NCBI GenBank assembly: GCA_036867785.1 | Contig: CP145410.1 | Coordinates: 620,001-684,000, forward strand | DNA length: 64,000 bases | Source: Plasmodiophora brassicae | Taxonomy: Eukaryota | Reading direction: 5' to 3' | Shown: positions 1 to 64,000 of the stretch, in pieces | Layout of the letters: the number at the start of each line of letters is the position of its first letter | Numbering within the stretch: the first letter of the stretch is position 1 | Position numbers and translations under genes: made by a program | Notes under the pieces: generated by a model | Seen by the model: the letters and a program-made list of their open reading frames with translations, nothing else | The model's database searches: none | What the model was told of the DNA's origin: nothing

Positions 1-2500
1 ACCCGTCCCCGTTCGCGCCTGGCAGCCGTGCGCCCCGGTGCATCCAGCCAGAACGAGCGTCTCCAGACACTTCTGGATCATCGCCGATTCGCTGATGCGG
101 AATACTAGGGCGGCGCGCATATAATCATTGTCGGCATCATCGTGATCATCTTCCGAGTCCGACATCAGATCTGGTACTTCGTCATCATCGTCGCCGAATT
201 TGTCTTCAAAGAACGCGATGTCTCTCGTTATCACGACCTTGGAGCGTTCTGGATCGCAAATTCGGTACCCTTTGGTTGCTTCCGGGTACCCGACGAAGAC
301 GCCTCTGCGCGCCTTCGAGTCCAGCTTCTTTGCCTTGTCGTCTTTGTACATGACCCTGCAACCTCACGTCCGTTATAGATGTGCCACATCCGGCTTGACC
401 TTGTGCACCTTCTCATAAGGGGTCACTCCGACGTCCAGAGCCCTGCTGCTGCTGCGGTTCCGTAAGTAACACGACGTGTTCACCGCCTCAGCCCATCACG
501 ATTTGGCCATGCCCGCGTGATGAAGAATCGTCCTTGCCATCTCCAGCAGCGTTCGTCCCATGCGTTCCGCGACGCCGTTCTGCGCTTGTCTGCGCGGGAC
601 GCTCTTCTCGTGCTTGATTCCGTTGCTTCGTAGGTAGTCCTCGAATTCCTTACTGGCGTCGCGGAACGCATGGAACGAACACTGCTGGAGATGGCAAGGA
701 CGATTCTTCATCACGCGGGCATGGCCAAATCGTGATGGGCTGAGGCGGTGAACACGTCGTGTTACTTACGGAACCGCAGCAGCAGCAGGGCTCTGGACGT
801 CGGAGTGACCCCTTATGAGAAGGTGCACAAGGTCAAGCCGGATGTGGCACATCTATAACGGACGTGAGGTTGCAGGGTCATGTACAAAGACGACAAGGCA
901 AAGAAGCTGGACTCGAAGGCGCGCAGAGGCATCTTCGTCGGGTACCCGGAAGCAGCCAAAGGCTAGCGAATTTACGATCCAGGAAGGCAAATTCGGCAAC
1001 GATGATGATGACGAAGCACTGGATCTGATGTCGGACTCGGAAGATGATCACGATGATGCCGACAATGATGGCGGTGGTGAGAAGCAGGAGGAGCAGGAGG
1101 AGGTCCAGGAGCGACGTTCCGGACGAGAACGAAAGGCACCTGTTCGATATGGGTTCGACGAATACGCCGGGATGGCGATTGAGGAAATGCTCATGACGAC
1201 CCAAGGAGACCCGAGAACGAGGCGCGAGGCGCTGGAGTCGGCGGATGCAGAAAAGTGGCAAGTCGCGACTGATAACGAGTTGTAAAGCCTGAACAAGAAC
1301 CGAACTTGGGAGCTGTGCCCAAGACCAGCTGGACGGAAGGTCATCGACGGACGCTGGGTGTTCAAACTGAAACGGGACCAGGACGGCAACCCGTCCCGTT
1401 ACAAAGCTCGCTATGTTGCACCGCCTTGATCTTTCTTTCATCCCCGACGGTGATCTCCACCGGAACCTTCAGAGCTTCGTAATTCTGGAATCTTGTCTTG
1501 TCACCACACCGCCTTGGCTGCTTTCATTTGCTCCGCCTCGTTCTCCGACTCCGCGCCGGGAACCTCTCCGTCGTCCTCCGAGTCGTCCGTGATCAGATCG
1601 GGGACATCCTCGTCGTCCAACTCCGCGCTGCGACCTCGCTGGCCTCCTCCAGCAGATACGCCGTGAGCAGGAACTCCTGCTTTGCTGCCTTGGCTGACTC
1701 CTTCGACTTGTTTCTGCAGTCTTTCGCCAGATGGCCCTGTTTTCCGCACTCAACAGTTGCGCGTTTCCTTCACCTTTCTTTTGCTCTTCTTCCGCGACAC
1801 CGTCTTGTCGCCCGTGAAGAGAGCCGATTCACCATCACCGTTCTCGCCACCCTTCTTGCGTCGCAGCCTAGCATCCTCCAGGAGGAGATCGCTGCAGATC
1901 GCCTCCACCGTCGGATTTGCCACTCGCAGTAGTACAGTTACAGCAACTTGCAAGTGCTTCGCACTTCGCAGTCACGTTTGTGAGCAGCACCTGACAAATT
2001 CTGCATCCGACATCGTCCCGCCGGCCGCCTTCAGCTTGAACAGCTTCTTCTTCATGCTCAGCAAGTAGTCCTGCAGGCTGTTGTTCCCTTTGTACTCGGC
2101 TCCCCACAGGTCCTTCTCGATAGCCACTGCGTGTGCCGTACTTGGTGTCGACGCATACTGGTTCTGGAGGATTGCCCAGGCTTCGTGCACGGTCTCGGTT
2201 GCCATTATGTGCACCATGACACTCCGCTCCACTGCCGCGACGAGCTGCGCGAAGACCTCATCCTCCTGATCCGTCTCCGCCTTGGTCGTGATCAGGGCGC
2301 TGGCCTTCCGCCCGCGCAAGAACGCCTTGAACGCGAACGCCCACGTGGGGTAGCTGTCCGCGCCCTTCAACTTTTCCCCTTTGAAGCTCTTTGAGACATG
2401 GGCTGCCATAACCTGTTATGTTTTCTTGGCTTCCTGCTTGGTCGTGGAACTAGTCGACATGTTGGAAATGGGTCGAAATGATGAATGAATTGAAGTACTA
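1..2500 (-). mobile_element. Decayed, internally rearranged Ty1/copia LTR retrotransposon (LTR remnant, PBS, gag, zinc knuckle, protease region, integrase, RT fragments)
   Basis: The minus strand reads TAACA|GGTTATGGCAGCCC around 2418-2400, an LTR end CA followed by a copia-type GGTTATGG PBS that contains the gag ATG. Gag ORF 2409-1972 (KLKGADSYPTWAFAFKAFL...EAWAILQNQY). Frameshifted C..CGKQGHLAKDC knuckle near 1760-1715. Integrase core (EFEDYLRSNGIKHEKSVP..QNGVAERMGRTLLEMARTIL) at 650-496. On the plus strand, 655-1420 carries KLDSKARRGIFVGY and the RT N-terminus (TWELCPRPAGRKVIDGRWVFKLKRDQDGNPSRYKARYVA), with stops. Confidence 0.92.
124..1069. repeat. Long inverted repeat (arms about 124-576 and 655-1069, loop 577-654) made of copia integrase sequence
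   Basis: The ORFs 231..416(-) and 815..1285(+) begin with the same 49 aa. ...tgcgttccgcgacgcc (ends 576) is the reverse complement of ggcgtcgcggaacgca (starts 655). The left arm has an extra segment of about 45 nt near 203-248. Confidence 0.93.
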
Positions 2501-2579
2501 GACAACGGAGGCGGCGTGGGCTCGCGCCTCGCAGTGCGCGCCGAGTCGCTCGTTAGGGAGACGTGTGCACCAGGCAGCG

Positions 2580-3877
2580 ATGGCGTCCCGTGTCAGGGAA
2601 ACGTATCGCGGGCACGCCGGCCCAGTGGAATGCGTTTGCGTTTGTCGGCAGGCCGACCATCTGTTCCTGTCGGGCGGGTCGGACGGCACGGCCCGCCTGT
2701 GGGATCGCCGGACGGACGGCAGGGTTCGGATCGCTGCGCCCCCCGGTTTGATGTCCGGCCAGGAACGTTCATGCGCTGATGCAGAGGGCTGCCCGGTGCA
2801 TACCTGGGGACGGCACTAGCGTCGGCAGCGTCGCCAGTGAAGACGCGGAGATGGTCCTTGTGGCAGCTGGCAACAGCGTGCGGTTCTACGATCTTCGACG
2901 AGCGGATTCGAACGCTGTTATAATCAGGCCTGCGTCGACATCAGTCCTATACACAGGTGCCTGGCGATAGGTCGCGATTTCGACCTGATGGGGGTCTAAC
3001 GGGATCAAACAGCATCCGACGACGTCAACCAAGTCAGGGTTCGCGAAGGCACGTTTGTTACAGGGGACGACACTGGCGCGGTCGTCATCGGGGACGTTTC
3101 AGACGATCCAGCCGACCATGTCGTCATTGCTGAGGGTCAATCGAGTCGGCTATGTCTGCTGCCGTTCCGGTGAACCTGACCCTGACCTGCGCAGCACATT
3201 CCAGCATATGCATCGCAACCGAGATCACAAGTGATTGCTGCATAACTGGTGGCATGGACTCGATGGTGCACATTTGGGACGTTGAGTAGGATGAGCGGGC
3301 CGGCATGCGATCAATATGATCCCCTGACCACGTGTCTTGATAGTGGCGCGTACGTCGGATCCGTTTCGATGTCGTTCCCAGAGGGGTCGGGGACGGTCGT
3401 GCAGCCGTCAATGGTTCACTCGATGGGTGCCTCTCGAGACGGGTCGATACTCGCAGTTGGCCTGGGCAACGCTGACGTTTCGCTGTGCGACATTGCGTCA
3501 GTTAAAGACGTCGCCCGACTCCATGGCCACACTGGCATAGTCTGCGCTGTCGAGTTTGCCCTCTGGAATCCAGGTGCGTCTCGCTCAGAACACGACAACA
3601 TCGTTTTCTGCTTCCTCTAATGCTCTGTATAACTGCAGATAACGTTGTCGTTTCCGCTTCGACAGATTCCACCATTGCGCTGTGGGACCTGTCGTCATCA
3701 TCGTCGTCGGCACCCGTCTCTGGTCTCTCTCGTGTCGAGCAAGACTTCTTCGACACGGGCGCCATGCTCGACCGCGTGCATCTCGAGCATAAACCCAACA
3801 GCGTATCCACGACCAGCGACCACTGTATTCTCATCGCGGATTCGTCGTCCTCCATCACATCACTACGCTTGGTTTGA
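2580..3877 (+). CDS. WD40-repeat protein, WDR53-like (multi-exon)
   Basis: GH..WD repeats (GHAGPVECV...SGGSDGTARLWD; TGGMDSMVHIWD; GHTGIVCAVEF; SASTDSTIALWD). The PSMVHS motif and the C-terminal LEHKPNSV...ILIADSSSSIT resemble WDR53. Confidence 0.75.
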
Positions 3878-3924
3878 GCGTCCTGCCGCACCGATTATAC
3901 ACGAATAGTTAATTGGCCACATAT

Positions 3925-6900
3925 TCAACTGCGACGGCGACGACGGCGACGTCGCCCACCGGACGCGTTCTGCTTCGCCGACACCGAATCTGTCGATATC
4001 GGCGACGCGGTCCTCGTTGACACCATTGCCAGCAACATGTCCGACTTGTCCTGGGATCCCGAGCTTGATTGTGAGGTGGGGTCGTCGTCGAACAATAGGT
4101 CGATGCTGGACAGTCCGACAACGCTTTCGCCGTTGTTGCCGCGATCACATTCGCTGGACTCTCCGATGCTGGGCATCTTCACTCCCAACAGGTGGAAGGT
4201 CGCGTCGAGATCGGGCACAGCGCTGTCTTCGCCAACGGCACTGCCGAGCGTTCCGTCAGGCTTGGTGGCCCCGTCGTCCTCGCCGTTTATCTGGTTGATG
4301 ACGAGATTCAGATCAGCGACTTTCAGCTCTTCGAGACGACGGAATGCCGCCTCGAGTTCAGTTTCGTCAGACTCGCCGTCAACGTTGATGATGCCGAGGC
4401 CATCGTCCGATTCCGTAAGCATCGCAAGGTCGTCGTCATCGTCATCGTCATCGTCGTCGTCCTTGACAGCGTCGTCTTCTTCATCGACGTCCCCTTCAGC
4501 GGCCAGCGCGTCTTCTTCTTTCATGTCATCGGCTTTTGTCGTCGTCCTTGTCGACATCGCCTCAAGAACCCTGAGCACATATGCCATCCTTAGCCCAATA
4601 TGAGGCAGGAACGTCAAGGGAAGGCCCTACCTATTGCCGGGCATGAAGAGTTCCTCGACGAGCGATGCTGGTGGCTGGCCGTGACCAAGTATATCCAGGG
4701 CGCCGTCCGGCAAACCTTCATCACTGCCGTCGATGATCTGGGTTAGGATGGCGGCTGCTTCCCGCACCATGGGATGCCAGTCTCGCAGAAGAGCACGAAC
4801 AGCAACCTGGATAACCTCCGGTTGCTTCTTTAGAACCGCAGGGGACGTTCCTGAAGCGGCCCAAATCAAGCGCAAGCCCCAGAGACGCGACGAAGCGTTC
4901 GACGCGTCCAAGCAGGCCTCACAGGCAGAGTCGACCCATAGCATATCGGGTACGCGGGGGCGACTCGCGGCACCTTCGCCCGTTGCTTCCAAATGCTCTT
5001 GACGATTAATCGTCACGATCCGTAGCATAGCCCACAGGCACATGGCCCGCACATTATGCCAGTTAGACGTTGCCGACCAGCGTAGGAGAAGCGACCAGAT
5101 GGCTACTAGCGTGTCGCTGCCGATGTCGTCGCTGCTGACGACCAGGTTCTGGAGAGCATCGGCGATCGTAAACTGACATGATGGGTCCGAGGTCGATGCT
5201 GCTGCGCACGACAAATAGAGCGATGCAAGCGCATCGCATGATGCGGTTGGCGACTTCGACAACTGCGACAGAAGTTGCAGAGCTTCGGCGCGAATCAATG
5301 AATGCGGGTCGGCAACAAGGCGTCGCAGCACTGGTAGAACGTGATGAAGCATATCATGGGGAGCGTTTTGCACAGGCACAGATCGTGCAGCCTGATTGGC
5401 GAAACGCAGCATTTCCAGATGCTCGTCATGGTTAACGGTACCGTCTTCATGGCTGAGGCAGCATACGAGTGCAGGAAAGTATCCCAGCTTCACGATGAGT
5501 TTGCACAGCAGGCGCCGCGACGCTATAGCAGCGTCGGAGCTGGCCGTATTCCTAACCAATAATCGTTAGAACGTGGGCACGACGGTTGCCCGTTAGGTGA
5601 GATTCCGACCTGTTCAGCAGGACCAGGAGAACGGCGCGTAGATGATGCCATTTCAGCAACGGTGACAGATTCTCCAGGATCACGTTCAGCAAACCAAACG
5701 TCTCGTCGAAGACGGAATTGGGGATCCAGACCAAAAACTGGCGAAGGAAGTCAAACAGGACAGGTGATGGCTCTACAATAAAACGTCAGCTAAGGCCGGT
5801 GAAAGGGTGAACCAGCACAATAAACAAACCGGCTATAGGCGCAACGCATAGCATAGCTTGGAGTACGTCCTTCGAGGGCGAACCATCCGTCATATGGCGA
5901 ATGGCAGCAAGGAAGATAGGATCCGTGACAGCGCCAATTGACTGGGACTCAGTCGCACGGGCACCAAGGTTATTGGCTCGAACGCACATCGAAAGACACT
6001 GCCATAACGCCCGGAACGTCGGCAGGTGCATCTTAGTGCGATGAACAGTGTGCATGGATATTAACTCGTCAAGTACGGGTACGATTCCAGCAAACGGCAT
6101 CTGTGTGCCCTTGGACGGATCACGCTGTGGTTCGACGGACCTATGCGTCGTTACCATCGACATTGCACGTTAAACTGGCGTTCGCTTACCCTCGGGTGGA
6201 GTCGGCCTGCGATTCAGCAACCCGATGCAAAAGGAGGAGCAGGCCCTGAAGTGGATGGGTCGTGGGTGATTCATTCGCCGACGTTGCCATCTGATCACAG
6301 GTCTGACGAGATTGCGCACTCAAGGCCGACGCCATCCAGTCAATAAAGTCCTGTCATATGGTAAGACACCACGACATTAGATGGAGGACTATAGCAGCGC
6401 TAACCTGCACTTGGTGTTCCTGGATGACCACGGGGAACCACTCAACAAGAAGACTCCAGACCTGCGTTGCAATCCTGTTAACAGCAGGATGGACGGGACC
6501 ACATAGATAAAACACGCTTGATAGCGACTCGCATGAGATTCGAGCATCGCCCTAACAGGTAGAGAATGTCAGACAAAGACGCGACAATGTGGAATGCCTC
6601 ACAACCTGAAGGCGCGCTAAGACAATCACCCAGAAACGAAGAACCGTTGGGATGGCGTGCGCAGCAGTAGCGATATCGTCGATGAGGCGGTTCAGTTCGG
6701 GTTGAAGGGTATCTTCGGATAATCGCTGTAGCGCGCGTCCGGTTAGCTGGCCGAGGCACGACTCGATGGATTCCATAACAGGGGTGATTGAGACGGGGTC
6801 GTGAACGGATATGATGGCGGATGTCATAACCGGAAGGTATGGCGCGCAATCGCAGCCAAGAACGTCAATTACAAACTCGAGGCAACGTGCAGCGGCCTCC

Positions 6901-7750
6901 CTCACGAAACCCACCGGATCCGCCACCATGCGGCACAACAGCTGCGTGACAACCGTTAAGCATAGGGCGATGAAACACGTTCTACGAGACGCATACCAGA
7001 ATAAGATCCGGCTGGAGTCGGGAGACAACTGACAACGCGTCTTCATGTTTTTCGACGAGGCGATCACTGTGGACAGCCATAGATAACGCTTTCAGCTTGT
7101 CTGTGGTCTTGTTAGGACCGGTTAGCGCCGCAGCCGCAAGAACTCGAAGCCCAGCACTCGATGCGGCCAAAGATGAGAGCACGACATCATCTGAAGAACC
7201 AGTGTCGTCGAGGTTGTCAACGAAAGTGGCAGCGTTGAGGAGGAGCTCGGACGATTGTTGGTATGAGCGTCCGTCGACAAGGGCTAGGGCAGCAAGAACG
7301 TCGGTGTGCACCGCCTCTCTGAACCTCGACGCTTCTCTGAGTCTGGCGGACGCATTAAGAAGCGGTATCACTGACGGCACAGACGGCGCTACCGCCAGAC
7401 TATGCCCATGTACAGCAACGGTCAACGGGACCGTTGTTGGTGTCGTAACAATGAGGTGTGATGCAACACCCAGAACTCGGAACGAAGCATACGAACGTGC
7501 GACTTTTGACGGGGAATATCCCAAGCCCCGCAGCTCAACGTATGTCCTCACGTCGATCGGCGACGACGCCCCATCGCAGCCAACTACAACGAGTACGACG
7601 ACAGCAGGACCGGGCAGGTCGACGCGGAACGAGTCTGTCCAAGGAAAAGTCAGTTCCTCGAAGTAAACAGGCGATAGGTTTCGACATGCCATTGCTGACA
7701 GCGACCAAATCTGAGAGACAGTACCGACAAATCAACGGGGCCGAGACCAT
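3925..7750 (-). CDS. Large multi-exon HEAT/ARM-repeat protein with acidic C-terminal tail
   Basis: Consecutive minus-strand ORFs (6982-7692, 6552-7067, 5786-6163, 4627-5559, 3925-4617) separated by short intron-like gaps. HEAT-like motifs ADPVGFVREAAARCL, ADPHSLIRAEALQLL and RDWHPMVREAAAIL. Poly-Asp tract and basic C-terminus. Confidence 0.65.
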
Positions 7751-8009
7751 GTTCGCCTCCTCTCATGCAAGCGCCTTCGAACGTGGCGGATGATACCAAG
7801 TCCCAAGTCGTTAGCGGCGTGGCGTTTTAAGCCGGCGTGATGAAAACCCTGAGACGAACCGGCAAACACGACACGATACCAGTGTGCCGAGGGGCCTGGT
7901 CGTCACACAGTGACGGAGACCGCCAGAACGGCCCTTCTCTTGTTGGCTCCGACGCAAGGTGAGAGCAGCATGGCCGGGTACCCCCCGGTCACCGAACGCA
8001 AACGTTATG

Positions 8010-10136
8010 TCAGGTGGAACCACCGTTTGACCAGCGGGAGAGCTTCAGTGTTGCTCGTATTTCGTCAGCGCAACCGACGCTATCGTACAGGTCGCACAAG
8101 ATCCGCCTTGCTGCCATCATGTCCTTCGACTGCAGGTCGGACAATGAGCAGAGCTTGCGAAATACACGACAGGCACGTTCCACGTCGCCGTGCTTGCGAC
8201 AAGCATCGAGCAGTTCCATCCACGATATACATGATAGAGTCGTCGTCGCCAGCTGCTCGCATTTGTCCAGGTCGCCTAGCCTGGCGTGCAAGCCGATCAA
8301 GCAGGCCAGATGGAGGTCGTTCATGGTGATATGCCAGGTGCTGCAAAGCTCAGAGACGATACCGATCGCGAGGTCCAGGTCAGCGGCATGCCTGCATGCG
8401 GACAAGAGGGCGCCCAGCGTTACCTCGTCAGGCCTCAGGTTCGCCGTTTTCAACTGTTCGAACGTAACCATCGCGTCGGTGAGCATTCCAACGTTAGCGT
8501 ATGCTGCGATCATGGACGTGAACGTTACGACGTTTGGTGTCGACGTTTGACGTCGATCGCTGAACACGCGCTTGGCGGTACGAAGGTGTCCACTTTGAGC
8601 AAAAGCAGTGATAAACGCGCTGGTGAGATAGTCGTCTGAAGGCGCGACAAGGCACCAACGTTCGTGCAAGGAATACAGGAAGTCGACGTGCGAACAGCGG
8701 CCGCAACCGGCAACAAGGCAGCAAAGCGCAGGTATATCCAGGTCGATGCCACGTCTGCGCATGGCGTCCAGCAAGGCCATTGCCTGAGTAATGCAATCGG
8801 CCTTCGCGAATGCCGAAACAATGTTGAAACAGATCTCGGGCGACAGCATCAGGACACCTGGACTTTGCAGAACACGCTCACAGAATTCGACCGCTTTGAC
8901 GTGCACGCCATGGCGGCTGTAAGCAGCAATCATCGTATTGAACGTCGATGGACTTGGCACTGCCTCCTTGGCCCGTTCACCAAAGACACGCTCCGCTTCA
9001 TCCAGGTGACCACATCGATCATAGGCTGATACGAACGCGCACACGACAATGTCATTGTCTAGTAATGCATGCTGCCGTGCGTACTGCTGAAGAATTTCGA
9101 TGGCGGGCCGGTCAGAACACCGACCACACGCCGCAACAAACGAGACCAGAACAGGAGCGACAACGATCACGTTACGTTGAACCATGGTTCGGAAGACGGC
9201 CATGCCCTGGGTGACCCGATCCGCATTGGACAATGCAGATAGGATGTGGGTGAAGATCTGTTCGGATGGCGGCAGCAAGATGGCATCCATCAACGGGATA
9301 ACGTTGCAGGCCGCATCGACTCGGTTCTGCGACACGAGCGCCTTGACCAGGTTGCCGAACGTCTGGCGGTTCCGGTGCGGAGCAATACGACCATGACGAA
9401 TGAGGCGTAGAAGGTGTTCGGCGGTGTCGGCCGCGTCTGGCGAGTGACCTTCGGCGCAGCACGCCGCAAACATTGACAACAGCTTCTCGGTCACATCGAC
9501 CTGGTAGTGGATGGAATCCCTCACCAGGGCGAGCGCCGAACCCGGTCGATTGGACGCTCGACAAACGTGCGCGACGCTGTAGATGGCGTTGTGGGAGCGT
9601 AGCCCGCATTTCGCATAGAGCGCCAGAACGTCAGAGAGTCTCGGGGGCGTTGTCATCAGGCAGGCATGGACGAAGTTGCCGAACAGGCTATCGCACACGT
9701 CAACACCATTGCAAAGTGCGGCATCGAGAACAGTCGGCGCTTTCCCAGGCAGACATCTCTTGCAAGCCGACATCATCGACTGGAAGAACCGGATATCGGG
9801 CCGCCCATCGCAGCAAGCGAGGGCCCGTTCAAAGATCGTCCATGCGCGCCCAGGATCGTCTTCGTGTTTCAGCGCGCGAACTGCCAGCCGCACCGACGGC
9901 GCGCGGAGGAACTTCCGATACAGGTCCTTCGATGCGGGCCGCCGCGTCGCCGCTCCTGCTGGCGACTGCTCCGACGAGCGCCCTGGGCCAGGCAGCGGCC
10001 GCGGCCGCAGACTATACAGCGCCGTTCGCCTCTCGAGCAGCGCGCATCGCGTCAGCATTGCCGGGGACGACGGCAGTGCAGCTGCCTGCCACGGGGAACC
10101 GCGAACAGCGCCCCTGCCCCTGGGGACGAACTTCAT
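8010..10136 (-). CDS. PLS-class (E-type) pentatricopeptide repeat protein, intronless, no DYW domain; likely start Met at 10058
   Basis: 708-aa ORF with tandem 31-36-aa PPR motifs (TFNTMIAAYSRHG, TFTSMIAAYANVG, PDEVTLGALLSACRH). E1-like SWMELLDACRKHGDVERA. Arg-rich N-terminus MLTRCALLERR. Confidence 0.9.
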   Translation of the reverse strand: MKFVPRGRGAVRGSPWQAAALPSSPAMLTRCALLERRTALYSLRPRPLPGPGRSSEQSPAGAATRRPASKDLYRKFLRAPSVRLAVRALKHEDDPGRAWTIFERALACCDGRPDIRFFQSMMSACKRCLPGKAPTVLDAALCNGVDVCDSLFGNFVHACLMTTPPRLSDVLALYAKCGLRSHNAIYSVAHVCRASNRPGSALALVRDSIHYQVDVTEKLLSMFAACCAEGHSPDAADTAEHLLRLIRHGRIAPHRNRQTFGNLVKALVSQNRVDAACNVIPLMDAILLPPSEQIFTHILSALSNADRVTQGMAVFRTMVQRNVIVVAPVLVSFVAACGRCSDRPAIEILQQYARQHALLDNDIVVCAFVSAYDRCGHLDEAERVFGERAKEAVPSPSTFNTMIAAYSRHGVHVKAVEFCERVLQSPGVLMLSPEICFNIVSAFAKADCITQAMALLDAMRRRGIDLDIPALCCLVAGCGRCSHVDFLYSLHERWCLVAPSDDYLTSAFITAFAQSGHLRTAKRVFSDRRQTSTPNVVTFTSMIAAYANVGMLTDAMVTFEQLKTANLRPDEVTLGALLSACRHAADLDLAIGIVSELCSTWHITMNDLHLACLIGLHARLGDLDKCEQLATTTLSCISWMELLDACRKHGDVERACRVFRKLCSLSDLQSKDMMAARRILCDLYDSVGCADEIRATLKLSRWSNGGST

Positions 10137-10267
10137 CCAGCGTTACGACACGACGAACGCCGTCACAACGAACATATTATTGATGTATAGGCTGGCGTGA
10201 CCCATCTGTAGCGTCGTCGTCGAGCGTCGGTTGATGCTGACGCTGGCCGTTGCCGGTGGGCAGAGCG

Positions 10268-11098
10268 TCACGTTCGGACACCAGTTATCCACCTGAGGCG
10301 GCCGTTGTAATCGCGATGCGCCTCGACGAGGTCCAGACCAGCCGAGCGCATCCACTGTTGCAGTCGGAGCGTCTGGAACGTCTCGCCGTACTCGATGACA
10401 AGGGACGGCGCCGATGAGGACGACGCCGCCCTTGGTCGAACCAGATAAGGGGTGGCCCGTATGATGCTCCGGCAAACGTCTAGACCGAGATGCCCAGCGC
10501 AAAGAGCACGTGGGGACTCCCAGCGTCGCACGCCTTCATCAAGCCGTCGCCAGTGATGAACAGGAATGTAGGGCGGGTTCGACACGACCATATCGAACAT
10601 GCTGCCGCCGTTCAGGTCCAGCGCCCTCCCGACCCACCCATCGTCATCGCCGACAACCATCTCCGCGAACCGGACGCTCTTGCAGCCGACCTTTACAGCA
10701 TTGTCGCCGGATTGCTGAACGGCATCGGGCGACGCATCGATCGCAACGACGGACAGGCCAGGAACGGCGCTGGCTAACGCCAGACTAATGCATCCTGTGC
10801 CGCACCCGATCTCCAGGACGGTCTCCGACCCGGTGACCCGCCCCGCCAGCCAGGCGCACCACTGCTCTGTCTCCGGCCTCGGTATCAGCTGCCCAGGTCG
10901 GCAGTGCACGTCGATGCCGACGAACGGCTGCGTGCCCAGCACGAGCTGCAGCGGTTTCCCGGTGAGGCGATCGCGCAGCAGGTCGGCGGCGTCCTTCCCA
11001 GTCGACCTGGCGTGCTCCATGATCCAGCGCGCTTCCTGCCCTGGGCAGTCGGTGACACGGGACGCGCGCAGCGCCGCCTGAATCGATGCCAGGCGCAT
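10268..11098 (-). CDS. HEMK1: HemK/PrmC (MTQ1-like) release-factor glutamine methyltransferase
   Basis: LIPRPETE, EIGCGTGCI SAM-binding motif and the NPPY catalytic motif. Confidence 0.9.
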   Translation of the reverse strand: MRLASIQAALRASRVTDCPGQEARWIMEHARSTGKDAADLLRDRLTGKPLQLVLGTQPFVGIDVHCRPGQLIPRPETEQWCAWLAGRVTGSETVLEIGCGTGCISLALASAVPGLSVVAIDASPDAVQQSGDNAVKVGCKSVRFAEMVVGDDDGWVGRALDLNGGSMFDMVVSNPPYIPVHHWRRLDEGVRRWESPRALCAGHLGLDVCRSIIRATPYLVRPRAASSSSAPSLVIEYGETFQTLRLQQWMRSAGLDLVEAHRDYNGRLRWITGVRT

Positions 11099-11140
11099 GC
11101 CTCCTTACCTGTACTGACTGGAGTGCGCGGCGGCGTCGCC

Positions 11141-11788
11141 ATGGATCGCCGCGACGTTGACGTCGTCCCGCTGCGGGACGTGACTGTCGCCCGCGACCTC
11201 AACCGCATCTTCCTGCCCGTACGATACGATGATAGGTTCTACGACGACGTCATGGCGTCTGGACTCAGGTCCGTCTGCGTTCCTTGCTGTCGGGTTGACA
11301 GTTGGTCATTGTTGCCATCGGTGCAGTTTCATTGGTTCGTGATCTGTGCACGATCGTCTGCTGCTGTCGTCTGCCATTGATGCTCTACGGTAGCGGCTGA
11401 TGGCGACGAGCCGATCGGGCTGGTCTGCTGCTCACTGGAATCGCCGACGCGTGTTTATATTGGCAGCCTGGGCGTCAAAGCGACGGTTCTGCTCGCGCTG
11501 GTTCTTCTGCGTTTCTGCTGATGTTGAAAGATGCTTGTGTAGTATCGAGGGCGGGGTCTGGCAACCCGATTAATAACGAGAGTCCTGGACGAAAGCGTCG
11601 AGATGAACGTCGAATCCATATACCTGCACGTGCAGGCGAACAACGACACGGCGCTCGACCTGTACGAACGTCTTGGGTTCATACGCGTTGGTAAGGTCGA
11701 CAACTACTACAAGCGAGTGAAACCGTCAACGGCGTTCATCCTGGAGAGGCGCCTTCACTCTGCCGTGCACAACGGGACCATCAATTGA
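11141..11788 (+). CDS. GNAT N-terminal acetyltransferase, NAA50/NAA60-like (multi-exon)
   Basis: LNRIFLPVRYDDRFY, YIGSLGV, YRGRGLA, IYLHVQANNDTALDLYERLGF...NYY. Confidence 0.85.
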
Positions 11789-11803
11789 GATCGACTTGTA
11801 TTA

Positions 11804-12271
11804 TTATTCACCCCATTCGCAGCGGTTGGCTGGCCCCAACGACACCATACCGTCGTTCTTGCAAAGGTAGTCGTCGTCGACCGCACACAAGGCGAACGCT
11901 TTCATCGATTCGGCTGAAGACGACCAGGTCCTTGTTCGCATCGTCACGACATGGTCATCGAACCGAACCTTCTTTCCTGACGATGACCACAGGAATCGTC
12001 GCAGGGCAAATCGTCTTCGTCGGCGCCGGGGACGATGCAGTAAGCATCCATGGATGGCCGTGTCTTCGCCATCTGCATCGGCTTCTGGTTGGGGCGACTC
12101 GTCTTCTGGGCGGAAGTGTTTCCCTACCAGACGCCTGAGGAACGATCGTTTGCGGTGCGCATCTGCGGCCGATGGCATATGACGACTCGCCTCAGGATCG
12201 ATATGGACATCGCAGCCACCATCGTCATCGTCACTGATAGTTCTCGTGTCCCCGGCACAGAAGCACCCCAT
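11804..12271 (-). CDS. Hypothetical protein with N-terminal MGCFC acylation-type motif and KKVRF motif
   Basis: Single ORF from the Met at 12271. MGCFCAG start. KKVRF matches the RVxF PP1-docking consensus. Confidence 0.45.
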   Translation of the reverse strand: MGCFCAGDTRTISDDDDGGCDVHIDPEASRHMPSAADAHRKRSFLRRLVGKHFRPEDESPQPEADADGEDTAIHGCLLHRPRRRRRRFALRRFLWSSSGKKVRFDDHVVTMRTRTWSSSAESMKAFALCAVDDDYLCKNDGMVSLGPANRCEWGE

Positions 12272-12636
12272 TAAATCCACCGTCGTAGGTCGCGACACGT
12301 GAATCGGGAAGACAATGGACGCGCGAGACGAGCACCGCCGCCCAACGTAATACTGTGCGTTGACAGACTTGAAGATGGTCGCTGGTCACAGGGTCGGCCC
12401 TATTATTAGTCGATCGCCTGTTTATCGTGCCTGCCAAGGTTCTCCTTCGCTATGGACGCTTGCCTCAATTGGCGTCCGACGTGGACGCCTTCGCAGAAAA
12501 ACTGGAAGCCCAGACGCGGTCGCCGTTACGTTTACCGCAGCGCGTCGACGGCAACTTGGGCACTCGCTGGCAGCGCACCTGTCAACCGGGTAATGCGCGA
12601 CACATTCAGGCAGTACGACGGTTTATGTACTCGGTC

Positions 12637-13901
12637 CTACTGCTTTGATGGATCGTAAACTTCCCATCGACAACAGGGGTAGGTGTGCTTGTTGCGTTCG
12701 TACCACGAACGAGTCATGACCTACACCGGCATTCGTAGTCATAAGCAAGAGCGTCACAAAGAGAACGCGACACTGAGCACATACTTTTCCGGCATGGCTA
12801 TCTTCCTTTTCAACGGTGGCATCAGAGATCAATCTGATGTCATCGTGTACATCAAAACGAAACAGCGGTCCACTTTTCCTACACAAAATCCAGTCAGAGT
12901 TCGGGCGATTGCAGCGACCTGCAGTTGACGACCCTCTGGCTTTGTTCAAAATCAGCTCGTAGAACGTGTAGTGATGCGGGACGATAACGTCCTACGTTTT
13001 CAGTCGACTGATTAAACAGAGCTTCGACGCCACATTCTCTCAACACAGACCTCCTTGACGTACATCAGATGTTCGCAGGTTAACCCTTTAAGAAGAGGAA
13101 ACTCCTTGCACAGTTGACGTCGGGCAACCTCGAGGAACTGCACTACGCCAGAAAGGTTGGTCTTCATGGATTACAGGTAAACATAACAAAATGACCTGAT
13201 CAATTCTGTCGCCCTTCTTGACGGTCAACGACTTGCGATTCCCGGTTCCGTCCCAATAGGAATATACAATCTCAAGCGATTCTTGTTTGATCTGTGTTCC
13301 GAGAGTCATTCGGTGATTCTGGAACATGATAAGCACGAACCTTCGCCTGCTGTTCATGCCACTCGCGTTCGAAACGTTGTCGAAGGGCCTTGTCGGACGC
13401 TTCACGATCCGCGTCTTTCAGGAACGAGGTATCCACAGTGGGGTCTTTGACAACTCGAACCTCTGAAATCTGCCCTGAGGCCAGCATTTACGGTACACAA
13501 CAAGCAGCAGACCTTCCGTATTGGTCTCTTCTTCACGGTCGGCATCGTCGTCGTCAAAGGAGAGCACATTCACTCTACGCCGTTTCTTCGACTCCTTTGC
13601 CTGCTTCAGCCTGCGCTTCTCTGCCTCGAGTCGCAGCTGATCGATCTGCGCCTTCTTCTGCCTGAACTCGCTCGCTGACAACAATCCGACCGTGTCCGTC
13701 TTGAACTGCGCTTCCAGCCCGGAACCTGGCCAACGTCAACGCCATGCTCCGTACTCACCAAGCCGTTCCCGTACTTTCATAGGTCTTGAACGCCGAGTCC
13801 AGCTTGCGCAGCTCCTCTTCCTTCTTCACCGCTGCCGCCTGCGCCGCGATTTTGTCGGCATCGTTCTTGCGCGTCTGAGCCAGCGTCGAACGACGATCCA
13901 T
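12637..13901 (-). CDS. FAM50A: XAP5/FAM50 family nuclear protein (multi-exon)
   Basis: [94 protein letters not shown]. Confidence 0.9.
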
Positions 13902-14049
13902 CCGGCTCCGCAAGAAACAATGCGCTGCCGCGGCTCCACCTCAACCAGGCGCCACCGGTTCACCACCTGCGGTAAGGTCGGGGCACGGCAAGTTCTGTTC
14001 CAGGACTCGTACTGAACCGCAACGGGTGTGTATTGCCGAGAGCCACTTA

Positions 14050-14346
14050 TTAGGCGGCTGCGTTCGATGCCTGAATGCAGGACTCCAGGGTCGTCGTCTT
14101 ATCAGTGCGTAGGTCGACATGGATGTCCGTGCAGATGCGGGCAACGCCAGATGCGAGGACCTTCTCGTGACATTGCTTGATGGCGTTCATGACGGCGTCG
14201 AACTCGCCGGTGATGTTCGTACCGCATGCATGCTCGAACGTTTCCAGTCCGAGGTCGTTCAGTAGTTGATGGCAACGCTTAACGTGCTCCCGCATGGACA
14301 GCGAACCGCCAATCGGCATGAGCCGGAAGTCAGCAATGACATGCAT
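14050..14346 (-). CDS. Thiamine-binding protein family (UPF0045/MTH1187/Ecm15-like)
   Basis: 98-aa ORF with IADFRLMPIG..S...V, HACGTNITGEFDAVMNAIKQCHE and RICTDIHVDLRTDK, typical of the family. Confidence 0.85.
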   Translation of the reverse strand: MHVIADFRLMPIGGSLSMREHVKRCHQLLNDLGLETFEHACGTNITGEFDAVMNAIKQCHEKVLASGVARICTDIHVDLRTDKTTTLESCIQASNAAA

Positions 14347-14871
14347 GGCGCCAGCGCAGTGTGTTCAACGGTTGCGTTCTGGGCTGTCAGTCGCCGGGAG
14401 TCCGCAATGAATAAAAGGGCCTCTTCATTCTTTTCGGGGCACCAGAATTCGTAGACGACAGTTTCCACAGGACCGGATCGGGACAACGTGATCCGGCTCG
14501 GGAGGACGAGACACGGCGGTACATAAGTGGGAGAAATTACACGACATGGAAGAAGCTGGCTCGGATCGGCAAGCACACGCGAGATCCGTTAACGGGGTCA
14601 CCTCTGGGTTGGCTGAGGTAGCCACTGGTCACGGAGAATGGCATATTCATGGACGTGATGGGCCCCGGATCGGGATGAGGCGGTTCGGATCGGGACAAGT
14701 AGAGTACCTACGTACCCTACCGGTAGATCGGTGGCGGTGCGTGCACCTGCAAGGTAAGTCATAAGGCGGCCCTGCTGTGCCATCAGTTGCGCGACGACGA
14801 CTACATGTCAACGCGTCATGATGCAGTGTGGCGCTCCCGCTCTGCACCAAGATGGAATTCGCATTCAGCAC

Positions 14872-15471
14872 ATGATTAGACCTTGCACCCTCGTCATTCT
14901 GATCCTAGTTGGCTTAGTATGTTCCTCAAGTTGCGGGCGCTACCGTTTCCAGCCCATTCGCGATACAGGCCGTGATCTTCTTCGGCAGCGTGTGCTTACT
15001 CGGTCGCTGTCAGAGGCTGAATTGGCGGTCGCCGAACGAAAACGCGAACTGATGACAGCCGTACTGGGGGAGCTTTCGTTAGTGAAGTCAGGTATCATGA
15101 GAGAGATCGCGTTGCTGGAGGGCATCCTTAAGAAGGGCATTTCGGGGAATTACTCCTGTCTGGAATTTGACCAGATTGATGGCCCCTTGTTCGATTGCTT
15201 TTTCGAATTTTCCCAACAAATCCTCCCGTTGCTCCCCAACATGCTATCGAACGCGCGGTCTTGTCCAGACGTCACGATTCGAACAGTCGCATCCCGTTTG
15301 TCCAACAAGCTTCAAACAAGTTTTGACGTCTGGAGAGATTTCATGGACGCCGGTCAATGCGACGACTACCTGATACGCCGGCTGATAGACCTGCTGGCAT
15401 CAAACCGGCGCGCCCTGAACGTTGTGATTCAGGCCATGCATGACTATCGGCCACATTCTGCAGGGTATTAA
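14872..15471 (+). CDS. Secreted protein of unknown function, paralog 1 of a tandem pair
   Basis: Signal peptide MIRPCTLVILILVGLVCSSSC. Intronless. Aligns end to end with 15691-16302. Confidence 0.75.
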   Translation: MIRPCTLVILILVGLVCSSSCGRYRFQPIRDTGRDLLRQRVLTRSLSEAELAVAERKRELMTAVLGELSLVKSGIMREIALLEGILKKGISGNYSCLEFDQIDGPLFDCFFEFSQQILPLLPNMLSNARSCPDVTIRTVASRLSNKLQTSFDVWRDFMDAGQCDDYLIRRLIDLLASNRRALNVVIQAMHDYRPHSAGY

Positions 15472-15690
15472 TTTCAACGTAGTAAACGGCTATGATAATC
15501 CGCCTAGTCGCGTACCGTGCTCTAGAAGGAGGGTGATACTCGGGTGAACATTTCGTATTTGCCAATCCCTTGCTAAGCAATGCTATTGTTAGCGTTTGGT
15601 TTTGTGGGTGAAATCATGTGGCACGATGTCGGCAGGCAGATCAAATTTGGGCCACACTGTTTTCAAGCGCCTGGTATCCGTATGCCTATA

Positions 15691-16302
15691 ATGGCTGGGC
15701 AGTACGCGTCCGCGTTCGTGCTCAGCTTTCTGGCCGGCTCGGCATGCATAGCATACGGCACACCTGACAGACCCTTCCATATTCGCGATACAGATCGTGA
15801 TCGTCTTCGTCAGTACGTACTTACTCGATCTGCGACAGATGCTTTCGCAGTCATCGAGCGCAAGCGTCACGTAACAGCGGCCATCCTTGAGGAGTTCTCA
15901 GCAATCAGATCAACTACCATTAAAGAGGTCGCATTACTGGACGGCATCCTCAAGACAAACATCTTCATGGGGAACCGCTCCTGTCTAGACTTCGACGAGA
16001 CGAACCCTGTACTGTTCGATGCCTTCTTTGATTTCTTCCATGAGACCGTCCCCCTGCTTCCCGGCATGCTGCCTGACACATCCGCGTGCCAATCACCATC
16101 AATCCTAAAGGTCGCCGCCTTCCTCTCCGACAAGCTCCAAGGCAGCTTTGATCTCTGGAACGACTTCATGGACGCCGCCGAATGTGACCATGCCATGCAA
16201 CGCCGCCTGGCCACCATGCTGTCCACCGATCACCGAGCGCTGCACATCATACGACAAGCCTTGTACGATTATCGGTCTACCTATCCAGGAACCGGTATCT
16301 AG
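15691..16302 (+). CDS. Secreted protein of unknown function, paralog 2 of a tandem pair
   Basis: Signal peptide MAGQYASAFVLSFLAGSACIAYG. Shares IRDT.RD.LRQ.VLTRS, ERKR, E.ALL.GILK, GN.SCL.FD, LPLLP.ML and KLQ.SFD.W.DFMDA..CD with paralog 1. Confidence 0.75.
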   Translation: MAGQYASAFVLSFLAGSACIAYGTPDRPFHIRDTDRDRLRQYVLTRSATDAFAVIERKRHVTAAILEEFSAIRSTTIKEVALLDGILKTNIFMGNRSCLDFDETNPVLFDAFFDFFHETVPLLPGMLPDTSACQSPSILKVAAFLSDKLQGSFDLWNDFMDAAECDHAMQRRLATMLSTDHRALHIIRQALYDYRSTYPGTGI

Positions 16303-16315
16303 CACACACAATAAA

Positions 16316-17642
16316 ATGGCATTACTGACGTCCAGGGTGCACAGCCAGCCTGGCCGCGGGTTCGATTCGTGGCCATTGCCACCCAAAGGCCGAACCGTGG
16401 TGGGATCGCCGGCCACCGCCCACCACTCGCGCAACGTCAGGTCCGTGAACGATGGCAATCCCAGCTGGCCTTCGGGAGGCCTTGGCCGAGATCATGCGAC
16501 GTAACCAGATCGGCATACCCGAGCTGGCCAGGCAGGCGGGCGTGCTGCCGGCCCAGCTGGCACAGTTTCTGCAAGGATCGCTGCCAGTTCGTCTCCTGTC
16601 GTACCATGTTGCCGGTGCCCTGTCCTGATTCCGCCGCGAATTGACAGGAAGACGTCCAGCAGCAGATTGCGACGCGCCTGCAGGAATGGATGCAGGTTCT
16701 GCAGCAGCGGCAGCAGGCGATGCGCGCGGGGCAAGCGATGCAACATGTTAAGCAGGCGGGACACGGTGGGATGAGTCCGAAATTGAAGACGCAGGCAGAA
16801 TCGAAGCTAGTCGCTGCGCCTGCACCCGAGAACGACGAGGTGACTCGGTTCGCCGCTAGGCTGGCGTCGATGCGTCGACGGAATGTGTTTTGCCCGATCC
16901 GTATCGACGAGACGTTCAAGACGACCCGATATCAGGACGAGTTCATCTGGAACCTCAACAATGCCGGGCTGACGCCAGACACGTTTGCGACATTGCTACT
17001 TAAGGATGTCGGTCTGCCTGATACGGCATTCAAGGAGCCAATCCGGAAGTCAGTTTCGCTAGGAAATTGCCAATCTCTAATGGTTACTGACGTTTCGCGC
17101 GCCTTCTACAGGTCCATTCTTCGCCAGATCGCTGAGTTTCAGGCGGTTATGCAGGTCGATCCGAAATTGGCTCTGGAAGATTCCAAGAAAGGCCTTCTTG
17201 TTCTTGACGTACGTGTTGTGTTTCGGGTTCTCGTTTGACTGCGCTGACGCGTCTGCTCAGCTGGATATGTTACTTAACGGATATCGCCTTGTTGACACGT
17301 TGTACTGGGATCCATACAGCATGATTGATTCTGGTTTGTGCATCTCTACTGGCTGTGCCGTCATGCAAGCTGATTCCCTGTGCAGTAGAGGAGTTTTCGG
17401 AATCGATGTGCACCGACTTGGGGCTAGGAGGCGAATGGGCTGCCAAGGTTGCCTTCGAAATCAGATGGAAGCTTCTCCAGCATCGAAAAGTAACTGGAGT
17501 CCGGGATGCTCTCGTGCACGCTCGACTGATTCCCACCGCAGGCTATTCATACCAAGAGGGAAAGTCCTCTGAAACGACATCCCTATCCGACCGACGTGTT
17601 GAATTTCGTCACGATAGACAAGGCATACCAGATGTGCAATAA
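16316..17642 (+). CDS. SNF5/SMARCB1-domain chromatin-remodelling subunit (multi-exon; both ends approximate)
   Basis: Repeat 1: CPIRID..YQDEFIWNLNNAGLTPDTFATLLLKDVGLP...I.RQI. Repeat 2: LDMLLNGYRLVDTLYWD...EEFSESMCTDLGLGGEW..KVAFEIR. Confidence 0.8.
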
Positions 17643-17784
17643 GGATATGATTCAGGCGGTTGGTCCATAAATGCGACATAATCTATTGGCAAATGCGTCT
17701 CCAATTAGTTAACGGGCGCGGAATGCACTGAACTCTGAACAATATAAAGCGAATAGTATTGAAACTAATGTGAGGACGCAACGA

Positions 17785-18721
17785 CTAGGGTTGCTGAGGA
17801 TTCGGTTCCGGTTGCACGGGTGGCGGTTGGTGGATGGTGTCAGCGCGACGAGGCGATGAAGCAGGTAGAAACGTGCTGACCAGAGACGCGACCCCTGACC
17901 ATGCTAACGCTGCTGCGGTTCTTGTGTGTTGAAGGATTTGATCGGGGACCGTCGCATACGTGCTGAATTCTTGCAACCTTCTGTCGAGGAACGCCCACGT
18001 GTCGGCATAGTCTTGTGACCGGTCTTGCAGCATGAAGAGCTCCGTCGCTATCCCCCAGTTAGAAACCTGGGGTAGACATGCGAGCCATGCTGAACAACTC
18101 ACAAACATAGACCGCGCCAATACCCGCTCGCATTGCATACCAGTCCACGTTGACCGTCTGCAATTTTCCGCTCAATCGCAGACTACCGAAAGCAATTCCT
18201 GAAGCGAACCTCGTCGAAAGCGAGATGGGCAATGTCATCAACCAGGCAGGCGAGATTCTGCGATGTCTGGATTGCGTTATGTGGCATGGCACCCAGTGCC
18301 ATTGCTTCCGCCCATCGGTTGACATAAGGGATGATGCCTTCAAGGCGCGTCCTAATAGCCAATCGCAGGACGTCAAGCTTCGAAGACCTGCAACACGGGC
18401 TTAGAATCGTCGTCGCGTTCCGCCATGCACTACAGGCACGAACGTCGCTGGATCACAGTTCGTTTTGACGACGTCGACCATTTGGTTCCGTGCCGCTTCC
18501 ATGACGTGCTCGACGAGCTCGATCGCCCCTCGCGTGCACATCCCGTGTGCCATCGGCGACATGCCCAGCCCGACGGCACCGGCGCTCAGAGCCGACGTCG
18601 TAAACCCTAGCCTCGGCACGTACTTCACCGATTCCTCCAGCAATCGTCGGACGGCAGCGGTGTCGCCAGCAGCGAACGACGTCGTCGACAGGCGCCGACA
18701 CGACATGCGAACGGCCCACAT
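17785..18721 (-). CDS. COQ9: Ubiquinone biosynthesis protein COQ9, mitochondrial (multi-exon)
   Basis: Transit-like N-terminus, GLGMSP.AHGM, DWYAMRAGIGAVY, TELFMLQDRSQDYADTWAFLDRRL. Confidence 0.88.
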
Positions 18722-18896
18722 TGGCGATACGTGACTCTCCCTCTCTCTCGGCCTGCCCCAACACGGACCCCGCTACAACAGTGAGCTGCGCGCCTGCGCC
18801 GACCCGACTGACGCGACGGGCTCGGGGACGGGCACCTCTGTATTAGACAGCAACAGTTTCCTCACTCAACACAGCAATCAGTGCCATTGCGGTTTG

Positions 18897-19283
18897 TCAT
18901 TGTTGAGGTTCTCCGGGATCGTCAGTGGCACATACTGGAAATCGCTGCGGAACTCGACGCCTTGTCCGAATGTCTTGTGGGACGGCGCGTGCACATGTCA
19001 GTGAAGGCAAAGTGACCGATAGACGCCCTGCTACCTTGCCGCCTTTGCCGGCGGGTTTCCAGGATTTCAGAGTCGATGGTGGATCGAATGGGACAGGTTT
19101 CGCTGGGAAGTCGAAGTCGCTCAAGGTGATGAACGTGGAAAACGTGTTGCCGACCTGAGAACCGGGAGGCCTCCATTGCTGTTTCTCGTACCTCCCTGGG
19201 TGCTTGCGCTGTCGCTCAACCACCGTCGGCTGCGTATACACGCATCCTGACTTCGTCGCCACCCGCTGTCGCTTTGTCTCCAT
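18897..19283 (-). CDS. Small hypothetical protein (Pro/Lys-rich, repeated W.P.G motifs, possibly cilia-associated)
   Basis: ORF from the Met at 19283 with QWRPPGSQ and SWKPAGKG. The 3' end is probably spliced. Confidence 0.4.
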   Translation of the reverse strand: METKRQRVATKSGCVYTQPTVVERQRKHPGRYEKQQWRPPGSQVGNTFSTFITLSDFDFPAKPVPFDPPSTLKSWKPAGKGGKVAGRLSVTLPSLTCARAVPQDIRTRRRVPQRFPVCATDDPGEPQQ

Positions 19284-19479
19284 GGCCACTACCAGGTGCG
19301 TACGGGTACCCTTGAGAACGCGATCGGCGGCTTTAATGCACATTTCCGTAACGTAGTTGGCAACGCTTTGATCAGTTGCAATTTGACATCGCTCAGGGAA
19401 CCGCGAGGAACGGTCCGTCGAGAGTTACCAGGAACATACATAGCGATACAGACCACTAATCATAATACGCACTTCGGGG

Positions 19480-20388
19480 ATGACAACGGCGCCTCATTCG
19501 ACGGCATCATCGTTGTTGTTCAAGGCGTCGACAAACGATCTGGCTGAGGATACAGCACGAGTCGACCGCGGAATGGCACTAGTCACTCCCACTGAGAGGC
19601 GGGAGATTATGGGATATGCGAGGGAAGACGACAGGTTGCGGGCGCTGCTCGGTCGACTTCTGATTCGGAGAGCGGTGTCCGAGCTTGTCCAGTGCGACCA
19701 CCGTCTGCTGGAGCTGCGGCGAACTGGGCTTGGCAAACCTGTCCTGGTGCATCCAGTAGCCCCAGGTAGGTGCAGCAATGCGACGTTGATATCGTTCGCT
19801 AATGTACACAGTGACGTTTAGCATATCGCATCATAACCATTGGGTGATCATAGTGGCCTCGACAGCGTTCGCTGTCGGTTGCGATATCGTCAGCCAACAC
19901 CAGTCGAAAGAAGCGTATGCACGTATTGCCGCTGTATGTCTCTCTCCTGACGAGTCAATGATGTACATAACCGGGGACGACACGTATCCTGTATCGATCA
20001 TCTGGGCACTCAAAGAATCGTATCTGAAGGCGATAGGTGTCGGTTTGCAAATGGATATGCAGGTCGGCTACCAGTCGTCAACCGTTGATAGTCTCCCTAA
20101 CAATCATATCAACAGAGGCTACAGTTCGTTATGGAAAATCACCAGGTTCCAGTGGTTCGTTCCCACTTTCTGGAGACGTTGAGCCAGCTGCAATTCTTTG
20201 TAGACAACGTCCTGATCACAGACTGGGACTTTCGGATTTGTCGCATTGATGACACCCACCTTGCTACGGCCGTGTTTAGCCCACCACTTACTCGTGCCGC
20301 TGGAATGCCGAACGCTGACACGCTTTCGTTCACGATGCTCTCGTCCGATGCCCTTCTGACCTATCTCGCTTCTGGGTCGGTGCCCTAG
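19480..20388 (+). CDS. Sfp-type 4'-phosphopantetheinyl transferase (AASDHPPT/Lys5-like, multi-exon)
   Basis: D.LRALLGRLLIR, RTGLGKP, FSISHH..WV, VGCDIV, WALKESYLKAIGVGL. Confidence 0.9.
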
Positions 20389-20497
20389 CGCCTGAACCTC
20401 GAGGCATTGGCCGCATTACTTGTTGACAAACGTCGCCGCAGTCCTACGTACAGCAATGTATATTACGAAATAATCACAACGATATCAGCGACTTTCG

Positions 20498-22223
20498 TCA
20501 CTCGTCGTCGTCGTCCTCCCCCTCCTTTTTTCGCGCGGCGTACCTTTCCATTCTAATGCTTGCGACGTCGGCAGCGTACTCTGTGGGATCTGGGATGTCA
20601 TCAGAACGGGTCGATAACGGCGGAAGCACTTGCTTCAGGATCTAAAGCCCCGCGTTAGCGCCCGGATTCTGTTCGGCACATGAACTGCTCTGTGACCTCG
20701 ATTTGTTTCGGCGTGAAAGAATTGTCGCGAGGGAACTCAATTTCGAGAAGCACGAATAGCGTTCCACGCAGCAATGGGGAGCCTTTTCTTGGCATACCCT
20801 AGAAGGTAGTAAGTACCTCGGTGAGCACCCACTTGTAATTCGTTAAATGTACCACTAACTTCTCCGCTAACAGCGAGCATGCTCTGTGTGTTATATACAA
20901 GACACGGTTCACCCTTGACTTTGACCCAACGATCGTCAAGGTGTTTGATGAAGACAGTAATGCCTGAAACGTCCTTGGCACAAACGTTACAGATTCGCAC
21001 CGACAATAATTACCTGTTAGAGCCTCAAGTAGGGATATCTTCGCGACGACGGCAAGGTCGTCCCGCGTTCTCTTGAATCGTGCATGAGGTTTCTGTTGAA
21101 GGACCACGATGAGGTCTGCTGCACTATGTCCCGGTAACTAGCGCAGAGGCTGCTTTTCAGTAACCACCATTGAATACTCATTATACCATTATAGACTCAC
21201 TTGGTCACCAACAGCCTCGATCACGATTTCATCGCCCTCACGACTCCCAGGTGCTATATCGATGACGAAGTTGTTCTTCTCTGGCGTCATCCGATGGCCC
21301 TTGCAGGCAAGGCATTTTTGGTCATGAGCAATCATGATCCCCATGCCGTCGCAAGTTGGACAGATCATCTGCTTCTGCTCATATTGCACAACGGCCCCGG
21401 GCACGTCACTGGGGACACGACGCTGCGTAACACGCTGACCGACCTGACATACGCATGAGTTTAGAATGATACCAGGTCGATACCATTATGTACCCCGTCG
21501 CATGTCAGACACTCGCGTTGCTCGAAGCCAGGCTGGCAGCCAGTTGCATTGCAAGCCAGACATGGAATCTGCCGTTTCATAGTGATTCTCTTCGAGGTGC
21601 CGTTAAACATTTCCTCCAACGTCACACCGAAGTGCATCGTCAGCGAAGGGCCTGCGTGAACAATATTTAGATTGGGACAGTACTACTGCTAGGCAGCCTG
21701 GTACTTTTTGGAAGACCCGTTGGCTCACTAGCTTTCGTGGTGCGCTGCGCCCCTCTGCGAAACAGATTGAACAAGCTGAACTGTGTCGGGCCCGCTGTTG
21801 GCTTGCGATGTTCAGTTGGAGCAGCACGACCCTTCCAGATGAGCGTAAGCAATTCTAATTTGCCCAGTGAACGCCGGACGCGACGGCTTACCAATGCCCC
21901 GAAACGATCATAGATCTTGCGCTTGATTGGGTCGCTCAGTGTCTACAGTCGGGAACAAACGTCACACGTCGCACTGTGGCGCCTATATCTGGTAAGTACC
22001 TCGTAGGCGTGTCGAACTTTCTTGAAGTGTTCGGCGTCGCCGCCTTTGTCGGGGTGGTGTTTCAGTGCCATCTGCTTCCATCCCGCCGCTGCCGGATCGC
22101 CCCACTCAGGATCCCGATAAACCCACCACCCTTCTCCCAGCCGAGGCCCGTACCAATACTTTCAGGGGGTGCACCGGGCTGAACACCCAGCAAACCGTAC
22201 AGACATGTACTGTCGCGGGTCAT
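20498..22223 (-). CDS. Type I DnaJ (DNAJA-like) co-chaperone, many small exons
   Basis: J domain LYGLLGV...KHHPDKGGD.EHFKKV..AYE / LSDPIKRKIYDRFG. CxxCxGxG zinc repeats (CPTCDGMG, CLACKGH). QKPHARFKRTRDDL...ISLLEALTG. Confidence 0.85.
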
Positions 22224-22523
22224 GATGCGACGACGCCGCCGTCGATGACAGTGACCCGCCAAAATGTCGATTCTTGTCACACCTGAAGGGGTACCCCCAG
22301 ACCTGCCCCGGCCGTAGAGGCGCCCGCCCCCACAAAAGCGCGTACTGCCTGACAGGTCAGCACAGCCGAGAGGTCCCTAACGCGCCCGGTGCCTGTCTGC
22401 ACTGCCATACTCGTGAACAGATTTGGATCGGCGCAAGGGATTCCGCAATCCAAGGTTGTTTATAAGGCGCACGGGGTCCAGGCGATTATTAATTGGGAGG
22501 GGCGGTGGGACCTGCCTGTCGAA

Positions 22524-22950
22524 TCAGGCCTTTTCTTCCGCGGGCGATGGGTTCTGGATGACAATCATCAGGAAGTCCTTGTCGGGTGCGACCATGATCT
22601 CGTGCTTGACGGAGCGAATACGCATGAACGTCAGGTCGTTCTGAGGCACATTCTGTCATGGCGTCCGGTCATATGGCGCGCTGCGCGATGCGGTACCTGA
22701 GGATCCAGATCGCGAATCACGCTGCGTGCTTTGGCCGCTAACTGCGACAGCTGCGCGGAGTACTCCCTTGTCATCTCCTCGTCCATGCCCTTCGACGGAC
22801 GGATCGGGACGCCATCGCTGTTGACCACGATGACGCCTTCGACCCCGGGCCGGTTCTTGATCCGCTCCAGCGTCTCCTCGATTTCTGACGACGACTACGC
22901 CACGTCATGCCCATCCCCCATCTGCAGCATAGCACCGGCTCCCTCACCAT
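22524..22950 (-). CDS. DYNLRB: Dynein light chain, roadblock type (3 exons; first exon appears to be the ATG only)
   Basis: [29 protein letters not shown]...[12 protein letters not shown] / [31 protein letters not shown]. The ATG at 22950-22948 is followed directly by a GT intron. Confidence 0.92.
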
Positions 22951-23271
22951 TGTTCAACGCGCGCCAACGACTGCCTCCACTGTGACGAATGACGTGAAGC
23001 CTGAGGGCTGCGATCAGTCCCGAGTTGCGAGACCCGGCTTCGTCCCCTTCTAGACACCAAACGCTGCATCCGGTGATGAGCCCACCAACAGGCCCAGCAC
23101 TCTCGACGACGCAGAGCAGCCTGGGACCCTTGGAGGGGATCAGCAAGCCATCGAAGAATGATGGCGAATGGTCGAATATTCGGCAGCGCCCGAGAGCAGC
23201 ATTTTGGCGCAGCCTCTGCCATTGTCGATCATCGTCGTTATCGGGCGGATCCCCAGACGCATCCGCCGGGG

Positions 23272-24395
23272 ATGCGCCGGATCGCCTGCGTCTGCGACCC
23301 GGCCGAGGTCGACGGGTTCGCGTCCGACCCATGGATCCGGTCCGTCTTCCACGACTGCGTGTACACGCCTGCCGACTACGCGTCGTTCTCGCTCGGATGG
23401 CTCTCGATCGTACGTCGACACACGTCTGGGCGACGATACTGATGATGGGTTGACCCACCACCACACGCCACTCAGGTCCTGTTCATGGTCTGTACCATTC
23501 CCCAGATCGCGTCGAACTATCGGCGGAAGTCTGTTCGGGGCATCAGCAGAGCGTTCGTCGTCGCATGGTGCGATGTGACATTGGAACGGGACGGGTCAAT
23601 ATTGTGCATTGACCAGTCGTGGGCAGGCTGCTGGGCGACCTTTTCAACGTTGCAGGGTGCATTCTTGGGCACCAGTTGCCGACGCAGACGATCACAGGCG
23701 TGTACTTCTGTGTGATGGATGCGGTCCTGTTGGGTCAGATTGCGTTCTATTCAAGGCGCCCCCACTGCCGTCGACAACCGTCGCACGTCGAACCGCTGCT
23801 GCCTGAATCGAGTGGCGATGACGCGTCAACGGCGACGCCGTCTGGGAATACGAAGCGCGTGCAAATGCTCGCTGCTCCGCTTCTGCTGGTAGCGTTGGTT
23901 GGTGGTACGGCGGGAACCTACTTTGTCCAGCAGCGCCAGTTCGTACGGCAGGCACCGCGCCAGCTGCTGTTGCTGAGGGGCACAGGTCCTGCGTGCCTGT
24001 ACTCGGACGACCTGACGTCTGTGGAGTTTATCATGGGATCAATCGTGAGCTGGGCATCGGGATTGCTGTACTTTCTGTCAAGGTACGCGTCATTGGGTCC
24101 CTGTCTGCCAGGGAAACAGAGTTGCCGACTGGGGCGCGCGGCCTGCCTATGTAGGGTACCCCAGGTATACCACAACATTGTAACGAAGACGTGCACGGGC
24201 CTCAGCGTGACCATGTTCGCTATGACGGTGACGTCCAACATCGCATACGGCGCATCCATACTGCTTCGGTTCCCACCCATCAACGGGTTCTTCTTCGCCG
24301 TCACACTTCCGTTCCTAATAGGATCGGTTGGCACACTGGTCTTCGACGTCATCATCGTCTACCAGCTGACCAAGTTTGAAAGGCGCCCCGAATAG
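23272..24395 (+). CDS. PQ-loop repeat lysosomal/vacuolar amino-acid transporter (PQLC2/Ypq-like)
   Basis: Two PQ loops (FPQIASNYRRKSVRGIS; RVPQVYHNIVTKTCTGLS), LLGDLFNVAGCIL..QLPTQ, LPFLIGSVGTLVFD. An upstream start near 23161 is possible. Confidence 0.85.
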
Positions 24396-24641
24396 AACCA
24401 TACAAGACGTCTTCGGCCAATAGCTCCCGCGTACCGAATCGTGTTTGTTCGCTTGCTGGGGCGCCGTCCATCGTTCGCCTTACAGCAGCGACTGGCTAGT
24501 GCACGATGTGAATAACACAGCGCTACAGAACGGGCTCGCTGGATCAATGGCGAACCAGCTATGGCGAAGTCGAACACGAGCCGTATGGCGTAGGAACGTA
24601 TATGCATGACATACTGCTGGATTTGGTCGAATGGCGGGCGC

Positions 24642-26740
24642 TTAGACGGGAACGATGATGGATGAGGAAGCGGCGCTCGGCTCCCCGACAGAGGTCACAG
24701 CGTCCCATACGTTGTCGGCCACGCGTGGTGCGACGTCGTGATCGGTCCAGTCGACGGTTGACGCTTTCACATCGAGTGCCAAGGCACTCAGTGCCAGCAC
24801 TGCCGCGGCGATCATCATTCCGGCCGTCGCGTCCTGCAACACCAACGTGGCCACCAGAATGACGAGGATGAAGCTGACCATCAGCAACGATCGCGATGAC
24901 CGCTTCGACCCATCGCTGTCGAGCTGTGTCGCTGTAGAGCGACAATCAGAATCCCGCCATGCGAACCATGCACACGGTCGCAGACCGATGAAGTCGGACG
25001 CTGCTCTGTGCAATGCAATGAGCATCGACGCGACCACCAGCACGGGGGCGTCCTCGGGCTGAACCGTGCTGAACGCAGCGCTCATCTTCTGCAGGCCCGT
25101 ATCCATGATGAGGACGACAACGACAACGATGGTGAACGCCGACAGCCCCGAAACTGCTGTCGACTCCAGGAACGTTCGGCTCAGGTCCGCCTTCTCTTCT
25201 TCGCTCAAGAACAGCCTGACCAGCGTATGGTAAGCGCGCCTGGGCATCCCCGGTGCCCGGTGCGTTGCCGACGACGCACCTGGTCTTCGCCGCCCGATGG
25301 ATAGCGGTCATGGCGACGGAGATGATGGCGATCGTCACCGTGACGATCGAGGAGGACACGGACCCGGTGGGCGACACGAGGCTGTTCACGACGACAAGGA
25401 CGGTGGCGACGAACGCCAGCAGAACCTACAGCGGCTCGGTCAGCACGGTCGTCATGTGCCGCCCTCCATCCCAACGGTTGGCGTACCGAAAAGAGTCGCT
25501 CCTTGGGCCACGCGTTGCCTGTGATCGACGTGCTCATGGCGATGTGGCAGGCGGTGAAGACGATCTGGTACGCAAACAACGTCATCGCATGCAGGGAGTA
25601 GGCGATGAACAGGGCGGCGCTGGCCTCGATAGCACCCAGGATGACAGCTCGGGCCATCAGGATCGGCGCGATCGCCATCGAGCGCCCGGTTCGGTACCTG
25701 GCCAGGACCATGGCCGTGACATAGATCGGCCAGGCGCAGGTCAGCAGCAACGCTGTGTAGGTGGGCTGCGACACGCCCACGGTTCGTATCGTGAATTGCA
25801 CGCTGACCTGCGCCGCGTTGACCAGGAACAGGAACCCGATCGCCATGCACAGGAAGAGCGTGCCGGACGAGATCGCGTCGACGTCGAACAGGACGATCGG
25901 GCTGCGATGGCGCTGATGGGGTGGGTGTGCCGCCTCGACCGGTTGCTGCTGGTGCTCGGCACTGCCGGCCACCCAGCCCGGCTGGTGCGCCATCTCCACG
26001 AAATGGTTGATGTTCGCCATCTGCTGGATCGGCCAGAGCTTGCCGTGCATGTGCCGCCGGATCAGGTTCGGGACGACCCGGTCGAACCGCTCCAGGAACG
26101 CGTTGATGCGATTGATCAGGTACGTCAGCGCCTGCTGGTGCAATTCGGCGTACTCCTTGTACGCCAGCCGGTCGTCGGCGCCCGCCAGGCCCTTACGTTT
26201 GGCCTTGTCCAGTGTGTTGCTAACAATGGTCGCCGCCCGGAAAACGGCTTCGCCCACCGCGGTTCGAGAGATCTCGTACGTGGCCTGAAGGTGGTCTTTC
26301 GAATACGTATCGATGCCTTTCCGAACAAGGCTGTCGACGATGTCGTACTGCTGGGCGATGGCGTCGTCGACGGACGCGAAATCAATGATGGCGTCCCGCG
26401 GGATGACGTGCGCCCATCTGCGAGCCAGCGTCTGCAACCGGAACGGGAACGACTGACTCGATAGGGCCCTGCTGTCGGTGTCGGTCGACGTCGCCACCGA
26501 CGGCGTCCCGATCGGGTGCATGGACGGCAGTTGCACTTGCTGGTCGTAGTACGACGGGATCGTTAACGGCGCTGGAGGAGCGACGGTCGACGGTACCGAC
26601 GACGTCGTCAGGTACTCCGACGACGACGGGCCCTGCTGCTTGTCGTTCGTGGTCGTATCTGCCTTCGGCGACGCCGATAACGACGCCGCCAGTTTGTCGT
26701 CGTGGCCATCGTTCGAGTGGCCCTCCAGCCACGCCGACAT
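24642..26740 (-). CDS. Multi-pass membrane protein, DMT/SLC35-like C-terminal domain with long soluble N-terminus
   Basis: Long minus-strand ORFs with about 8-10 hydrophobic segments (FIAYSLHAMTLFAYQIVFTACHI...; TIAIISVAMTA; SFILVILVATLVLQD). Confidence 0.6.
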
Positions 26741-27113
26741 GCTGAACGGCCCCTGATCTACCGTACCAATATTGACGGCGCGTGCCTGGATATCCCCAGA
26801 TCGACGCCCGGTGCCAGAAGCATCGCAAGTCTCAATGTACAATGGCCTTTGCCCACGTCGGTCCCTGTGGTTGTGACGCAGGCGCCTACGCTCCCAGGTC
26901 TCGCGCGTGCTTCCATCCTTTCGAGCATCGGCAGCCAGTACCTGGCCGGGCACACAATAGAATGGTTCCCCTGGGCACTGAAAGGGATGCTTCGGCGAGC
27001 TATAAATGCGCCGGTTGACACGTCACAGAGGAGCGACGTGGTCGGGCCCCGGACAAACAGAGAAGGCCCTTGGGCAAGAGTCGCCCACGCGATCGAACCG
27101 ATCGATTGTTGCA

Positions 27114-28892
27114 ATGTCGTTGTCGGGCTTGCTGTCCGCGTTGTGGAAGTCGGATGGGGTCCGCCCGCCGCCGTTCGACCCGGCCAGTATCGAGCCGGTG
27201 GCGGGCCCCGTTCTGTCGGCGCTGCGAGACGGGGTCCAGGACGGGACCATTGTCCTGCCCAGCGATCCCGAGTACGCGGCGCTGAGGCTGCCCTGGAACT
27301 ACGACGTTGCTGGCACGCCCAGCGTCATTGTTCGGTGCAAGTCGGAGGCGGACGTCGTCGCCGTTGTGTCGTGCGCCGGCCAGCACGACGTTGGGCTCTG
27401 CGTCGCTGGCGGACGTCATTCGTTCTATTCGTCGGTATCCGGCGCGATCATGCTCGACCTCGGCCTGCTTAACGCGGTAAGCCCGGAAGCGCACCTGAGA
27501 CGGTGCCGGTCAAGAGAGACGACCTCGTAAACGCGTCGTCGTGTCAGGTGACTGTTGACGCGGAGCAATCGATCGCCGTCGTCCAAGGGGGCGCGAAACT
27601 GGAGAACTTGGACGCCGCATGTGCCCCATACGGGCTGGCGGTGACCGCTGGAACGAACCCTGACACGGGCGTTGGCGGGTTGACGTTAGGCGGCGGGGTC
27701 GGCCTGCTGGCCAGGCGTTTCGGCATGACGATCGACAATCTGGTTGCCGTGAAGATGGTCCTGGCGGACGGCCAGGTCGTCGGCGCCGACGAGAACATGA
27801 ACCCGGACCTGTTCTGGGCTGTGCGAGGCGGCGGGGGCAACTTCGGTACGATCTGCGCCAGCAGCTGTCGCTTCGCCATTCGTCTGTCAATTGTGAGACG
27901 CACAGGTGTCGTCCTGGAGTTTCGCTTCAGGTTGCACAAGATTGGGAACCAGGGACGCGTTGTGGCCGGGAACATGGTGTACCTCCGGCCGTGGATCCTG
28001 CGGCCGGTCATGGAATACCCGCCGACCGCCATGCGCCTCCATCGTGATTACTGGCTGGAGATGCCGCCGGAAATGGGGGCCCTTGCCGTCGTGGTGTCCC
28101 AGGGGCCGTTCGTCGCGATGTATTGCTACTCTGGTGATGTCGACGAAGGCAAGCGCATTGCGGGCGACAAGCTGTCCACGCTGGGGAGGACGTTCATCAA
28201 CACAGCGGGCAACGAGGTCAGCTACCACCTCGAGGCACAGCGCCTGGCACTTGGCCCCGACGGCAAAGGCCAGCAGCCTGGATATCACTATGAGGTCGAT
28301 GACGAACGACGCTCACGACAAATGCAGTCGTGGTTGACACGTGTCCCTAGAAATCCGTTCTGGTGGACTCGCTCCCGGACGACCTTCTCGATATCCTCTG
28401 GGAGCAATCCTCTGTGGGACCGTACGTATCAAGTTGTTGATGATGGTGCAAGCAATGGCGGCACCTGACGTCGTCGTCTTCGTTAGGTCCGGATCGGCGC
28501 TCGTGATAATGATTCTTGGCGGGAAGGTTGCTTCGGTTGCGTCCGAGGCGACCGCGTTCCCTCATCGGCAGGCTCGTTTCTGGATCCTGGCGTTGGCCTG
28601 GTTCCCGTACAGTGAAGACGTTCCTGCACGCACAGCCGCCGTGGAATGGACGCGCCAGACAGTCCATCGCATACGCCCGTTCTCCTCCGGGACCTATCAG
28701 ACGATCGGCAAGCGAGACGAGGACGAACCGTCAGGTGCTGCACAGGCCTCTGCACGCGTCGAGGCCTGGCGCAGGCACGGCGACGGCACCGACGTCTTCG
28801 GGGGCAACATTGAGCGCCTGCGACGAATCAAGGCCAAGTACGACCCGAAGAACGTCTTCAAGTACAACAACAATATCGACCCGAAAGCGTAG
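27114..28892 (+). CDS. FAD-linked oxidoreductase, berberine-bridge-enzyme-like (FAD_binding_4 plus BBE domain)
   Basis: PSVIVRCKSEADV, VAGGRHS, GVGGLTLGGGVG..RRFGMTIDNL, NPDLFWAVRGGGGNFG, and C-terminal FGGNIERLRRIKAKYDPKNVF. Confidence 0.92.
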
Positions 28893-28965
28893 AGCGGTAT
28901 ATAAAACACGGGCGAACTCCGGTCAGACTATATTACGTCTAACCGTCATGTGGGGAGACCCATAT

Positions 28966-31900
28966 TCACCAGTCGTATGCAACGCCGGCCGGAGCACCAT
29001 GACTGGAATTCCTCGTCAGGATATGCTGCAGGTGCATCTGTTCGAAGTACGCCGGGCAATCGAGCGACTCGCACAGATGAACACCGCCGGTGCACTCCTG
29101 GCATATGCGATGCAGCCGATGCAGACTCGCCTGGTGCTTGTGGCTGTTCGCCGCCCGATGGGCAGCAACCATTTGGGCGCCATCCGCACACGACCGGCAA
29201 CTCGTGTCCCCGCATATGGGGCAGCGAGCCAGCAGTCGATCGATTGGCCCTTGGTTACCAGCATACACGCCCCTTGGGCGCGGCAGCTCTTCATACCAGC
29301 GCCATATGTTGACATGGACGAGGGACGTCAGGCGACCGAGACTTGGGAGGAGCTGCTTCGTGATGTAGTAGGTGACGTTGATCCGCAACTGACTTCCAGG
29401 CGCAAGGACATCGCCAGGGGGCTTAACAACATCGGTCAGCCTGTCGTCCCGGTTACCGTACACAACCTGAGGAGCAAGTCAGGCATGGAGATACGACACG
29501 CAAGAATTGCAGATTGAAACGTACGACATAGGGGACCCGCTCTTTGTACAGTGGGGTTGCGCGTGGGTCGACGTCCATCAGTCGTTGGGCGACAGTGGCA
29601 CCAGGAGGCTTCGTCTTGCTGCGGTACTTCTCTACACTCACCGTCAGCAGACAGCAACTTGCACATGCTAACCTACAAACCCATGCGGACCTCCTTGGCG
29701 AACACGTATTGCATCACAGATATGTCGCCTGATACAGACGCCGCAATAAGATACCGCTGACGGATGAAGAGCGCACTGATGCACACCTACCCAGCATCAT
29801 ACGAGTCCACAGCGACTCCAGGTAGTTTCGCAGGCGAGACAAATCCTTCTTGAACATGAACGTGATGGTTCTATCCATTGCTTCAACAAGAAGCGGGCAC
29901 CCATCGCGCCTGATTACTTCGAGACCTGCGTACGCTACTCAGCAAGGACGTAGGCCAGTCATCAGCCGTCCCTCCAAACCTTTCGCGTCAATGACAGGAG
30001 TATCTTCCAGCTTCTCATATTTCAGGCCGACATATCGTTTCTTGGATACCAGAATGCAGGGTTGGTACACCTGTTCGAATAACGTCAGTTGGGCTGAGAC
30101 GTCCCGACGAATCCCCTATACCTTCTCAAACAGCAGCTTGACTGGTGGCGGATTCGAATCCGAAACGCGCTTGGCAATGGCAGCACCGATATCGAACGCT
30201 TCGGCAAGCGTTCGCCCTGGGACCGATACAAACCTGTTTCGACTCTCAGTTGTCCGGGTTAGAGTACCTACCAACAGACAGCGCTCACAAACATTGAGTC
30301 TGTGTCGGCGTACACGACGCGAGCACGCCAATCAGCTTCAGTCTCGACGAGCGCAATAGCGCGTTCCAACGTCTGCCGCCCGGTTTCCACAATGGTATCC
30401 GCGATCTCGGCACAGGGCATACGACCAGAAAATCCCGCTGCAGTATACCCATACCTGTGGAGCGAACAGGTCAGAACGGCCACCCACTCCCTACTGTGCT
30501 AGACGTCGTACGTGACGTTTGCAAGCATCTTGATGCCGAACTGTTTCGCGTTCATCTGTGCCCACTTTGGGTCGTCACTTGGAATGCTCTTCATTGCCTG
30601 CAATGGACGGCATTTAGACGTACCTAATGGATGCGATGATGAAGAAGCGCTTACCGATTTTATAGCAACACGAGTTTTCAGTAAGTCACTCAAGACACGA
30701 GGCAGTAGACCGTTGCGCATGTCATCATCACCACGACGGTCGAAATAGACGACGCCGTTAGGCGATACAGCGACCTTCCCTGACCGCAAGGTGTTCCAGT
30801 CGGCAAGGACCGCCCCATTGGCACCGAGAGGAACAGTCGGGGAGTTCGATGACAGTGCACTTTCAAGCGACGACAATGACCCGACACAGGTCGAGTAGCA
30901 TATGTCCCGAGATATCACTATCGACGGGTAGAGCGACTGGAAATCGAGGACAATGACGGGATCGCAATACATAGCGCTGTGTGGCTCCATGATCAGTGGG
31001 ATGCATTCCATAGCGGGCTGCCCTGCCACCTGCTCTGGCGAAGCAGACATGAAGCTGAACCCTTCCCGAATACCAGCGCGAATCATGACCGATTCAACGC
31101 GATACTGCAGGGAAGCTCGTCAGCAACTTCGACAAAGACGGTACAAGCGCAAGGGCACCTGGGATCCCCGCGTCAGGACGCTGTAAAAGTCGATGCCGAA
31201 CAGTCTTGCCAATTCGCTCGTATGCTGGATAAGGTTCTGTTGCTTCAATATACGAAGTCCTACGTCAGCCCGGTGAAGACGATCATCAAGTGCTCGGCGC
31301 AAACCAGCCGGATGTGGTGTCCGTGCCAGCCGGTTCAGGGTTTGCCACGAGCGATAAGGTGTCCGCACAGACAGGAGATGCAAAGCGACGACGTGAAGAG
31401 AGTATGAAGGAAGTTTGACTTCGGATCGCATCAGCCTCCAAAGATTGAGGACGATCCGCCCAGTCACATGTAGACCCGACCCTTTCTTCTTGTCCCTGCA
31501 AGAACGATACGTTTGCTTAGGGACATGACGAATGTCGACAACACACGCCTTACCATTCATCATTAAATGCCGCTCTCGGCTTGGCCAGCGCGACTCGAGA
31601 TATCTCATGGAGCAAAGGAGTGGGCCTCTTCAGAGCACTCCAACGCTCATCAAGGTATCCCAGGGACTGTTTCTGAATCTCATATGCGACAATAAAGTCG
31701 GGATCGATATCCCTTATCTCGGCAACGAATCGATCGAGTAGGTCAGCTTCCGTAGGCACTTCGACTAACCTAACAGCAGATGGGTCGTATCCAACCTGCA
31801 GCGGGACGTGAATAGGGGCACCAACGTCGCTCAGCGACTCCCGGTTGACAAGAACGACTGCCGGCACCCGACCACCATCGTCACGTTCTATCCGGATAAC

Positions 31901-33883
31901 GATGGCGATGACCGGGTCGTACTCCGGAGCAGGTTCCAGCGTCCCTCGACAGGACAGCAATGTCTCAATGCAGGCCACGACGACGTTCTGGACAACATGA
32001 GAGAGGGCATGCGGTTCCGAACTGGGAAGCGAGGTGGGCGACGCTTGCTGGACTTCCGCGGCTGCAGACGACGAACCCTGTGACCCGAACTGCGACACGA
32101 CATTGTTAGCAGCGGCGAACACCTTTCGGCCGCTGCTGTCGATGTGACCAGCTGCAACGGCAACACCTTTGCGGCCACTTCGAACGATATCAGGGGCTGC
32201 TGGTGGGTCGTCCCTCGGCTGCATGAACCGTCCAGGCATTGGGATTGCGTTACGACCGTTAACTGGAAACAATTCGTCAACGACATCGGAAGGCAGACGG
32301 CCAGATCGGTGAAGTTCCGCGAGCTCTCTGTCCCTGTGCGACGAATCGGAAAAGAACGGCCGCTGTGCCAGGATGATGCCAGCGTCTCCACTGACTTGCG
32401 AGCCAGATACAGAGCAAGGCATTTCAGGAACGTGGTCGTCCTCAGGGAGTTCCTCAACGTCCACATCCGCCTCTTTCACTTCATGATCGTCAGTTTCTAG
32501 GCGACCTTCGTCTGCTGGTTCATCGACGTCAGCATCCGCTACATGCATTTCTGTATCAGCCCCTTGGTTGTTGTGAGCATTGAACTCTGAAATCAGATGC
32601 GGCCAATGGTCCAAGACGTAGGCCTCGGTAAGCCACCGGTAGGGCTTCCCAGATTCGACCGGAGGGCTGGAGAGTCGGAATCGGTACTGGGGATACCGTC
32701 CAGAGCGATCCATGCGAACGCCGTCAATTCGAGGCTCGACTCGAAGAGACCGCCGACGATCTTTACGATCGATCTCATTGCAGGCTTGTTCGAGCTGAGA
32801 CAAACCGGAAGGTTGGTCACCAGCGATCATGTCCCCCAGGTCACTTTCCACAGCTTCATCCTCACTGGTTGCATTGCCCCCGCCGAACTTGTTCCGGTTC
32901 ATTGCTGTCAGCAGGTCCTCATCCGAATCGACAGGCTCTTGCGGTGGAAGAACTTCGCCGTCATTGACGTCTACGCTCGCAGCTTGCGACAGAGCCATCT
33001 GCGACAGACTTAACGGCTGACTGCCTGGCGGAGCTTCGAGCGAGGCCGCCTCTTGAAGCAAAGCTTGAAGGCGTGCCCGCGCCGCTGCCTCGGGCCCCGA
33101 CGGCGCGTAATGATCGACCCGAGCGGTGAGCTCCTGCTCATGCAGTTGACTCGACAGCCCAAGGTCTTTCCATACGCTGGCAAGCGACGGGACGGTCAAC
33201 CCCTCAGGGACGGCGTCATAGGGATTCAAGATCGAGTCAGCGTCAACGTCGATTTCCAGGATCTTCTCGGAGGCCACACGCGCGATAGGGCTCAGCGTCC
33301 CGCCTGGCAGGTCGACACCGTCCCGATATCGGCAGTCAGCACGTCGGAGATGCAACCAGTCCATGCCATACAGCAGGTGCTCGATAAAGAATTGCAGCGT
33401 GTACGGGACATGTGCGTGCTGGACGAGGAAGCGATGCCCGTTGAAGAGTGTTCCAGAGCGTAACAGGGCGGCCACAGCCTTCATCGATGATGGATCAGTG
33501 AGACTGATCCTGGCCATGCTTCGCATCCGCCGACAGTACCCATAGACCGGGCGGCGCTTGACAAGCTCGGCGGAATAGATAACGGGAGGCGTGGTGGCCG
33601 ATGCCGACATGGCGTCATGAAGGCAAGAGCACAGTAGGTCAAGGTCGGGTGCACCTTGATCGATGTCGTCGACGTCGATGAGAAGGTAAGGGTAGAAACC
33701 ATGGATATGCAGGCAGACGGGTTGTCGGGCGCCGGCCGCCGAGCCGAACACGCGAATTTCAGGTGATCGTGTGGGTGCCAGGCGTCGGTCGCCAGACCAA
33801 GGCAACGGAACGCGGTTGTCAGGATCGATGGCGTGGACGGTCCAGTCAACAGTAACGATGCGGACCGACAGTGTGTCCTCCAT
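28966..33883 (-). CDS. REV3: DNA polymerase zeta catalytic subunit (multi-exon)
   Basis: N-terminal IRVFG..CLHIHGFYPYL and HVPYTLQFFIEHLLYGM. TSELARLFGIDFYSVLTRGSQ, LDFQSLYPS, KMLANVTY/GYTAAGFSGRMPCAEIAD, YADTDSMF. C-terminal CysA/CysB motifs and terminal DW. Confidence 0.95.
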
Positions 33884-34039
33884 CGACGACTCGCGACCAA
33901 CGGAGTGCGCGGTCGGGAGCGCAGCGAGGTCCTGTCGCCTCAAGCGGCGTCAAGTGCCGTCGACACCGACAACGGCGAACCCCGGTTAGGTTGATCTGCT
34001 CGACGCCATGTCATGGTCGATCGCACCTCGCAACCCGTT

Positions 34040-34113
34040 GACTTCATGGTGTAGTTGGTTATCACATCTGTCTAACACACAGGAGGTCCCCAGTTCGAGT
34101 CTGGGTGAAGTCA
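34040..34113 (+). tRNA. tRNA-Val(AAC)
   Basis: GACTTCA/TGAAGTC acceptor stem, D arm GTGTAGTTGGTTATCAC, anticodon loop CT-AAC-AC, T arm CCCAG-TTCGAGT-CTGGG. Confidence 0.95.
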
Positions 34114-34867
34114 AATGTGGGGAATGATTGGAATCCTAAATTTTTGAACGATTCGATGGTGCATTGGCATCAGATGAATGGGCTGATGCCAGGACTAATA
34201 TGGGCTAGCCAGCGCAGCACTGTATTAACAGCCCGTTCGCTGTCTCCACAACACGGAATTAACCGACTGCCGAAGCCGTCGGTTGCCGTGGACGTTTATT
34301 CAAACTGCGCGGCTGCGCGACCCCCGTCGCGGCCGTGCCATAACAACAACCACCTCCGATTAGTCGTGCCTCTATTTGCTATCGTCGATGCTTCAAGGTC
34401 GACTCCCTTGCTCCCGCAGTCCCGAAGGCCTGTTATCAAAATCGCATTCGAAGCAGCGGTCGCTGTAACAAGGTGCTGGTATTCGGGGGTCGTCGTGTAC
34501 GATAATACCGGCTTACCTCATTATCAACAGGATCCAAGGTTCTCTTGTAGCTGGCGAATTTTGCATCCCCGGAGAGGTAGAACATTCATGCACCGGAAGG
34601 TTGGCAACAAATGCGCTCCCAAGAAGGGTCAAACTTGGATGCCGATCGAGCACGAATCGGGAACTCCACTCAAGAGGTCTTTTAGGGAGCTTCTATATCA
34701 TCGCGAGGTTAAAAGCGAACTCTCTGCCGGAGAGGAAAAGTTCGTCATCTCAACGAAACTTTGAACGTTCAGTAACTGGGCAATGCGAGCAGAAGTGGAT
34801 ATTTCAAGACTGGCACTACTGAAAATTAGAAATGCAAGGGCCGCTATTGAGAACAGCTTCCGCAAAT

Positions 34868-34941
34868 GACTTCATGGTGTAGTTGGTTATCACATCTGTC
34901 TCACACACAGGAGGTCTCCAGTTCGAATCTGGGTGAAGTCA
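34868..34941 (+). tRNA. tRNA-Val(CAC), copy 1
   Basis: Same cloverleaf as 34040-34113, with anticodon loop CT-CAC-AC. Confidence 0.95.
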
Positions 34942-35128
34942 TTGCAGATCGTGCCAGCCGTCAGCGTATTGAAGACTGCTAGTATTCCTTTTTCCATCAT
35001 GTAAGGTGAAGACCCGCATCCAGGAGTTGCCTTTGTCGGGCCACAATAGAGTCAGGCCTGCAGAATGAATGATGTCCGGCTTAGTGTACACGTCTCATGC
35101 TGCAACAGCGCTTCGTGAGTAAGCAAGT

Positions 35129-35202
35129 GACTTCATGGTGTAGTTGGTTATCACATCTGTCTCACACACAGGAGGTCTCCAGTTCGAATCTGGGTGAAGT
35201 CA
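35129..35202 (+). tRNA. tRNA-Val(CAC), copy 2
   Basis: Identical to copy 1 and 261 bp downstream. Confidence 0.95.
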
Positions 35203-35389
35203 TTGCAGATCGTGCCAGCCGTCAGCGTATTGAAGACTGCTAGTATTCCTTTTTCCATCATGTAAGGTGAAGACTCGCATCCAGGAGTTGCCTTTGTCGG
35301 GCCACAATAGAGTCAGGCCTGCAGAATGAATGATGTCCGGCTTAGTGTACACGTCTGATGCTGCAACAGCGCTTCGTGAGTAAGCAAGT

Positions 35390-35463
35390 GACTTCATGGT
35401 GTAGTTGGTTATCACATCTGTCTCACACACAGGAGGTCTCCAGTTCGATTCTGGGTGAAGTCA
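35390..35463 (+). tRNA. tRNA-Val(CAC), copy 3
   Basis: One T-loop difference (TTCGATT). Followed by TTTTTATTTTT, a Pol III terminator. Confidence 0.95.
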
Positions 35464-36026
35464 TCATTTTTATTTTTCGTTTTTGGGCACTGGGTATAGC
35501 CGCAACGGACTTCCTCCATTGTTAGGGCGCGCGCCTATACTTCTCTCCAAACCCATCTCGGTCTCGAGGCAGGAAGTCCGTGACGGACTCCGACACTTTG
35601 ACAGTCATCTCGCTGCTGGCCTTGTTGGTCCCGGCGTGAAGGTTAATGTAAGGCTATTAATTTCAGTATTTTCCTATAATTTTCTTCCAAAGCTTATGAT
35701 TATCAATTACCATGCTAATTCTGTATGTCTATGAAGACTGATAAATTTTATGAAGCTTCTGCTTCGAATAGTCTGTTGGTTATTATGCTTCGTCTTCTGA
35801 CGTCTGCTTGTACAGACACCATCGATCGGTGACGATCAGGAACGGCATCCGTTGTCGTGTGTTCAGCCCTTAGCGTATCGTAGATGCACTTATGTGTACA
35901 GCCTTTTGAGCAATTTGCGTTGAAACTGGCTGAAGGAAATAGTGCTAAATTCTTTTCGTTTGTTAATAAATCGCTGGTGTAGTAATTGTTACGTCATGCC
36001 TGCTGCATCTGTATTGCGACCAATCA

Positions 36027-36407
36027 TTAGGAATACTTTCCCCGGATCGCTTCGATCTTTCGGCGGGCGCTTGATCTTCGGGTTGTGACAGCACTCGGCT
36101 CTGTTTCCGTGTCCTCAAGCTTGCCCATGACGGCGTCGATTACAGTATCGATAGCTAGATCGAGGTGCCGTTCGAGATCACCCAGCAGCGACCGTCCAAG
36201 TATCGTATTATCATCGCGCAGACGAGCGAATTGTTCGCGAGCGGCGCCCAGAACACCTCGACGTCTCTCGATGCGACGAACGACCAAGAAGACCAACAGG
36301 GCCAGGAACGCAACGAGCAGCGCCAGACGCGGGTTGAAGGCCAGGACAACCACCGCAAGGATCGCGCCGAGGCCACCAACGGCACCTGGAGCAGACGATG
36401 ACGCCAT
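36027..36407 (-). CDS. Small hypothetical membrane protein (two hydrophobic helices plus helical tail)
   Basis: MASSSAPGAVGGLGAILAVVVLAFNPRLALLVAFLALLVFLVVRRIERRR. Confidence 0.55.
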   Translation of the reverse strand: MASSSAPGAVGGLGAILAVVVLAFNPRLALLVAFLALLVFLVVRRIERRRGVLGAAREQFARLRDDNTILGRSLLGDLERHLDLAIDTVIDAVMGKLEDTETEPSAVTTRRSSARRKIEAIRGKYS

Positions 36408-36674
36408 CTTGCTGTCACGGCTGCGTGCGCGGAAAATGTTAATCACGACTAACGCCGAGTTACCCCGTTGAGCTGATGAGTCATGGGTTGCTTGTGGCTA
36501 GCTCGAAGCTGACTCACGGTTGGAAGACTGTGGCAAGATTCCCTAGATGGTGACTCACGAATGTGGAAACCTGCCTGGTTTGGGCATGGTGCGCCGAAGC
36601 CATCGTCATTGTGATATTGAGCGCCCAGAGTTCGCGTATCTGCTGTTTCACTCCACCTGTCTACAAGAAAAGAT

Positions 36675-36959
36675 ATGAAGGTCCTTCTCGCCGTCGCCCT
36701 CTTCGCGGTCGTGGCCGTTGCCAGCAACGACGGATATACATCGTCGTCATCGGCACCAGCAACGACAGCCCCTGCTCCGGCGTATCAGTCGAGCGGATCC
36801 GATGAGCAGTACGTCAGCTCGTCGTCTGCGCCAAGCACCGCCGGCTACAGCGGCGTGCAACAGTCGACGCAGAAGCCGGCCAAGTCTGCAGGGTTCTCGG
36901 CGAATCCAGCCGGGCTGGCTTTTGTTCTCCTCGCTATTGTCCTTGCGCTCTTTGAATGA
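36675..36959 (+). CDS. Small secreted Ser/Ala/Thr/Pro-rich, probably GPI-anchored surface peptide
   Basis: Signal peptide MKVLLAVALFAVVAVAS, low-complexity core, and C-terminal KSAG...PAGLAFVLLAIVLALFE. Confidence 0.8.
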   Translation: MKVLLAVALFAVVAVASNDGYTSSSSAPATTAPAPAYQSSGSDEQYVSSSSAPSTAGYSGVQQSTQKPAKSAGFSANPAGLAFVLLAIVLALFE

Positions 36960-37032
36960 AACGCCATTCTGGACCGTACAGGAAAGACTTGTATTTGCTA
37001 GAGACGCAGTCGGTGTCGCTAGAGCATCGCGC

Positions 37033-37382
37033 CTAGTCAGTGTCCGGCCGTGCTGCTCGCCTGCTGGCATCTTGCAGAAGCTGGGTATCAACGTCGGCCT
37101 TGTTCAACTGCACGTAGCGTACAACAGATCCCCGAATGAAAATCTTCTTCACTGACAACTACGACTGAATGAGACACCTCAATCCACACAACAGCGAGGC
37201 GACCGAGCATCACGCCGTACCATGTGCGGGTACAGATCCGGGTCGACGACCTCAACCTCATCAAGCTTGATGTTCAGGTACTGGTCTACGGAATGCAGGA
37301 CGCCCTTCAGCCGCAGATCGTTCTTCAACTCGATAACGACGCCCTTGCCGGTCAGCGTCTTGAAGAACGAGAAGAAGTGCAT
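37033..37382 (-). CDS. LSM2: U6 snRNA-associated Sm-like protein LSm2 (2 exons)
   Basis: MHFFSFFKTL..VVIELKNDL.LKGVLHSVDQYLNIKL...YPHM / LSVKKIFIRGSVVRYVQL...DTQLLQDASRR. Confidence 0.95.
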
Positions 37383-37600
37383 TCCGAGCGCGATCCGACG
37401 CAGACCGAACACGGACTCCGACTCTGCGAGGACGCACTTCCACTCCCACCGCCTCCACAGGTGCCACCAGCTGCCCGCAGTGTGCCACTGCACCATTCGC
37501 GGGTCGATTATTTGTGTCCTGGACGGGCCTGCACAGTTTGACTTGTACTGTGCTGCTGGTAAGTGCGCATTGAGCGAAGCGGGCAACGTCAGCTGCCATA

Positions 37601-38884
37601 ATGCCAACAGCAACGGTAGCGCGCACTGCGGTGCGGGCAGCCATGCGGGGGCCCCTGCTGACGCGCGACTACCTGGACCTGGTCCTCTACGACAAGGCGG
37701 TCGGCTACTTTAATACGGGCGCGCGGATACGCCAGAACATGAGGCCGCTGGATTTCCGGGCGCTGAGAGGCGAGAACCAGTATCGGCAGGTCGTTGCCGA
37801 CCTGTACCGTCACGAACAGGGGTGGACCACACCGGTCGAGATCTTCCAGGCAGGAACAAATGTGTGATCTCGAATGCCGTCGTGCTGACTCACGTGTGAA
37901 CAACAGCCGGTCTACGCGGAAGCAATTGTCGCCTGGATGCTGGACTCTGGATCTGCGTCCGGGGACCGATTTCGGATCGTGGAGATCGGCGGTGGGAATG
38001 GCACGTGTGCTGTCAACATCCTCGATGCCTTGCGTGATCGATATCCAAGCCTGTACGACCGCGTCACTTACACGCTCGTCGATATCAGCGAGCAGTACTC
38101 GAGGCATCAGCAGAAGTCTTTGTTTGGCCACCAGGACCGCTGCGAGTTTCACAACGTGAGCGCCGCCGACGTGGGTTCCATCCGGTTTCCCGGTCATCGT
38201 GACACTCCCACGTTCATTATTGGCCTGGAGGTCCTGGATAACATGTCGCATGACAAGGTTATTCACGACGAGACCGGCAATGTACTGCAGACCGTCGTCA
38301 ATCCTTCCTGTGAGCGTGAGCAAGACGCCGCATGGTCGGAAACGTTCGTTCCTGTGGATGACCCGCTCATCATCGAGTATCTGGACGCGGTCAAGGACAC
38401 CCCTCGTCAGAAGGCGGAGCATAGCAGCCTCTGGTCGCGGGTTACTGCACCGTTTCAGTCCGATTCGGAGGATCATCCTGCATCCAGGAGCGAGTGGTTA
38501 CCAACGACGGCGTTCGCGTTTCTAAAGGCGTGCGCGAAACGATGCCCCAACCGCCACCTGTTCCTCGCCGATTTCGACTTCCTGCCGGATGCCATCGCTG
38601 GAGTGAACGCCCCCGTTGTGGCCGAGAAATCCATCCGGACGGCAGGCGAAGCCGTCGACCATGATACGTATTTGCTCGACCGCAGCATCAAAGCGGATAT
38701 CTTCTTCCCAACTGATTTCGAACGTCTGCGCTATGTTTGCGACTCGCTCAGCGATCGGAAGGCTCGCGTGTGGAAGACGGCCGAGTTCATGAGCACGTTT
38801 GCGGAGACGTCGCGCACGATGACCAAGTCTGGATATAACCCATTGCTCGAAGACTACGTGAATACACGCATCCTTACTGCCTGA
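37601..38884 (+). CDS. SAM-dependent methyltransferase, MidA/NDUFAF7 family (2 exons)
   Basis: LTRDYL..LY...GYF, WTTPVEIFQ, IVEIGGGNGT, LEVLDNMSHD, ADIFFPTDF, TKSGYNPLLEDYVN. Confidence 0.85.
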
Positions 38885-38996
38885 CCCTGCCGTGTCGAAA
38901 GATCTGGTATCCATTTCCGGGCACGCGATATCAGATCAAGGCACGAGCCGTTGCGATTTCACTGACAATAGTTCGACTTTGTCGACTAGCAGCGGC

Positions 38997-39988
38997 ATGC
39001 CTTCGTCAGCAAAGGTGCCACGTCTTGCCGATGCCAACTGGGGCACGACGGAACTCTTGTTGAACGGTGTGCGTTCGGGTCTTCAAGCGATCCGCGTGTT
39101 CTGGCACAAGGTGCACTTCTGGTACTTCACCGACGTTGATGCGCTCGGGCATCGTGCCATCGGATCCATGGATCCATCACGAATCCCAAATGCGCTGAAT
39201 GGCCACCAGTGGAGCTTCCTCGCCGTCGTCCTTCTCACAGCAGCAACGCTTCCCTATGCAACCCAGGTGCCACCCATTGCCTAGATCGAAGGTTCAGATT
39301 CCCAGTGTCTGACAATATCCAATGGCAGCGATACGGTGGGGCGAACCCGGTCCTCAAATCCCTCGACATCACTTTCCTTCTCCTCAGCCTTCTGCTTTCG
39401 ACGATCACCGCCGGCATCCGGCAAGCCTACGTTTGGAGAACTAAGGCACTGGAGGTCGAGCACGCGCGGCTGCTACGACGGTACAAGAACCTCGAGCGTC
39501 GGTTCAATGTTTGGCCATTGCCGGCTACACGCCAGGTTAGCGCGTTGCTGAACAAGTTCGAGACGCACAAGGTATGCACCATCTTCAATGCTTGAGCGAA
39601 TGCACAGCTCAATGACGGCTGTAATGCGTCTATTCAGTTAGCCGTGATCGAAGCTGGATCATTCATGCTGTTGGCGAGTTTGATCGCAACAGCCGTCCAT
39701 GCGGGTCTAATCACGCAATCGGTGGGGGGTGCCCACAACCATCGCCTTGCCGGTATTGCTCACTGGGGCCCGTGACAGATTCTACGCCTGAGTGTCAGCT
39801 ACCAGATGGCTCGCCTGCACGTGCAGAACGTCGTATTGGCACGGCTGATGCCGTACAACCTCATTGCCATCATCAACGCCATCACGCTGCTCGACTACAT
39901 GCTGCGCGTTCCAATCATCACCAGGTTCCAGTGGCTCTACTGCCTGACCCATTTCCCGCCCGTGCAACCGCCTTCTGAGGCGGCCTGA
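38997..39988 (+). CDS. Hypothetical multi-exon membrane protein
   Basis: A chain of plus-strand ORF fragments with hydrophobic segments, separated by GT-AG intron-like gaps. No family recognised. Confidence 0.45.
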
Positions 39989-40049
39989 TAGCATTTCGTC
40001 CCGTGAATACAGGCGCAGATATCCGGACGATGGCGAACCGGAGTGCCGG

Positions 40050-40521
40050 TCATACACGTTGTTTATGACATCGGAACGTGTCTAGAACAATGAAGTATCG
40101 GTTGGACGGGGGCAGGTTCCGTCGATCACGCTGCAGGATGAACGTCTGATGGAAGGCGAACTCTTGATCGATGCCATAGCGGACGTTGCCGGCGACTGTG
40201 ACAAGCAGATCGTCTGCCATCGGCTGGATGTCGTACGATGTCACCGTGTGCTTCGATACGGGCATCTCCTTGAAGAACCGGTCGATAGCGGCTGCAGATG
40301 TGATACGCGTCCCATTCCACAGGACGGTCGACGTCTCCTGGTAGAACGCGGCGACGTCGCTCCGATGGTAGTCCAGGGTCTCGTAGAACAGCGACTGCAC
40401 GACGCGGAACGCGCATCCACCCTCATCAGTCCCTCCCTGTATGCCACCGACAGGGCGCATCACGAACCTGAAACGCATCGGCCTGCAGGTCGACGATGAC
40501 GTTGGCCTCCTGGATCGCCAT
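40050..40521 (-). CDS. NXT1: NTF2-related export protein (NXT1/p15-like, 2 exons)
   Basis: FYETLD..R...FY..STVLWNG, MPVSKHTVTSYDIQP, LVTVAGNVRY, FHQTFIL, YFIVLDTFR. Confidence 0.85.
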
Positions 40522-40658
40522 CAAAGATGTAGCTCCGACTGTCTGCAAACTCCGTGGGCGCGCGCACCTAATATGTCAGGGACCTGACAAGAACTCGGCC
40601 CACGTTCTTCACGCAGCACGAGTTCCCTACTTGGCCACGACACCCACATATACGTTCA

Positions 40659-41948
40659 TCACCTCCAGATGCGTATTGTTGTATCAGCGGATGCGGACGC
40701 TAGAATAGGTCGAAAGGGATGGAACGCAACAGCGTAGACGCGATCCCGATGGCCTTCGAGGACGCGAGGTGTGATCGGGGACCCAGACGCGCGCTTGGCG
40801 CCTACGTCGAATACGTAGGTGAGCGCGTCAGCACTGCCCGATGCGATCAGGCATTGCGGCAATCGGTCGTCGACGTCCACGATATCATCGTCGGTCGACT
40901 CGGACGTCGGCCGCGTATCGCAGAAGATGGCGCTGCGAATCGGCCAGTTCCGGCTCTTGTGCCCGCGTAACTCGTGGATGACCGTCATGGACGATCGGTC
41001 GTAAACGTGGATAACGTTGTCAAATGCGTTGCAGGCGACCAGCTCGGCGTGCGCTGCAATATGCGAAATAGGCGACCCGATCGACACGGCCGATACGCAG
41101 CAGTCCGGTTTCGTGACATTCCATGTCTTCAGCATGCCCGAATGGTCTCCTGTTAGCACCTGCCGACCGTTTGGACTGCAGTAAACGCTGTTGACAATAG
41201 CGTCGTTCTTCAACGTTGCAAATGGCACGACACCCAGTCTAGTTCCAGTCAGTCATCGGTGAGATAGCAACTTTCGTCTAATGCCGTACCGTCTGTCAAA
41301 GCCGAACACGGCGCCTTGGGTGGTGGCAGCAAACCAGATATTGCCATCGGTTGCACTCGATATGGATTGAATGGCCCCGTGTCCACCGCCGATAGTGGCA
41401 GCCGCATGGACAGTCCCCAAATCCCACAGCTTTGCCGTGCCATCGTAGGACCCGGTCACAACTGACGTCTCGTCGAGCCATGCCACCGCCGCCACGCTCC
41501 TCTGATGGTCGCTCAGCACGACCGGCTCCACAGGACATGCAGTCCGAGTCGCTTCGACGTCCCATATCCGGGCGGAGCCATCGAACGCGCCACTGCAGAG
41601 CCGTTTGCCGGACGGCGAGAACGCCACCGCGTACACCGCCCCCGTATGCCCTTTCAGCGTCTGCCTGCACTCGAACCTGGCCGTCGACGCCGGCTCGTGC
41701 TCCGCCTCCGCCGGCGTCGCATGCCTCGCCAGCGCTTCCGTGACGTTGAACGGCGCCACCGGGTGACGCAGTCGCGACAGCAACCGGGCCTGCTCGAAAT
41801 TCATCTCGTAGGCGGTCCGCTTCAAATCCCGGTTCTCGCGTTCCAATAGGTCCACCTGCGCCCGCAGCTTCCGTATCGTGGCCTGGGCCAGCTCCAGGCT
41901 ACGCCCGGTCGATGGCGCCGTCATCGTCCGCGGCACATCTCCGCTCAT
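40659..41948 (-). CDS. WD40-repeat protein with N-terminal coiled coil (2 exons)
   Basis: IRKLRAQVDLLERENRDLK coiled coil, GHTGAVYAVAFSP..SGAFDGSARIWD, GHRDRVYAVAFHP..SASADTTIRIW. Confidence 0.85.
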
Positions 41949-43392
41949 CGTCCAAAACGCGTCTCAGGGAGTGTGGTGTGCACCTCGGCGCGAACCCGGC
42001 ACCTTCGGGCGCCGTCCCGGTGCGGCTTGTGCCAGCTGTTGTCATGGCGACGGCGAGGTGATCACCACGATCATCATCGGCCACTCTGGCGACGACGGCA
42101 TCCATGGCGGTCTGTTCGCGGTGATGCGCGACGAAGTTGTCCCAGGCAGCGTGCGGCTTGTCGAGGTATCGTACGAAGGCGCCCGATTCCATCAGGGACA
42201 TGGTGCCGGCAACGGCGTCGTCGAACAGGCCGGGGCGGACGTACTCGGGGCGGACAGCCCCGCCGAGGAAGATCACGTTGCGGAAGAGTTTGATTTGCGG
42301 GCTGGGCAGGTTTACTTCCAGGGGAGCGCCCTGGTTCAGGTACAGGCGGAAGATGCCCTCGGCGAGGCCGGCCGAAGGGTGCGCCCTGTATTTCTTGACG
42401 TCGCGCCAGAAGTACAGAGATTCGACGCAGAACTCGTCCATCAGGTGCGTTTTGAACGATTCGAACCCCACCGGTGTGCACAGGAACCGTTCCAACTGGC
42501 CAATGCGTGCCGCGTCAGGGTCGCCTGCGCCGACTGACGGGTACCGCCTCAGGTCCAGAATTGGCCTGACGAACATGGAATACAGTACGAAGTCAATAAC
42601 GACAATGGTGATCGCGGACGGCGCCTGGGACGAAGTGGCCGTTGAAGACAACGCTTGAATGGCGCCGTGGAGCAGGAAGGCAACCAAGCAGCCTGAGACG
42701 GTCCTCCAAAGCATGAGCCTCGTTCCCCACCCGTCAAACGAAATTCGAAGGCGCTGTAACAGCGTGATCGTGGCAGTAAGCGTTGGCACGCGGAACATCA
42801 GGCACAGGTTGCTGAACGTGATGGTGCCCAGTGTCGTGGAGTGACCTGGGATCGCCGTCAGGTCTGCGTGCGCTAACGCGTACAACGCCATGAACGCCAG
42901 CAGTATGATCCATTGCAGGGCGATCCAGCAAATGACGAACCTGCCTCCGGATACAATGTTCGAGTATCGGATCTCTTGCTGGGCGCGGTTAGCGTCACCC
43001 CCAGTTAACGGGCCCCGCTGACGCAGGGCGACCCGCTTCCGTGCGCGATGGTTCGCCACGTACAACGTTAGTGTAAAAACGAACAGCCCTTCGACTAGGA
43101 AAACGAGTAGGGACTGGCAGACAAACACGTCGACGATGGGGGGAATCGACTCGGTAAGAACGCAACGTGAAGCCTGCGCAAGGATGAGCAACGTGGCGCT
43201 GACGCCCATGAAAGCCAGCAAGTGCGGGCGTCGGCTTTTAACGGGTTCCAGGGCGGCGTGGCGAAGGTAGAACGGCACGATAAGTAATGCCGGCACATGC
43301 AGGGCAATGACGCCGACCCAAGCGCCTCGCTCAGCGGGCGTCATCGATCGTGCTCGTTCCCGCTTTCGGAACGGGATCACGAGTCGTACCAC
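41899..43392 (-). CDS. 7TM-RGS protein (multi-pass N-terminus plus C-terminal RGS domain), intronless
   Basis: About 7 hydrophobic helices, then LERFL...GFESFKTHLMDEFCVESLYFWRDVKKY...IFRLYLNQGAPLEVNLP...LFDDA....LMESGAFVRYL. Confidence 0.88.
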   Translation of the reverse strand: MVRLVIPFRKRERARSMTPAERGAWVGVIALHVPALLIVPFYLRHAALEPVKSRRPHLLAFMGVSATLLILAQASRCVLTESIPPIVDVFVCQSLLVFLVEGLFVFTLTLYVANHRARKRVALRQRGPLTGGDANRAQQEIRYSNIVSGGRFVICWIALQWIILLAFMALYALAHADLTAIPGHSTTLGTITFSNLCLMFRVPTLTATITLLQRLRISFDGWGTRLMLWRTVSGCLVAFLLHGAIQALSSTATSSQAPSAITIVVIDFVLYSMFVRPILDLRRYPSVGAGDPDAARIGQLERFLCTPVGFESFKTHLMDEFCVESLYFWRDVKKYRAHPSAGLAEGIFRLYLNQGAPLEVNLPSPQIKLFRNVIFLGGAVRPEYVRPGLFDDAVAGTMSLMESGAFVRYLDKPHAAWDNFVAHHREQTAMDAVVARVADDDRGDHLAVAMTTAGTSRTGTAPEGAGFAPRCTPHSLRRVLDDERRCAADDDGAIDRA

Positions 43393-43469
43393 GAATCTTC
43401 CTATCTATGTCACCTGATGCACGCGACCGCCTCAGAACAGTACTGTGGTGGATACGCTTCATATTGTCA

Positions 43470-44309
43470 TCATGGGAAGGACATGAAGAAGGATTCCAAC
43501 GTGGCGGCCGTGCGTCGAACGGTGCTGATGTCGTCCGCGGTGGCCGGGGATACAGATGAAACAGGGGCGACGGTGGGAGCCAGTATATCGGCGAACGATT
43601 TCAGGCTCATCGTCGAACCTGGCGGGCCCATTCGGCGTATCCACACGATCAGGTCGGCGAGGAACACGAGGATATTGCACCGGATCATGGTCGACCTGTC
43701 AAGCGCTTGCAAGGCACTAACCCTGCAATGGGTAATGGAACGTAGCGTTAGATCGCGCGCGGTCACCATCGGCTCGCCCTCAGCCTGACGTTCGCGTAAC
43801 CACATCTTAATCGCCAGTGACGCCAGGATCTTCTCGTCGTGGGAGCCATCGGAGGCCCACAACACGCCTGACTGCACCTGCTCCATGAGCGCATGGACCC
43901 GGTCGGCGCCCAATGACAAGCGAAACACGCCCGCTAATGTTGGATCCATCGGCTCTTCAATGTTGCGGATGATTGTCGCGAATGTCTGGAGGACGACGGG
44001 AACGCATTGGGCGTTGACCTCGTAGTCTTCGAGCTTTAAGGCGACGGGGCGTGCCGTCCACATTCCAAGGTGACGTGCCATCCACGACGACCATGTCCTG
44101 TCAGCAGGGGGCTGGCGCACCCCGGCTGAAGGGCAGAATCGGTCCCGATGATCAATCAGAGGGAACGATCCTTGAACCGGTAGCGGCAGGACAGGCGCAT
44201 GAGGCAGGGCTATGCTGCCATCACTTTCAAACTCGTCGAACACCCACTGCACTGAAACGGCAACTCCAGCCGCCACTGCGATAGCGGCAATGATGTGGCA
44301 AACGACCAT
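43470..44309 (-). CDS. RhoGAP-like domain protein with N-terminal signal peptide or anchor
   Basis: MVVCHIIAAIAVAAGVAVS. VPVVLQ...GVFRLS (Arg finger position), ASLAIKMWLRE..EPM, MSLKSFADILAPTV. Confidence 0.7.
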   Translation of the reverse strand: MVVCHIIAAIAVAAGVAVSVQWVFDEFESDGSIALPHAPVLPLPVQGSFPLIDHRDRFCPSAGVRQPPADRTWSSWMARHLGMWTARPVALKLEDYEVNAQCVPVVLQTFATIIRNIEEPMDPTLAGVFRLSLGADRVHALMEQVQSGVLWASDGSHDEKILASLAIKMWLRERQAEGEPMVTARDLTLRSITHCRVSALQALDRSTMIRCNILVFLADLIVWIRRMGPPGSTMSLKSFADILAPTVAPVSSVSPATADDISTVRRTAATLESFFMSFP

Positions 44310-44829
44310 TGGGGTGTCTGGAATCGGCGGCGCAACCCGTCCGGCCTGAAACAAGCGCCGATCACATCCGAAACCGTTATCTGATCGGTCGGGCACATCT
44401 TGTGCAGCGATAGCTTTATGTTGCCGCCGCAGACAGATGGGACTACGAGCATCGTATTCACAAGGAGCAATGCATCGACAGCGTCAATTTGAATGCACAG
44501 GTGCCACGAGCGTTTCGCTCGTGAAAACGTTCCCCGCCCCTTTCGTTTCAGCAAAGCCGCGGCTATGGCTATCATGACAATGGACGTTGCCTCTTCGTCG
44601 GCCCCGTCTCCCTGACCTCATAGCACTGTGCTCCGACATGGTTATGCCGCCCGCAACATGCGGACGAAGGCCAGAGGCCAGCATGGCAGGACACTGTACA
44701 CGGCATCCACCGAGCTGGTTGGGGTCTTCTACCTGGCCCATTCAGCGACGATTCTATTTCGGACGTCCGGGGCTCCTGGTGAGGTCTTTGACTGGGGAAC
44801 CATCTCGCTCGCTCCCACATGATTCGGCA

Positions 44830-45858
44830 ATGTATCGTGCCGCGATTCAGAACATGGTTCGTGTTGCTGCTGTCGTGATTGGTCTGATCCTCCTCACCGC
44901 TGCAGCCGTGTACACGTTGTATCCTCGTCGCGTTGGAAGCAAAGCGGATGATGGCGCTCCTGCAGGGCGATCGGAAGCAACAGAACATGACGGTACGCAA
45001 CGCAGCCTGCAAGATGTACGTCACATCGCCGGGACGGTCGCTGGAGCAATCGCGATCCCTACAGTCGGGGCACTGGCATGGAGGGGCTGGAACCAAAGGA
45101 AACAGGTCCCCACGGGTCCTGCAAAGCGGCGCCGAGCAACGTCTACTGCCGTCAAGGGAGCCGCACTGCTTCTTGGGGTTGCAGGATTGGCCCGCGCGGC
45201 AACATCCATCGCGGGACATGATACCAGTCCGGTGAACGACGAGGGCACCGTGAAGCGGATGGTGAAGGAGACCAACAGGCCGGTGACGTCGGAGACCCCA
45301 GAGGGACCAGCACCAGCCACGCCGAGCGTTTCTGCGCCGTCGTCGACAATCTCGAAGGAGCCGCAGCCGCTGAGGTACAATACGAGTGCCAGTATATCGG
45401 AACAATGGCGCGAGTTCCTCCAGCACGGCAGGTCCACTGAGGATCTTCACTGGATAATCGGAGAACTGGAGACAACGGGGCCAATGTCGGATGCCACCAT
45501 TCGCCGTGTACTGGCGAAGTACGCCGACAGTGAGCGTGGGAGCTTGGCAGGCGCCCCACCTGCTCCAACCGATAACATCGACATCGTGGCAGTTCACCCG
45601 GTTGTGCAACCACGCCAGGTACGACTATATTCCCCGGCCTAGGGTACTCCCATAACCGACCTGACACAGGCTGGGTGTACGGTGACCAAGGTCGCATTCC
45701 CGGACGGCGACCAGCCCTGTTCCATCTGCTTCGACGACCTGACCGACGGCGTGCGATCTGAATGCGGGCATCACTTTCATGCCGAGTGCCTGGAGTCCCG
45801 ACTCGACAGTGGAGCGCTTACGTGCCCGGAATGCGACAGCCGGATCACCCGTGCATAA
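44830..45858 (+). CDS. RING-H2 E3 ubiquitin ligase with N-terminal signal/TM segments (exons 44830-45618 and 45670-45858)
   Basis: In-frame GT-AG intron at 45619-45669 with a ctgac branch site. Exon 2 encodes CSICFDDLTDGVRSECGHHFHAECLESRLDSGALTCPEC, which the ORF track misses. Confidence 0.82.
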
Positions 45859-45881
45859 ACGGGGCCACGACCGGGTATAGA

Positions 45882-45902
45882 TGTGTGTGTGTGTGTGTGT
45901 GT
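45882..45902. repeat. (TG)n microsatellite, about 10 units
   Basis: tgtgtgtgtgtgtgtgtgtgt between two convergent genes. Confidence 0.9.
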
Positions 45903-45998
45903 AACGTATGGTGTATATGAATGGCACAGAGAGACGTGTAACTTACGCGTACGCGTGACTTGATGGGGACGAGCGGTGGAAGGTAGCGCTAAAGAGAA

Positions 45999-47771
45999 TT
46001 AGGAGAATTGGAAGCCGGCACTTGGAACCTGCGCTTGTGTGCCGAACGCGAACTGGCTGCCCTGGGCCTCGGGCTCGAGGCCGGTGCTCAGATCGTCCGT
46101 CTCGAAGTACGCCTTCAGAATGGACAGCGCCTTCCTGTAGATGTCCCTGTTCTGGTGGCTCTGAAGGTGCTCCAGTTTATCCAGGCCCTCGCACTCCTCG
46201 ACGTACGTGGCAAACACGTTCGTGTCCGACCCGTTCGCCAGCATGTCCTTCTTCCCGACTCTCAGGATGTTCTCAATGCCCTCCATGGCCACCATAACCA
46301 TCTTGGCGTCAGCACACGTGAACAAGTCACAAAGCGGGGGGATGCATCCCTGCTGCACAAGGTATCGGATCTGCTGGTCGGTACCGCCGGACGTCGCGTT
46401 CGAAATCGCCCAGGCCGCTTCCTTCTTGATATCGTACTCGGCGGACTGAAGCTTGTGGATCAAGGGCGGAATAAGGTTCGACGCCATCACCTGCTCGATC
46501 TGATCGGGATTGCCTGCGGTGATGTTGGAGATCGTCCAGCAGGCTTCCTTAACGATGCCCTTCTTCTCATTGTTGAGCAGCGACAGCAGGCCGACCAGCC
46601 CGCCATGGTTGATGACCACCTGCGTCTGCACGTCGTTTCCAGTAACAATGTTACCGATCGTGCGCAGCGCAGGCGTCTTCACCATGTTGGACACGTGATG
46701 CAGCAGCTCCACAAGGCGGCGAACGACGCCGGCGCGAATCACAGCCTGAATCTTCTCGTTGTCCGCACCAGTGTCGTCGGACAGGTACGACAGCGCCCAG
46801 CACGTGTCCGTAATGACTTCCTCGTCGTTGGACTCAAGGAGATGAGCCAGGACGGAGAGCGCAGGTCGCACCATCTCAAACGGCGGCTGCGGCTTGCCTC
46901 GGCACAGGTTCGACAGCGTCCACGTTGCATTTCGCAGCATGGACGGCTTGCTGTCCGTCATACACAGCTCGATGAGCGGATTCAGGGCGCCCTGCGCCAG
47001 AACGAAATCGCGGCAATGCGGCGAATCACCGGCGATGTTGCCCAACGCCCACACGGCCTGCTCTTTCACATCGTCCTGGGGCGACTTCAGGAGGGCGACG
47101 AAAATAGGGACGGCGCCGGCATCAATGACGACCTGTCGAGACGCCGGTCAGGCAACGCACCGACAGTGACAGCATCGATCGAGGGCAGACCTTCGTATGG
47201 GCCGATGTTCCAGAGGCGATATTCGTCAGCGCCCATGCCGCTTCGAATTGCAGCTGGGTGTACTGGTCATCCGCTAGGAACTGGACGAGACGCGGCACGA
47301 CGCCTGAATCGATGACTTGCTGGATCGGCGGGTTACGCTCTGTGGCCGCCGGCGTCAGTGGACATAATAGGCATTCGCACAGCCTGACAGGCAGCACGTA
47401 CCAATGCTGAGCAGCTTTCGGATCTGGGTCGTGGCCTCAAACTGAGTGGCACGATCCGGCGAGTGGATCCCCGTCAGTAGATGCGGCAGGGCAGCAAGCG
47501 ATGACGCAACATAGGGATCTCTCGTCGCAGCGCTCGTCGACGAATCAACCTGCTCCTTCCATTCACCACCGGCGCCCATTCGCCGTTTCTAATTTGCATG
47601 CATTCAGGCCGATTTCGTAATACGCGCTGCCCGGCCTGCACACACCTGAATCTGCTCATCGCGTTTGCTCTTGCGCAGCTCGACGGTGGTCTCCTCGCGG
47701 CGCCGCCGGGCCAGGTCCAGGTCGATGCCCTTCTTGAAGTTGCGCTGACGGTCGGACCTGATCGGCTCCAT
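45999..47771 (-). CDS. KPNA: Importin subunit alpha (4 exons)
   Basis: IBB domain [29 protein letters not shown] repeats [41 protein letters not shown]. Confidence 0.96.
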
Positions 47772-48111
47772 GACGGACGGTTGGATGCGCCCCGGCTGTC
47801 TAGACCAACGCGTCGCCACGACAATGCCCGGACCCTGGGGGGACGGCGCTCTCCAGTCGACTGACGCTCGCCCAACTCCGCGACGCACTCCGCCGGCCGG
47901 CCACTCCTCCCGGGGGGCCCACCCGCAGCAACCGCCTCTAATTATTACGTGAACGACTCGGCCCGGGGGGCACGCACGACCTGCGCTGATAGGCACGGTA
48001 TCGCGGCCCAGGTCACGAGTTCGCAACCGCCGCTCATCGAACAGTGTCACGTGTGCGTCTTTCGCCAGGGGCGGAACTGAATCGCGCCGGAGTGTAATCA
48101 CGGCTCCGATC

Positions 48112-48899
48112 GTGTGGCATATTCTAAGCAAACGATGGATCGTCATGAGAGTAAGTGTAAACAAGTTTACTTTGCGTTGCTGTGCGATTATCCACTTCTA
48201 AATCGATGATCCCACTTCCCAAGAGGAATTGGTATGATGCCTAATGGACCTGACTGAAGAAGTTACGACCATCCTACGGTCGTGACCCAGATCGTGAGAC
48301 CGTCGCCGGTCCGATGCTTAACGACGAGCATATATGAAAATGTTCAAACCGAACTCGTTCGGCAATTGCAGGAGATTCCCACGTTGTGTCTCACCATAGA
48401 CGGTGCTACGAACAACGCAAGGAATCAGATTCTCAACCTGATGGCCGCTGGCCCGATGCCATTCTTCATCGAACATTTCCGAATGCGTCCCGATAAATTG
48501 AAGGACAAATTGCTAAACGCCCCGTCATCATCTTCGAAGCCGAGCGAGCACTCAACGAAGCCGAAGTTGCTCCTTGTGGACGCGTTCGGGTATCGAGATG
48601 ATCAGAAGCTATGACCGATGCGACAGGTCCATTAGGCATCATACCAATCCCTCTTGGGAACTGGAATCATCGATTAGAAGCGGATTAGTCATGCCCACAC
48701 GCGCAGCAACTCAAACTACCGGTATACCTGTTTGCACTTACTCACGTGACGATCCATCGTTTGCTTAGAATATGCCACACTGTCGAAGCTTAGGTCGCCT
48801 GGCACCTCCTACACAGGGGAGCCATTTTAAAATGTACTTTTTAAATTGTAAATTGGTAAATGTTTTAAATCCGTATTTTAAAATATACCCGCGTCTTTG
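48112..48899 (+). mobile_element. Decayed hAT-like DNA transposon fragment with an inverted duplication of about 140-157 bp and an AT-rich end
   Basis: ORF 48282-48614 has LCLTIDGATNNARNQILNLMA..PFFIE, resembling the hAT/DUF659 first catalytic Asp region. 48112-48252 is an imperfect reverse complement of 48624-48780. An AT-rich TTTTAAA-containing tract lies at 48824-48887. Confidence 0.65.
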
Positions 48900-48947
48900 T
48901 CACGGGTGACTTGACTATTGTTACGATAGAGCGCGCGACGGCTCGGA

Positions 48948-49321
48948 ATGACGCTGATCGACGTACTGCAATCGCTAACGGTGGCGGATGTCGCCAGGCT
49001 GCTGCTCTGTATTGTAGTCGACCTGATCGGGTTTGTCAGTTACCTCGTGCCGGGCGTCGGCGAGACGGTCGACGTCGTCTGGGCCCCCGTACGACCATCC
49101 GGAAGCACCGGCCGGCGCACGATCGCACTGTCTAACAGTGTACGTATGGATAGGTCAGCGCCATCTGCATCCGCAAGCTATTGCCGGATCCGCGCCTGGC
49201 CTCGTTCGCCTTCGTCGGGTTCATTGAAGAGGCGCTGCCCGGCCTGGATTTCGTCCCGACCGCCGTCTGCGGCTGGCTCTATCATCAGTATTTGCTGATG
49301 CGCGACCGACAAGGACGATGA
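48948..49321 (+). CDS. Small conserved membrane protein (2 exons; intron 49089-49153)
   Basis: The spliced product reads ...VVDLIGFVSYLVPGVGETVDVVWAPVSA...GFIEEALPGLDFVPTAVCGWLY. The intron is in frame. Confidence 0.75.
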
Positions 49322-49391
49322 TAAATCCATTGTTGCACTAAACATGTGCCGCCCATCGGTGGCGTCATGTGTATTACGAGGAGCCGGAGCC

Positions 49392-50735
49392 CTAAAGCGT
49401 CTCGTTGAACTCGTTCAGTAGCAGCTTGCCGCGCTCCTCGTGCATGGCGCGTTCCAGGTGCCCGAACCACGTCGTCCATGGTGCACCCTCGTCGTCCAGG
49501 TCGGCAATGACGTCGAAGCATTGCAGGCCGCGCAAGAGGGACCTGATCGCGCTCACGTAGCCGTCGTTGTTCTGCTGGAGGATCGTCGCGCGCAATCGCT
49601 CGAGCAGATGCTGGCGGTCGCCTCGAGCAATGTCCTGTACTGCCTTCGGGCCGCGCGCCTGCATCAGCATCTGGCGCAGCGTCATCGGGCCCAGGTCATC
49701 CAGGTCGTCCAGTTCCAGCTCGCTGACGCCGAACGGGAACTTGATCGGCGCCTTGATCCGCTCTCGGATCACCTGGTTCGTCAGGATCGATCGCAGGAAC
49801 TTGTCCGACGCGCCGAACGGGATCGTGATACGGCGCTCGTCCAGGGCGGCCACGAGGTCATCGCGCGTCATCTCGTCTGGGCGAACGGGGCTGCTCAGCA
49901 GCAGAGCACGGCGGCGGACGTGCACGAACAACTCCATGCGGTGCTCGAGTTCGTCGATGGTGCCGGCGTGGTTCAGACCCAGCGCCCGCAGGAAGTTGAC
50001 GGTCGCTACTGATCGCAGCGACGACATCTTCTCTTTGCATTCGGCCTCAGACAGCCCGGTGACCGACGCGGTGACCGCATCGACGACCCCGTCCTCTCTG
50101 GCCATCTGCGCCGCCTCGCGACGAAGCTCGGCGCGAAGCATGGTGACGTTCGTGGCCATCCTGGTGCCCGGTAGCAGATTCCGAACCAGGCACTCGCGCT
50201 CCAGGAACTCCTTGCGACGCTGGGCGGCCCGTCGCAGGTCGGCCGTGTAGACCCGATGCAGCAGGTCGCGAAGTTCGTCGGCGTCGACGTCGTCGTCGGC
50301 CGCGAAGTCGCCGTCGATGCTCTGCAACCTGGCCAGGAGCTGTTCGCGAGCCATGGTTGGCACTGCTGCAACGTCGTCGGCGTCGCACAGCGTCTGGACG
50401 CCGACGTCCGGGGTCTCCAGGACCCGGTCCAGCTCCGCCTCGCTGGTAATGCGGCTGCCCAGCAACTCCAACCGAAGGCGCGTGTTGTCTGGGGCGGTGG
50501 CGACCAGCGCGCGGACGTTCGAGTGCAGGTCGCCGTTCGACGGGTTGACAAGAATCGGGGGCGACGCCAGGTCGAACGAGACTTCCGTGTTGACACCGGT
50601 GAACTTCAGCTTCCTGCCCGACGGTTTGGATTGCTTCACGCTCCCCGACTGGCGTAGCCGCTTCGTGCGATGATACGTCAACGGGGCCATTAGCGCGCGC
50701 TTCTTATTCAGCAGCATGACGACAACGCTCTGCAT
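49392..50735 (-). CDS. Hypothetical helical protein with several SAP/HeH-like motifs (upstream exons likely, to about 50950)
   Basis: 447-aa ORF with GC-rich third codon positions. Motifs FLRALGLNHAGTIDELEHRM, PDEMTRDDLVAALDERRI and GDRQHLLERL. Confidence 0.65.
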   Translation of the reverse strand: MQSVVVMLLNKKRALMAPLTYHRTKRLRQSGSVKQSKPSGRKLKFTGVNTEVSFDLASPPILVNPSNGDLHSNVRALVATAPDNTRLRLELLGSRITSEAELDRVLETPDVGVQTLCDADDVAAVPTMAREQLLARLQSIDGDFAADDDVDADELRDLLHRVYTADLRRAAQRRKEFLERECLVRNLLPGTRMATNVTMLRAELRREAAQMAREDGVVDAVTASVTGLSEAECKEKMSSLRSVATVNFLRALGLNHAGTIDELEHRMELFVHVRRRALLLSSPVRPDEMTRDDLVAALDERRITIPFGASDKFLRSILTNQVIRERIKAPIKFPFGVSELELDDLDDLGPMTLRQMLMQARGPKAVQDIARGDRQHLLERLRATILQQNNDGYVSAIRSLLRGLQCFDVIADLDDEGAPWTTWFGHLERAMHEERGKLLLNEFNETL

Positions 50736-51025
50736 GACGGTAAACCCGCAACGTCGTCAGCGTTATCGTCGTCTGATCGGTCTCTCCCCGGGGTCGGAAG
50801 CGACCACTCGGGTATACGCAGGGCGTGACTCATTGCACTTCCGTCGATGCGGATGACAGTATCCAACGAACGTGACTGGGGATGTACTTGGTTCCTCCTA
50901 GCACGGCGGCGCATGCATCGCACCTCGCCAAGCAGCACCGATGCCATGCGGAGGCAGCCAGTACAGGGGACGGGGCTACTTGAGTACAACGACAGTTGGA
51001 TCAGACAGCGTGGGGTCGGATAACG

Positions 51026-52028
51026 CTATCGGGACATTCGACGTTCCCAGATGTCGTTGTTCAGGTCGGGCGTGCTGAACGGCTCGTTGTCACGGCCGGT
51101 CGGTTGGGCGGAATCGGCATCCGCTGGGTTTGCAGGCATGCGCACGGATTCGTACATGCCCAGTAGCTGGTGGCAAATGTCTTCAACCTCTGTGGGGCGG
51201 GAATGAGCGACATTGGCAGGCTGGCATATGGCCGACATCACCTGCACGATGTGCACCGTAATTGGGGAACCACTCGTCGTCTCCATCACCGGGCCGGACG
51301 GACAGTAGCTCCGTTGCCAGGTACCTATTGGAACCAGATGATCGGTCAGCGCGATTTGAACACGAGTTGCCGGGTTGATTGATGCCAACCGACATTGCAC
51401 CGCAGGCGATGACATGAGGTTCGTAGTGAAGGCAGAGAGGGATCCGGCACGAATCGTTCAGGATGCTGAGCGTACAGTTCGCCAGATCATTCGACGCTCG
51501 CAGGTCGCGTAGAAAGTGGACAGCGTAAGCATGCGGGGGGACCACGTCCACATCGAACGCGATGACACGTAGTACCAGCCTCTCCGACTCGATCAGGTGC
51601 TCTTTCATCTGCCAGAATGGGTCGGCCACCTAACAGCCGCACCCCGTGAACCGGGCAGCGCAGGGCCCAGTGACGCGAGAACACGAACCTCCAGCGGGGG
51701 TAGATCCGGGTTTCGATACCGATAGACAGTGTTGATCACGTCTCGCAACCGCCTGGGCGTCTCCTGTGATTTGCCGGCAACGAACAGGCATGTTTGCGCG
51801 ATATCCATCGGGTCATGGTCGGCGAGCGGCTCCTTCGCGAAGAATCGATGGAAGATCGTCTGCGCCGTCGCGATCGTCATCTGTGGCACTTGCACTGCAC
51901 GCACGGCCCGGTCAGAACACGGCCGCCCCACCCGGCATCGACCACCCTCCCTTACGCCGAATGCCGACATCCTGGATCAGGGTCGTCGCTTGGAATCGGA
52001 TGACGCTGCCTTCATCCGCTGGCTTCAT
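51026..52028 (-). CDS. Transcriptional cyclin, cyclin Q (FAM58A)-like (multi-exon)
   Basis: TIATAQTIFHRFF...DP..IAQTCLFVAGKSQETPRRLRDVINTVYRYRNP..PLE / FWQMKEHLIESERLVLRVIAFDV..PHAY. Confidence 0.8.
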
Positions 52029-52225
52029 CGCGCACGACAAACGCGAACCGCTGGCCAAGTCCGCCGTGACCTGCGACGACGTGCCCGGAACGCGCAGAGG
52101 CGCCCGCACCAGACATCCGATCCCGGAAGCCGCCGGTCAACACGGCGGCGATCGGACGGCAACAACGGCTACGAGGTACAGTGCCCTGTGATAATAACGG
52201 AGGCCGGTTTACACACATGAAACGG

Positions 52226-55200
52226 TCACTTCAGCAGTGCATTCGTCGAGCCGACCATCTTGTCGAAGAGGCCCCTCAACCGGTTGTACAGTGGGTCCAG
52301 GTCGGCGTTCTTTCGTGTCTTGAATACGTTCAGTGCGAAACGCAATTCGTCGATCTGGGCGAGTAGGGCAGCTTTGAGTGCAGACTGGGAGGCTTCCTTG
52401 CCGGGCACGGTTGTGTCGAGGAACGCTTCGATGTACTTCTTGGTACCGCCATTGACGGCGGCATCGCAGATGCCATTCAGCAGCATCGTTAGAGGGCCCA
52501 GATCGAGGAACTCCTCACGGTGAGCCGCCTTCTCCAGCGACAAGGCCGTCGAACGCAACTCGTTGTTCTTCTTGACGATTGTCTCAACAGCAGTATCGAT
52601 TGGATGGACGACGCGTTGAACGGTCTCAGCAACGGGCAAGCGACGCTGCGTTGAAGGGAAAGGCTCCTTCGTTCGGATAAAGGTCTTGCGAACCCAAAGG
52701 TCCTTGAACTCGTTCGAAGGGCGCGCTTCCCCAGACCGGTTTTCCGTCTTGCAGTACACGAAGACAGAAACCTCATCGTTTGCACGGTACTTCAGCACCT
52801 CCTCAGGAATATGGGCCTAGAGTGGACCACTGAGTACATACAACGATTGATAGCATACCGAAACGTACAGGAACGCGAGAAACACTTCCATCCACACCAA
52901 GCATTTCCGCTTGGCTTGACAGCGTCAACGATGTAATCGTTATAACGAGTTCATGCTCGTCAACAACATCGGCAGGCGGGTCGTCGGAGGTCATGAGGAT
53001 CTTCGCATTCGTGTGCATTGCCCTGATCCGCTGTGTGAAATCCATAACGGACTCCAGTTTGATTCCACGGTAGACGAACTCTTGTCGGTCGGTCCTGAGC
53101 AAAACCGGTTCAGTTCACACTCAACGCAAGCGTCCAGCGGCGCAAACCTATTGCTGTAGAACACCACTCGGAAGTACGATGGGAAGTACCGCGTTTGGCT
53201 GATGATTTTTCTGAAGAGTGCCGCCTGACGCTCCAGAATACCAGCAAGCTTGTCGTAGTCGAACAGGTTGACCTCATAGTGAACGCGCAGCTGCTCGCAT
53301 GCTTGTATCGCGCGTTCCCACAGCTCAGCGCGATCATACAGGTCGATAACTCGCAAGAGCAGGTGTTCCTTTTGAGACTCTTCGGTCTCGATGCCAACAC
53401 CGCCATCAACAGTATCCCAGTTTGATAGCGGAACCGAACTCCAGTCAAGCAGCTGTGCTTGTAGCAAAGCAGTGTTACCAGCTTCTGCAAATGCACCGAG
53501 AGATGCATTCAGGTCGATCAGATATGAATAGTACCTAGACGGGTGAAATCAGACGAGTTAACGCAGCAGAAAGGCGCTGCATACCGGTACAGCATGGTCT
53601 TTCGACGACCAGCATTGGAGTCGGACAGCAGGAAGTCGAGCAAACGGGTCACGATTGACGCCCGTTCGTGCTCATACTGTTCAGTCTTGGGGAGCAGCAA
53701 CAGGGACTGCATGAGGTCAGCCAAAGTAGACAGATGCTGCAGGAACTCCTTCAGTTTCGCTGCAAGGGACGATTCCTCGGGGCGGAGCCGCTCCTTCAAG
53801 GAGGAGTCCAGACGACTAACAAAGAGCTGCGCTTCCTCTTGAGATTCATTCGCAAGGACATCCAAGGCGTCAATGGTATAGCGCTCCAGTTCCGAGAGGT
53901 CGTCAGACCGCGCATGCTCTTCCCTGACAAGGTCCATATACATATCCATTGCAAGTAGATGGGACTGGCAGCTTTCCTCTTCATCAGTAGGGTCAGGACC
54001 CGCGCGTCGCGATAAAGGAATCAGGAGACTCGTGCAGAAGAAGTGTGAAATGCACCGAAGGTCCTGAACCGTGCGCCAAGCCTTCCGGATGACCGTTCGG
54101 GTGGTTTCTGGCAAAGCGGCGGGGTCCACAAAAGCCCGCTTGGCTTCAGTCAAGCCATGAAGGTCCTTGTGAGTTTCGAGAACGACACACAGGTGGAGGA
54201 AAGCCTGCATTGTCGGCAGGTCCAAGGCCGCCGAATGCGCTGATATCGCAGAAATGACGCGACCCACAATAGACAGCTCCCAGGTGTTCAGAACGATCCA
54301 CATTGAGGGGTACACCCGATGCTGGAGGGCGGTCTCGCAGACTTGAATCAATCGGATCAAATCGTGGTTCTCCAGAGATCCAAAGCATTCCGACATGTCC
54401 TCGTCAGGAATGCAATGCAGAATGATGCACAAATACGCACAGGATTCCATGACGAGGTCGACGGACCGAGTGTGCTGAGCCTGCTGGGATACGACAGGAG
54501 CAGCACCGTTGCGAGCTTGGGCGCTAGATGCTACGTTGACCAGCGCGGGAAGAAGAACAACAAACGGTGACAGATCAGCTGCTCCAGGACCACCTTCGGA
54601 AGCCGACTGGATCACCTGAATCAAATCGCCAACGATCCCGACGGCCAGGTATGATTCGTCAGGCGTGCTCGTCAAGTGGAACTGGAGAGCGGCAATGACG
54701 GTCGTCTCGATGATGGACCACGAATCGCATTGCCGTCCAACGACAGACTGCACGATACTGCCGATCATGCGCAGCTTGTACATGTGCAACTTCGCATTGT
54801 CCTCTGAATGAGGAACCGCATTCAGGGCCGACAGGCAAATCTCGCCCAACTCGACAGGAGAGAAGATTTCGGATAAGTCAGCGAATGTCGAGCTGAAAGC
54901 ACGAAGAACGAAGGCCTTGCATCCGATCAACGGGTCCTTCGGTCCACTTTGAGTCTCCAGGAGAGCAGTGACGTCACGAAGCAGAGCCTGCAGATGACCC
55001 TTGAAGACAGCCGATGACTTCGATGGCTGCTGGGAGGCACTTCGAACGATGAAGCGCAGGACATGCTGGAAACACTTGCACATCAAAGTCAGCTGCTTGA
55101 ACTTTGTCGAGTTTGGTGCTGTGCTGTGGACAGTGGCGTACTCTAGGGCCATTCGAGATCGCGCGATCAGGATTGGGCAAGCGTCAGGCGCGTGGAACAC

Positions 55201-58087
55201 TTCGGATACATAGGAATCAACAGATGCGCCCACCGTCGACATTTTCGTCGTCAGCTGGTCGATGGTGAACAGTAGAGCAAGAAACACTTGACCAATGATA
55301 TCGTCGTTGTAGACAGGTGAAACGAGAACAGCGAACAGTGTGTCGAACGTTTCCTTGACGAATTTCGCAAGTTCGGCACCTGAAATCATTGTAAACTTCG
55401 TCAGAACCGTCTGCATTTGCGCAGCGTCGAGTTGTCGCCAGTTGAAGAGGGCATGCAGAGCGTCCAACTGTGTGGTCTTCACCGAACTGAGGCGCGTTTC
55501 AAGAACCAGTTCTTCTTTGCGTCGCATCAGCACCGAATGGGCCCGACTCCGGTTGTCATCCGACCTGAAATGCGCGTTTGCATCAAGGTAACGAAGAGCC
55601 GATGAGGCGCCGCCTGCAGAGGGTTGTCCAAGGTTCTTGAAAGGCTTGTAGCAGGGCAATGTGTGGGTGCCATCAGCAATTACAGCACCGGTAGAGGACG
55701 TAAGTGGAAGGAACGCAAACGAGCAGAGCTGGTTGTTGTCCACGTTCGTCGACACATGCCAGACAGTGCACAGAATGTGGCACTTGGAAAACATCGACGC
55801 TTGGAGGCGGATGTTAAGCGTCTCACAGAAGACCGGGTTGTTCCAATGGTAGTTCACAGTGCTGCAGTATTCGGTGACACCCTTGACAGTTGGGCCAACA
55901 CCTCGGAAAATGCAATCGGGGACAATGTACCCGGAACCGGTCAATACCTGCACGCGGACCTCGATATTCTTCGCGCTCTTCTTCTTATCCTGCAGGAAGT
56001 CACCCCCACGAATCGTAACATAGAAATCGTTACGGTCGTCACTCGGATGGATGTTGCTGGACAGGGAGAGCATCTGCATGCGTGAACCAGTCGACAGGGG
56101 CTTTTTCGCAGGTTCGAGCATGAGACCGAGGGCGAACCCCTTCGTCTGGGGAATGATTTCAAAGTTCGACGAACCGCGAATGATCATATTGTGCAAGTCG
56201 CTGAACTGCAACGGTTCTTTCGCCCGGTAGACGACCAGGTGCGGAGGGTTGCACCATTGGCCAAGCTGCTCAAACAGTGGCGCGTAGGAGGACAACTTCA
56301 GTACGGCACAGCCGAAAGGTCGCCGGTAGCACGTCGATTTCTTGGACTTCTTGGTCGACGCGGGTTTTCCATCGAAACGCAGAGAGCCCATCCGGAAGAT
56401 TTGGCAGACGAGATAGAGCCCCTCCTTGAAGTGTGACAGTTCGACGTCGCGGAACTCGCCTTTCAGATTTCCCAAAAGGTTGATGTCCTCGGGCATTCCA
56501 GCAGCCGTCAACTCGACAACGTATTCCTCACTGACGAAGCGTTGCTGTTCCGGAGAGTACAACGAGAAGAATACCTGAGTCGATTCGCCGACGGAGAATA
56601 TGCATGCCATGACATCCAAATGAAACGTGAATGGCGTATTGCGCGGCAAGTTCGACTCGAACTCGAACTCATCGGAATCCGTCACGTTCGGTTTTCCAGC
56701 AGACGCCGCAGCCATGATTTGTCGACGCTCCTCCGCCTACGAATTATCCAGTCAGGATTCGAACATGAGGAGGAGGAGCAACAGACCAACCTTCTGCAAC
56801 CATAACGACGACGATTCTTTCTGCATCGTATCGTACATGTCGCGATGAAGAGACAAAAGTTCCTGAATGGGCGTGTTGGCAACGGTTGCCACCGCGTGCC
56901 CGGCTGTGCGAGGGCACATGTGTCCCTCATCGCATCGGCGGCAGCTCTCAAGAAGCTCAATGATTTCCCGCCCTGCGCCAATATCAGGAAACTATACACT
57001 GGAATGACCCGATAGGCCTTACGGATCCGTTCGCGGTCAGCTTGCGCAAACGAGGCATTGCAGACGTCACGCCGCATCGTCAACAGCTGCGCTGACCGTT
57101 CGTGAAGCTCATAATGCTCTTCCACGCGACCTTCCGCTATCAAATGACGCATATGATACTCGAATTTGCCGATTATCTATGAGCAGAAGTCAGTACATGA
57201 TCACAGAAATGCAGCACGTTGCAGACGACCTCTCCGATCTCGCTCGACAGCGAAGCCGTTTCCGAACGCTGACGAGAAACCGACCGCGACGAGGTTGACT
57301 CGCGAGAACTGACAGTTGGAGCCGGAGATGGAACAGACTCTCGTTGTGAAGACGTGGAACTCGGCTTCTCCGTTGACGGAGCTTGAGCGATGGAAACAAT
57401 AGGAGGGAGCGGCTTGAGCACACCCGAACGTGAGACGGAAGGAGGCCTAGGACGGTTGCACGCCGGGACGGGCGAATGCGAACGCGAATCTGGCTTTTCC
57501 CCGACAACCGGAAGGGAAGTCGCAGGCAGCTGACGCCTCTGTGGAGGTAACGGCCGAGATGCCTTCATGTCGAATGATGAGGGGATTGCAGGTTCGGCTT
57601 CCGGTCCTGCAGAACTCTTTCTTGCAACAAGCTGGGCCACGATAGCCCGCTTGGCCAGCATATCTTCCGACATCCTCCGAGGTTGTCGACCTTCATCACG
57701 AGAGCTTTCACCCGCAGTAGATCCTCTTGACGATGGCGATGCTGTCTTCTGGACTGGCTCTGCTGCCGGCTTTTCAATAGTCAAGACCTCAGGTGGCCCA
57801 GATGATTCATCATCTCCTTTGTCAAGCTGAATGTACGACGCAGGGAAAATGCCATTGACATTCTGGCTGGGATCGGTGGGATGGATCAGAGTGCCACGGT
57901 ACCACCCAGCTTGCTCGAATTGCACGTTCACGAGGGCGTTCACACCAAACGAGACCTGATGCGGTCCATTCGCTTCGAATGGGTACAGTGCTGCCAAACA
58001 GAATTAGCTTTGTCACGAAAGCAGCCCTGGCACACCCAGCGTCGTACCTCTGCCTTGCCGGTCAACCTTCGCCCAGGACGACGCCAT
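52226..58087 (-). CDS. DOCK-family (DOCK1-5-like) Rac GEF: SH3, DOCK_N, C2/DHR1, DHR2
   Basis: SH3 ALYPFE..GWYRG..GIFPASYI; YRRPFGCAVL; RNDFYVTI..GDF..KNIEV; PSYFRVVFY; EFVYRG; LTMLLNGICDAAVNGGTKKY. Confidence 0.93.
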
Positions 58088-58404
58088 CAGCGCTCCGGCA
58101 GGCACAGGCGTATCTCAGGGCGCAAATCAATGTGGCGCGACGCGTTTGCGAGGTCGATCGACACTGGTGCCCGTAGAATGGGGCTGACCACTGAACTCGT
58201 GATTCGCCAACCACAACGAGCACAACGGAGAGTCCCCCGCCTCGAAATAGCACGCAGTCGTCCTGCCGCACTGTGCTGTGTCTAATTCGGGGTGTCAGTT
58301 GTCAAACACTCTGACGTCCGTCTTGTTGACGTCTGCTATTTTCAGAGCAACGTAAGAATGCCAGCCCCTTCGTTATCGTTGATCATTTAAGAAGTTCGGT
58401 GGGT

Positions 58405-59472
58405 TTATTGTGTGTGTGGCGCTTGTCGAAGAAATTCCGGATTGTACACCAGCAGCAGGGCTCGGATAGCGAATAAAACTGTGAACGTGTTTTCGTAGAA
58501 AATCGTGACGGCGTAGACGGCCATCATCGGGAGCGGAATATGTTCCGTGAACTGACGCCAATGGGAATATATCAGGTAGGTAGAATAAGGCCCCGAGAAC
58601 CAGCGAAGCAACGGGAACGATATATACTGCATCGCGTCGACGATACGGTACCTGTTCGGAAGGCATGTGTCACCAGCCATTAACATAGAACTCGCGAAAA
58701 CGTTGTGTTACACGAGGCTCTTCTCAGTTGCTGACTGAAGTGAGAATCGTAACAGGATTGTCACTAACGGATTAGTATTAGATCGCACATTAAACGGGCA
58801 TTCATGGTGGATCCTTACGGATTTTAAACACCTCTTGGAAAGTAATTACGGCGATGAACAGTGCTGCGCAACGTATCGGGTAAACGACGCGAAACGGACG
58901 ACTTCTGACGGTTCCGGTGTACCAAAGATTCCAAATAGCTTTGTTTGAAGTGAAAACACGATAGAGGCGCAGTAAACAGAAGGTAGGAGAAGAGGGCCAA
59001 GAGAGGCTGCAGGCGCAACGTCCCCGGTGGAGGTATATACACGCTCAACTTGGTTCGAAAGCTCGATCTCATGCGCAACGTGAATGCACAAGGTGAACAG
59101 ATGGTACCCAAGAAGGATGGGGCCATAATAGGACAGCAAATGCGGATACAAACCCACAGGATCTGGGCATATACAGGTTAGACACTCTTCGATCCATCAT
59201 TTCGCACCCATACCTTTCGACAGCGAGCGAATATGATCGACAGCGACAATATGCACGATAGCAGTGAAGGATACGGACGCATTGAACAATGCCCCGATAT
59301 TCGTCTTGAATGCGCGACGTTCCGCCTGCGTAAATTTATCGTACCGCCGGAACACGACGTGGCCAATGGAGTCACACGAAGCGTACAGCAGGCCGTAGAA
59401 TACTAACGACACGACGCTCTCGAACCATAGACACGGCAGCACCAGCCCTGCCCCTGCAGTACACCACGACAT
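58405..59472 (-). CDS. TLC (TRAM/LAG1/CLN8)-like membrane protein (multi-exon)
   Basis: Hydrophobic exons, LLGYHLFTL, ELSN, and F..R in a later helix. Exon structure is only partly resolved. Confidence 0.5.
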
Positions 59473-59604
59473 CACGTCAGCGCAATAAGCGCACCCGGCA
59501 CTCCGCTGGGGCGATCTGCTGGCCGCGACTCTCTGACTGACCACCTGTACAATGCTGGGACGCACAGTCGTCTAGTACCCACAACCGGCACTCGAGTTAC
59601 GCGT

Positions 59605-62442
59605 TTACCAATAATCTCTACATGAACATCTGCCGTTATGGAAATGATGTTGGCGGATGGGATCCCGGATGTAGATGTCTCGTTCGAAAAGCGCAGAGGT
59701 TCGCTTGGCGCCGTCGTGGCAGTCCCGACAGATCGGCGAGCTCTTCTCGACGCGAACCGCTTGCCCAACAGGCGCCACCTTGAGCGCATACGCAATGGCA
59801 AGCATCTCGCCATGCATCACATGATCGGGCGAAGATTGATTCACTTTGTATCCCGCTTTGACAAGGCGTCCCAAGAGCTCGTCGTGTTGGGCTCGGAAAT
59901 CAGGAACGGATTCGTATAAAACATCACTGGGTTGGAACGACATCCTTCCATCCACTAGACGTAGATCTGCCTGCTCGATGACCGTTGGCACAGACCTCAT
60001 CCCCATCTCGCTTCGCAGACGCGCTGCATCCTCGTCACGTCCACAACCAGAAAACATGTTTAGCATCAGCGCATACGCAGGCGCCAGCGCCTCTGGTTCA
60101 GCATTGCCGAAGGACAGAATACGTGCAAAGACGCGTTCGGCCCTTGCAACATCAGAATGGTGCCAACATGCCCGAAGGAGGGTTAGCCAGTGCCCAATTT
60201 GACCTTGGGAGTGACTTGCAGCGATCCGTTCTGCCTGCTCCAGGTTGCCCACTCGGCCATGCAGGTCGACCATGAAAACAGCACCGCCAGGCGACACGGC
60301 GACCTGATAATCCCGGGCGAACTCAGATAACACTGCGTTTGCCTGTGACAAATCCCCGACATGGCTGCATGCGGCCAGCAACGCCCCAAGTGTCGCCTCA
60401 GTCGGCAGCATACGTGAACTCTTCAGCCTTTCGTATGCGACCATGGCGTTCGACAGCATCCCCCAATCGGCAAACGCCGCCAGCATTGCATTGTAAACGG
60501 CAATGCTTGTCGTCGACACCTCTTTACAGTGCGATTCGAAGACTTGCGCGCTCGTTTCAATGTCACCACAGCGAGCAAATGCGGCCACGAGAGAGCGGAT
60601 AACGCCGTCGTCGCGAAGAAGAGCGTGATTGTGGTCCAGCGCGTACTGGTGCAAGGTCTGAAGAGCGGGCAGTTCGGACGAGCGACCGACGGCAGATACA
60701 AGTAAGGTAAACACATGTGCGCCTAAGACTATGCCCTGCGTCAGCATTGTGTCAAACAGTTTCATGGCATCAGCAATGCGGTTTTCCTCGGCAAGTACAG
60801 GGAGGATTGAAGCGAAGGTATCCGCAGACGGCTGCGTGTCGCAAGCGGTCATCTGCTCGAATGCTGACAGCGCTTGACTGGCCATTCCACAGCGACAGTA
60901 TGCACCGATCATTGCATCGAAAACGGTATTGCTAGGGGTGGAGGATTCTCCAGCATCAAAGATTTGCTTGGCGGTATCGATCAGACCACATTTGCCATAA
61001 GCGACAATAAATGCCCTGACAACAGCGTCGTCTGTCATCAGCCCATGGTCATTCGCAAATCGACGCAGCGACTGAAGTGTGCCAAGCTCTGCAGTGCGGC
61101 CACATGCGTCGACAATCGGAACCAACACATCAGGGTCTGCCTCGACCCCTCCTCCAAACGTGCTGTTAAAAACGGACAATGCACCAGAAACGCAGCCGTC
61201 TCTGAGAAGCGCCATGACCAGCATTGAACATACCTCGCGGGCGGGTTCAGCTTCGCTGGGTTTGTACTTGTCAAAGCTTTCGACAGCATCCTGAAGCAGC
61301 CCATGACGGGTATACGTCATCACCATTGCACGGAGTGTCGCCTGGTCTGGCTTCGAGTTCGCGCAACGATCAAGGAATACCTGCCGTGCAGATTCCAGGT
61401 CACCACAACGATCGCATGCGGATATCAATGCGCAGACGACGAAGTCGTCATCTAGGAGTTGCTTGTCTCGGGCGTACTGCCACAATTTGTGGACCGAAGA
61501 CTGGTTAGCGGACCGGCCGCACGCTCCTACCAGCAAACAGAACACGGGATTGTCGACACGCAGGTCCCGTTTCACCATGCTTTCGAACAGAGCGATGGCC
61601 TGGAAGACGCGACCCGTCTTTGCAAGCGCCGACAGAATTAGGGTGGAGATTTGCATGGACGGTTGCACTCCGATGGATTCCATCAAGTCCAATGCGCGCA
61701 GGGCGGACGCGACACGATTCTGGGACAGCAGCGCCTTGACAAGGTTCGCATACAGCTGGACCTGCTTATGTGGGGCGATGCGCTTCGACCGAATATATCC
61801 TAGAAGACGCTCGGCAGTGTCGGCACCGACAGGGCGGCGAGCTTCAGCGCAGCATACTGCGAACAGGGACAGCATCTCCTCGCTGATCTCCACGTTGTTG
61901 TCAATCGCATCTGATACGAGGGACAATGCCGAGGCAGGCCGTCTCGCATGTCGGCAGATGTTTGCAACACCAAAGATGACATTGTGAGATCGAGGACCGC
62001 ATGTCGCGTATCTCTCTAGCACCTGTCGCATTAAGGGCCGCTTGGCGCGTTGGCACGCGGCGATAAACGTGCAGAAGAGAGCATCGCAGACATGACATCC
62101 GCGTTTCACAGCGGCGTCCAACACATCTGGCGCCTTGCCTGGCAGGTGCCGCTTACAGAACGACATCATGACTTGGTAGAATCTTACATCTGCAGCCATC
62201 CCCGTATCGACGACCTGCCGAAACACAGCCCAACCACGATTGCCGTCGCTCTCCACCTTCAACGTCCGAACGGCATGTGGAACAGATCGACAAAGACACG
62301 TGCCCCCTTCCACAGTGTCGCTCCCGTCGACAGCAGCCCCTACAGCAGGCGCGCTGGTTGCTGTAGATCGCCCCCACCGTGACGCGGTTTGCCCTCGCCA
62401 AATCGTCTGTCGAAGAATGAATCGAACTCGACCAAGCATCAT
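59605..62442 (-). CDS. DYW-type PLS pentatricopeptide repeat protein (PPR array, E1, E2, DYW cytidine deaminase), intronless
   Basis: 945-aa ORF. Transit-like MMLGRVRFILRQTIWRGQTASRWGRS. PPR array. C-terminus HGEMLAIAYAL-x-CRDCH..K..S..FERDIYIRDPIRQHHFHNGRCSCRDYW. Confidence 0.95.
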   Translation of the reverse strand: MMLGRVRFILRQTIWRGQTASRWGRSTATSAPAVGAAVDGSDTVEGGTCLCRSVPHAVRTLKVESDGNRGWAVFRQVVDTGMAADVRFYQVMMSFCKRHLPGKAPDVLDAAVKRGCHVCDALFCTFIAACQRAKRPLMRQVLERYATCGPRSHNVIFGVANICRHARRPASALSLVSDAIDNNVEISEEMLSLFAVCCAEARRPVGADTAERLLGYIRSKRIAPHKQVQLYANLVKALLSQNRVASALRALDLMESIGVQPSMQISTLILSALAKTGRVFQAIALFESMVKRDLRVDNPVFCLLVGACGRSANQSSVHKLWQYARDKQLLDDDFVVCALISACDRCGDLESARQVFLDRCANSKPDQATLRAMVMTYTRHGLLQDAVESFDKYKPSEAEPAREVCSMLVMALLRDGCVSGALSVFNSTFGGGVEADPDVLVPIVDACGRTAELGTLQSLRRFANDHGLMTDDAVVRAFIVAYGKCGLIDTAKQIFDAGESSTPSNTVFDAMIGAYCRCGMASQALSAFEQMTACDTQPSADTFASILPVLAEENRIADAMKLFDTMLTQGIVLGAHVFTLLVSAVGRSSELPALQTLHQYALDHNHALLRDDGVIRSLVAAFARCGDIETSAQVFESHCKEVSTTSIAVYNAMLAAFADWGMLSNAMVAYERLKSSRMLPTEATLGALLAACSHVGDLSQANAVLSEFARDYQVAVSPGGAVFMVDLHGRVGNLEQAERIAASHSQGQIGHWLTLLRACWHHSDVARAERVFARILSFGNAEPEALAPAYALMLNMFSGCGRDEDAARLRSEMGMRSVPTVIEQADLRLVDGRMSFQPSDVLYESVPDFRAQHDELLGRLVKAGYKVNQSSPDHVMHGEMLAIAYALKVAPVGQAVRVEKSSPICRDCHDGAKRTSALFERDIYIRDPIRQHHFHNGRCSCRDYW

Positions 62443-62613
62443 CGCCCAGCTATAGCAGGGGTGCTGCAGACCGAACTGATGTGCCGCCGCACGGAGTTGC
62501 CTCAGTCGTCAGTCAGTCATCAGTCATCACTCGCAGTCATCGATTGAAAGTTGCCATTGAAATACGATGCGGTTTACTGATTTTCGCAACCTGCAGCTGG
62601 CTGCGTGATGCGG

Positions 62614-63036
62614 TCAGACACAATGGGGTTGACGGTCGGCCAGGACTCGACAGGACGACGGCGGCGGGCAGTCGTAGCCGAAGACCCAGTTGCCGAACGC
62701 GTCGCATGCGTAGATGGTGCTGGCGTTGTTTGCGGGCGATTCGCCGCATCGATACTGCCCGGGTTTGCAGCCCTTGCCCGGCGGGACGCAGTGTGGGACG
62801 TTGTCGGACAGGACGCGGCAGACGTGCGGTCCGCCTGGTGCCGACGCGCAGTCTTCCTGCGGGACCCATTCGCCCCATGCCGTGCACGCGTAGATCGTGT
62901 CCGGCCTGGTGCCATTCCCTGTCACTCCGCACTGGTAATGCCCGGGTTCACATGCCCCGGTCTGGACAGCCGTTGACACCGCCACGTGGACGATGGCCGA
63001 CATCGCAACGTACACGACGACACTTCTCGCGTTCAT
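62614..63036 (-). CDS. Small secreted cysteine-rich protein with two tandem 6-Cys modules
   Basis: Signal peptide MNARSVVVYVAMSAIVHVAVSTA, then two copies of C.PG.Y.CG..TIYAC.A.G.WV...DC..CRVL.D..PHCV. Confidence 0.82.
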   Translation of the reverse strand: MNARSVVVYVAMSAIVHVAVSTAVQTGACEPGHYQCGVTGNGTRPDTIYACTAWGEWVPQEDCASAPGGPHVCRVLSDNVPHCVPPGKGCKPGQYRCGESPANNASTIYACDAFGNWVFGYDCPPPSSCRVLADRQPHCV

Positions 63037-63291
63037 GCTGAACACGCTGTCTGTTCCGCGTCGTTTCAGTTCGAATTCTGGAAGTGGCACCCAGTAGCAG
63101 TGTGCGTCGTGGTCCACTGACGCGCGCCCAGTGACGGCTGCAACTTGAGGGTGCGTTGCACGACTTGCACCCACAGGGTGCGCTGTGGTCCTACAGCTGC
63201 AGAGCTGCAGCATCACGCGGAGCGACGGTCCTGCCCTGATGAACGTTCGTTTATTCACCAGGCGTGTTAGGGAGTCCGGTTAATTACTGCT

Positions 63292-63750
63292 CTACGGTCG
63301 ACGTATGTACGAGGTGCCTTGGACAGGGGAGCTGGCCAGGACACTGCGGCCTGGGTCAGGCGCCGGATCATCCTGGACCGGATCGTCGAGAATGGCGTCG
63401 ATGTGATATCCAGTGGGCGCGGTGACTTGAAACGTCTGCCCAGTCTCGGGGATGACCCCTATGGCTGTGGAACCCGCTGAGACGGACCCCATCGACACGA
63501 CGCCAGGCGCAAACATGGGAATGGCGGCGTACTGGACCGGTTGCATTACTGCAAGCGGTTGCGCAGCGGCCACGCTGGGAAGGCCAAGTACGTTCGTAGT
63601 TGTACCGACGTCGACAGGTGGTGCTGTGGTAGATGGCAAATCGGGCGGCCGTACAGTCGGTGGTCCCGCGTACTTCGTCGGCTGCCCCAGGGCCGATATA
63701 AGGCATACGTTCAGGCAAACCAGAAGCACATTGGCGTTCGGCACACGCAT
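63292..63750 (-). CDS. Small secreted Pro/Thr/Val-rich protein of unknown function
   Basis: Signal peptide MRVPNANVLLVCLNVCLISALG. Single 152-aa ORF. Confidence 0.65.
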   Translation of the reverse strand: MRVPNANVLLVCLNVCLISALGQPTKYAGPPTVRPPDLPSTTAPPVDVGTTTNVLGLPSVAAAQPLAVMQPVQYAAIPMFAPGVVSMGSVSAGSTAIGVIPETGQTFQVTAPTGYHIDAILDDPVQDDPAPDPGRSVLASSPVQGTSYIRRP

Positions 63751-64000
63751 TAGTTTCGCGAAATATCAGTGAAGTGTGGTACTGTCTCGTGAATCGAAGT
63801 TCAGGAGGCATGACTCACGGGTGTGCTAGGTGTGAATCACGCCGCTCAGGCTGGTCCAGTGGTACCTTTCGTTCGCACGCGCGCAATCGTTTCCAAGCGT
63901 CCATGTGCCCGATTTATGTACTGTCAGCAAGCCTCCCGAATGCGCTGATAACGATATCATGCGCTGCCTGCAGCAGACTTGCCGAATGCATGTCATCTGT

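Follow-up and report, generated by a model that had tools for sequence, protein, structure and literature searches.

A transcribed E-type PPR gene of Plasmodiophora brassicae in a family of members with and without a DYW domain

The minus-strand open reading frame at 8010-10136 of the 64,000-nucleotide stretch of Plasmodiophora brassicae DNA analysed here (the window) encodes a PPR protein, P0003, that stops where its paralogs begin the PG box and the DYW domain. The frame has 708 codons, with its stop at 8010-8012. Its paralog in the window is the PPR-DYW protein P0001, encoded by 945 codons at 59605-62442(-) and ending in CSCRDYW. The two genes share the strand and lie 49.5 kb apart, at the positions that a preliminary description of this DNA had given for them. 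We regard the paralogy, the architecture, the fold, the absence of the DYW domain, the transcription and the membership in a mixed family, when taken by themselves, as firmly established. The best explanation of the gene as a whole is that it is a nuclear PLS-type E-subclass PPR gene whose product would serve mitochondrial C-to-U editing; we hold this fuller reading tentatively, at slightly less than an even chance. The features of the two genes are as follows.

8010-10136, minus strand: E-type PPR open reading frame (P0003), 708 codons and stop
9897-10136, minus strand: leader, residues 1-80, with 16 Arg/Lys versus 3 Asp/Glu, disordered except for a helix at 26-40
9267-9896, minus strand: N block, residues 81-290, a capping helix and six PPR-like helical hairpins
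8955-9266, minus strand: residues 291-394, the first canonical P, L and S-like motifs, within the conserved family block
8532-8954, minus strand: central array, residues 395-535, four PPR motifs (P, P-like, L-like and S-like)
8232-8531, minus strand: P2, L2 and S2 motifs, residues 536-635, with the best Pfam PPR match at 534-581
8130-8231, minus strand: E1 motif, residues 636-669, read by Pfam as a PPR repeat
8013-8129, minus strand: E2 motif, made up of two helices, with a tail of 7 residues, residues 670-708
7690-10621, no strand assigned: joint-free coverage by cDNA contigs showing splicing in the adjoining gene
59605-62442, minus strand: PPR-DYW paralog P0001, with the N block at 61348-62286 and the DYW domain at 59608-59820

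Two public gene models, both of which begin within the conserved block, are corrected here. The public model of the P0003 gene (P0004, 548 aa) starts at Met161, and the model of PBRA_001489, which equals P0001, begins at Met82. The whole P0003 reading frame lies under cDNA contigs from four runs of four studies, with 0 differences and no joint. The RNA nature of these runs was judged from the spliced contigs: in each run, one contig skips seven short introns (GT..AG or GC..AG, minus strand) at 5550-7690, in the adjoining gene. The contigs of X1, X6 and X8 span 7690-10621 and that of X12 spans 7690-10102. Since the spliced contigs run joint-free over the reading frame, the P0003 gene is transcribed and intronless, and this unbroken coverage upholds the earlier description of the gene as intronless.

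By BLASTP, the similarity between P0003 and P0001 is far above the chance level (E 1e-126, 215 identities over 502 positions, and a second HSP with E 4e-61). The identity amounts to 54% in the N block (102 of 189 aligned positions; P0003 81-270 against P0001 53-241), 47% in the 124 residues after it (58/124), 31% in the central array (45/145) and 33% from P2 to E2 (54/162). The central array (395-535) is the region of highest variability, and its length differs among the paralogs. The N-terminal region had been described earlier as aligning closely with that of the DYW protein, which is borne out by the 54% identity over 189 positions, and all five motif strings picked out at that time are legible in the BLASTP alignment.

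P0003 matches the Pfam models PF13041 (PPR_2; 1.6e-31), PF01535 (PPR; 2.2e-27) and PF12854 (4.3e-17), all above the curated cut-offs. Its AlphaFold (AF2) model, with a mean pLDDT of 90 and a pTM of 0.81, consists entirely of helical hairpins over residues 68-701, is confident over residues 68-698 and contains 18 hairpins as counted over residues 82-701. The top Foldseek match of the model is 9kfx_A (E 6.4e-14), a synthetic PPR-DYW factor bound to RNA, followed by PPR10 and designer PPRs; unlike 9kfx, P0003 has no counterpart to the DYW part. The TM-scores against 9kfx are modest (0.43/0.49), as expected because long solenoids differ in curvature. As modelled, P0003 is a PPR alpha-solenoid. The hairpin spacing is 35/35/34/37/35/34/34/35/36/29, and the motif consensus strings resemble the P, L and S types of plant proteins. 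The repeat unit, however, holds an additional P-like motif, and its S-like motifs exceed those of plants in length. Many of the fifth positions of the motifs are C, A, V or F, with the register checked on three P motifs. From its start to its stop, the protein consists of an Arg-rich disordered leader, the family-specific block with its six PPR-like hairpins, some ten PPR motifs and, last, E1 and E2.

The C-terminus of P0003 was compared with those of the DYW members. No Pfam match to the DYW domain (PF14432) was found in P0003, and a search of all six frames of 6900-8100, downstream of the gene, with a DYW profile of the family gave at most 1.2 bits, whereas the DYW gene used as a control gave 169.6 bits. 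These two results confirm the earlier statement that the protein has no DYW domain. The E2 motif had been called partial, which was wrong: it is essentially complete, and both of its helices are modelled (H670-687 and H690-701). The C-terminal family profile matches P0003 at profile positions 2-150 with 133.7 bits. E1 and E2 of P0003, which were assigned solely by position against the DYW paralogs, score 72.8 bits against a profile of 38 DYW members, whose own leave-one-out scores are 37-116 bits with a median of 86.5; the remaining three E-type members score 75-103 bits. The ratio of the E1-E2 score to the P2-L2-S2 score is 0.61 in P0003, which places it sixth from the bottom against the ratios of the 38 DYW members. 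The Pfam E_motif model (PF20431) did not match the whole of P0003 at E<=0.01 or residues 560-708 at E<=1. P0001 reaches 15.9-17.9 bits with this model, below the cut-off of 27.3, and P0007 and P0010 carry the E_motif in precomputed matches. Judged by sequence against the family's own DYW members, P0003 can be assigned to the E subclass.

The missing catalytic domain could also mean that P0003 is a decaying DYW gene that was truncated and is becoming a pseudogene. Several family-conserved residues of S2, E1 and E2 are indeed replaced in P0003, and the lowest family identity (0.19-0.23) is found in the last 30-residue blocks. We consider such decay very unlikely, given that the reading frame is open over 708 codons and lies under cDNA contigs of four runs from four studies, that the model is confident over residues 68-698 and that the E1-E2 score is inside the family range. 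In addition, no frameshifted DYW remnant was detected downstream, and with the family profile the N block reaches 504 bits, a value exceeded only by P0001.

Some 65 clusters, defined at 50% identity, make up the family that shares the N block: 39 with DYW, 4 ending at E2 and 22 with neither. At least five members belong to P. brassicae, namely two with DYW, one of E type and two with the PLS array only. The catalytic HxE is missing in 14 of the 38 DYW members examined. A second homology search with a 64-sequence alignment found no further family member, and a scan of metagenome contigs with the family alignment matched 113 stretches and yielded 0 relatives. The preliminary description had spoken of an expanded, dispersed family rather than a lone gene. 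The family itself is evident, with members with and without the deaminase among the ~65 clusters, and it is dispersed, with two copies in the window, a third, P0009, on a contig equal in length (1,943,040 bases) to the one that carries the window's protein, and others on other contigs; "expanded" holds for the family across sources but not for the P. brassicae genome itself. Instead of only two copies with an untranscribed or pseudogene-like E-type gene, we found at least five copies in P. brassicae, cDNA cover of the reading frame and an E1-E2 score of 72.8 bits that is within the range of the family.

As for the origin of the E-type members, a free quick tree gives three changes for them and is star-like, with 3 of its 62 inner branches starred. 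The placement of all four E-type members in one clade was not rejected by the AU test (p 0.151). Repeated independent loss of the DYW domain is thus not claimed, as a single E-type clade is compatible with this test.

A PPR array alone seems to be a viable product because 22 of the 65 representatives, including PBRA_005810 and PBRA_008562 of P. brassicae, are without E and DYW. P0003 might likewise be a non-editing RNA-binding PPR protein that stabilises, splices or translates a mitochondrial transcript, with E1 and E2 being mere terminal PPR-like repeats. This would agree with the reading of E1 by Pfam as an ordinary PPR repeat, with the lack of a deaminase in P0003 and with the lack of any sign of a partner. 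Moreover, the 114,663-bp P. brassicae mitochondrial genome has 54 introns according to the accessible part of its description (PMC6823432), so possible splicing clients would be many. On the other hand, the E1-E2 scores are typical of DYW members in all four E-type representatives, and three of the four stop within the second E2 helix or immediately behind it, P0064 ending after the first, which fits a retained E function. To our knowledge, almost every plant E-class protein that has been characterised is an editing factor, which also counts against a non-editing role. We therefore give a non-editing P0003 serious weight, while considering it rather doubtful.

Conservation within the family is highest in the N block (entropy of 1.96 bits versus 2.2-2.3 elsewhere), and the conserved sequence extends beyond it to about residue 394 of P0003. 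The Pfam PPR models have no match within the N block of P0003, and its hairpins carry V, Q, C/G, F/Y, S and A/G where canonical P motifs have N, T or S. A comparison of the N block with the Protein Atlas gave generic PPR clusters only (best score 0.96) and no family-specific lead. The block had been introduced as a lineage-specific element of the two proteins. It is indeed shared with the DYW protein, but rather than being restricted to the pair it is common to the whole family. As for its lineage, the strong E-value matches are to this family only, as a lineage-specific block would have it, but the named members are from P. brassicae only, and to that extent the term goes too far. The conserved N block would most likely be a shared scaffold or docking part that is not involved in base reading.

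The leader of P0003 (residues 1-80) contains a second candidate start, Met27 (10056-10058), which is aligned with the P0001 start. Among the family leaders of 25-140 residues, Arg/Lys outnumber Asp/Glu in 50/50, and 34/50 have no acidic residue within the first 20 positions. By its composition, the P0003 leader is a presumed mitochondrial presequence. P0003 would enter the mitochondrion, where its variable central motifs would bind a single mitochondrial transcript or a few of them, and its role would most likely be site recognition in C-to-U editing. The deaminase would be supplied by a catalytically intact paralog, for example P0001 or P0009.

P. brassicae inhabits plant cells, and plant organelles use factors of the same kind. 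The family might therefore work outside the parasite mitochondrion, for example on host organelle RNA following secretion. By inspection, the leaders are Arg-rich and presequence-like, unlike hydrophobic secretion signals, and the family is distant from plant PPR proteins, the best plant match having E 2.9e-27 and 19% identity. An action on host RNA is thus highly improbable in our view. A recent transfer of the gene from the host was also considered and was rejected on the basis of the same plant match.

Returning to editing in the mitochondrion, the paralogs were inspected as the possible source of the deaminase. The DYW domain of P0001 scores 74.4 bits with Pfam, and both P0001 and P0009 retain the HxE, the CxxCH and the terminal CxC, so that a working deaminase is plausible in the two proteins. 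Compared with solved DYW domains, the DYW end of P0001 matches 7o4e (OTP86; 3.1e-17) and 7w86 (DYW1; 5.1e-17) and aligns with them from HxE to the C-terminus. Of the 141 residues of P0001 that were searched, the first 61, within which the PG-box region lies, are unaligned with these structures. The PG box, which matters for editing in plants, is absent from P0001 and P0009, and both have a deletion ahead of HxE, which counts against the editing reading. A complex prediction for P0003 532-708 and P0001 805-945, run without controls, gave a score of 0.05 versus a mark of 0.34 and thus no support, and it speaks neither for nor against contact between the two.

Plant E-class PLS PPR factors, such as CRR4, get the deaminase in trans from DYW1, DYW2 or MEF8-type proteins. 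By analogy, P0003 might likewise recruit a DYW domain in trans. Like the plant factors, P0003 carries E1 and E2 behind a PLS-like array and ends before the PG box and DYW domain, and it has full-DYW paralogs. Its gene is also intronless like those of the plant factors, whereas the adjoining gene has seven short introns. Unlike in the plant factors, the plant-derived Pfam E_motif model fails on P0003, and every family member carries, ahead of the array, a conserved N block of 210 residues (~310 when counted to residue 394). Furthermore, the S-like motifs of P0003 are ~34 residues apart, and there is a second P-like motif in the repeat unit.

Beyond plants, a growing number of protists are known to have plant-type PPR-DYW factors, one rhizarian group included. 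PPR-DYW proteins have been reported in Naegleria and further protists (by Knoop and Rudinger in 2010 and by Schallenberg-Rudinger in 2013, as cited in PMC11946409), paradinids (Rhizaria) show mitochondrial C-to-U and A-to-I editing (PMC11946409), and one survey counts "31 DYW in Rhizaria" (PMC13386178), all according to the accessible parts of these papers. As in the protist PPR-DYW systems, P0003 comes from a nuclear genome, here a rhizarian (Endomyxa) one, that codes for PLS PPR proteins whose DYW domain bears HxE and CxxC. PPR-DYW genes in Rhizaria are thus already published, and the P0003 family is a variant of them. Plasmodiophora is unnamed in the accessible main text of PMC11946409 and PMC13386178, supplementary species lists aside, and nothing is said there of E-type members, of a shared N block or of frequent HxE loss. 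In the literature searched, we found no report of PPR-DYW factors or of mitochondrial RNA editing in phytomyxids, and the accessible part of the P. brassicae mitochondrial genome paper holds no text on editing or PPR proteins.

The family, which includes members with intact deaminase residues, predicts C-to-U editing in the mitochondria of phytomyxids, to which the clubroot and powdery-scab pathogens belong. A more far-reaching proposal, which we consider unlikely, is that the N block is a family-specific assembly module that lets the non-catalytic members use a few intact DYW paralogs, making up a MORF-independent rhizarian editosome that drives mitochondrial C-to-U editing in the clubroot and powdery-scab parasites. 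The non-catalytic members in this proposal are the E-type members, the PLS-only members and those DYW members that have lost HxE or CxxCH. The family would offer a second, independent setting for how a PPR protein without a deaminase works.

The two PPR genes of the window lie on the same strand, and their products are paralogs, as the preliminary description had proposed for a DYW-less E-type gene and a DYW gene in one stretch of DNA.

8010..10136, minus strand: ORF of the E-type PPR protein without a DYW domain (P0003), 708 open codons
59605..62442, minus strand: ORF of the PPR-DYW protein (P0001), 945 codons, C-terminal end CSCRDYW

BLASTP aligned P0003 with P0001 at E 1e-126 (215/502 identical), and the shared motif strings that had been quoted for the pair are all legible in this alignment. 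A second HSP at E 4e-61 appears because the longer P0001 has additional repeats. The identity drops from the N- toward the C-terminus, from 102/189 aligned positions in the N-terminal block as first described to 58/124 in the stretch after it, 45/145 in the centre and 54/162 from P2 to E2. When six family members were searched against the window by tblastn, no locus beyond these two genes was found. At ~57% G+C, the window is nuclear DNA of a eukaryote, and its other genes are ordinary, encoding a DOCK protein, a B-family DNA polymerase, an RGS protein, an importin-alpha-like Arm protein and a small methyltransferase. The 1065-codon DOCK ORF (53518-56715, minus strand) has DOCK N-terminal, C2 and TPR regions; Pfam found no catalytic DHR2 part within this ORF, and more exons of the gene probably lie downstream. 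The methyltransferase (10268-11098, minus strand; small domain, Pfam MTS, PrmA-like) sits directly upstream of the P0003 gene, contains an NPPY motif recognized by eye in the translation, and presumably resembles release-factor glutamine methyltransferases.

P0003 matched PPR families and nothing else in Pfam, and P0001 matched PPR families, DYW_deaminase (74.4 bits) and a sub-threshold E_motif. The AlphaFold model of P0003, calculated with 64 family sequences as input (mean pLDDT 90, pTM 0.81), shows a disordered region at residues 1-65, except for a helix at 26-40, and a continuous run of helical hairpins at residues 68-701. In order, the hairpins form six PPR-like units, which belong to the conserved N-terminal part (N block, residues 81-290), ten more PPR motifs, E1 and E2. 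Among PDB structures, the model is most similar to a synthetic RNA-bound PPR-DYW editing factor (9kfx_A, E 6.4e-14), followed by PPR10 and designer PPR proteins. In the alignment, the end of P0003 coincides with the start of the PG box of the DYW paralogs. A family DYW profile detected no DYW remnant in the six frames of 6900-8100 (1.2 bits), while the DYW gene itself, as a control, scored 169.6 bits; therefore, the DYW domain is cleanly absent from the P0003 gene, and a frameshift is not the reason.

With a profile built from the DYW members, the E1-E2 region of P0003 scored 72.8 bits. The leave-one-out scores of the DYW members themselves span 37-116 bits, and the other three E-type members scored 75-103 bits with the same profile. 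The P0003 score, together with the presence of the ORF in spliced cDNA contigs, makes it very improbable that P0003 is a dying gene, although several family-conserved residues are substituted in its S2, E1 and E2 and the ratio of the E1-E2 score to the P2L2S2 score (0.61) is low but inside the range.

The cDNA contigs came from four sequencing runs of four studies and were aligned to 5500-12500. Every run yielded one contig that lacks seven introns (49-58 bases each) of the 5550-7690 region; on the minus strand, six of these introns are bounded by GT..AG and one by GC..AG, and the contigs therefore represent spliced cDNA. The same contigs continue past 7690 without a joint and with 0 differing letters, to 10614-10623 in three runs and to 10102 in the fourth. 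Thus, the whole P0003 ORF is contained in RNA-derived contigs and is intron-free, next to a gene with seven introns, which shows that the E-type copy is transcribed and, as first described, intronless; a contig over two genes is no proof of one transcript, and the expression level is not readable from contigs. The GC..AG intron (7635-7689, 55 bases) directly follows the ATG at 7690-7692 and lies in the interval that separates the P0003 stop codon from the long ORF of the next gene (5550-7690), whose six further introns are also 49-58 bases long. At 11268-11393, the contigs of all four runs have seven different letters in place of 124 bases bounded by GT..TA; such an exchange is not a clean splice, and strain variation or the assembly could account for it.

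The public models of both genes are truncated at the 5′ end. In the P0003 gene, Met161 of the ORF is the first residue of the model (P0004), and in the DYW gene the model (PBRA_001489) begins with Met82; both starts lie inside the block conserved in all paralogs. The homology of P0003 starts near residue 81, and the ORF has two candidate starts.

10134-10136, minus strand: Met1
10056-10058, minus strand: Met27, aligned with the P0001 start

In run X12, the contig breaks at 10102/10109, between Met1 and Met27, which may weakly hint at the transcript 5′ end, although contigs are no proof of it; the other three runs continue into the upstream gene. The P0003 leader is Arg-rich (16 Arg/Lys vs 3 Asp/Glu), and the same Arg/Lys excess is seen in all 50 family members whose leader is 25-140 residues long.

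The N block is common to a wider family and not confined to the P0003/P0001 pair. When 1.84 billion representatives were searched by phmmer with residues 75-290, 75 proteins were returned at E<=0.001, 62 of them at E<=1e-30, and a profile of residues 81-394 placed the block start at or before residue 134 in all whole-block proteins but one. It is the best-conserved region of the family (mean column entropy 1.96 bits vs 2.2-2.3 elsewhere), and all 43 invariant columns of a nine-member alignment fall inside residues 97-394. No Pfam PPR model matched the N block at E<=1, the sole Pfam match being TPR_14 (24.3 bits). In the AlphaFold model, its hairpins run on into the PPR array, and by language-model features it falls among PPR clusters. 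Where canonical P motifs mostly have N, T or S, the residues of the N block are V, Q, C/G, F/Y, S and A/G, in a motif register verified for three P motifs only. We infer that the N block serves as a common scaffold or docking part and not as a base reader.

We scored 76 rows and dropped 11 with an N-block score <=200 bits or <=250 profile positions covered. Among the remaining 65 representatives with a whole N block, 39 have a DYW end, four end at E2 (P0003, P0025, P0040 and P0064) and 22 have neither, part of which may be cut gene models. The gene is therefore no lone one, and its reading as part of a family with catalytic and DYW-less members holds. Five members are named P. brassicae or encoded in the window: two DYW, one E-type and two PLS-only. 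The closest database entries bear the name P. brassicae: PBRA_005810, PBRA_008562 and P0009 ("DYW domain-containing protein") are further paralogs, and PBRA_001489 is the window's DYW gene with a shorter start. The contig that carries P0009 and the one holding the window's protein have an identical length, 1,943,040 bases. A quick N block tree is star-like. In it, P0003 clusters with a member lacking both domains and two DYW members (SH-aLRT 93), and P0022, a DYW member, is its closest relative by identity (54%). The free tree requires three E/DYW changes. The AU test did not reject a tree constrained to unite all four E-type members (p-AU 0.151), and the trees therefore do not establish repeated DYW loss.

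The DYW residues were surveyed in those 38 DYW members whose C-terminus matched in full. HxE is kept in 24 and absent in 14, of which 12 have the glutamate replaced or displaced (variants include HSVK, HSTK, HSDK, HGPK and HSAE) and two have Arg for the histidine. CxxCH is kept in 33 (five lack it), the terminal CxC in 37, and both HxE and CxxCH in 21 by a hand count on the alignment; a PG dipeptide occurs in the first 70 of the last 170 residues in 17. P0001 (59608-60030) and P0009 have all catalytic residues but lack the PG box, and relative to the family members P0007, P0010 and P0012 they are missing residues between the GY motif and HxE. The DYW end of P0001 aligns with the solved DYW domains 7o4e and 7w86 (~1e-17), and the first 61 of the 141 residues searched align to no solved DYW domain. 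Taken together, these proteins form a rhizarian family of PLS-type PPR proteins that has a conserved N-terminal module of its own, includes E-type members and contains many DYW members lacking catalytic residues.

By analogy with plant PLS proteins, which is supported by the fold match to the RNA-bound PPR-DYW factor, P0003 would enter the mitochondrion and its variable motifs would bind specific RNA. P0003 lacks a deaminase and keeps E1-E2, and two paralogs of the same organism have all catalytic residues. On this basis, we tentatively propose, at close to an even chance, that P0003 may recognize sites for C-to-U editing with a deaminase supplied in trans; a non-editing role as an RNA binder is a lesser but substantial possibility. 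Because of the intact DYW residues alone, we consider it quite likely that P. brassicae edits mitochondrial RNA at all. Literature searches for Plasmodiophora and DYW returned host-plant work only, and those for Phytomyxea and C-to-U found no report. In the parts consulted, the paper on the P. brassicae mitochondrial genome (114,663 bp, 54 introns) has RNA editing in its reference list only and PPR proteins are absent (PMC6823432). Paradinids, another endomyxan group, have PPR-DYW proteins together with mitochondrial C-to-U and A-to-I editing, in a paper whose consulted sections make no mention of Plasmodiophora (PMC11946409), and a 2026 survey gives 31 DYW domains in Rhizaria (PMC13386178). 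Two P. brassicae proteins are already annotated as DYW domain-containing in database entries. The main value of the family is that it offers a cheap and decisive way to test whether these parasites, an important group on plants, edit their mitochondrial RNA.

What the first reader, a model, noticed from the sequence alone, without database searches (positions are those of the whole stretch)
59605..62442. Plant-type DYW-PPR RNA-editing factor in a non-plant genome: candidate mitochondrial C-to-U editing system
Seen: an intronless 945-aa ORF with an Arg-rich transit-like N-terminus, a PLS-type PPR array, E1/E2 motifs and a terminal DYW domain. The domain keeps HxE (HGE, 59814-59806), exactly 25 residues, CxxCH (CRDCH), then HHFxxGxCSCxDYW. 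Established: this architecture defines the site-specific C-to-U editing enzymes of land-plant organelles and occurs only sporadically elsewhere, for example in Naegleria. Inference: the compact GC-rich context, with a roadblock dynein chain and an SH3-DOCK gene, looks like a protist rather than a plant. This lineage may therefore edit mitochondrial RNA, possibly after horizontal acquisition. I cannot confirm whether this has already been described for the organism.
Basis: partly seen in the sequence, partly recalled or inferred. Interest (0 to 1): 0.9.

Follow-up and report, generated by a model that had tools for sequence, protein, structure and literature searches.

The report
Clubroot parasite's PPR-DYW editing-factor gene
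This is a real, transcribed gene of the clubroot parasite Plasmodiophora brassicae for a plant-style RNA-editing protein, one of at least 36 relatives, which suggests, untested so far, that the parasite changes C to U in its mitochondrial RNA.

Summary
It is 100% identical to Plasmodiophora brassicae PBRA_001489 (Rhizaria, clubroot agent) on an 874-kb contig. Spliced RNA contigs from 4 of 4 runs laid (4 studies) cover it. It is not plant contamination: the best plant identity is about 30%.

It is not a lone gene. Of the 30 best hits that I could name, 29 are P. brassicae paralogues. In a tree, 36 sequences form one clade (support 100/99) against plant-type DYW proteins.

The family has its own architecture:
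- an Arg-rich N-terminus;
- a conserved 174-aa PPR-like N-terminal module;
- P-P-L-S four-motif blocks (period about 139 aa; plants about 101);
- a variant PG box.

Only 15 of 30 members keep the catalytic residues. This protein does, but its PG box is degenerate and its gating beta-finger is half length.

Mitochondrial C-to-U editing is the most likely role (about 0.55). It could not be tested here and I found no report of it. A role in splicing or RNA processing of the intron-rich mitochondrial genome is the main rival.

The parts
59605..62442 (-). Complete intronless CDS, 945 aa plus stop, equal to P. brassicae PBRA_001489 extended by 81 N-terminal residues
62443..62501 (-). 5' leader present on RNA contigs. 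The contigs end at 62449, 62469, 62496 and 62501. No ATG lies between 62501 and 62443.
62284..62442 (-). Residues 1-53: Arg-rich, acid-poor N-terminus resembling a mitochondrial presequence. It is missing from the deposited 864-aa model, which starts at Met82.
   Evidence: composition only, no targeting predictor was run
61762..62283 (-). Residues 54-227: N-terminal module conserved across the family, about five divergent PPR-like helical hairpins that Pfam does not detect
60505..61761 (-). Residues 228-646: three P-P-L-S four-motif blocks (228-366, 367-504, 505-646), 27-35% identical to one another
   Evidence: my own segmentation, not PPRfinder
60199..60504 (-). Residues 647-748: terminal P2-L2-S2 motifs, as in plant editing factors
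59983..60198 (-). Residues 749-820: E1 and E2 motifs
   Evidence: (below cut-off)
59608..59982 (-). Residues 821-945: DYW cytidine-deaminase domain
59947..59985 (-). Degenerate PG-box region (TVIEQADLRLVDG). Plants have PGxSWIE and the paralogues have PG-RTSL-L-DR.
59815..59847 (-). Shortened gating beta-finger: 11 residues between the conserved G-Y and HxE, against 20-22 in five plant sequences and a family median of 21
59806..59814 (-). HGE: zinc-ligand His877 and catalytic Glu879
59716..59730 (-). CRDCH zinc-binding motif. The Lys matching OTP86 K915 lies five residues upstream.
59608..59649 (-). HHFHNGRCSCRDYW: motif of the second, structural zinc site and the DYW terminus
8043..10058 (-). 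Second family member in the window (P0345). It has the same N-terminal module and P-P-L-S blocks, ends after E1/E2 and has no DYW domain (an E-type paralogue). It is 40.6% identical to residues 2-547 of the DYW protein.

Best explanation
This is a genuine, transcribed, intronless nuclear gene of Plasmodiophora brassicae. Its product is imported into the mitochondrion, which is the only genome-bearing organelle known in this non-photosynthetic lineage. There the PPR tract binds a specific stretch of a mitochondrial transcript, and the C-terminal E1-E2-DYW module places a zinc-dependent cytidine deaminase on a nearby C and converts it to U. The protein belongs to a lineage-specific family of at least 36 paralogues that arose from one ancestral gene. 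Shown here: gene identity, transcription, domain architecture, intact catalytic residues, DYW fold, family size and monophyly. Inferred: mitochondrial targeting, RNA binding and deamination. Because this copy has a degenerate PG box and a half-length gating beta-finger, it may be a weak or unregulated deaminase, or it may work together with a paralogue.
For: Identity: 100% match to PBRA_001489 on an 873,781-bp contig.
Transcription: 4 of 4 runs laid (4 studies) have contigs colinear with 59214-62449..62501. Contigs in these runs carry 50-60-nt GT..AG introns removed from the neighbouring genes; the contig over the ORF itself runs on across downstream introns (four in X1, X2 and X6; one in X3), and X1's continues into the DOCK gene. 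So the contigs come from spliced RNA.
Domains: DYW_deaminase E=6.6e-21. H, E, C, C, H, HH, C-C and DYW are invariant against 8 homologues (7 named plants, one unnamed EukProt record). Lys matching K915 is kept.
Fold: the E2-DYW model has pLDDT 91.7. Its best matches are 9kfx (TM 0.82, normalised to the query), OTP86 7o4e (TM 0.87, normalised to the target) and DYW1 7w86.
Family: 29 of the 30 hits I could name are P. brassicae paralogues at 31-42% identity. 36 rows lie on one side of a branch, with SH-aLRT 99 in a 131-row tree and 100/99 in the careful 75-row tree. 15 of 30 members keep HxE plus CxxCH despite about 39% domain identity.
Targeting: 6 Arg/Lys and no acidic residue in the first 30 residues. 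16 of 37 family rows show at least 5 Arg/Lys and at most 1 Asp/Glu there, and 9 of the other 21 models start at or inside the conserved module.
Precedent: DYW proteins occur together with mitochondrial C-to-U editing in Naegleria and Acrasis and in rhizarian paradinids.
Against: No editing site is known. The e3 mitochondrial genome paper mapped a transcriptome to the mitochondrial DNA and reports no editing; none of its 9 non-ATG starts is ACG.
In OTP86, deleting beta-finger residues 875-890 markedly reduces editing. This protein has 11 residues where plants have 20-22.
The PG box is not conserved, even compared with its own paralogues, and Pfam does not match profile positions 1-22.
Only 4 of 15 well-defined motifs carry a canonical plant code pair, so recognition may differ or be relaxed.
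Half of the family (15 of 30) has lost catalytic residues, in at least 9 changes on the tree. This shows that deamination is dispensable for many members.
In Naegleria (11) and Acrasis (12), DYW proteins far outnumber the confirmed sites (2 each).
Targeting rests on composition alone, with no control set.
Confidence: 0.55

Rival explanations
1. It is a mitochondrial RNA-processing factor that does not edit. The PPR tract binds a transcript to promote intron splicing, endonucleolytic cleavage or RNA stabilisation, and the DYW domain serves as an RNA-binding or structural module.
For: The P. brassicae mitochondrial genome has 54 introns (Spongospora has 5), unresolved splice sites and no reported editing. 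15 of 30 family members have lost catalytic residues. This copy lacks half the beta-finger and the PG box. Fu et al. 2014 (passages read) suggest cleavage or splicing roles for surplus protist DYW proteins.
Against: This copy keeps every zinc ligand, the catalytic Glu, the Lys matching K915 and the DYW terminus, although it is only 32-43% identical to its paralogues in this region. That is hard to explain without selection on the active site.
Confidence: 0.3
2. It is a nearly neutral remnant of a once larger editing system: still transcribed, but without an essential role.
For: Catalytic residues were lost repeatedly in the family (at least 9 changes). The code positions are non-canonical and the PG box is degenerate.
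Against: The 945-codon frame is intact. It is covered by RNA contigs in 4 of 4 runs laid. 20 runs from 10 studies hold at least half of its sampled words. Across the four runs only one base differs, in one run. The N-terminal module is highly conserved.
Confidence: 0.08
3. It is a parasite effector delivered into the host cell to alter editing in host organelles.
For: P. brassicae lives inside plant cells. One transcriptome paper (passages read) reports that host PPR genes change strongly during infection. The protein type is native to plant organelles.
Against: The N-terminus is Arg-rich with no hydrophobic signal-peptide core. A 36-member family with a shared module looks like housekeeping machinery. 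Identity to plant proteins is only about 30%. The paper concerns host genes only.
Confidence: 0.03
4. It is plant DNA: contamination, misassembly or a very recent transfer from the Brassica host.
For: The architecture is plant-like, and the samples are infected roots.
Against: It lies in an 874-kb P. brassicae contig. RNA contigs join it to neighbouring parasite genes with 50-60-nt introns. GC is 0.560 and GC3 0.587, like the neighbours (0.567-0.737). The best plant identity is 29-30%. It falls inside a clade of 36 non-plant sequences. Runs from the same studies as some holders hold next to none of its sampled words.
Confidence: 0.01

Closest known systems
Land-plant PLS-class PPR-E-DYW editing factors (OTP86; the synthetic consensus PPR-DYW 9kfx; PPR56 of Physcomitrium)
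   Same: Same C-terminal order P2-L2-S2-E1-E2-DYW. Same HxE-25-CxxCH signature, second zinc-site motif and DYW terminus. Same predicted fold. The gene is intronless. Organellar targeting is presumed.
   Different: Identity is only about 30%. The array is built of P-P-L-S four-motif blocks: a period near 139 aa in 17 of 36 family members, against about 101 aa in 65 of 75 other top hits and about 139 in none of them. An extra conserved 174-aa N-terminal module is present. The PG box is variant in the family and degenerate in this copy. The beta-finger is half length. Code pairs are mostly non-canonical.
DYW-type PPR proteins of heterolobosean protists (Naegleria gruberi, 11 genes; Acrasis kona, 12 genes), which go with 2 confirmed mitochondrial C-to-U sites each
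   Same: A non-plant lineage, lineage-specific expansion, nuclear genes for mitochondrial proteins, and a suspected old origin from early land plants (passages read).
   Different: The family here is about three times larger (at least 36). All 12 Acrasis proteins are reported to keep the plant PG box, whereas the P. brassicae family does not. I had no heterolobosean sequences on hand, so array period and N-terminal module could not be compared.
PPR-DYW proteins of paradinids (Ascetosporea, Endomyxa, Rhizaria), with massive mitochondrial C-to-U and A-to-I editing (Yabuki et al. 2025; abstract and passages read)
   Same: The same broad group, Endomyxa (paradinids; that Phytomyxea belong there is recalled), DYW proteins, and parasites.
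   Different: Paradinids have 1-3 DYW sequences, and they share a 2-residue deletion between HxE and CxxC with fungi. In the P. brassicae family this spacing is 24-26, mostly 25, in the 15 intact members, so that deletion is absent. This argues against a shared origin with the paradinid-fungal clade, but I did not see the paradinid sequences.
Plant E/E+ PPR proteins that recruit a DYW deaminase in trans (DYW1, DYW2, MEF8 type)
   Same: The family holds DYW-less members (P0345) and members with dead catalytic sites (15 of 30) beside intact ones. This is the raw material for a division of labour between site recognition and catalysis.
   Different: No short DYW-only protein and no MORF-like partner were looked for or found. 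Action in trans is pure inference here.

Membership tests
DYW-type PLS-class PPR editing factor (plant type) | Tandem PPR repeats | tested here: met
   PPR_2 E=1.4e-31 and PPR E=3.3e-30; 15 well-defined motifs segmented between residues 228 and 748
DYW-type PLS-class PPR editing factor (plant type) | C-terminal DYW_deaminase domain (PF14432) above the curated cut-off | tested here: met
   74.4 bits against a cut-off of 24, E=6.6e-21; the fold matches 7o4e, 7o4f, 7w86 and 9kfx
DYW-type PLS-class PPR editing factor (plant type) | HxE(x)nCxxCH catalytic zinc signature with the catalytic Glu | tested here: met
   H877-G-E879, 25 residues, C905-R-D-C-H909
DYW-type PLS-class PPR editing factor (plant type) | Second zinc-site motif (H..HxF..GxCSC) and the terminal DYW | tested here: met
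   HHFHNGRCSCRDYW; these columns are invariant against 8 homologues (7 named plants, one unnamed record)
DYW-type PLS-class PPR editing factor (plant type) | Lys that pairs with the catalytic Glu in the autoinhibited state (OTP86 K915) | tested here: met
   K in EKSSPIC, an invariant column
DYW-type PLS-class PPR editing factor (plant type) | PG box (PGxSWIEVxGxxHxF) | tested here: not met
   This protein has TVIEQADLRLVDGRMSF. Pfam profile positions 1-22 are unmatched, and the alignments show no conservation. The model still predicts the two beta-strands.
DYW-type PLS-class PPR editing factor (plant type) | Full gating domain including the beta-finger of about 22 residues before HxE | tested here: not met
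   11 residues against 20-22 in five plant sequences. The gating helix is predicted but only a loop follows it. Definition taken.
DYW-type PLS-class PPR editing factor (plant type) | E1 and E2 motifs between S2 and DYW | tested here: inconclusive
   Pfam E_motif scores 17.9 bits, below the cut-off of 27.3. The region does align colinearly with the stretch of 9kfx just ahead of its DYW domain and is predicted as two helical pairs.
DYW-type PLS-class PPR editing factor (plant type) | P1-L1-S1 triplet organisation of the array (period about 101-102 aa) | tested here: not met
   Best self-offsets are 35 and 139. The period is about 139 in 17 of 36 family members and in 0 of 75 other hits, of which 65 have about 101.
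DYW-type PLS-class PPR editing factor (plant type) | Canonical 5th/last-residue code at P and S motifs | tested here: not met
   4 of 15 well-defined motifs carry a canonical pair (my own segmentation)
DYW-type PLS-class PPR editing factor (plant type) | Import into a genome-bearing organelle | tested here: inconclusive
   Arg-rich, acid-free N-terminus. No predictor and no control set were available.
DYW-type PLS-class PPR editing factor (plant type) | Site-specific C-to-U conversion in organellar RNA | not testable with these tools

The most novel reading that the evidence does not exclude
Plasmodiophora brassicae runs a large, independently elaborated mitochondrial C-to-U editing system. 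It comprises at least 36 PPR-DYW proteins plus DYW-less relatives, built on a non-plant P-P-L-S array with a divergent recognition code. All members carry a conserved N-terminal PPR-like module that docks them to a shared partner or a shared RNA feature. About half have dead deaminase domains that must borrow catalysis from intact paralogues. That would be an editosome-like division of labour that evolved outside plants and without MORF proteins, possibly tied to the unusually intron-rich mitochondrial genome.
Probability: 0.3. Interest if true: 0.8.

Novelty: new variant of a known kind. Interest (0 to 1): 0.6.

Why it matters
DYW-type PPR proteins are the plant organellar C-to-U editing enzymes, and each occurrence outside plants bears on where that system came from. 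Here a major crop parasite that lives inside plant cells carries the largest protist DYW family I could compare: at least 36 genes, against 11-12 in heteroloboseans. The family also has an architecture of its own.

This gives a simple, testable prediction using public data: C-to-U differences between mitochondrial DNA and RNA in clubroot samples. If it holds, the published mitochondrial gene models of this pathogen would need revision, since they already show odd start codons and unresolved splice sites. A parasite-specific step of organelle gene expression would also become visible.

For people who engineer RNA editors, naturally shortened DYW domains (a half-length beta-finger with an intact active site) and a non-triplet PPR scaffold are useful natural variants for study.

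Tried and rejected
- Whole-genome search for PF14432 was not possible: no genome is held for this window.
- Sequencing-run search: no RNA holder listed. That the runs I laid are RNA is inferred from the spliced contigs, not from their records. Contig depths were not used to rank expression.
- A direct test of mitochondrial editing was impossible. No mitochondrial sequence of this organism could be fetched, and only one read-laying run was allowed.
- Target prediction with the plant PPR code was not attempted: only 4 of 15 well-defined motifs are canonical and there was no mitochondrial DNA to scan.
- Donor or sister lineage is unresolved. Four sequences (P0144, P0098, P0109, P0143) branch between the family and the remaining sequences, which include all ten named plant rows. 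P0144 is a 1.3-kb metagenome contig of unknown organism whose nearest relatives are land-plant and consensus DYW proteins. P0098 is a EukProt transcriptome record whose organism I could not establish. P0109 and P0143 stayed unnamed.
- The metagenome scan with P0001 found no relative: 58 stretches matched a peptide pattern and none was confirmed. The permitted second scan was not run.
- Six members of the 36-row clade are unnamed, so they may come from P. brassicae or from a close relative.
- Knoop 2023 and Schallenberg-Rudinger 2013 are not held. Supplementary tables were closed, including Table S10 of the 2026 survey that lists the 31 rhizarian DYW domains; it may well name P. brassicae.
- The '(mitochondrion)' tag in some deposited protein names sits on proteins from contigs of about 1.1 to 2.1 Mb. 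I treated it as a submission artefact, not as localisation evidence.
- No complex prediction was run.
- Contamination and the effector reading were considered and rejected (see rival explanations).
Full report
OBSERVATION. The window carries a 945-codon ORF on the minus strand at 59605-62442. Pfam finds PPR repeats (PPR_2 E=1.4e-31, PPR E=3.3e-30) and a DYW_deaminase domain (E=6.6e-21, 74.4 bits against a cut-off of 24). The E_motif match is below cut-off. Among solved structures the best sequence match is a synthetic PPR-DYW (9kfx, E=1.6e-66); its chain residues 274-612 (its C-terminal end) align without a break to residues 611-945. The DYW domains of OTP86 and DYW1 follow.

ORGANISM AND AUTHENTICITY. 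The C-terminal 346 residues are 100% identical to Plasmodiophora brassicae PBRA_001489, which lies on an 873,781-bp contig. The next best named hits are plants at 27-30% identity, Sphagnum first. GC (0.560) and GC3 (0.587) match neighbouring genes (GC3 0.567-0.737), and the neighbouring DOCK gene is confirmed. Twenty public runs from 10 studies hold at least half of the locus's sampled words; none is on record as RNA. I laid four runs from four studies. In all four, contigs skip 50-60-nt stretches with GT..AG ends (read on the minus strand) in the neighbouring genes, so the contigs come from spliced RNA. In each run the contig that covers the ORF is colinear with 59214-62449..62501 and has no joint inside the ORF. 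That contig runs on across downstream introns (four in X1, X2 and X6; one in X3), and in X1 it continues into the DOCK gene. The gene is therefore transcribed and intronless in an intron-dense neighbourhood: 12 minus-strand introns (seven in all four runs) lie in about 6.7 kb downstream. Plant contamination is excluded. The contigs reach 7-59 nt beyond the ATG at 62442, and no other ATG lies in that leader. So the 945-aa reading is available on the mRNA. The deposited 864-aa model starts at Met82 and omits the Arg-rich N-terminus.

A FAMILY, NOT A SINGLE GENE. An exhaustive HMMER search with residues 611-945 gave 8430 hits at E<=0.001 and 622 at E<=1e-30. From the 149 non-self hits listed, I picked the 30 with the highest identity and fewest matched stretches and looked up their names. 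29 are P. brassicae proteins at 31-42% identity and one is from Ginkgo. A newer NCBI annotation already calls most of them 'DYW domain-containing protein'. I built a tree of the last 230 residues (131 rows; 43 rows were dropped for lacking a GxCSC tail). In it the 30 named paralogues (P0001 among them) plus six unnamed sequences lie on one side of a branch with SH-aLRT 99. A careful IQ-TREE run used 75 rows: all 36 family rows, 4 near neighbours, 11 rows carrying a source name (ten plants, one EukProt transcriptome record) and 24 of 72 others drawn at random. It gave 100/99 for the same split, although the bootstrap had not fully converged. Divergence inside the clade (median path 1.90) exceeds that among the other rows (1.55). 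One old founding event followed by expansion within the lineage fits best. The tree is unrooted and no donor can be named. Four sequences branch between the family and the rows that include all ten named plants. One is a 1.3-kb metagenome contig close to consensus plant DYW proteins, one is a EukProt transcript of unknown organism, and two are unnamed.

FAMILY ARCHITECTURE. (i) N-terminus. P0001 has 6 Arg/Lys and no acidic residue in its first 30 residues. 16 of 37 family rows have at least 5 Arg/Lys and at most 1 Asp/Glu there, and 9 of the other 21 models begin at or inside the next module. No targeting predictor or control set was available, so this is weak evidence for mitochondrial import.

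(ii) Conserved module. Residues 54-227 are the most conserved part of the family. Median pairwise identity is 0.41 and 35 of 174 columns are at least 80% conserved, against 0.39 and 27 of 125 for the DYW domain and 0.29-0.36 for the central blocks. Pfam gives only a sub-threshold hit and the best sequence match to a solved structure is PPR10 at E=0.18. A language-model look-up places it among PPR clusters (0.94-0.96). AlphaFold folds it at pLDDT 97.7 into about five helical hairpins, and its best structural neighbours are PPR proteins at weak E-values (PRORP1 TM 0.73). A repeat module that stays the same while the central repeats vary suggests a shared partner or a shared RNA feature. That is inference.

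(iii) Array. Self-comparison peaks at offsets of 35 and 139 residues. By my segmentation, residues 228-646 form three P-P-L-S blocks that are 27-35% identical to one another, followed by P2-L2-S2-E1-E2-DYW. The period is about 139 aa in 17 of 36 family members and about 102 in 3. Of 75 other top hits, 65 have about 101 and none has about 139. The self-similarity scores are low, so the 15 family rows classed as 'other' are not informative.

(iv) Code. Only 4 of 15 well-defined motifs carry a canonical plant 5th/last pair.

(v) PG box. The family shares a variant, PG-RTSL-L-DR, where plants have PG-SWIE.

(vi) Catalysis. Only 15 of 30 named members keep both HxE and CxxCH. Nine lack the Glu, three lack the His, and three more (beside those three) have lost a Cys. 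This needs at least 9 changes on the tree.

(vii) DYW-less member. The window holds a second family member (8043-10058, minus). It is 40.6% identical over residues 2-547 and stops after E1/E2. No DYW-coding sequence lies elsewhere in the window.

THIS COPY'S DEAMINASE DOMAIN. All zinc ligands, the catalytic Glu, the Lys that matches OTP86 K915 and the DYW terminus are present. The E2-DYW model (pLDDT 91.7) shows the two PG-box strands, the gating helix and the deaminase core. It matches 9kfx (TM 0.82 normalised to the query), OTP86 7o4e (TM 0.87 normalised to the target) and DYW1. Two features argue for caution. The PG-box sequence is degenerate even compared with the paralogues. Only 11 residues lie between the conserved G-Y and HxE, against 20-22 in five plant sequences and a family median of 21. 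This segment is the gating-domain beta-finger (OTP86 870-891), and deleting 875-890 markedly reduces editing (Takenaka et al. 2021, passages read). The closest paralogue by DYW region, PBRA_007800, also has HGE in place of HSE.

WHAT IT MOST LIKELY DOES. From established knowledge of plant PPR-DYW factors, and from the co-occurrence of DYW proteins with mitochondrial C-to-U editing in Naegleria and Acrasis and in paradinids, the best reading is a mitochondrial, site-specific RNA-binding protein that supports C-to-U editing. My recollection is that phytomyxids have no plastid, which leaves the mitochondrion as the target. I put this at about 0.55. The main rival (about 0.3) is a non-editing role in splicing, cleavage or stabilisation. 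The e3 mitochondrial genome has 54 introns against 5 in Spongospora, splice sites that defied canonical rules and 9 of 32 genes without an ATG start. Its authors mapped a transcriptome and report no editing (section 7, part 1 read). Half of the family has lost catalysis. In heteroloboseans DYW genes (11-12) far outnumber confirmed sites (2 each), which led Fu et al. to suggest other roles.

WHAT IS KNOWN. Full-text searches gave no paper on the parasite's own DYW proteins or on its mitochondrial editing: Plasmodiophora with DYW (2 papers), a substring search (3 papers), Plasmodiophora with pentatricopeptide (22 papers, 15 listed, 2 read in passages), Plasmodiophora brassicae with 'RNA editing' and 'mitochondrial genome' (11 papers), and phytomyx- with 'RNA editing' (6 papers). 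One paper mentions two parasite 'pentatricopeptide repeat-containing' genes as differentially expressed. Yabuki et al. 2025 state that C-to-U editing had never been reported in rhizarians before their paradinid work, and they do not mention Plasmodiophora. A 2026 survey counts 31 DYW domains in Rhizaria in a supplementary table that I could not open. The domain's presence is therefore already catalogued. The family's size, architecture, catalytic split and implied editing in the clubroot agent are, as far as these searches show, undescribed.

VERDICT. The gene is a real, expressed member of a known kind (non-plant PPR-DYW) in a variant form: a four-motif array, an added conserved N-terminal module, a variant PG box and a shortened beta-finger. 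The function is not demonstrated. Interest is moderate to high. It is still worth following up because the prediction can be tested directly with public data.

Noticed in passing
window 8010-10142 (-): A second PPR gene of the same family (P0345), a single ORF about 50 kb away on the same strand. It has the same N-terminal module and P-P-L-S blocks, and ends after E1/E2 with no DYW domain.
   Followed up: partly
window 61762-62283 (-), residues 54-227: An N-terminal module of about five PPR-like hairpins, conserved across the family and undetected by Pfam. It is more conserved among paralogues than the DYW domain, with near-invariant Cys96, Cys130 and Cys198.
   Followed up: yes
window 62197-62442 (-): The deposited model PBRA_001489 (864 aa) starts at Met82. 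RNA contigs include the upstream ATG at 62442, so the model probably lacks the targeting sequence. Nine other family models also start at or inside the conserved module.
   Followed up: partly
window 59162-59605: Only about 40 nt separate the DYW stop codon from the ATG of the next minus-strand ORF (59565). RNA contigs run straight from the DYW gene into that four-intron gene, and in run X1 onward into the DOCK gene. This indicates overlapping UTRs or read-through transcripts.
   Followed up: no
window 62614-63258 (-): A Cys-rich 214-aa ORF with an internal repeat (two ...C.PG.Y.CG...Y.C...G.WV...DC... units) and no Pfam match. It is covered by separate contigs in three of the four runs.
   Followed up: no
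window 57789-57841 and 63773-63830: One joint with GT..AG on the plus strand inside the minus-strand DOCK gene, seen in run X1 only. Two alternative joints lie 4 nt apart near 63775 in different runs.
   Followed up: no
window 60872: A single G>T difference inside the ORF in run X2 only. The other three runs match the window, consistent with a strain variant.
   Followed up: no
names of P0028, P0043, P0048, P0180, P0207, P0214: Some deposited P. brassicae proteins from contigs of about 1.1 to 2.1 Mb carry the tag '(mitochondrion)' in their names. This looks like a submission artefact and should not be read as localisation evidence.
   Followed up: no
window 31550-33949 (-), 41899-43404 (-), 53518-56736 (-): Ordinary eukaryotic neighbours: a family-B DNA polymerase fragment, an RGS-domain protein, and a DOCK protein (DOCK_N, C2 and TPR regions).
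   Followed up: partly
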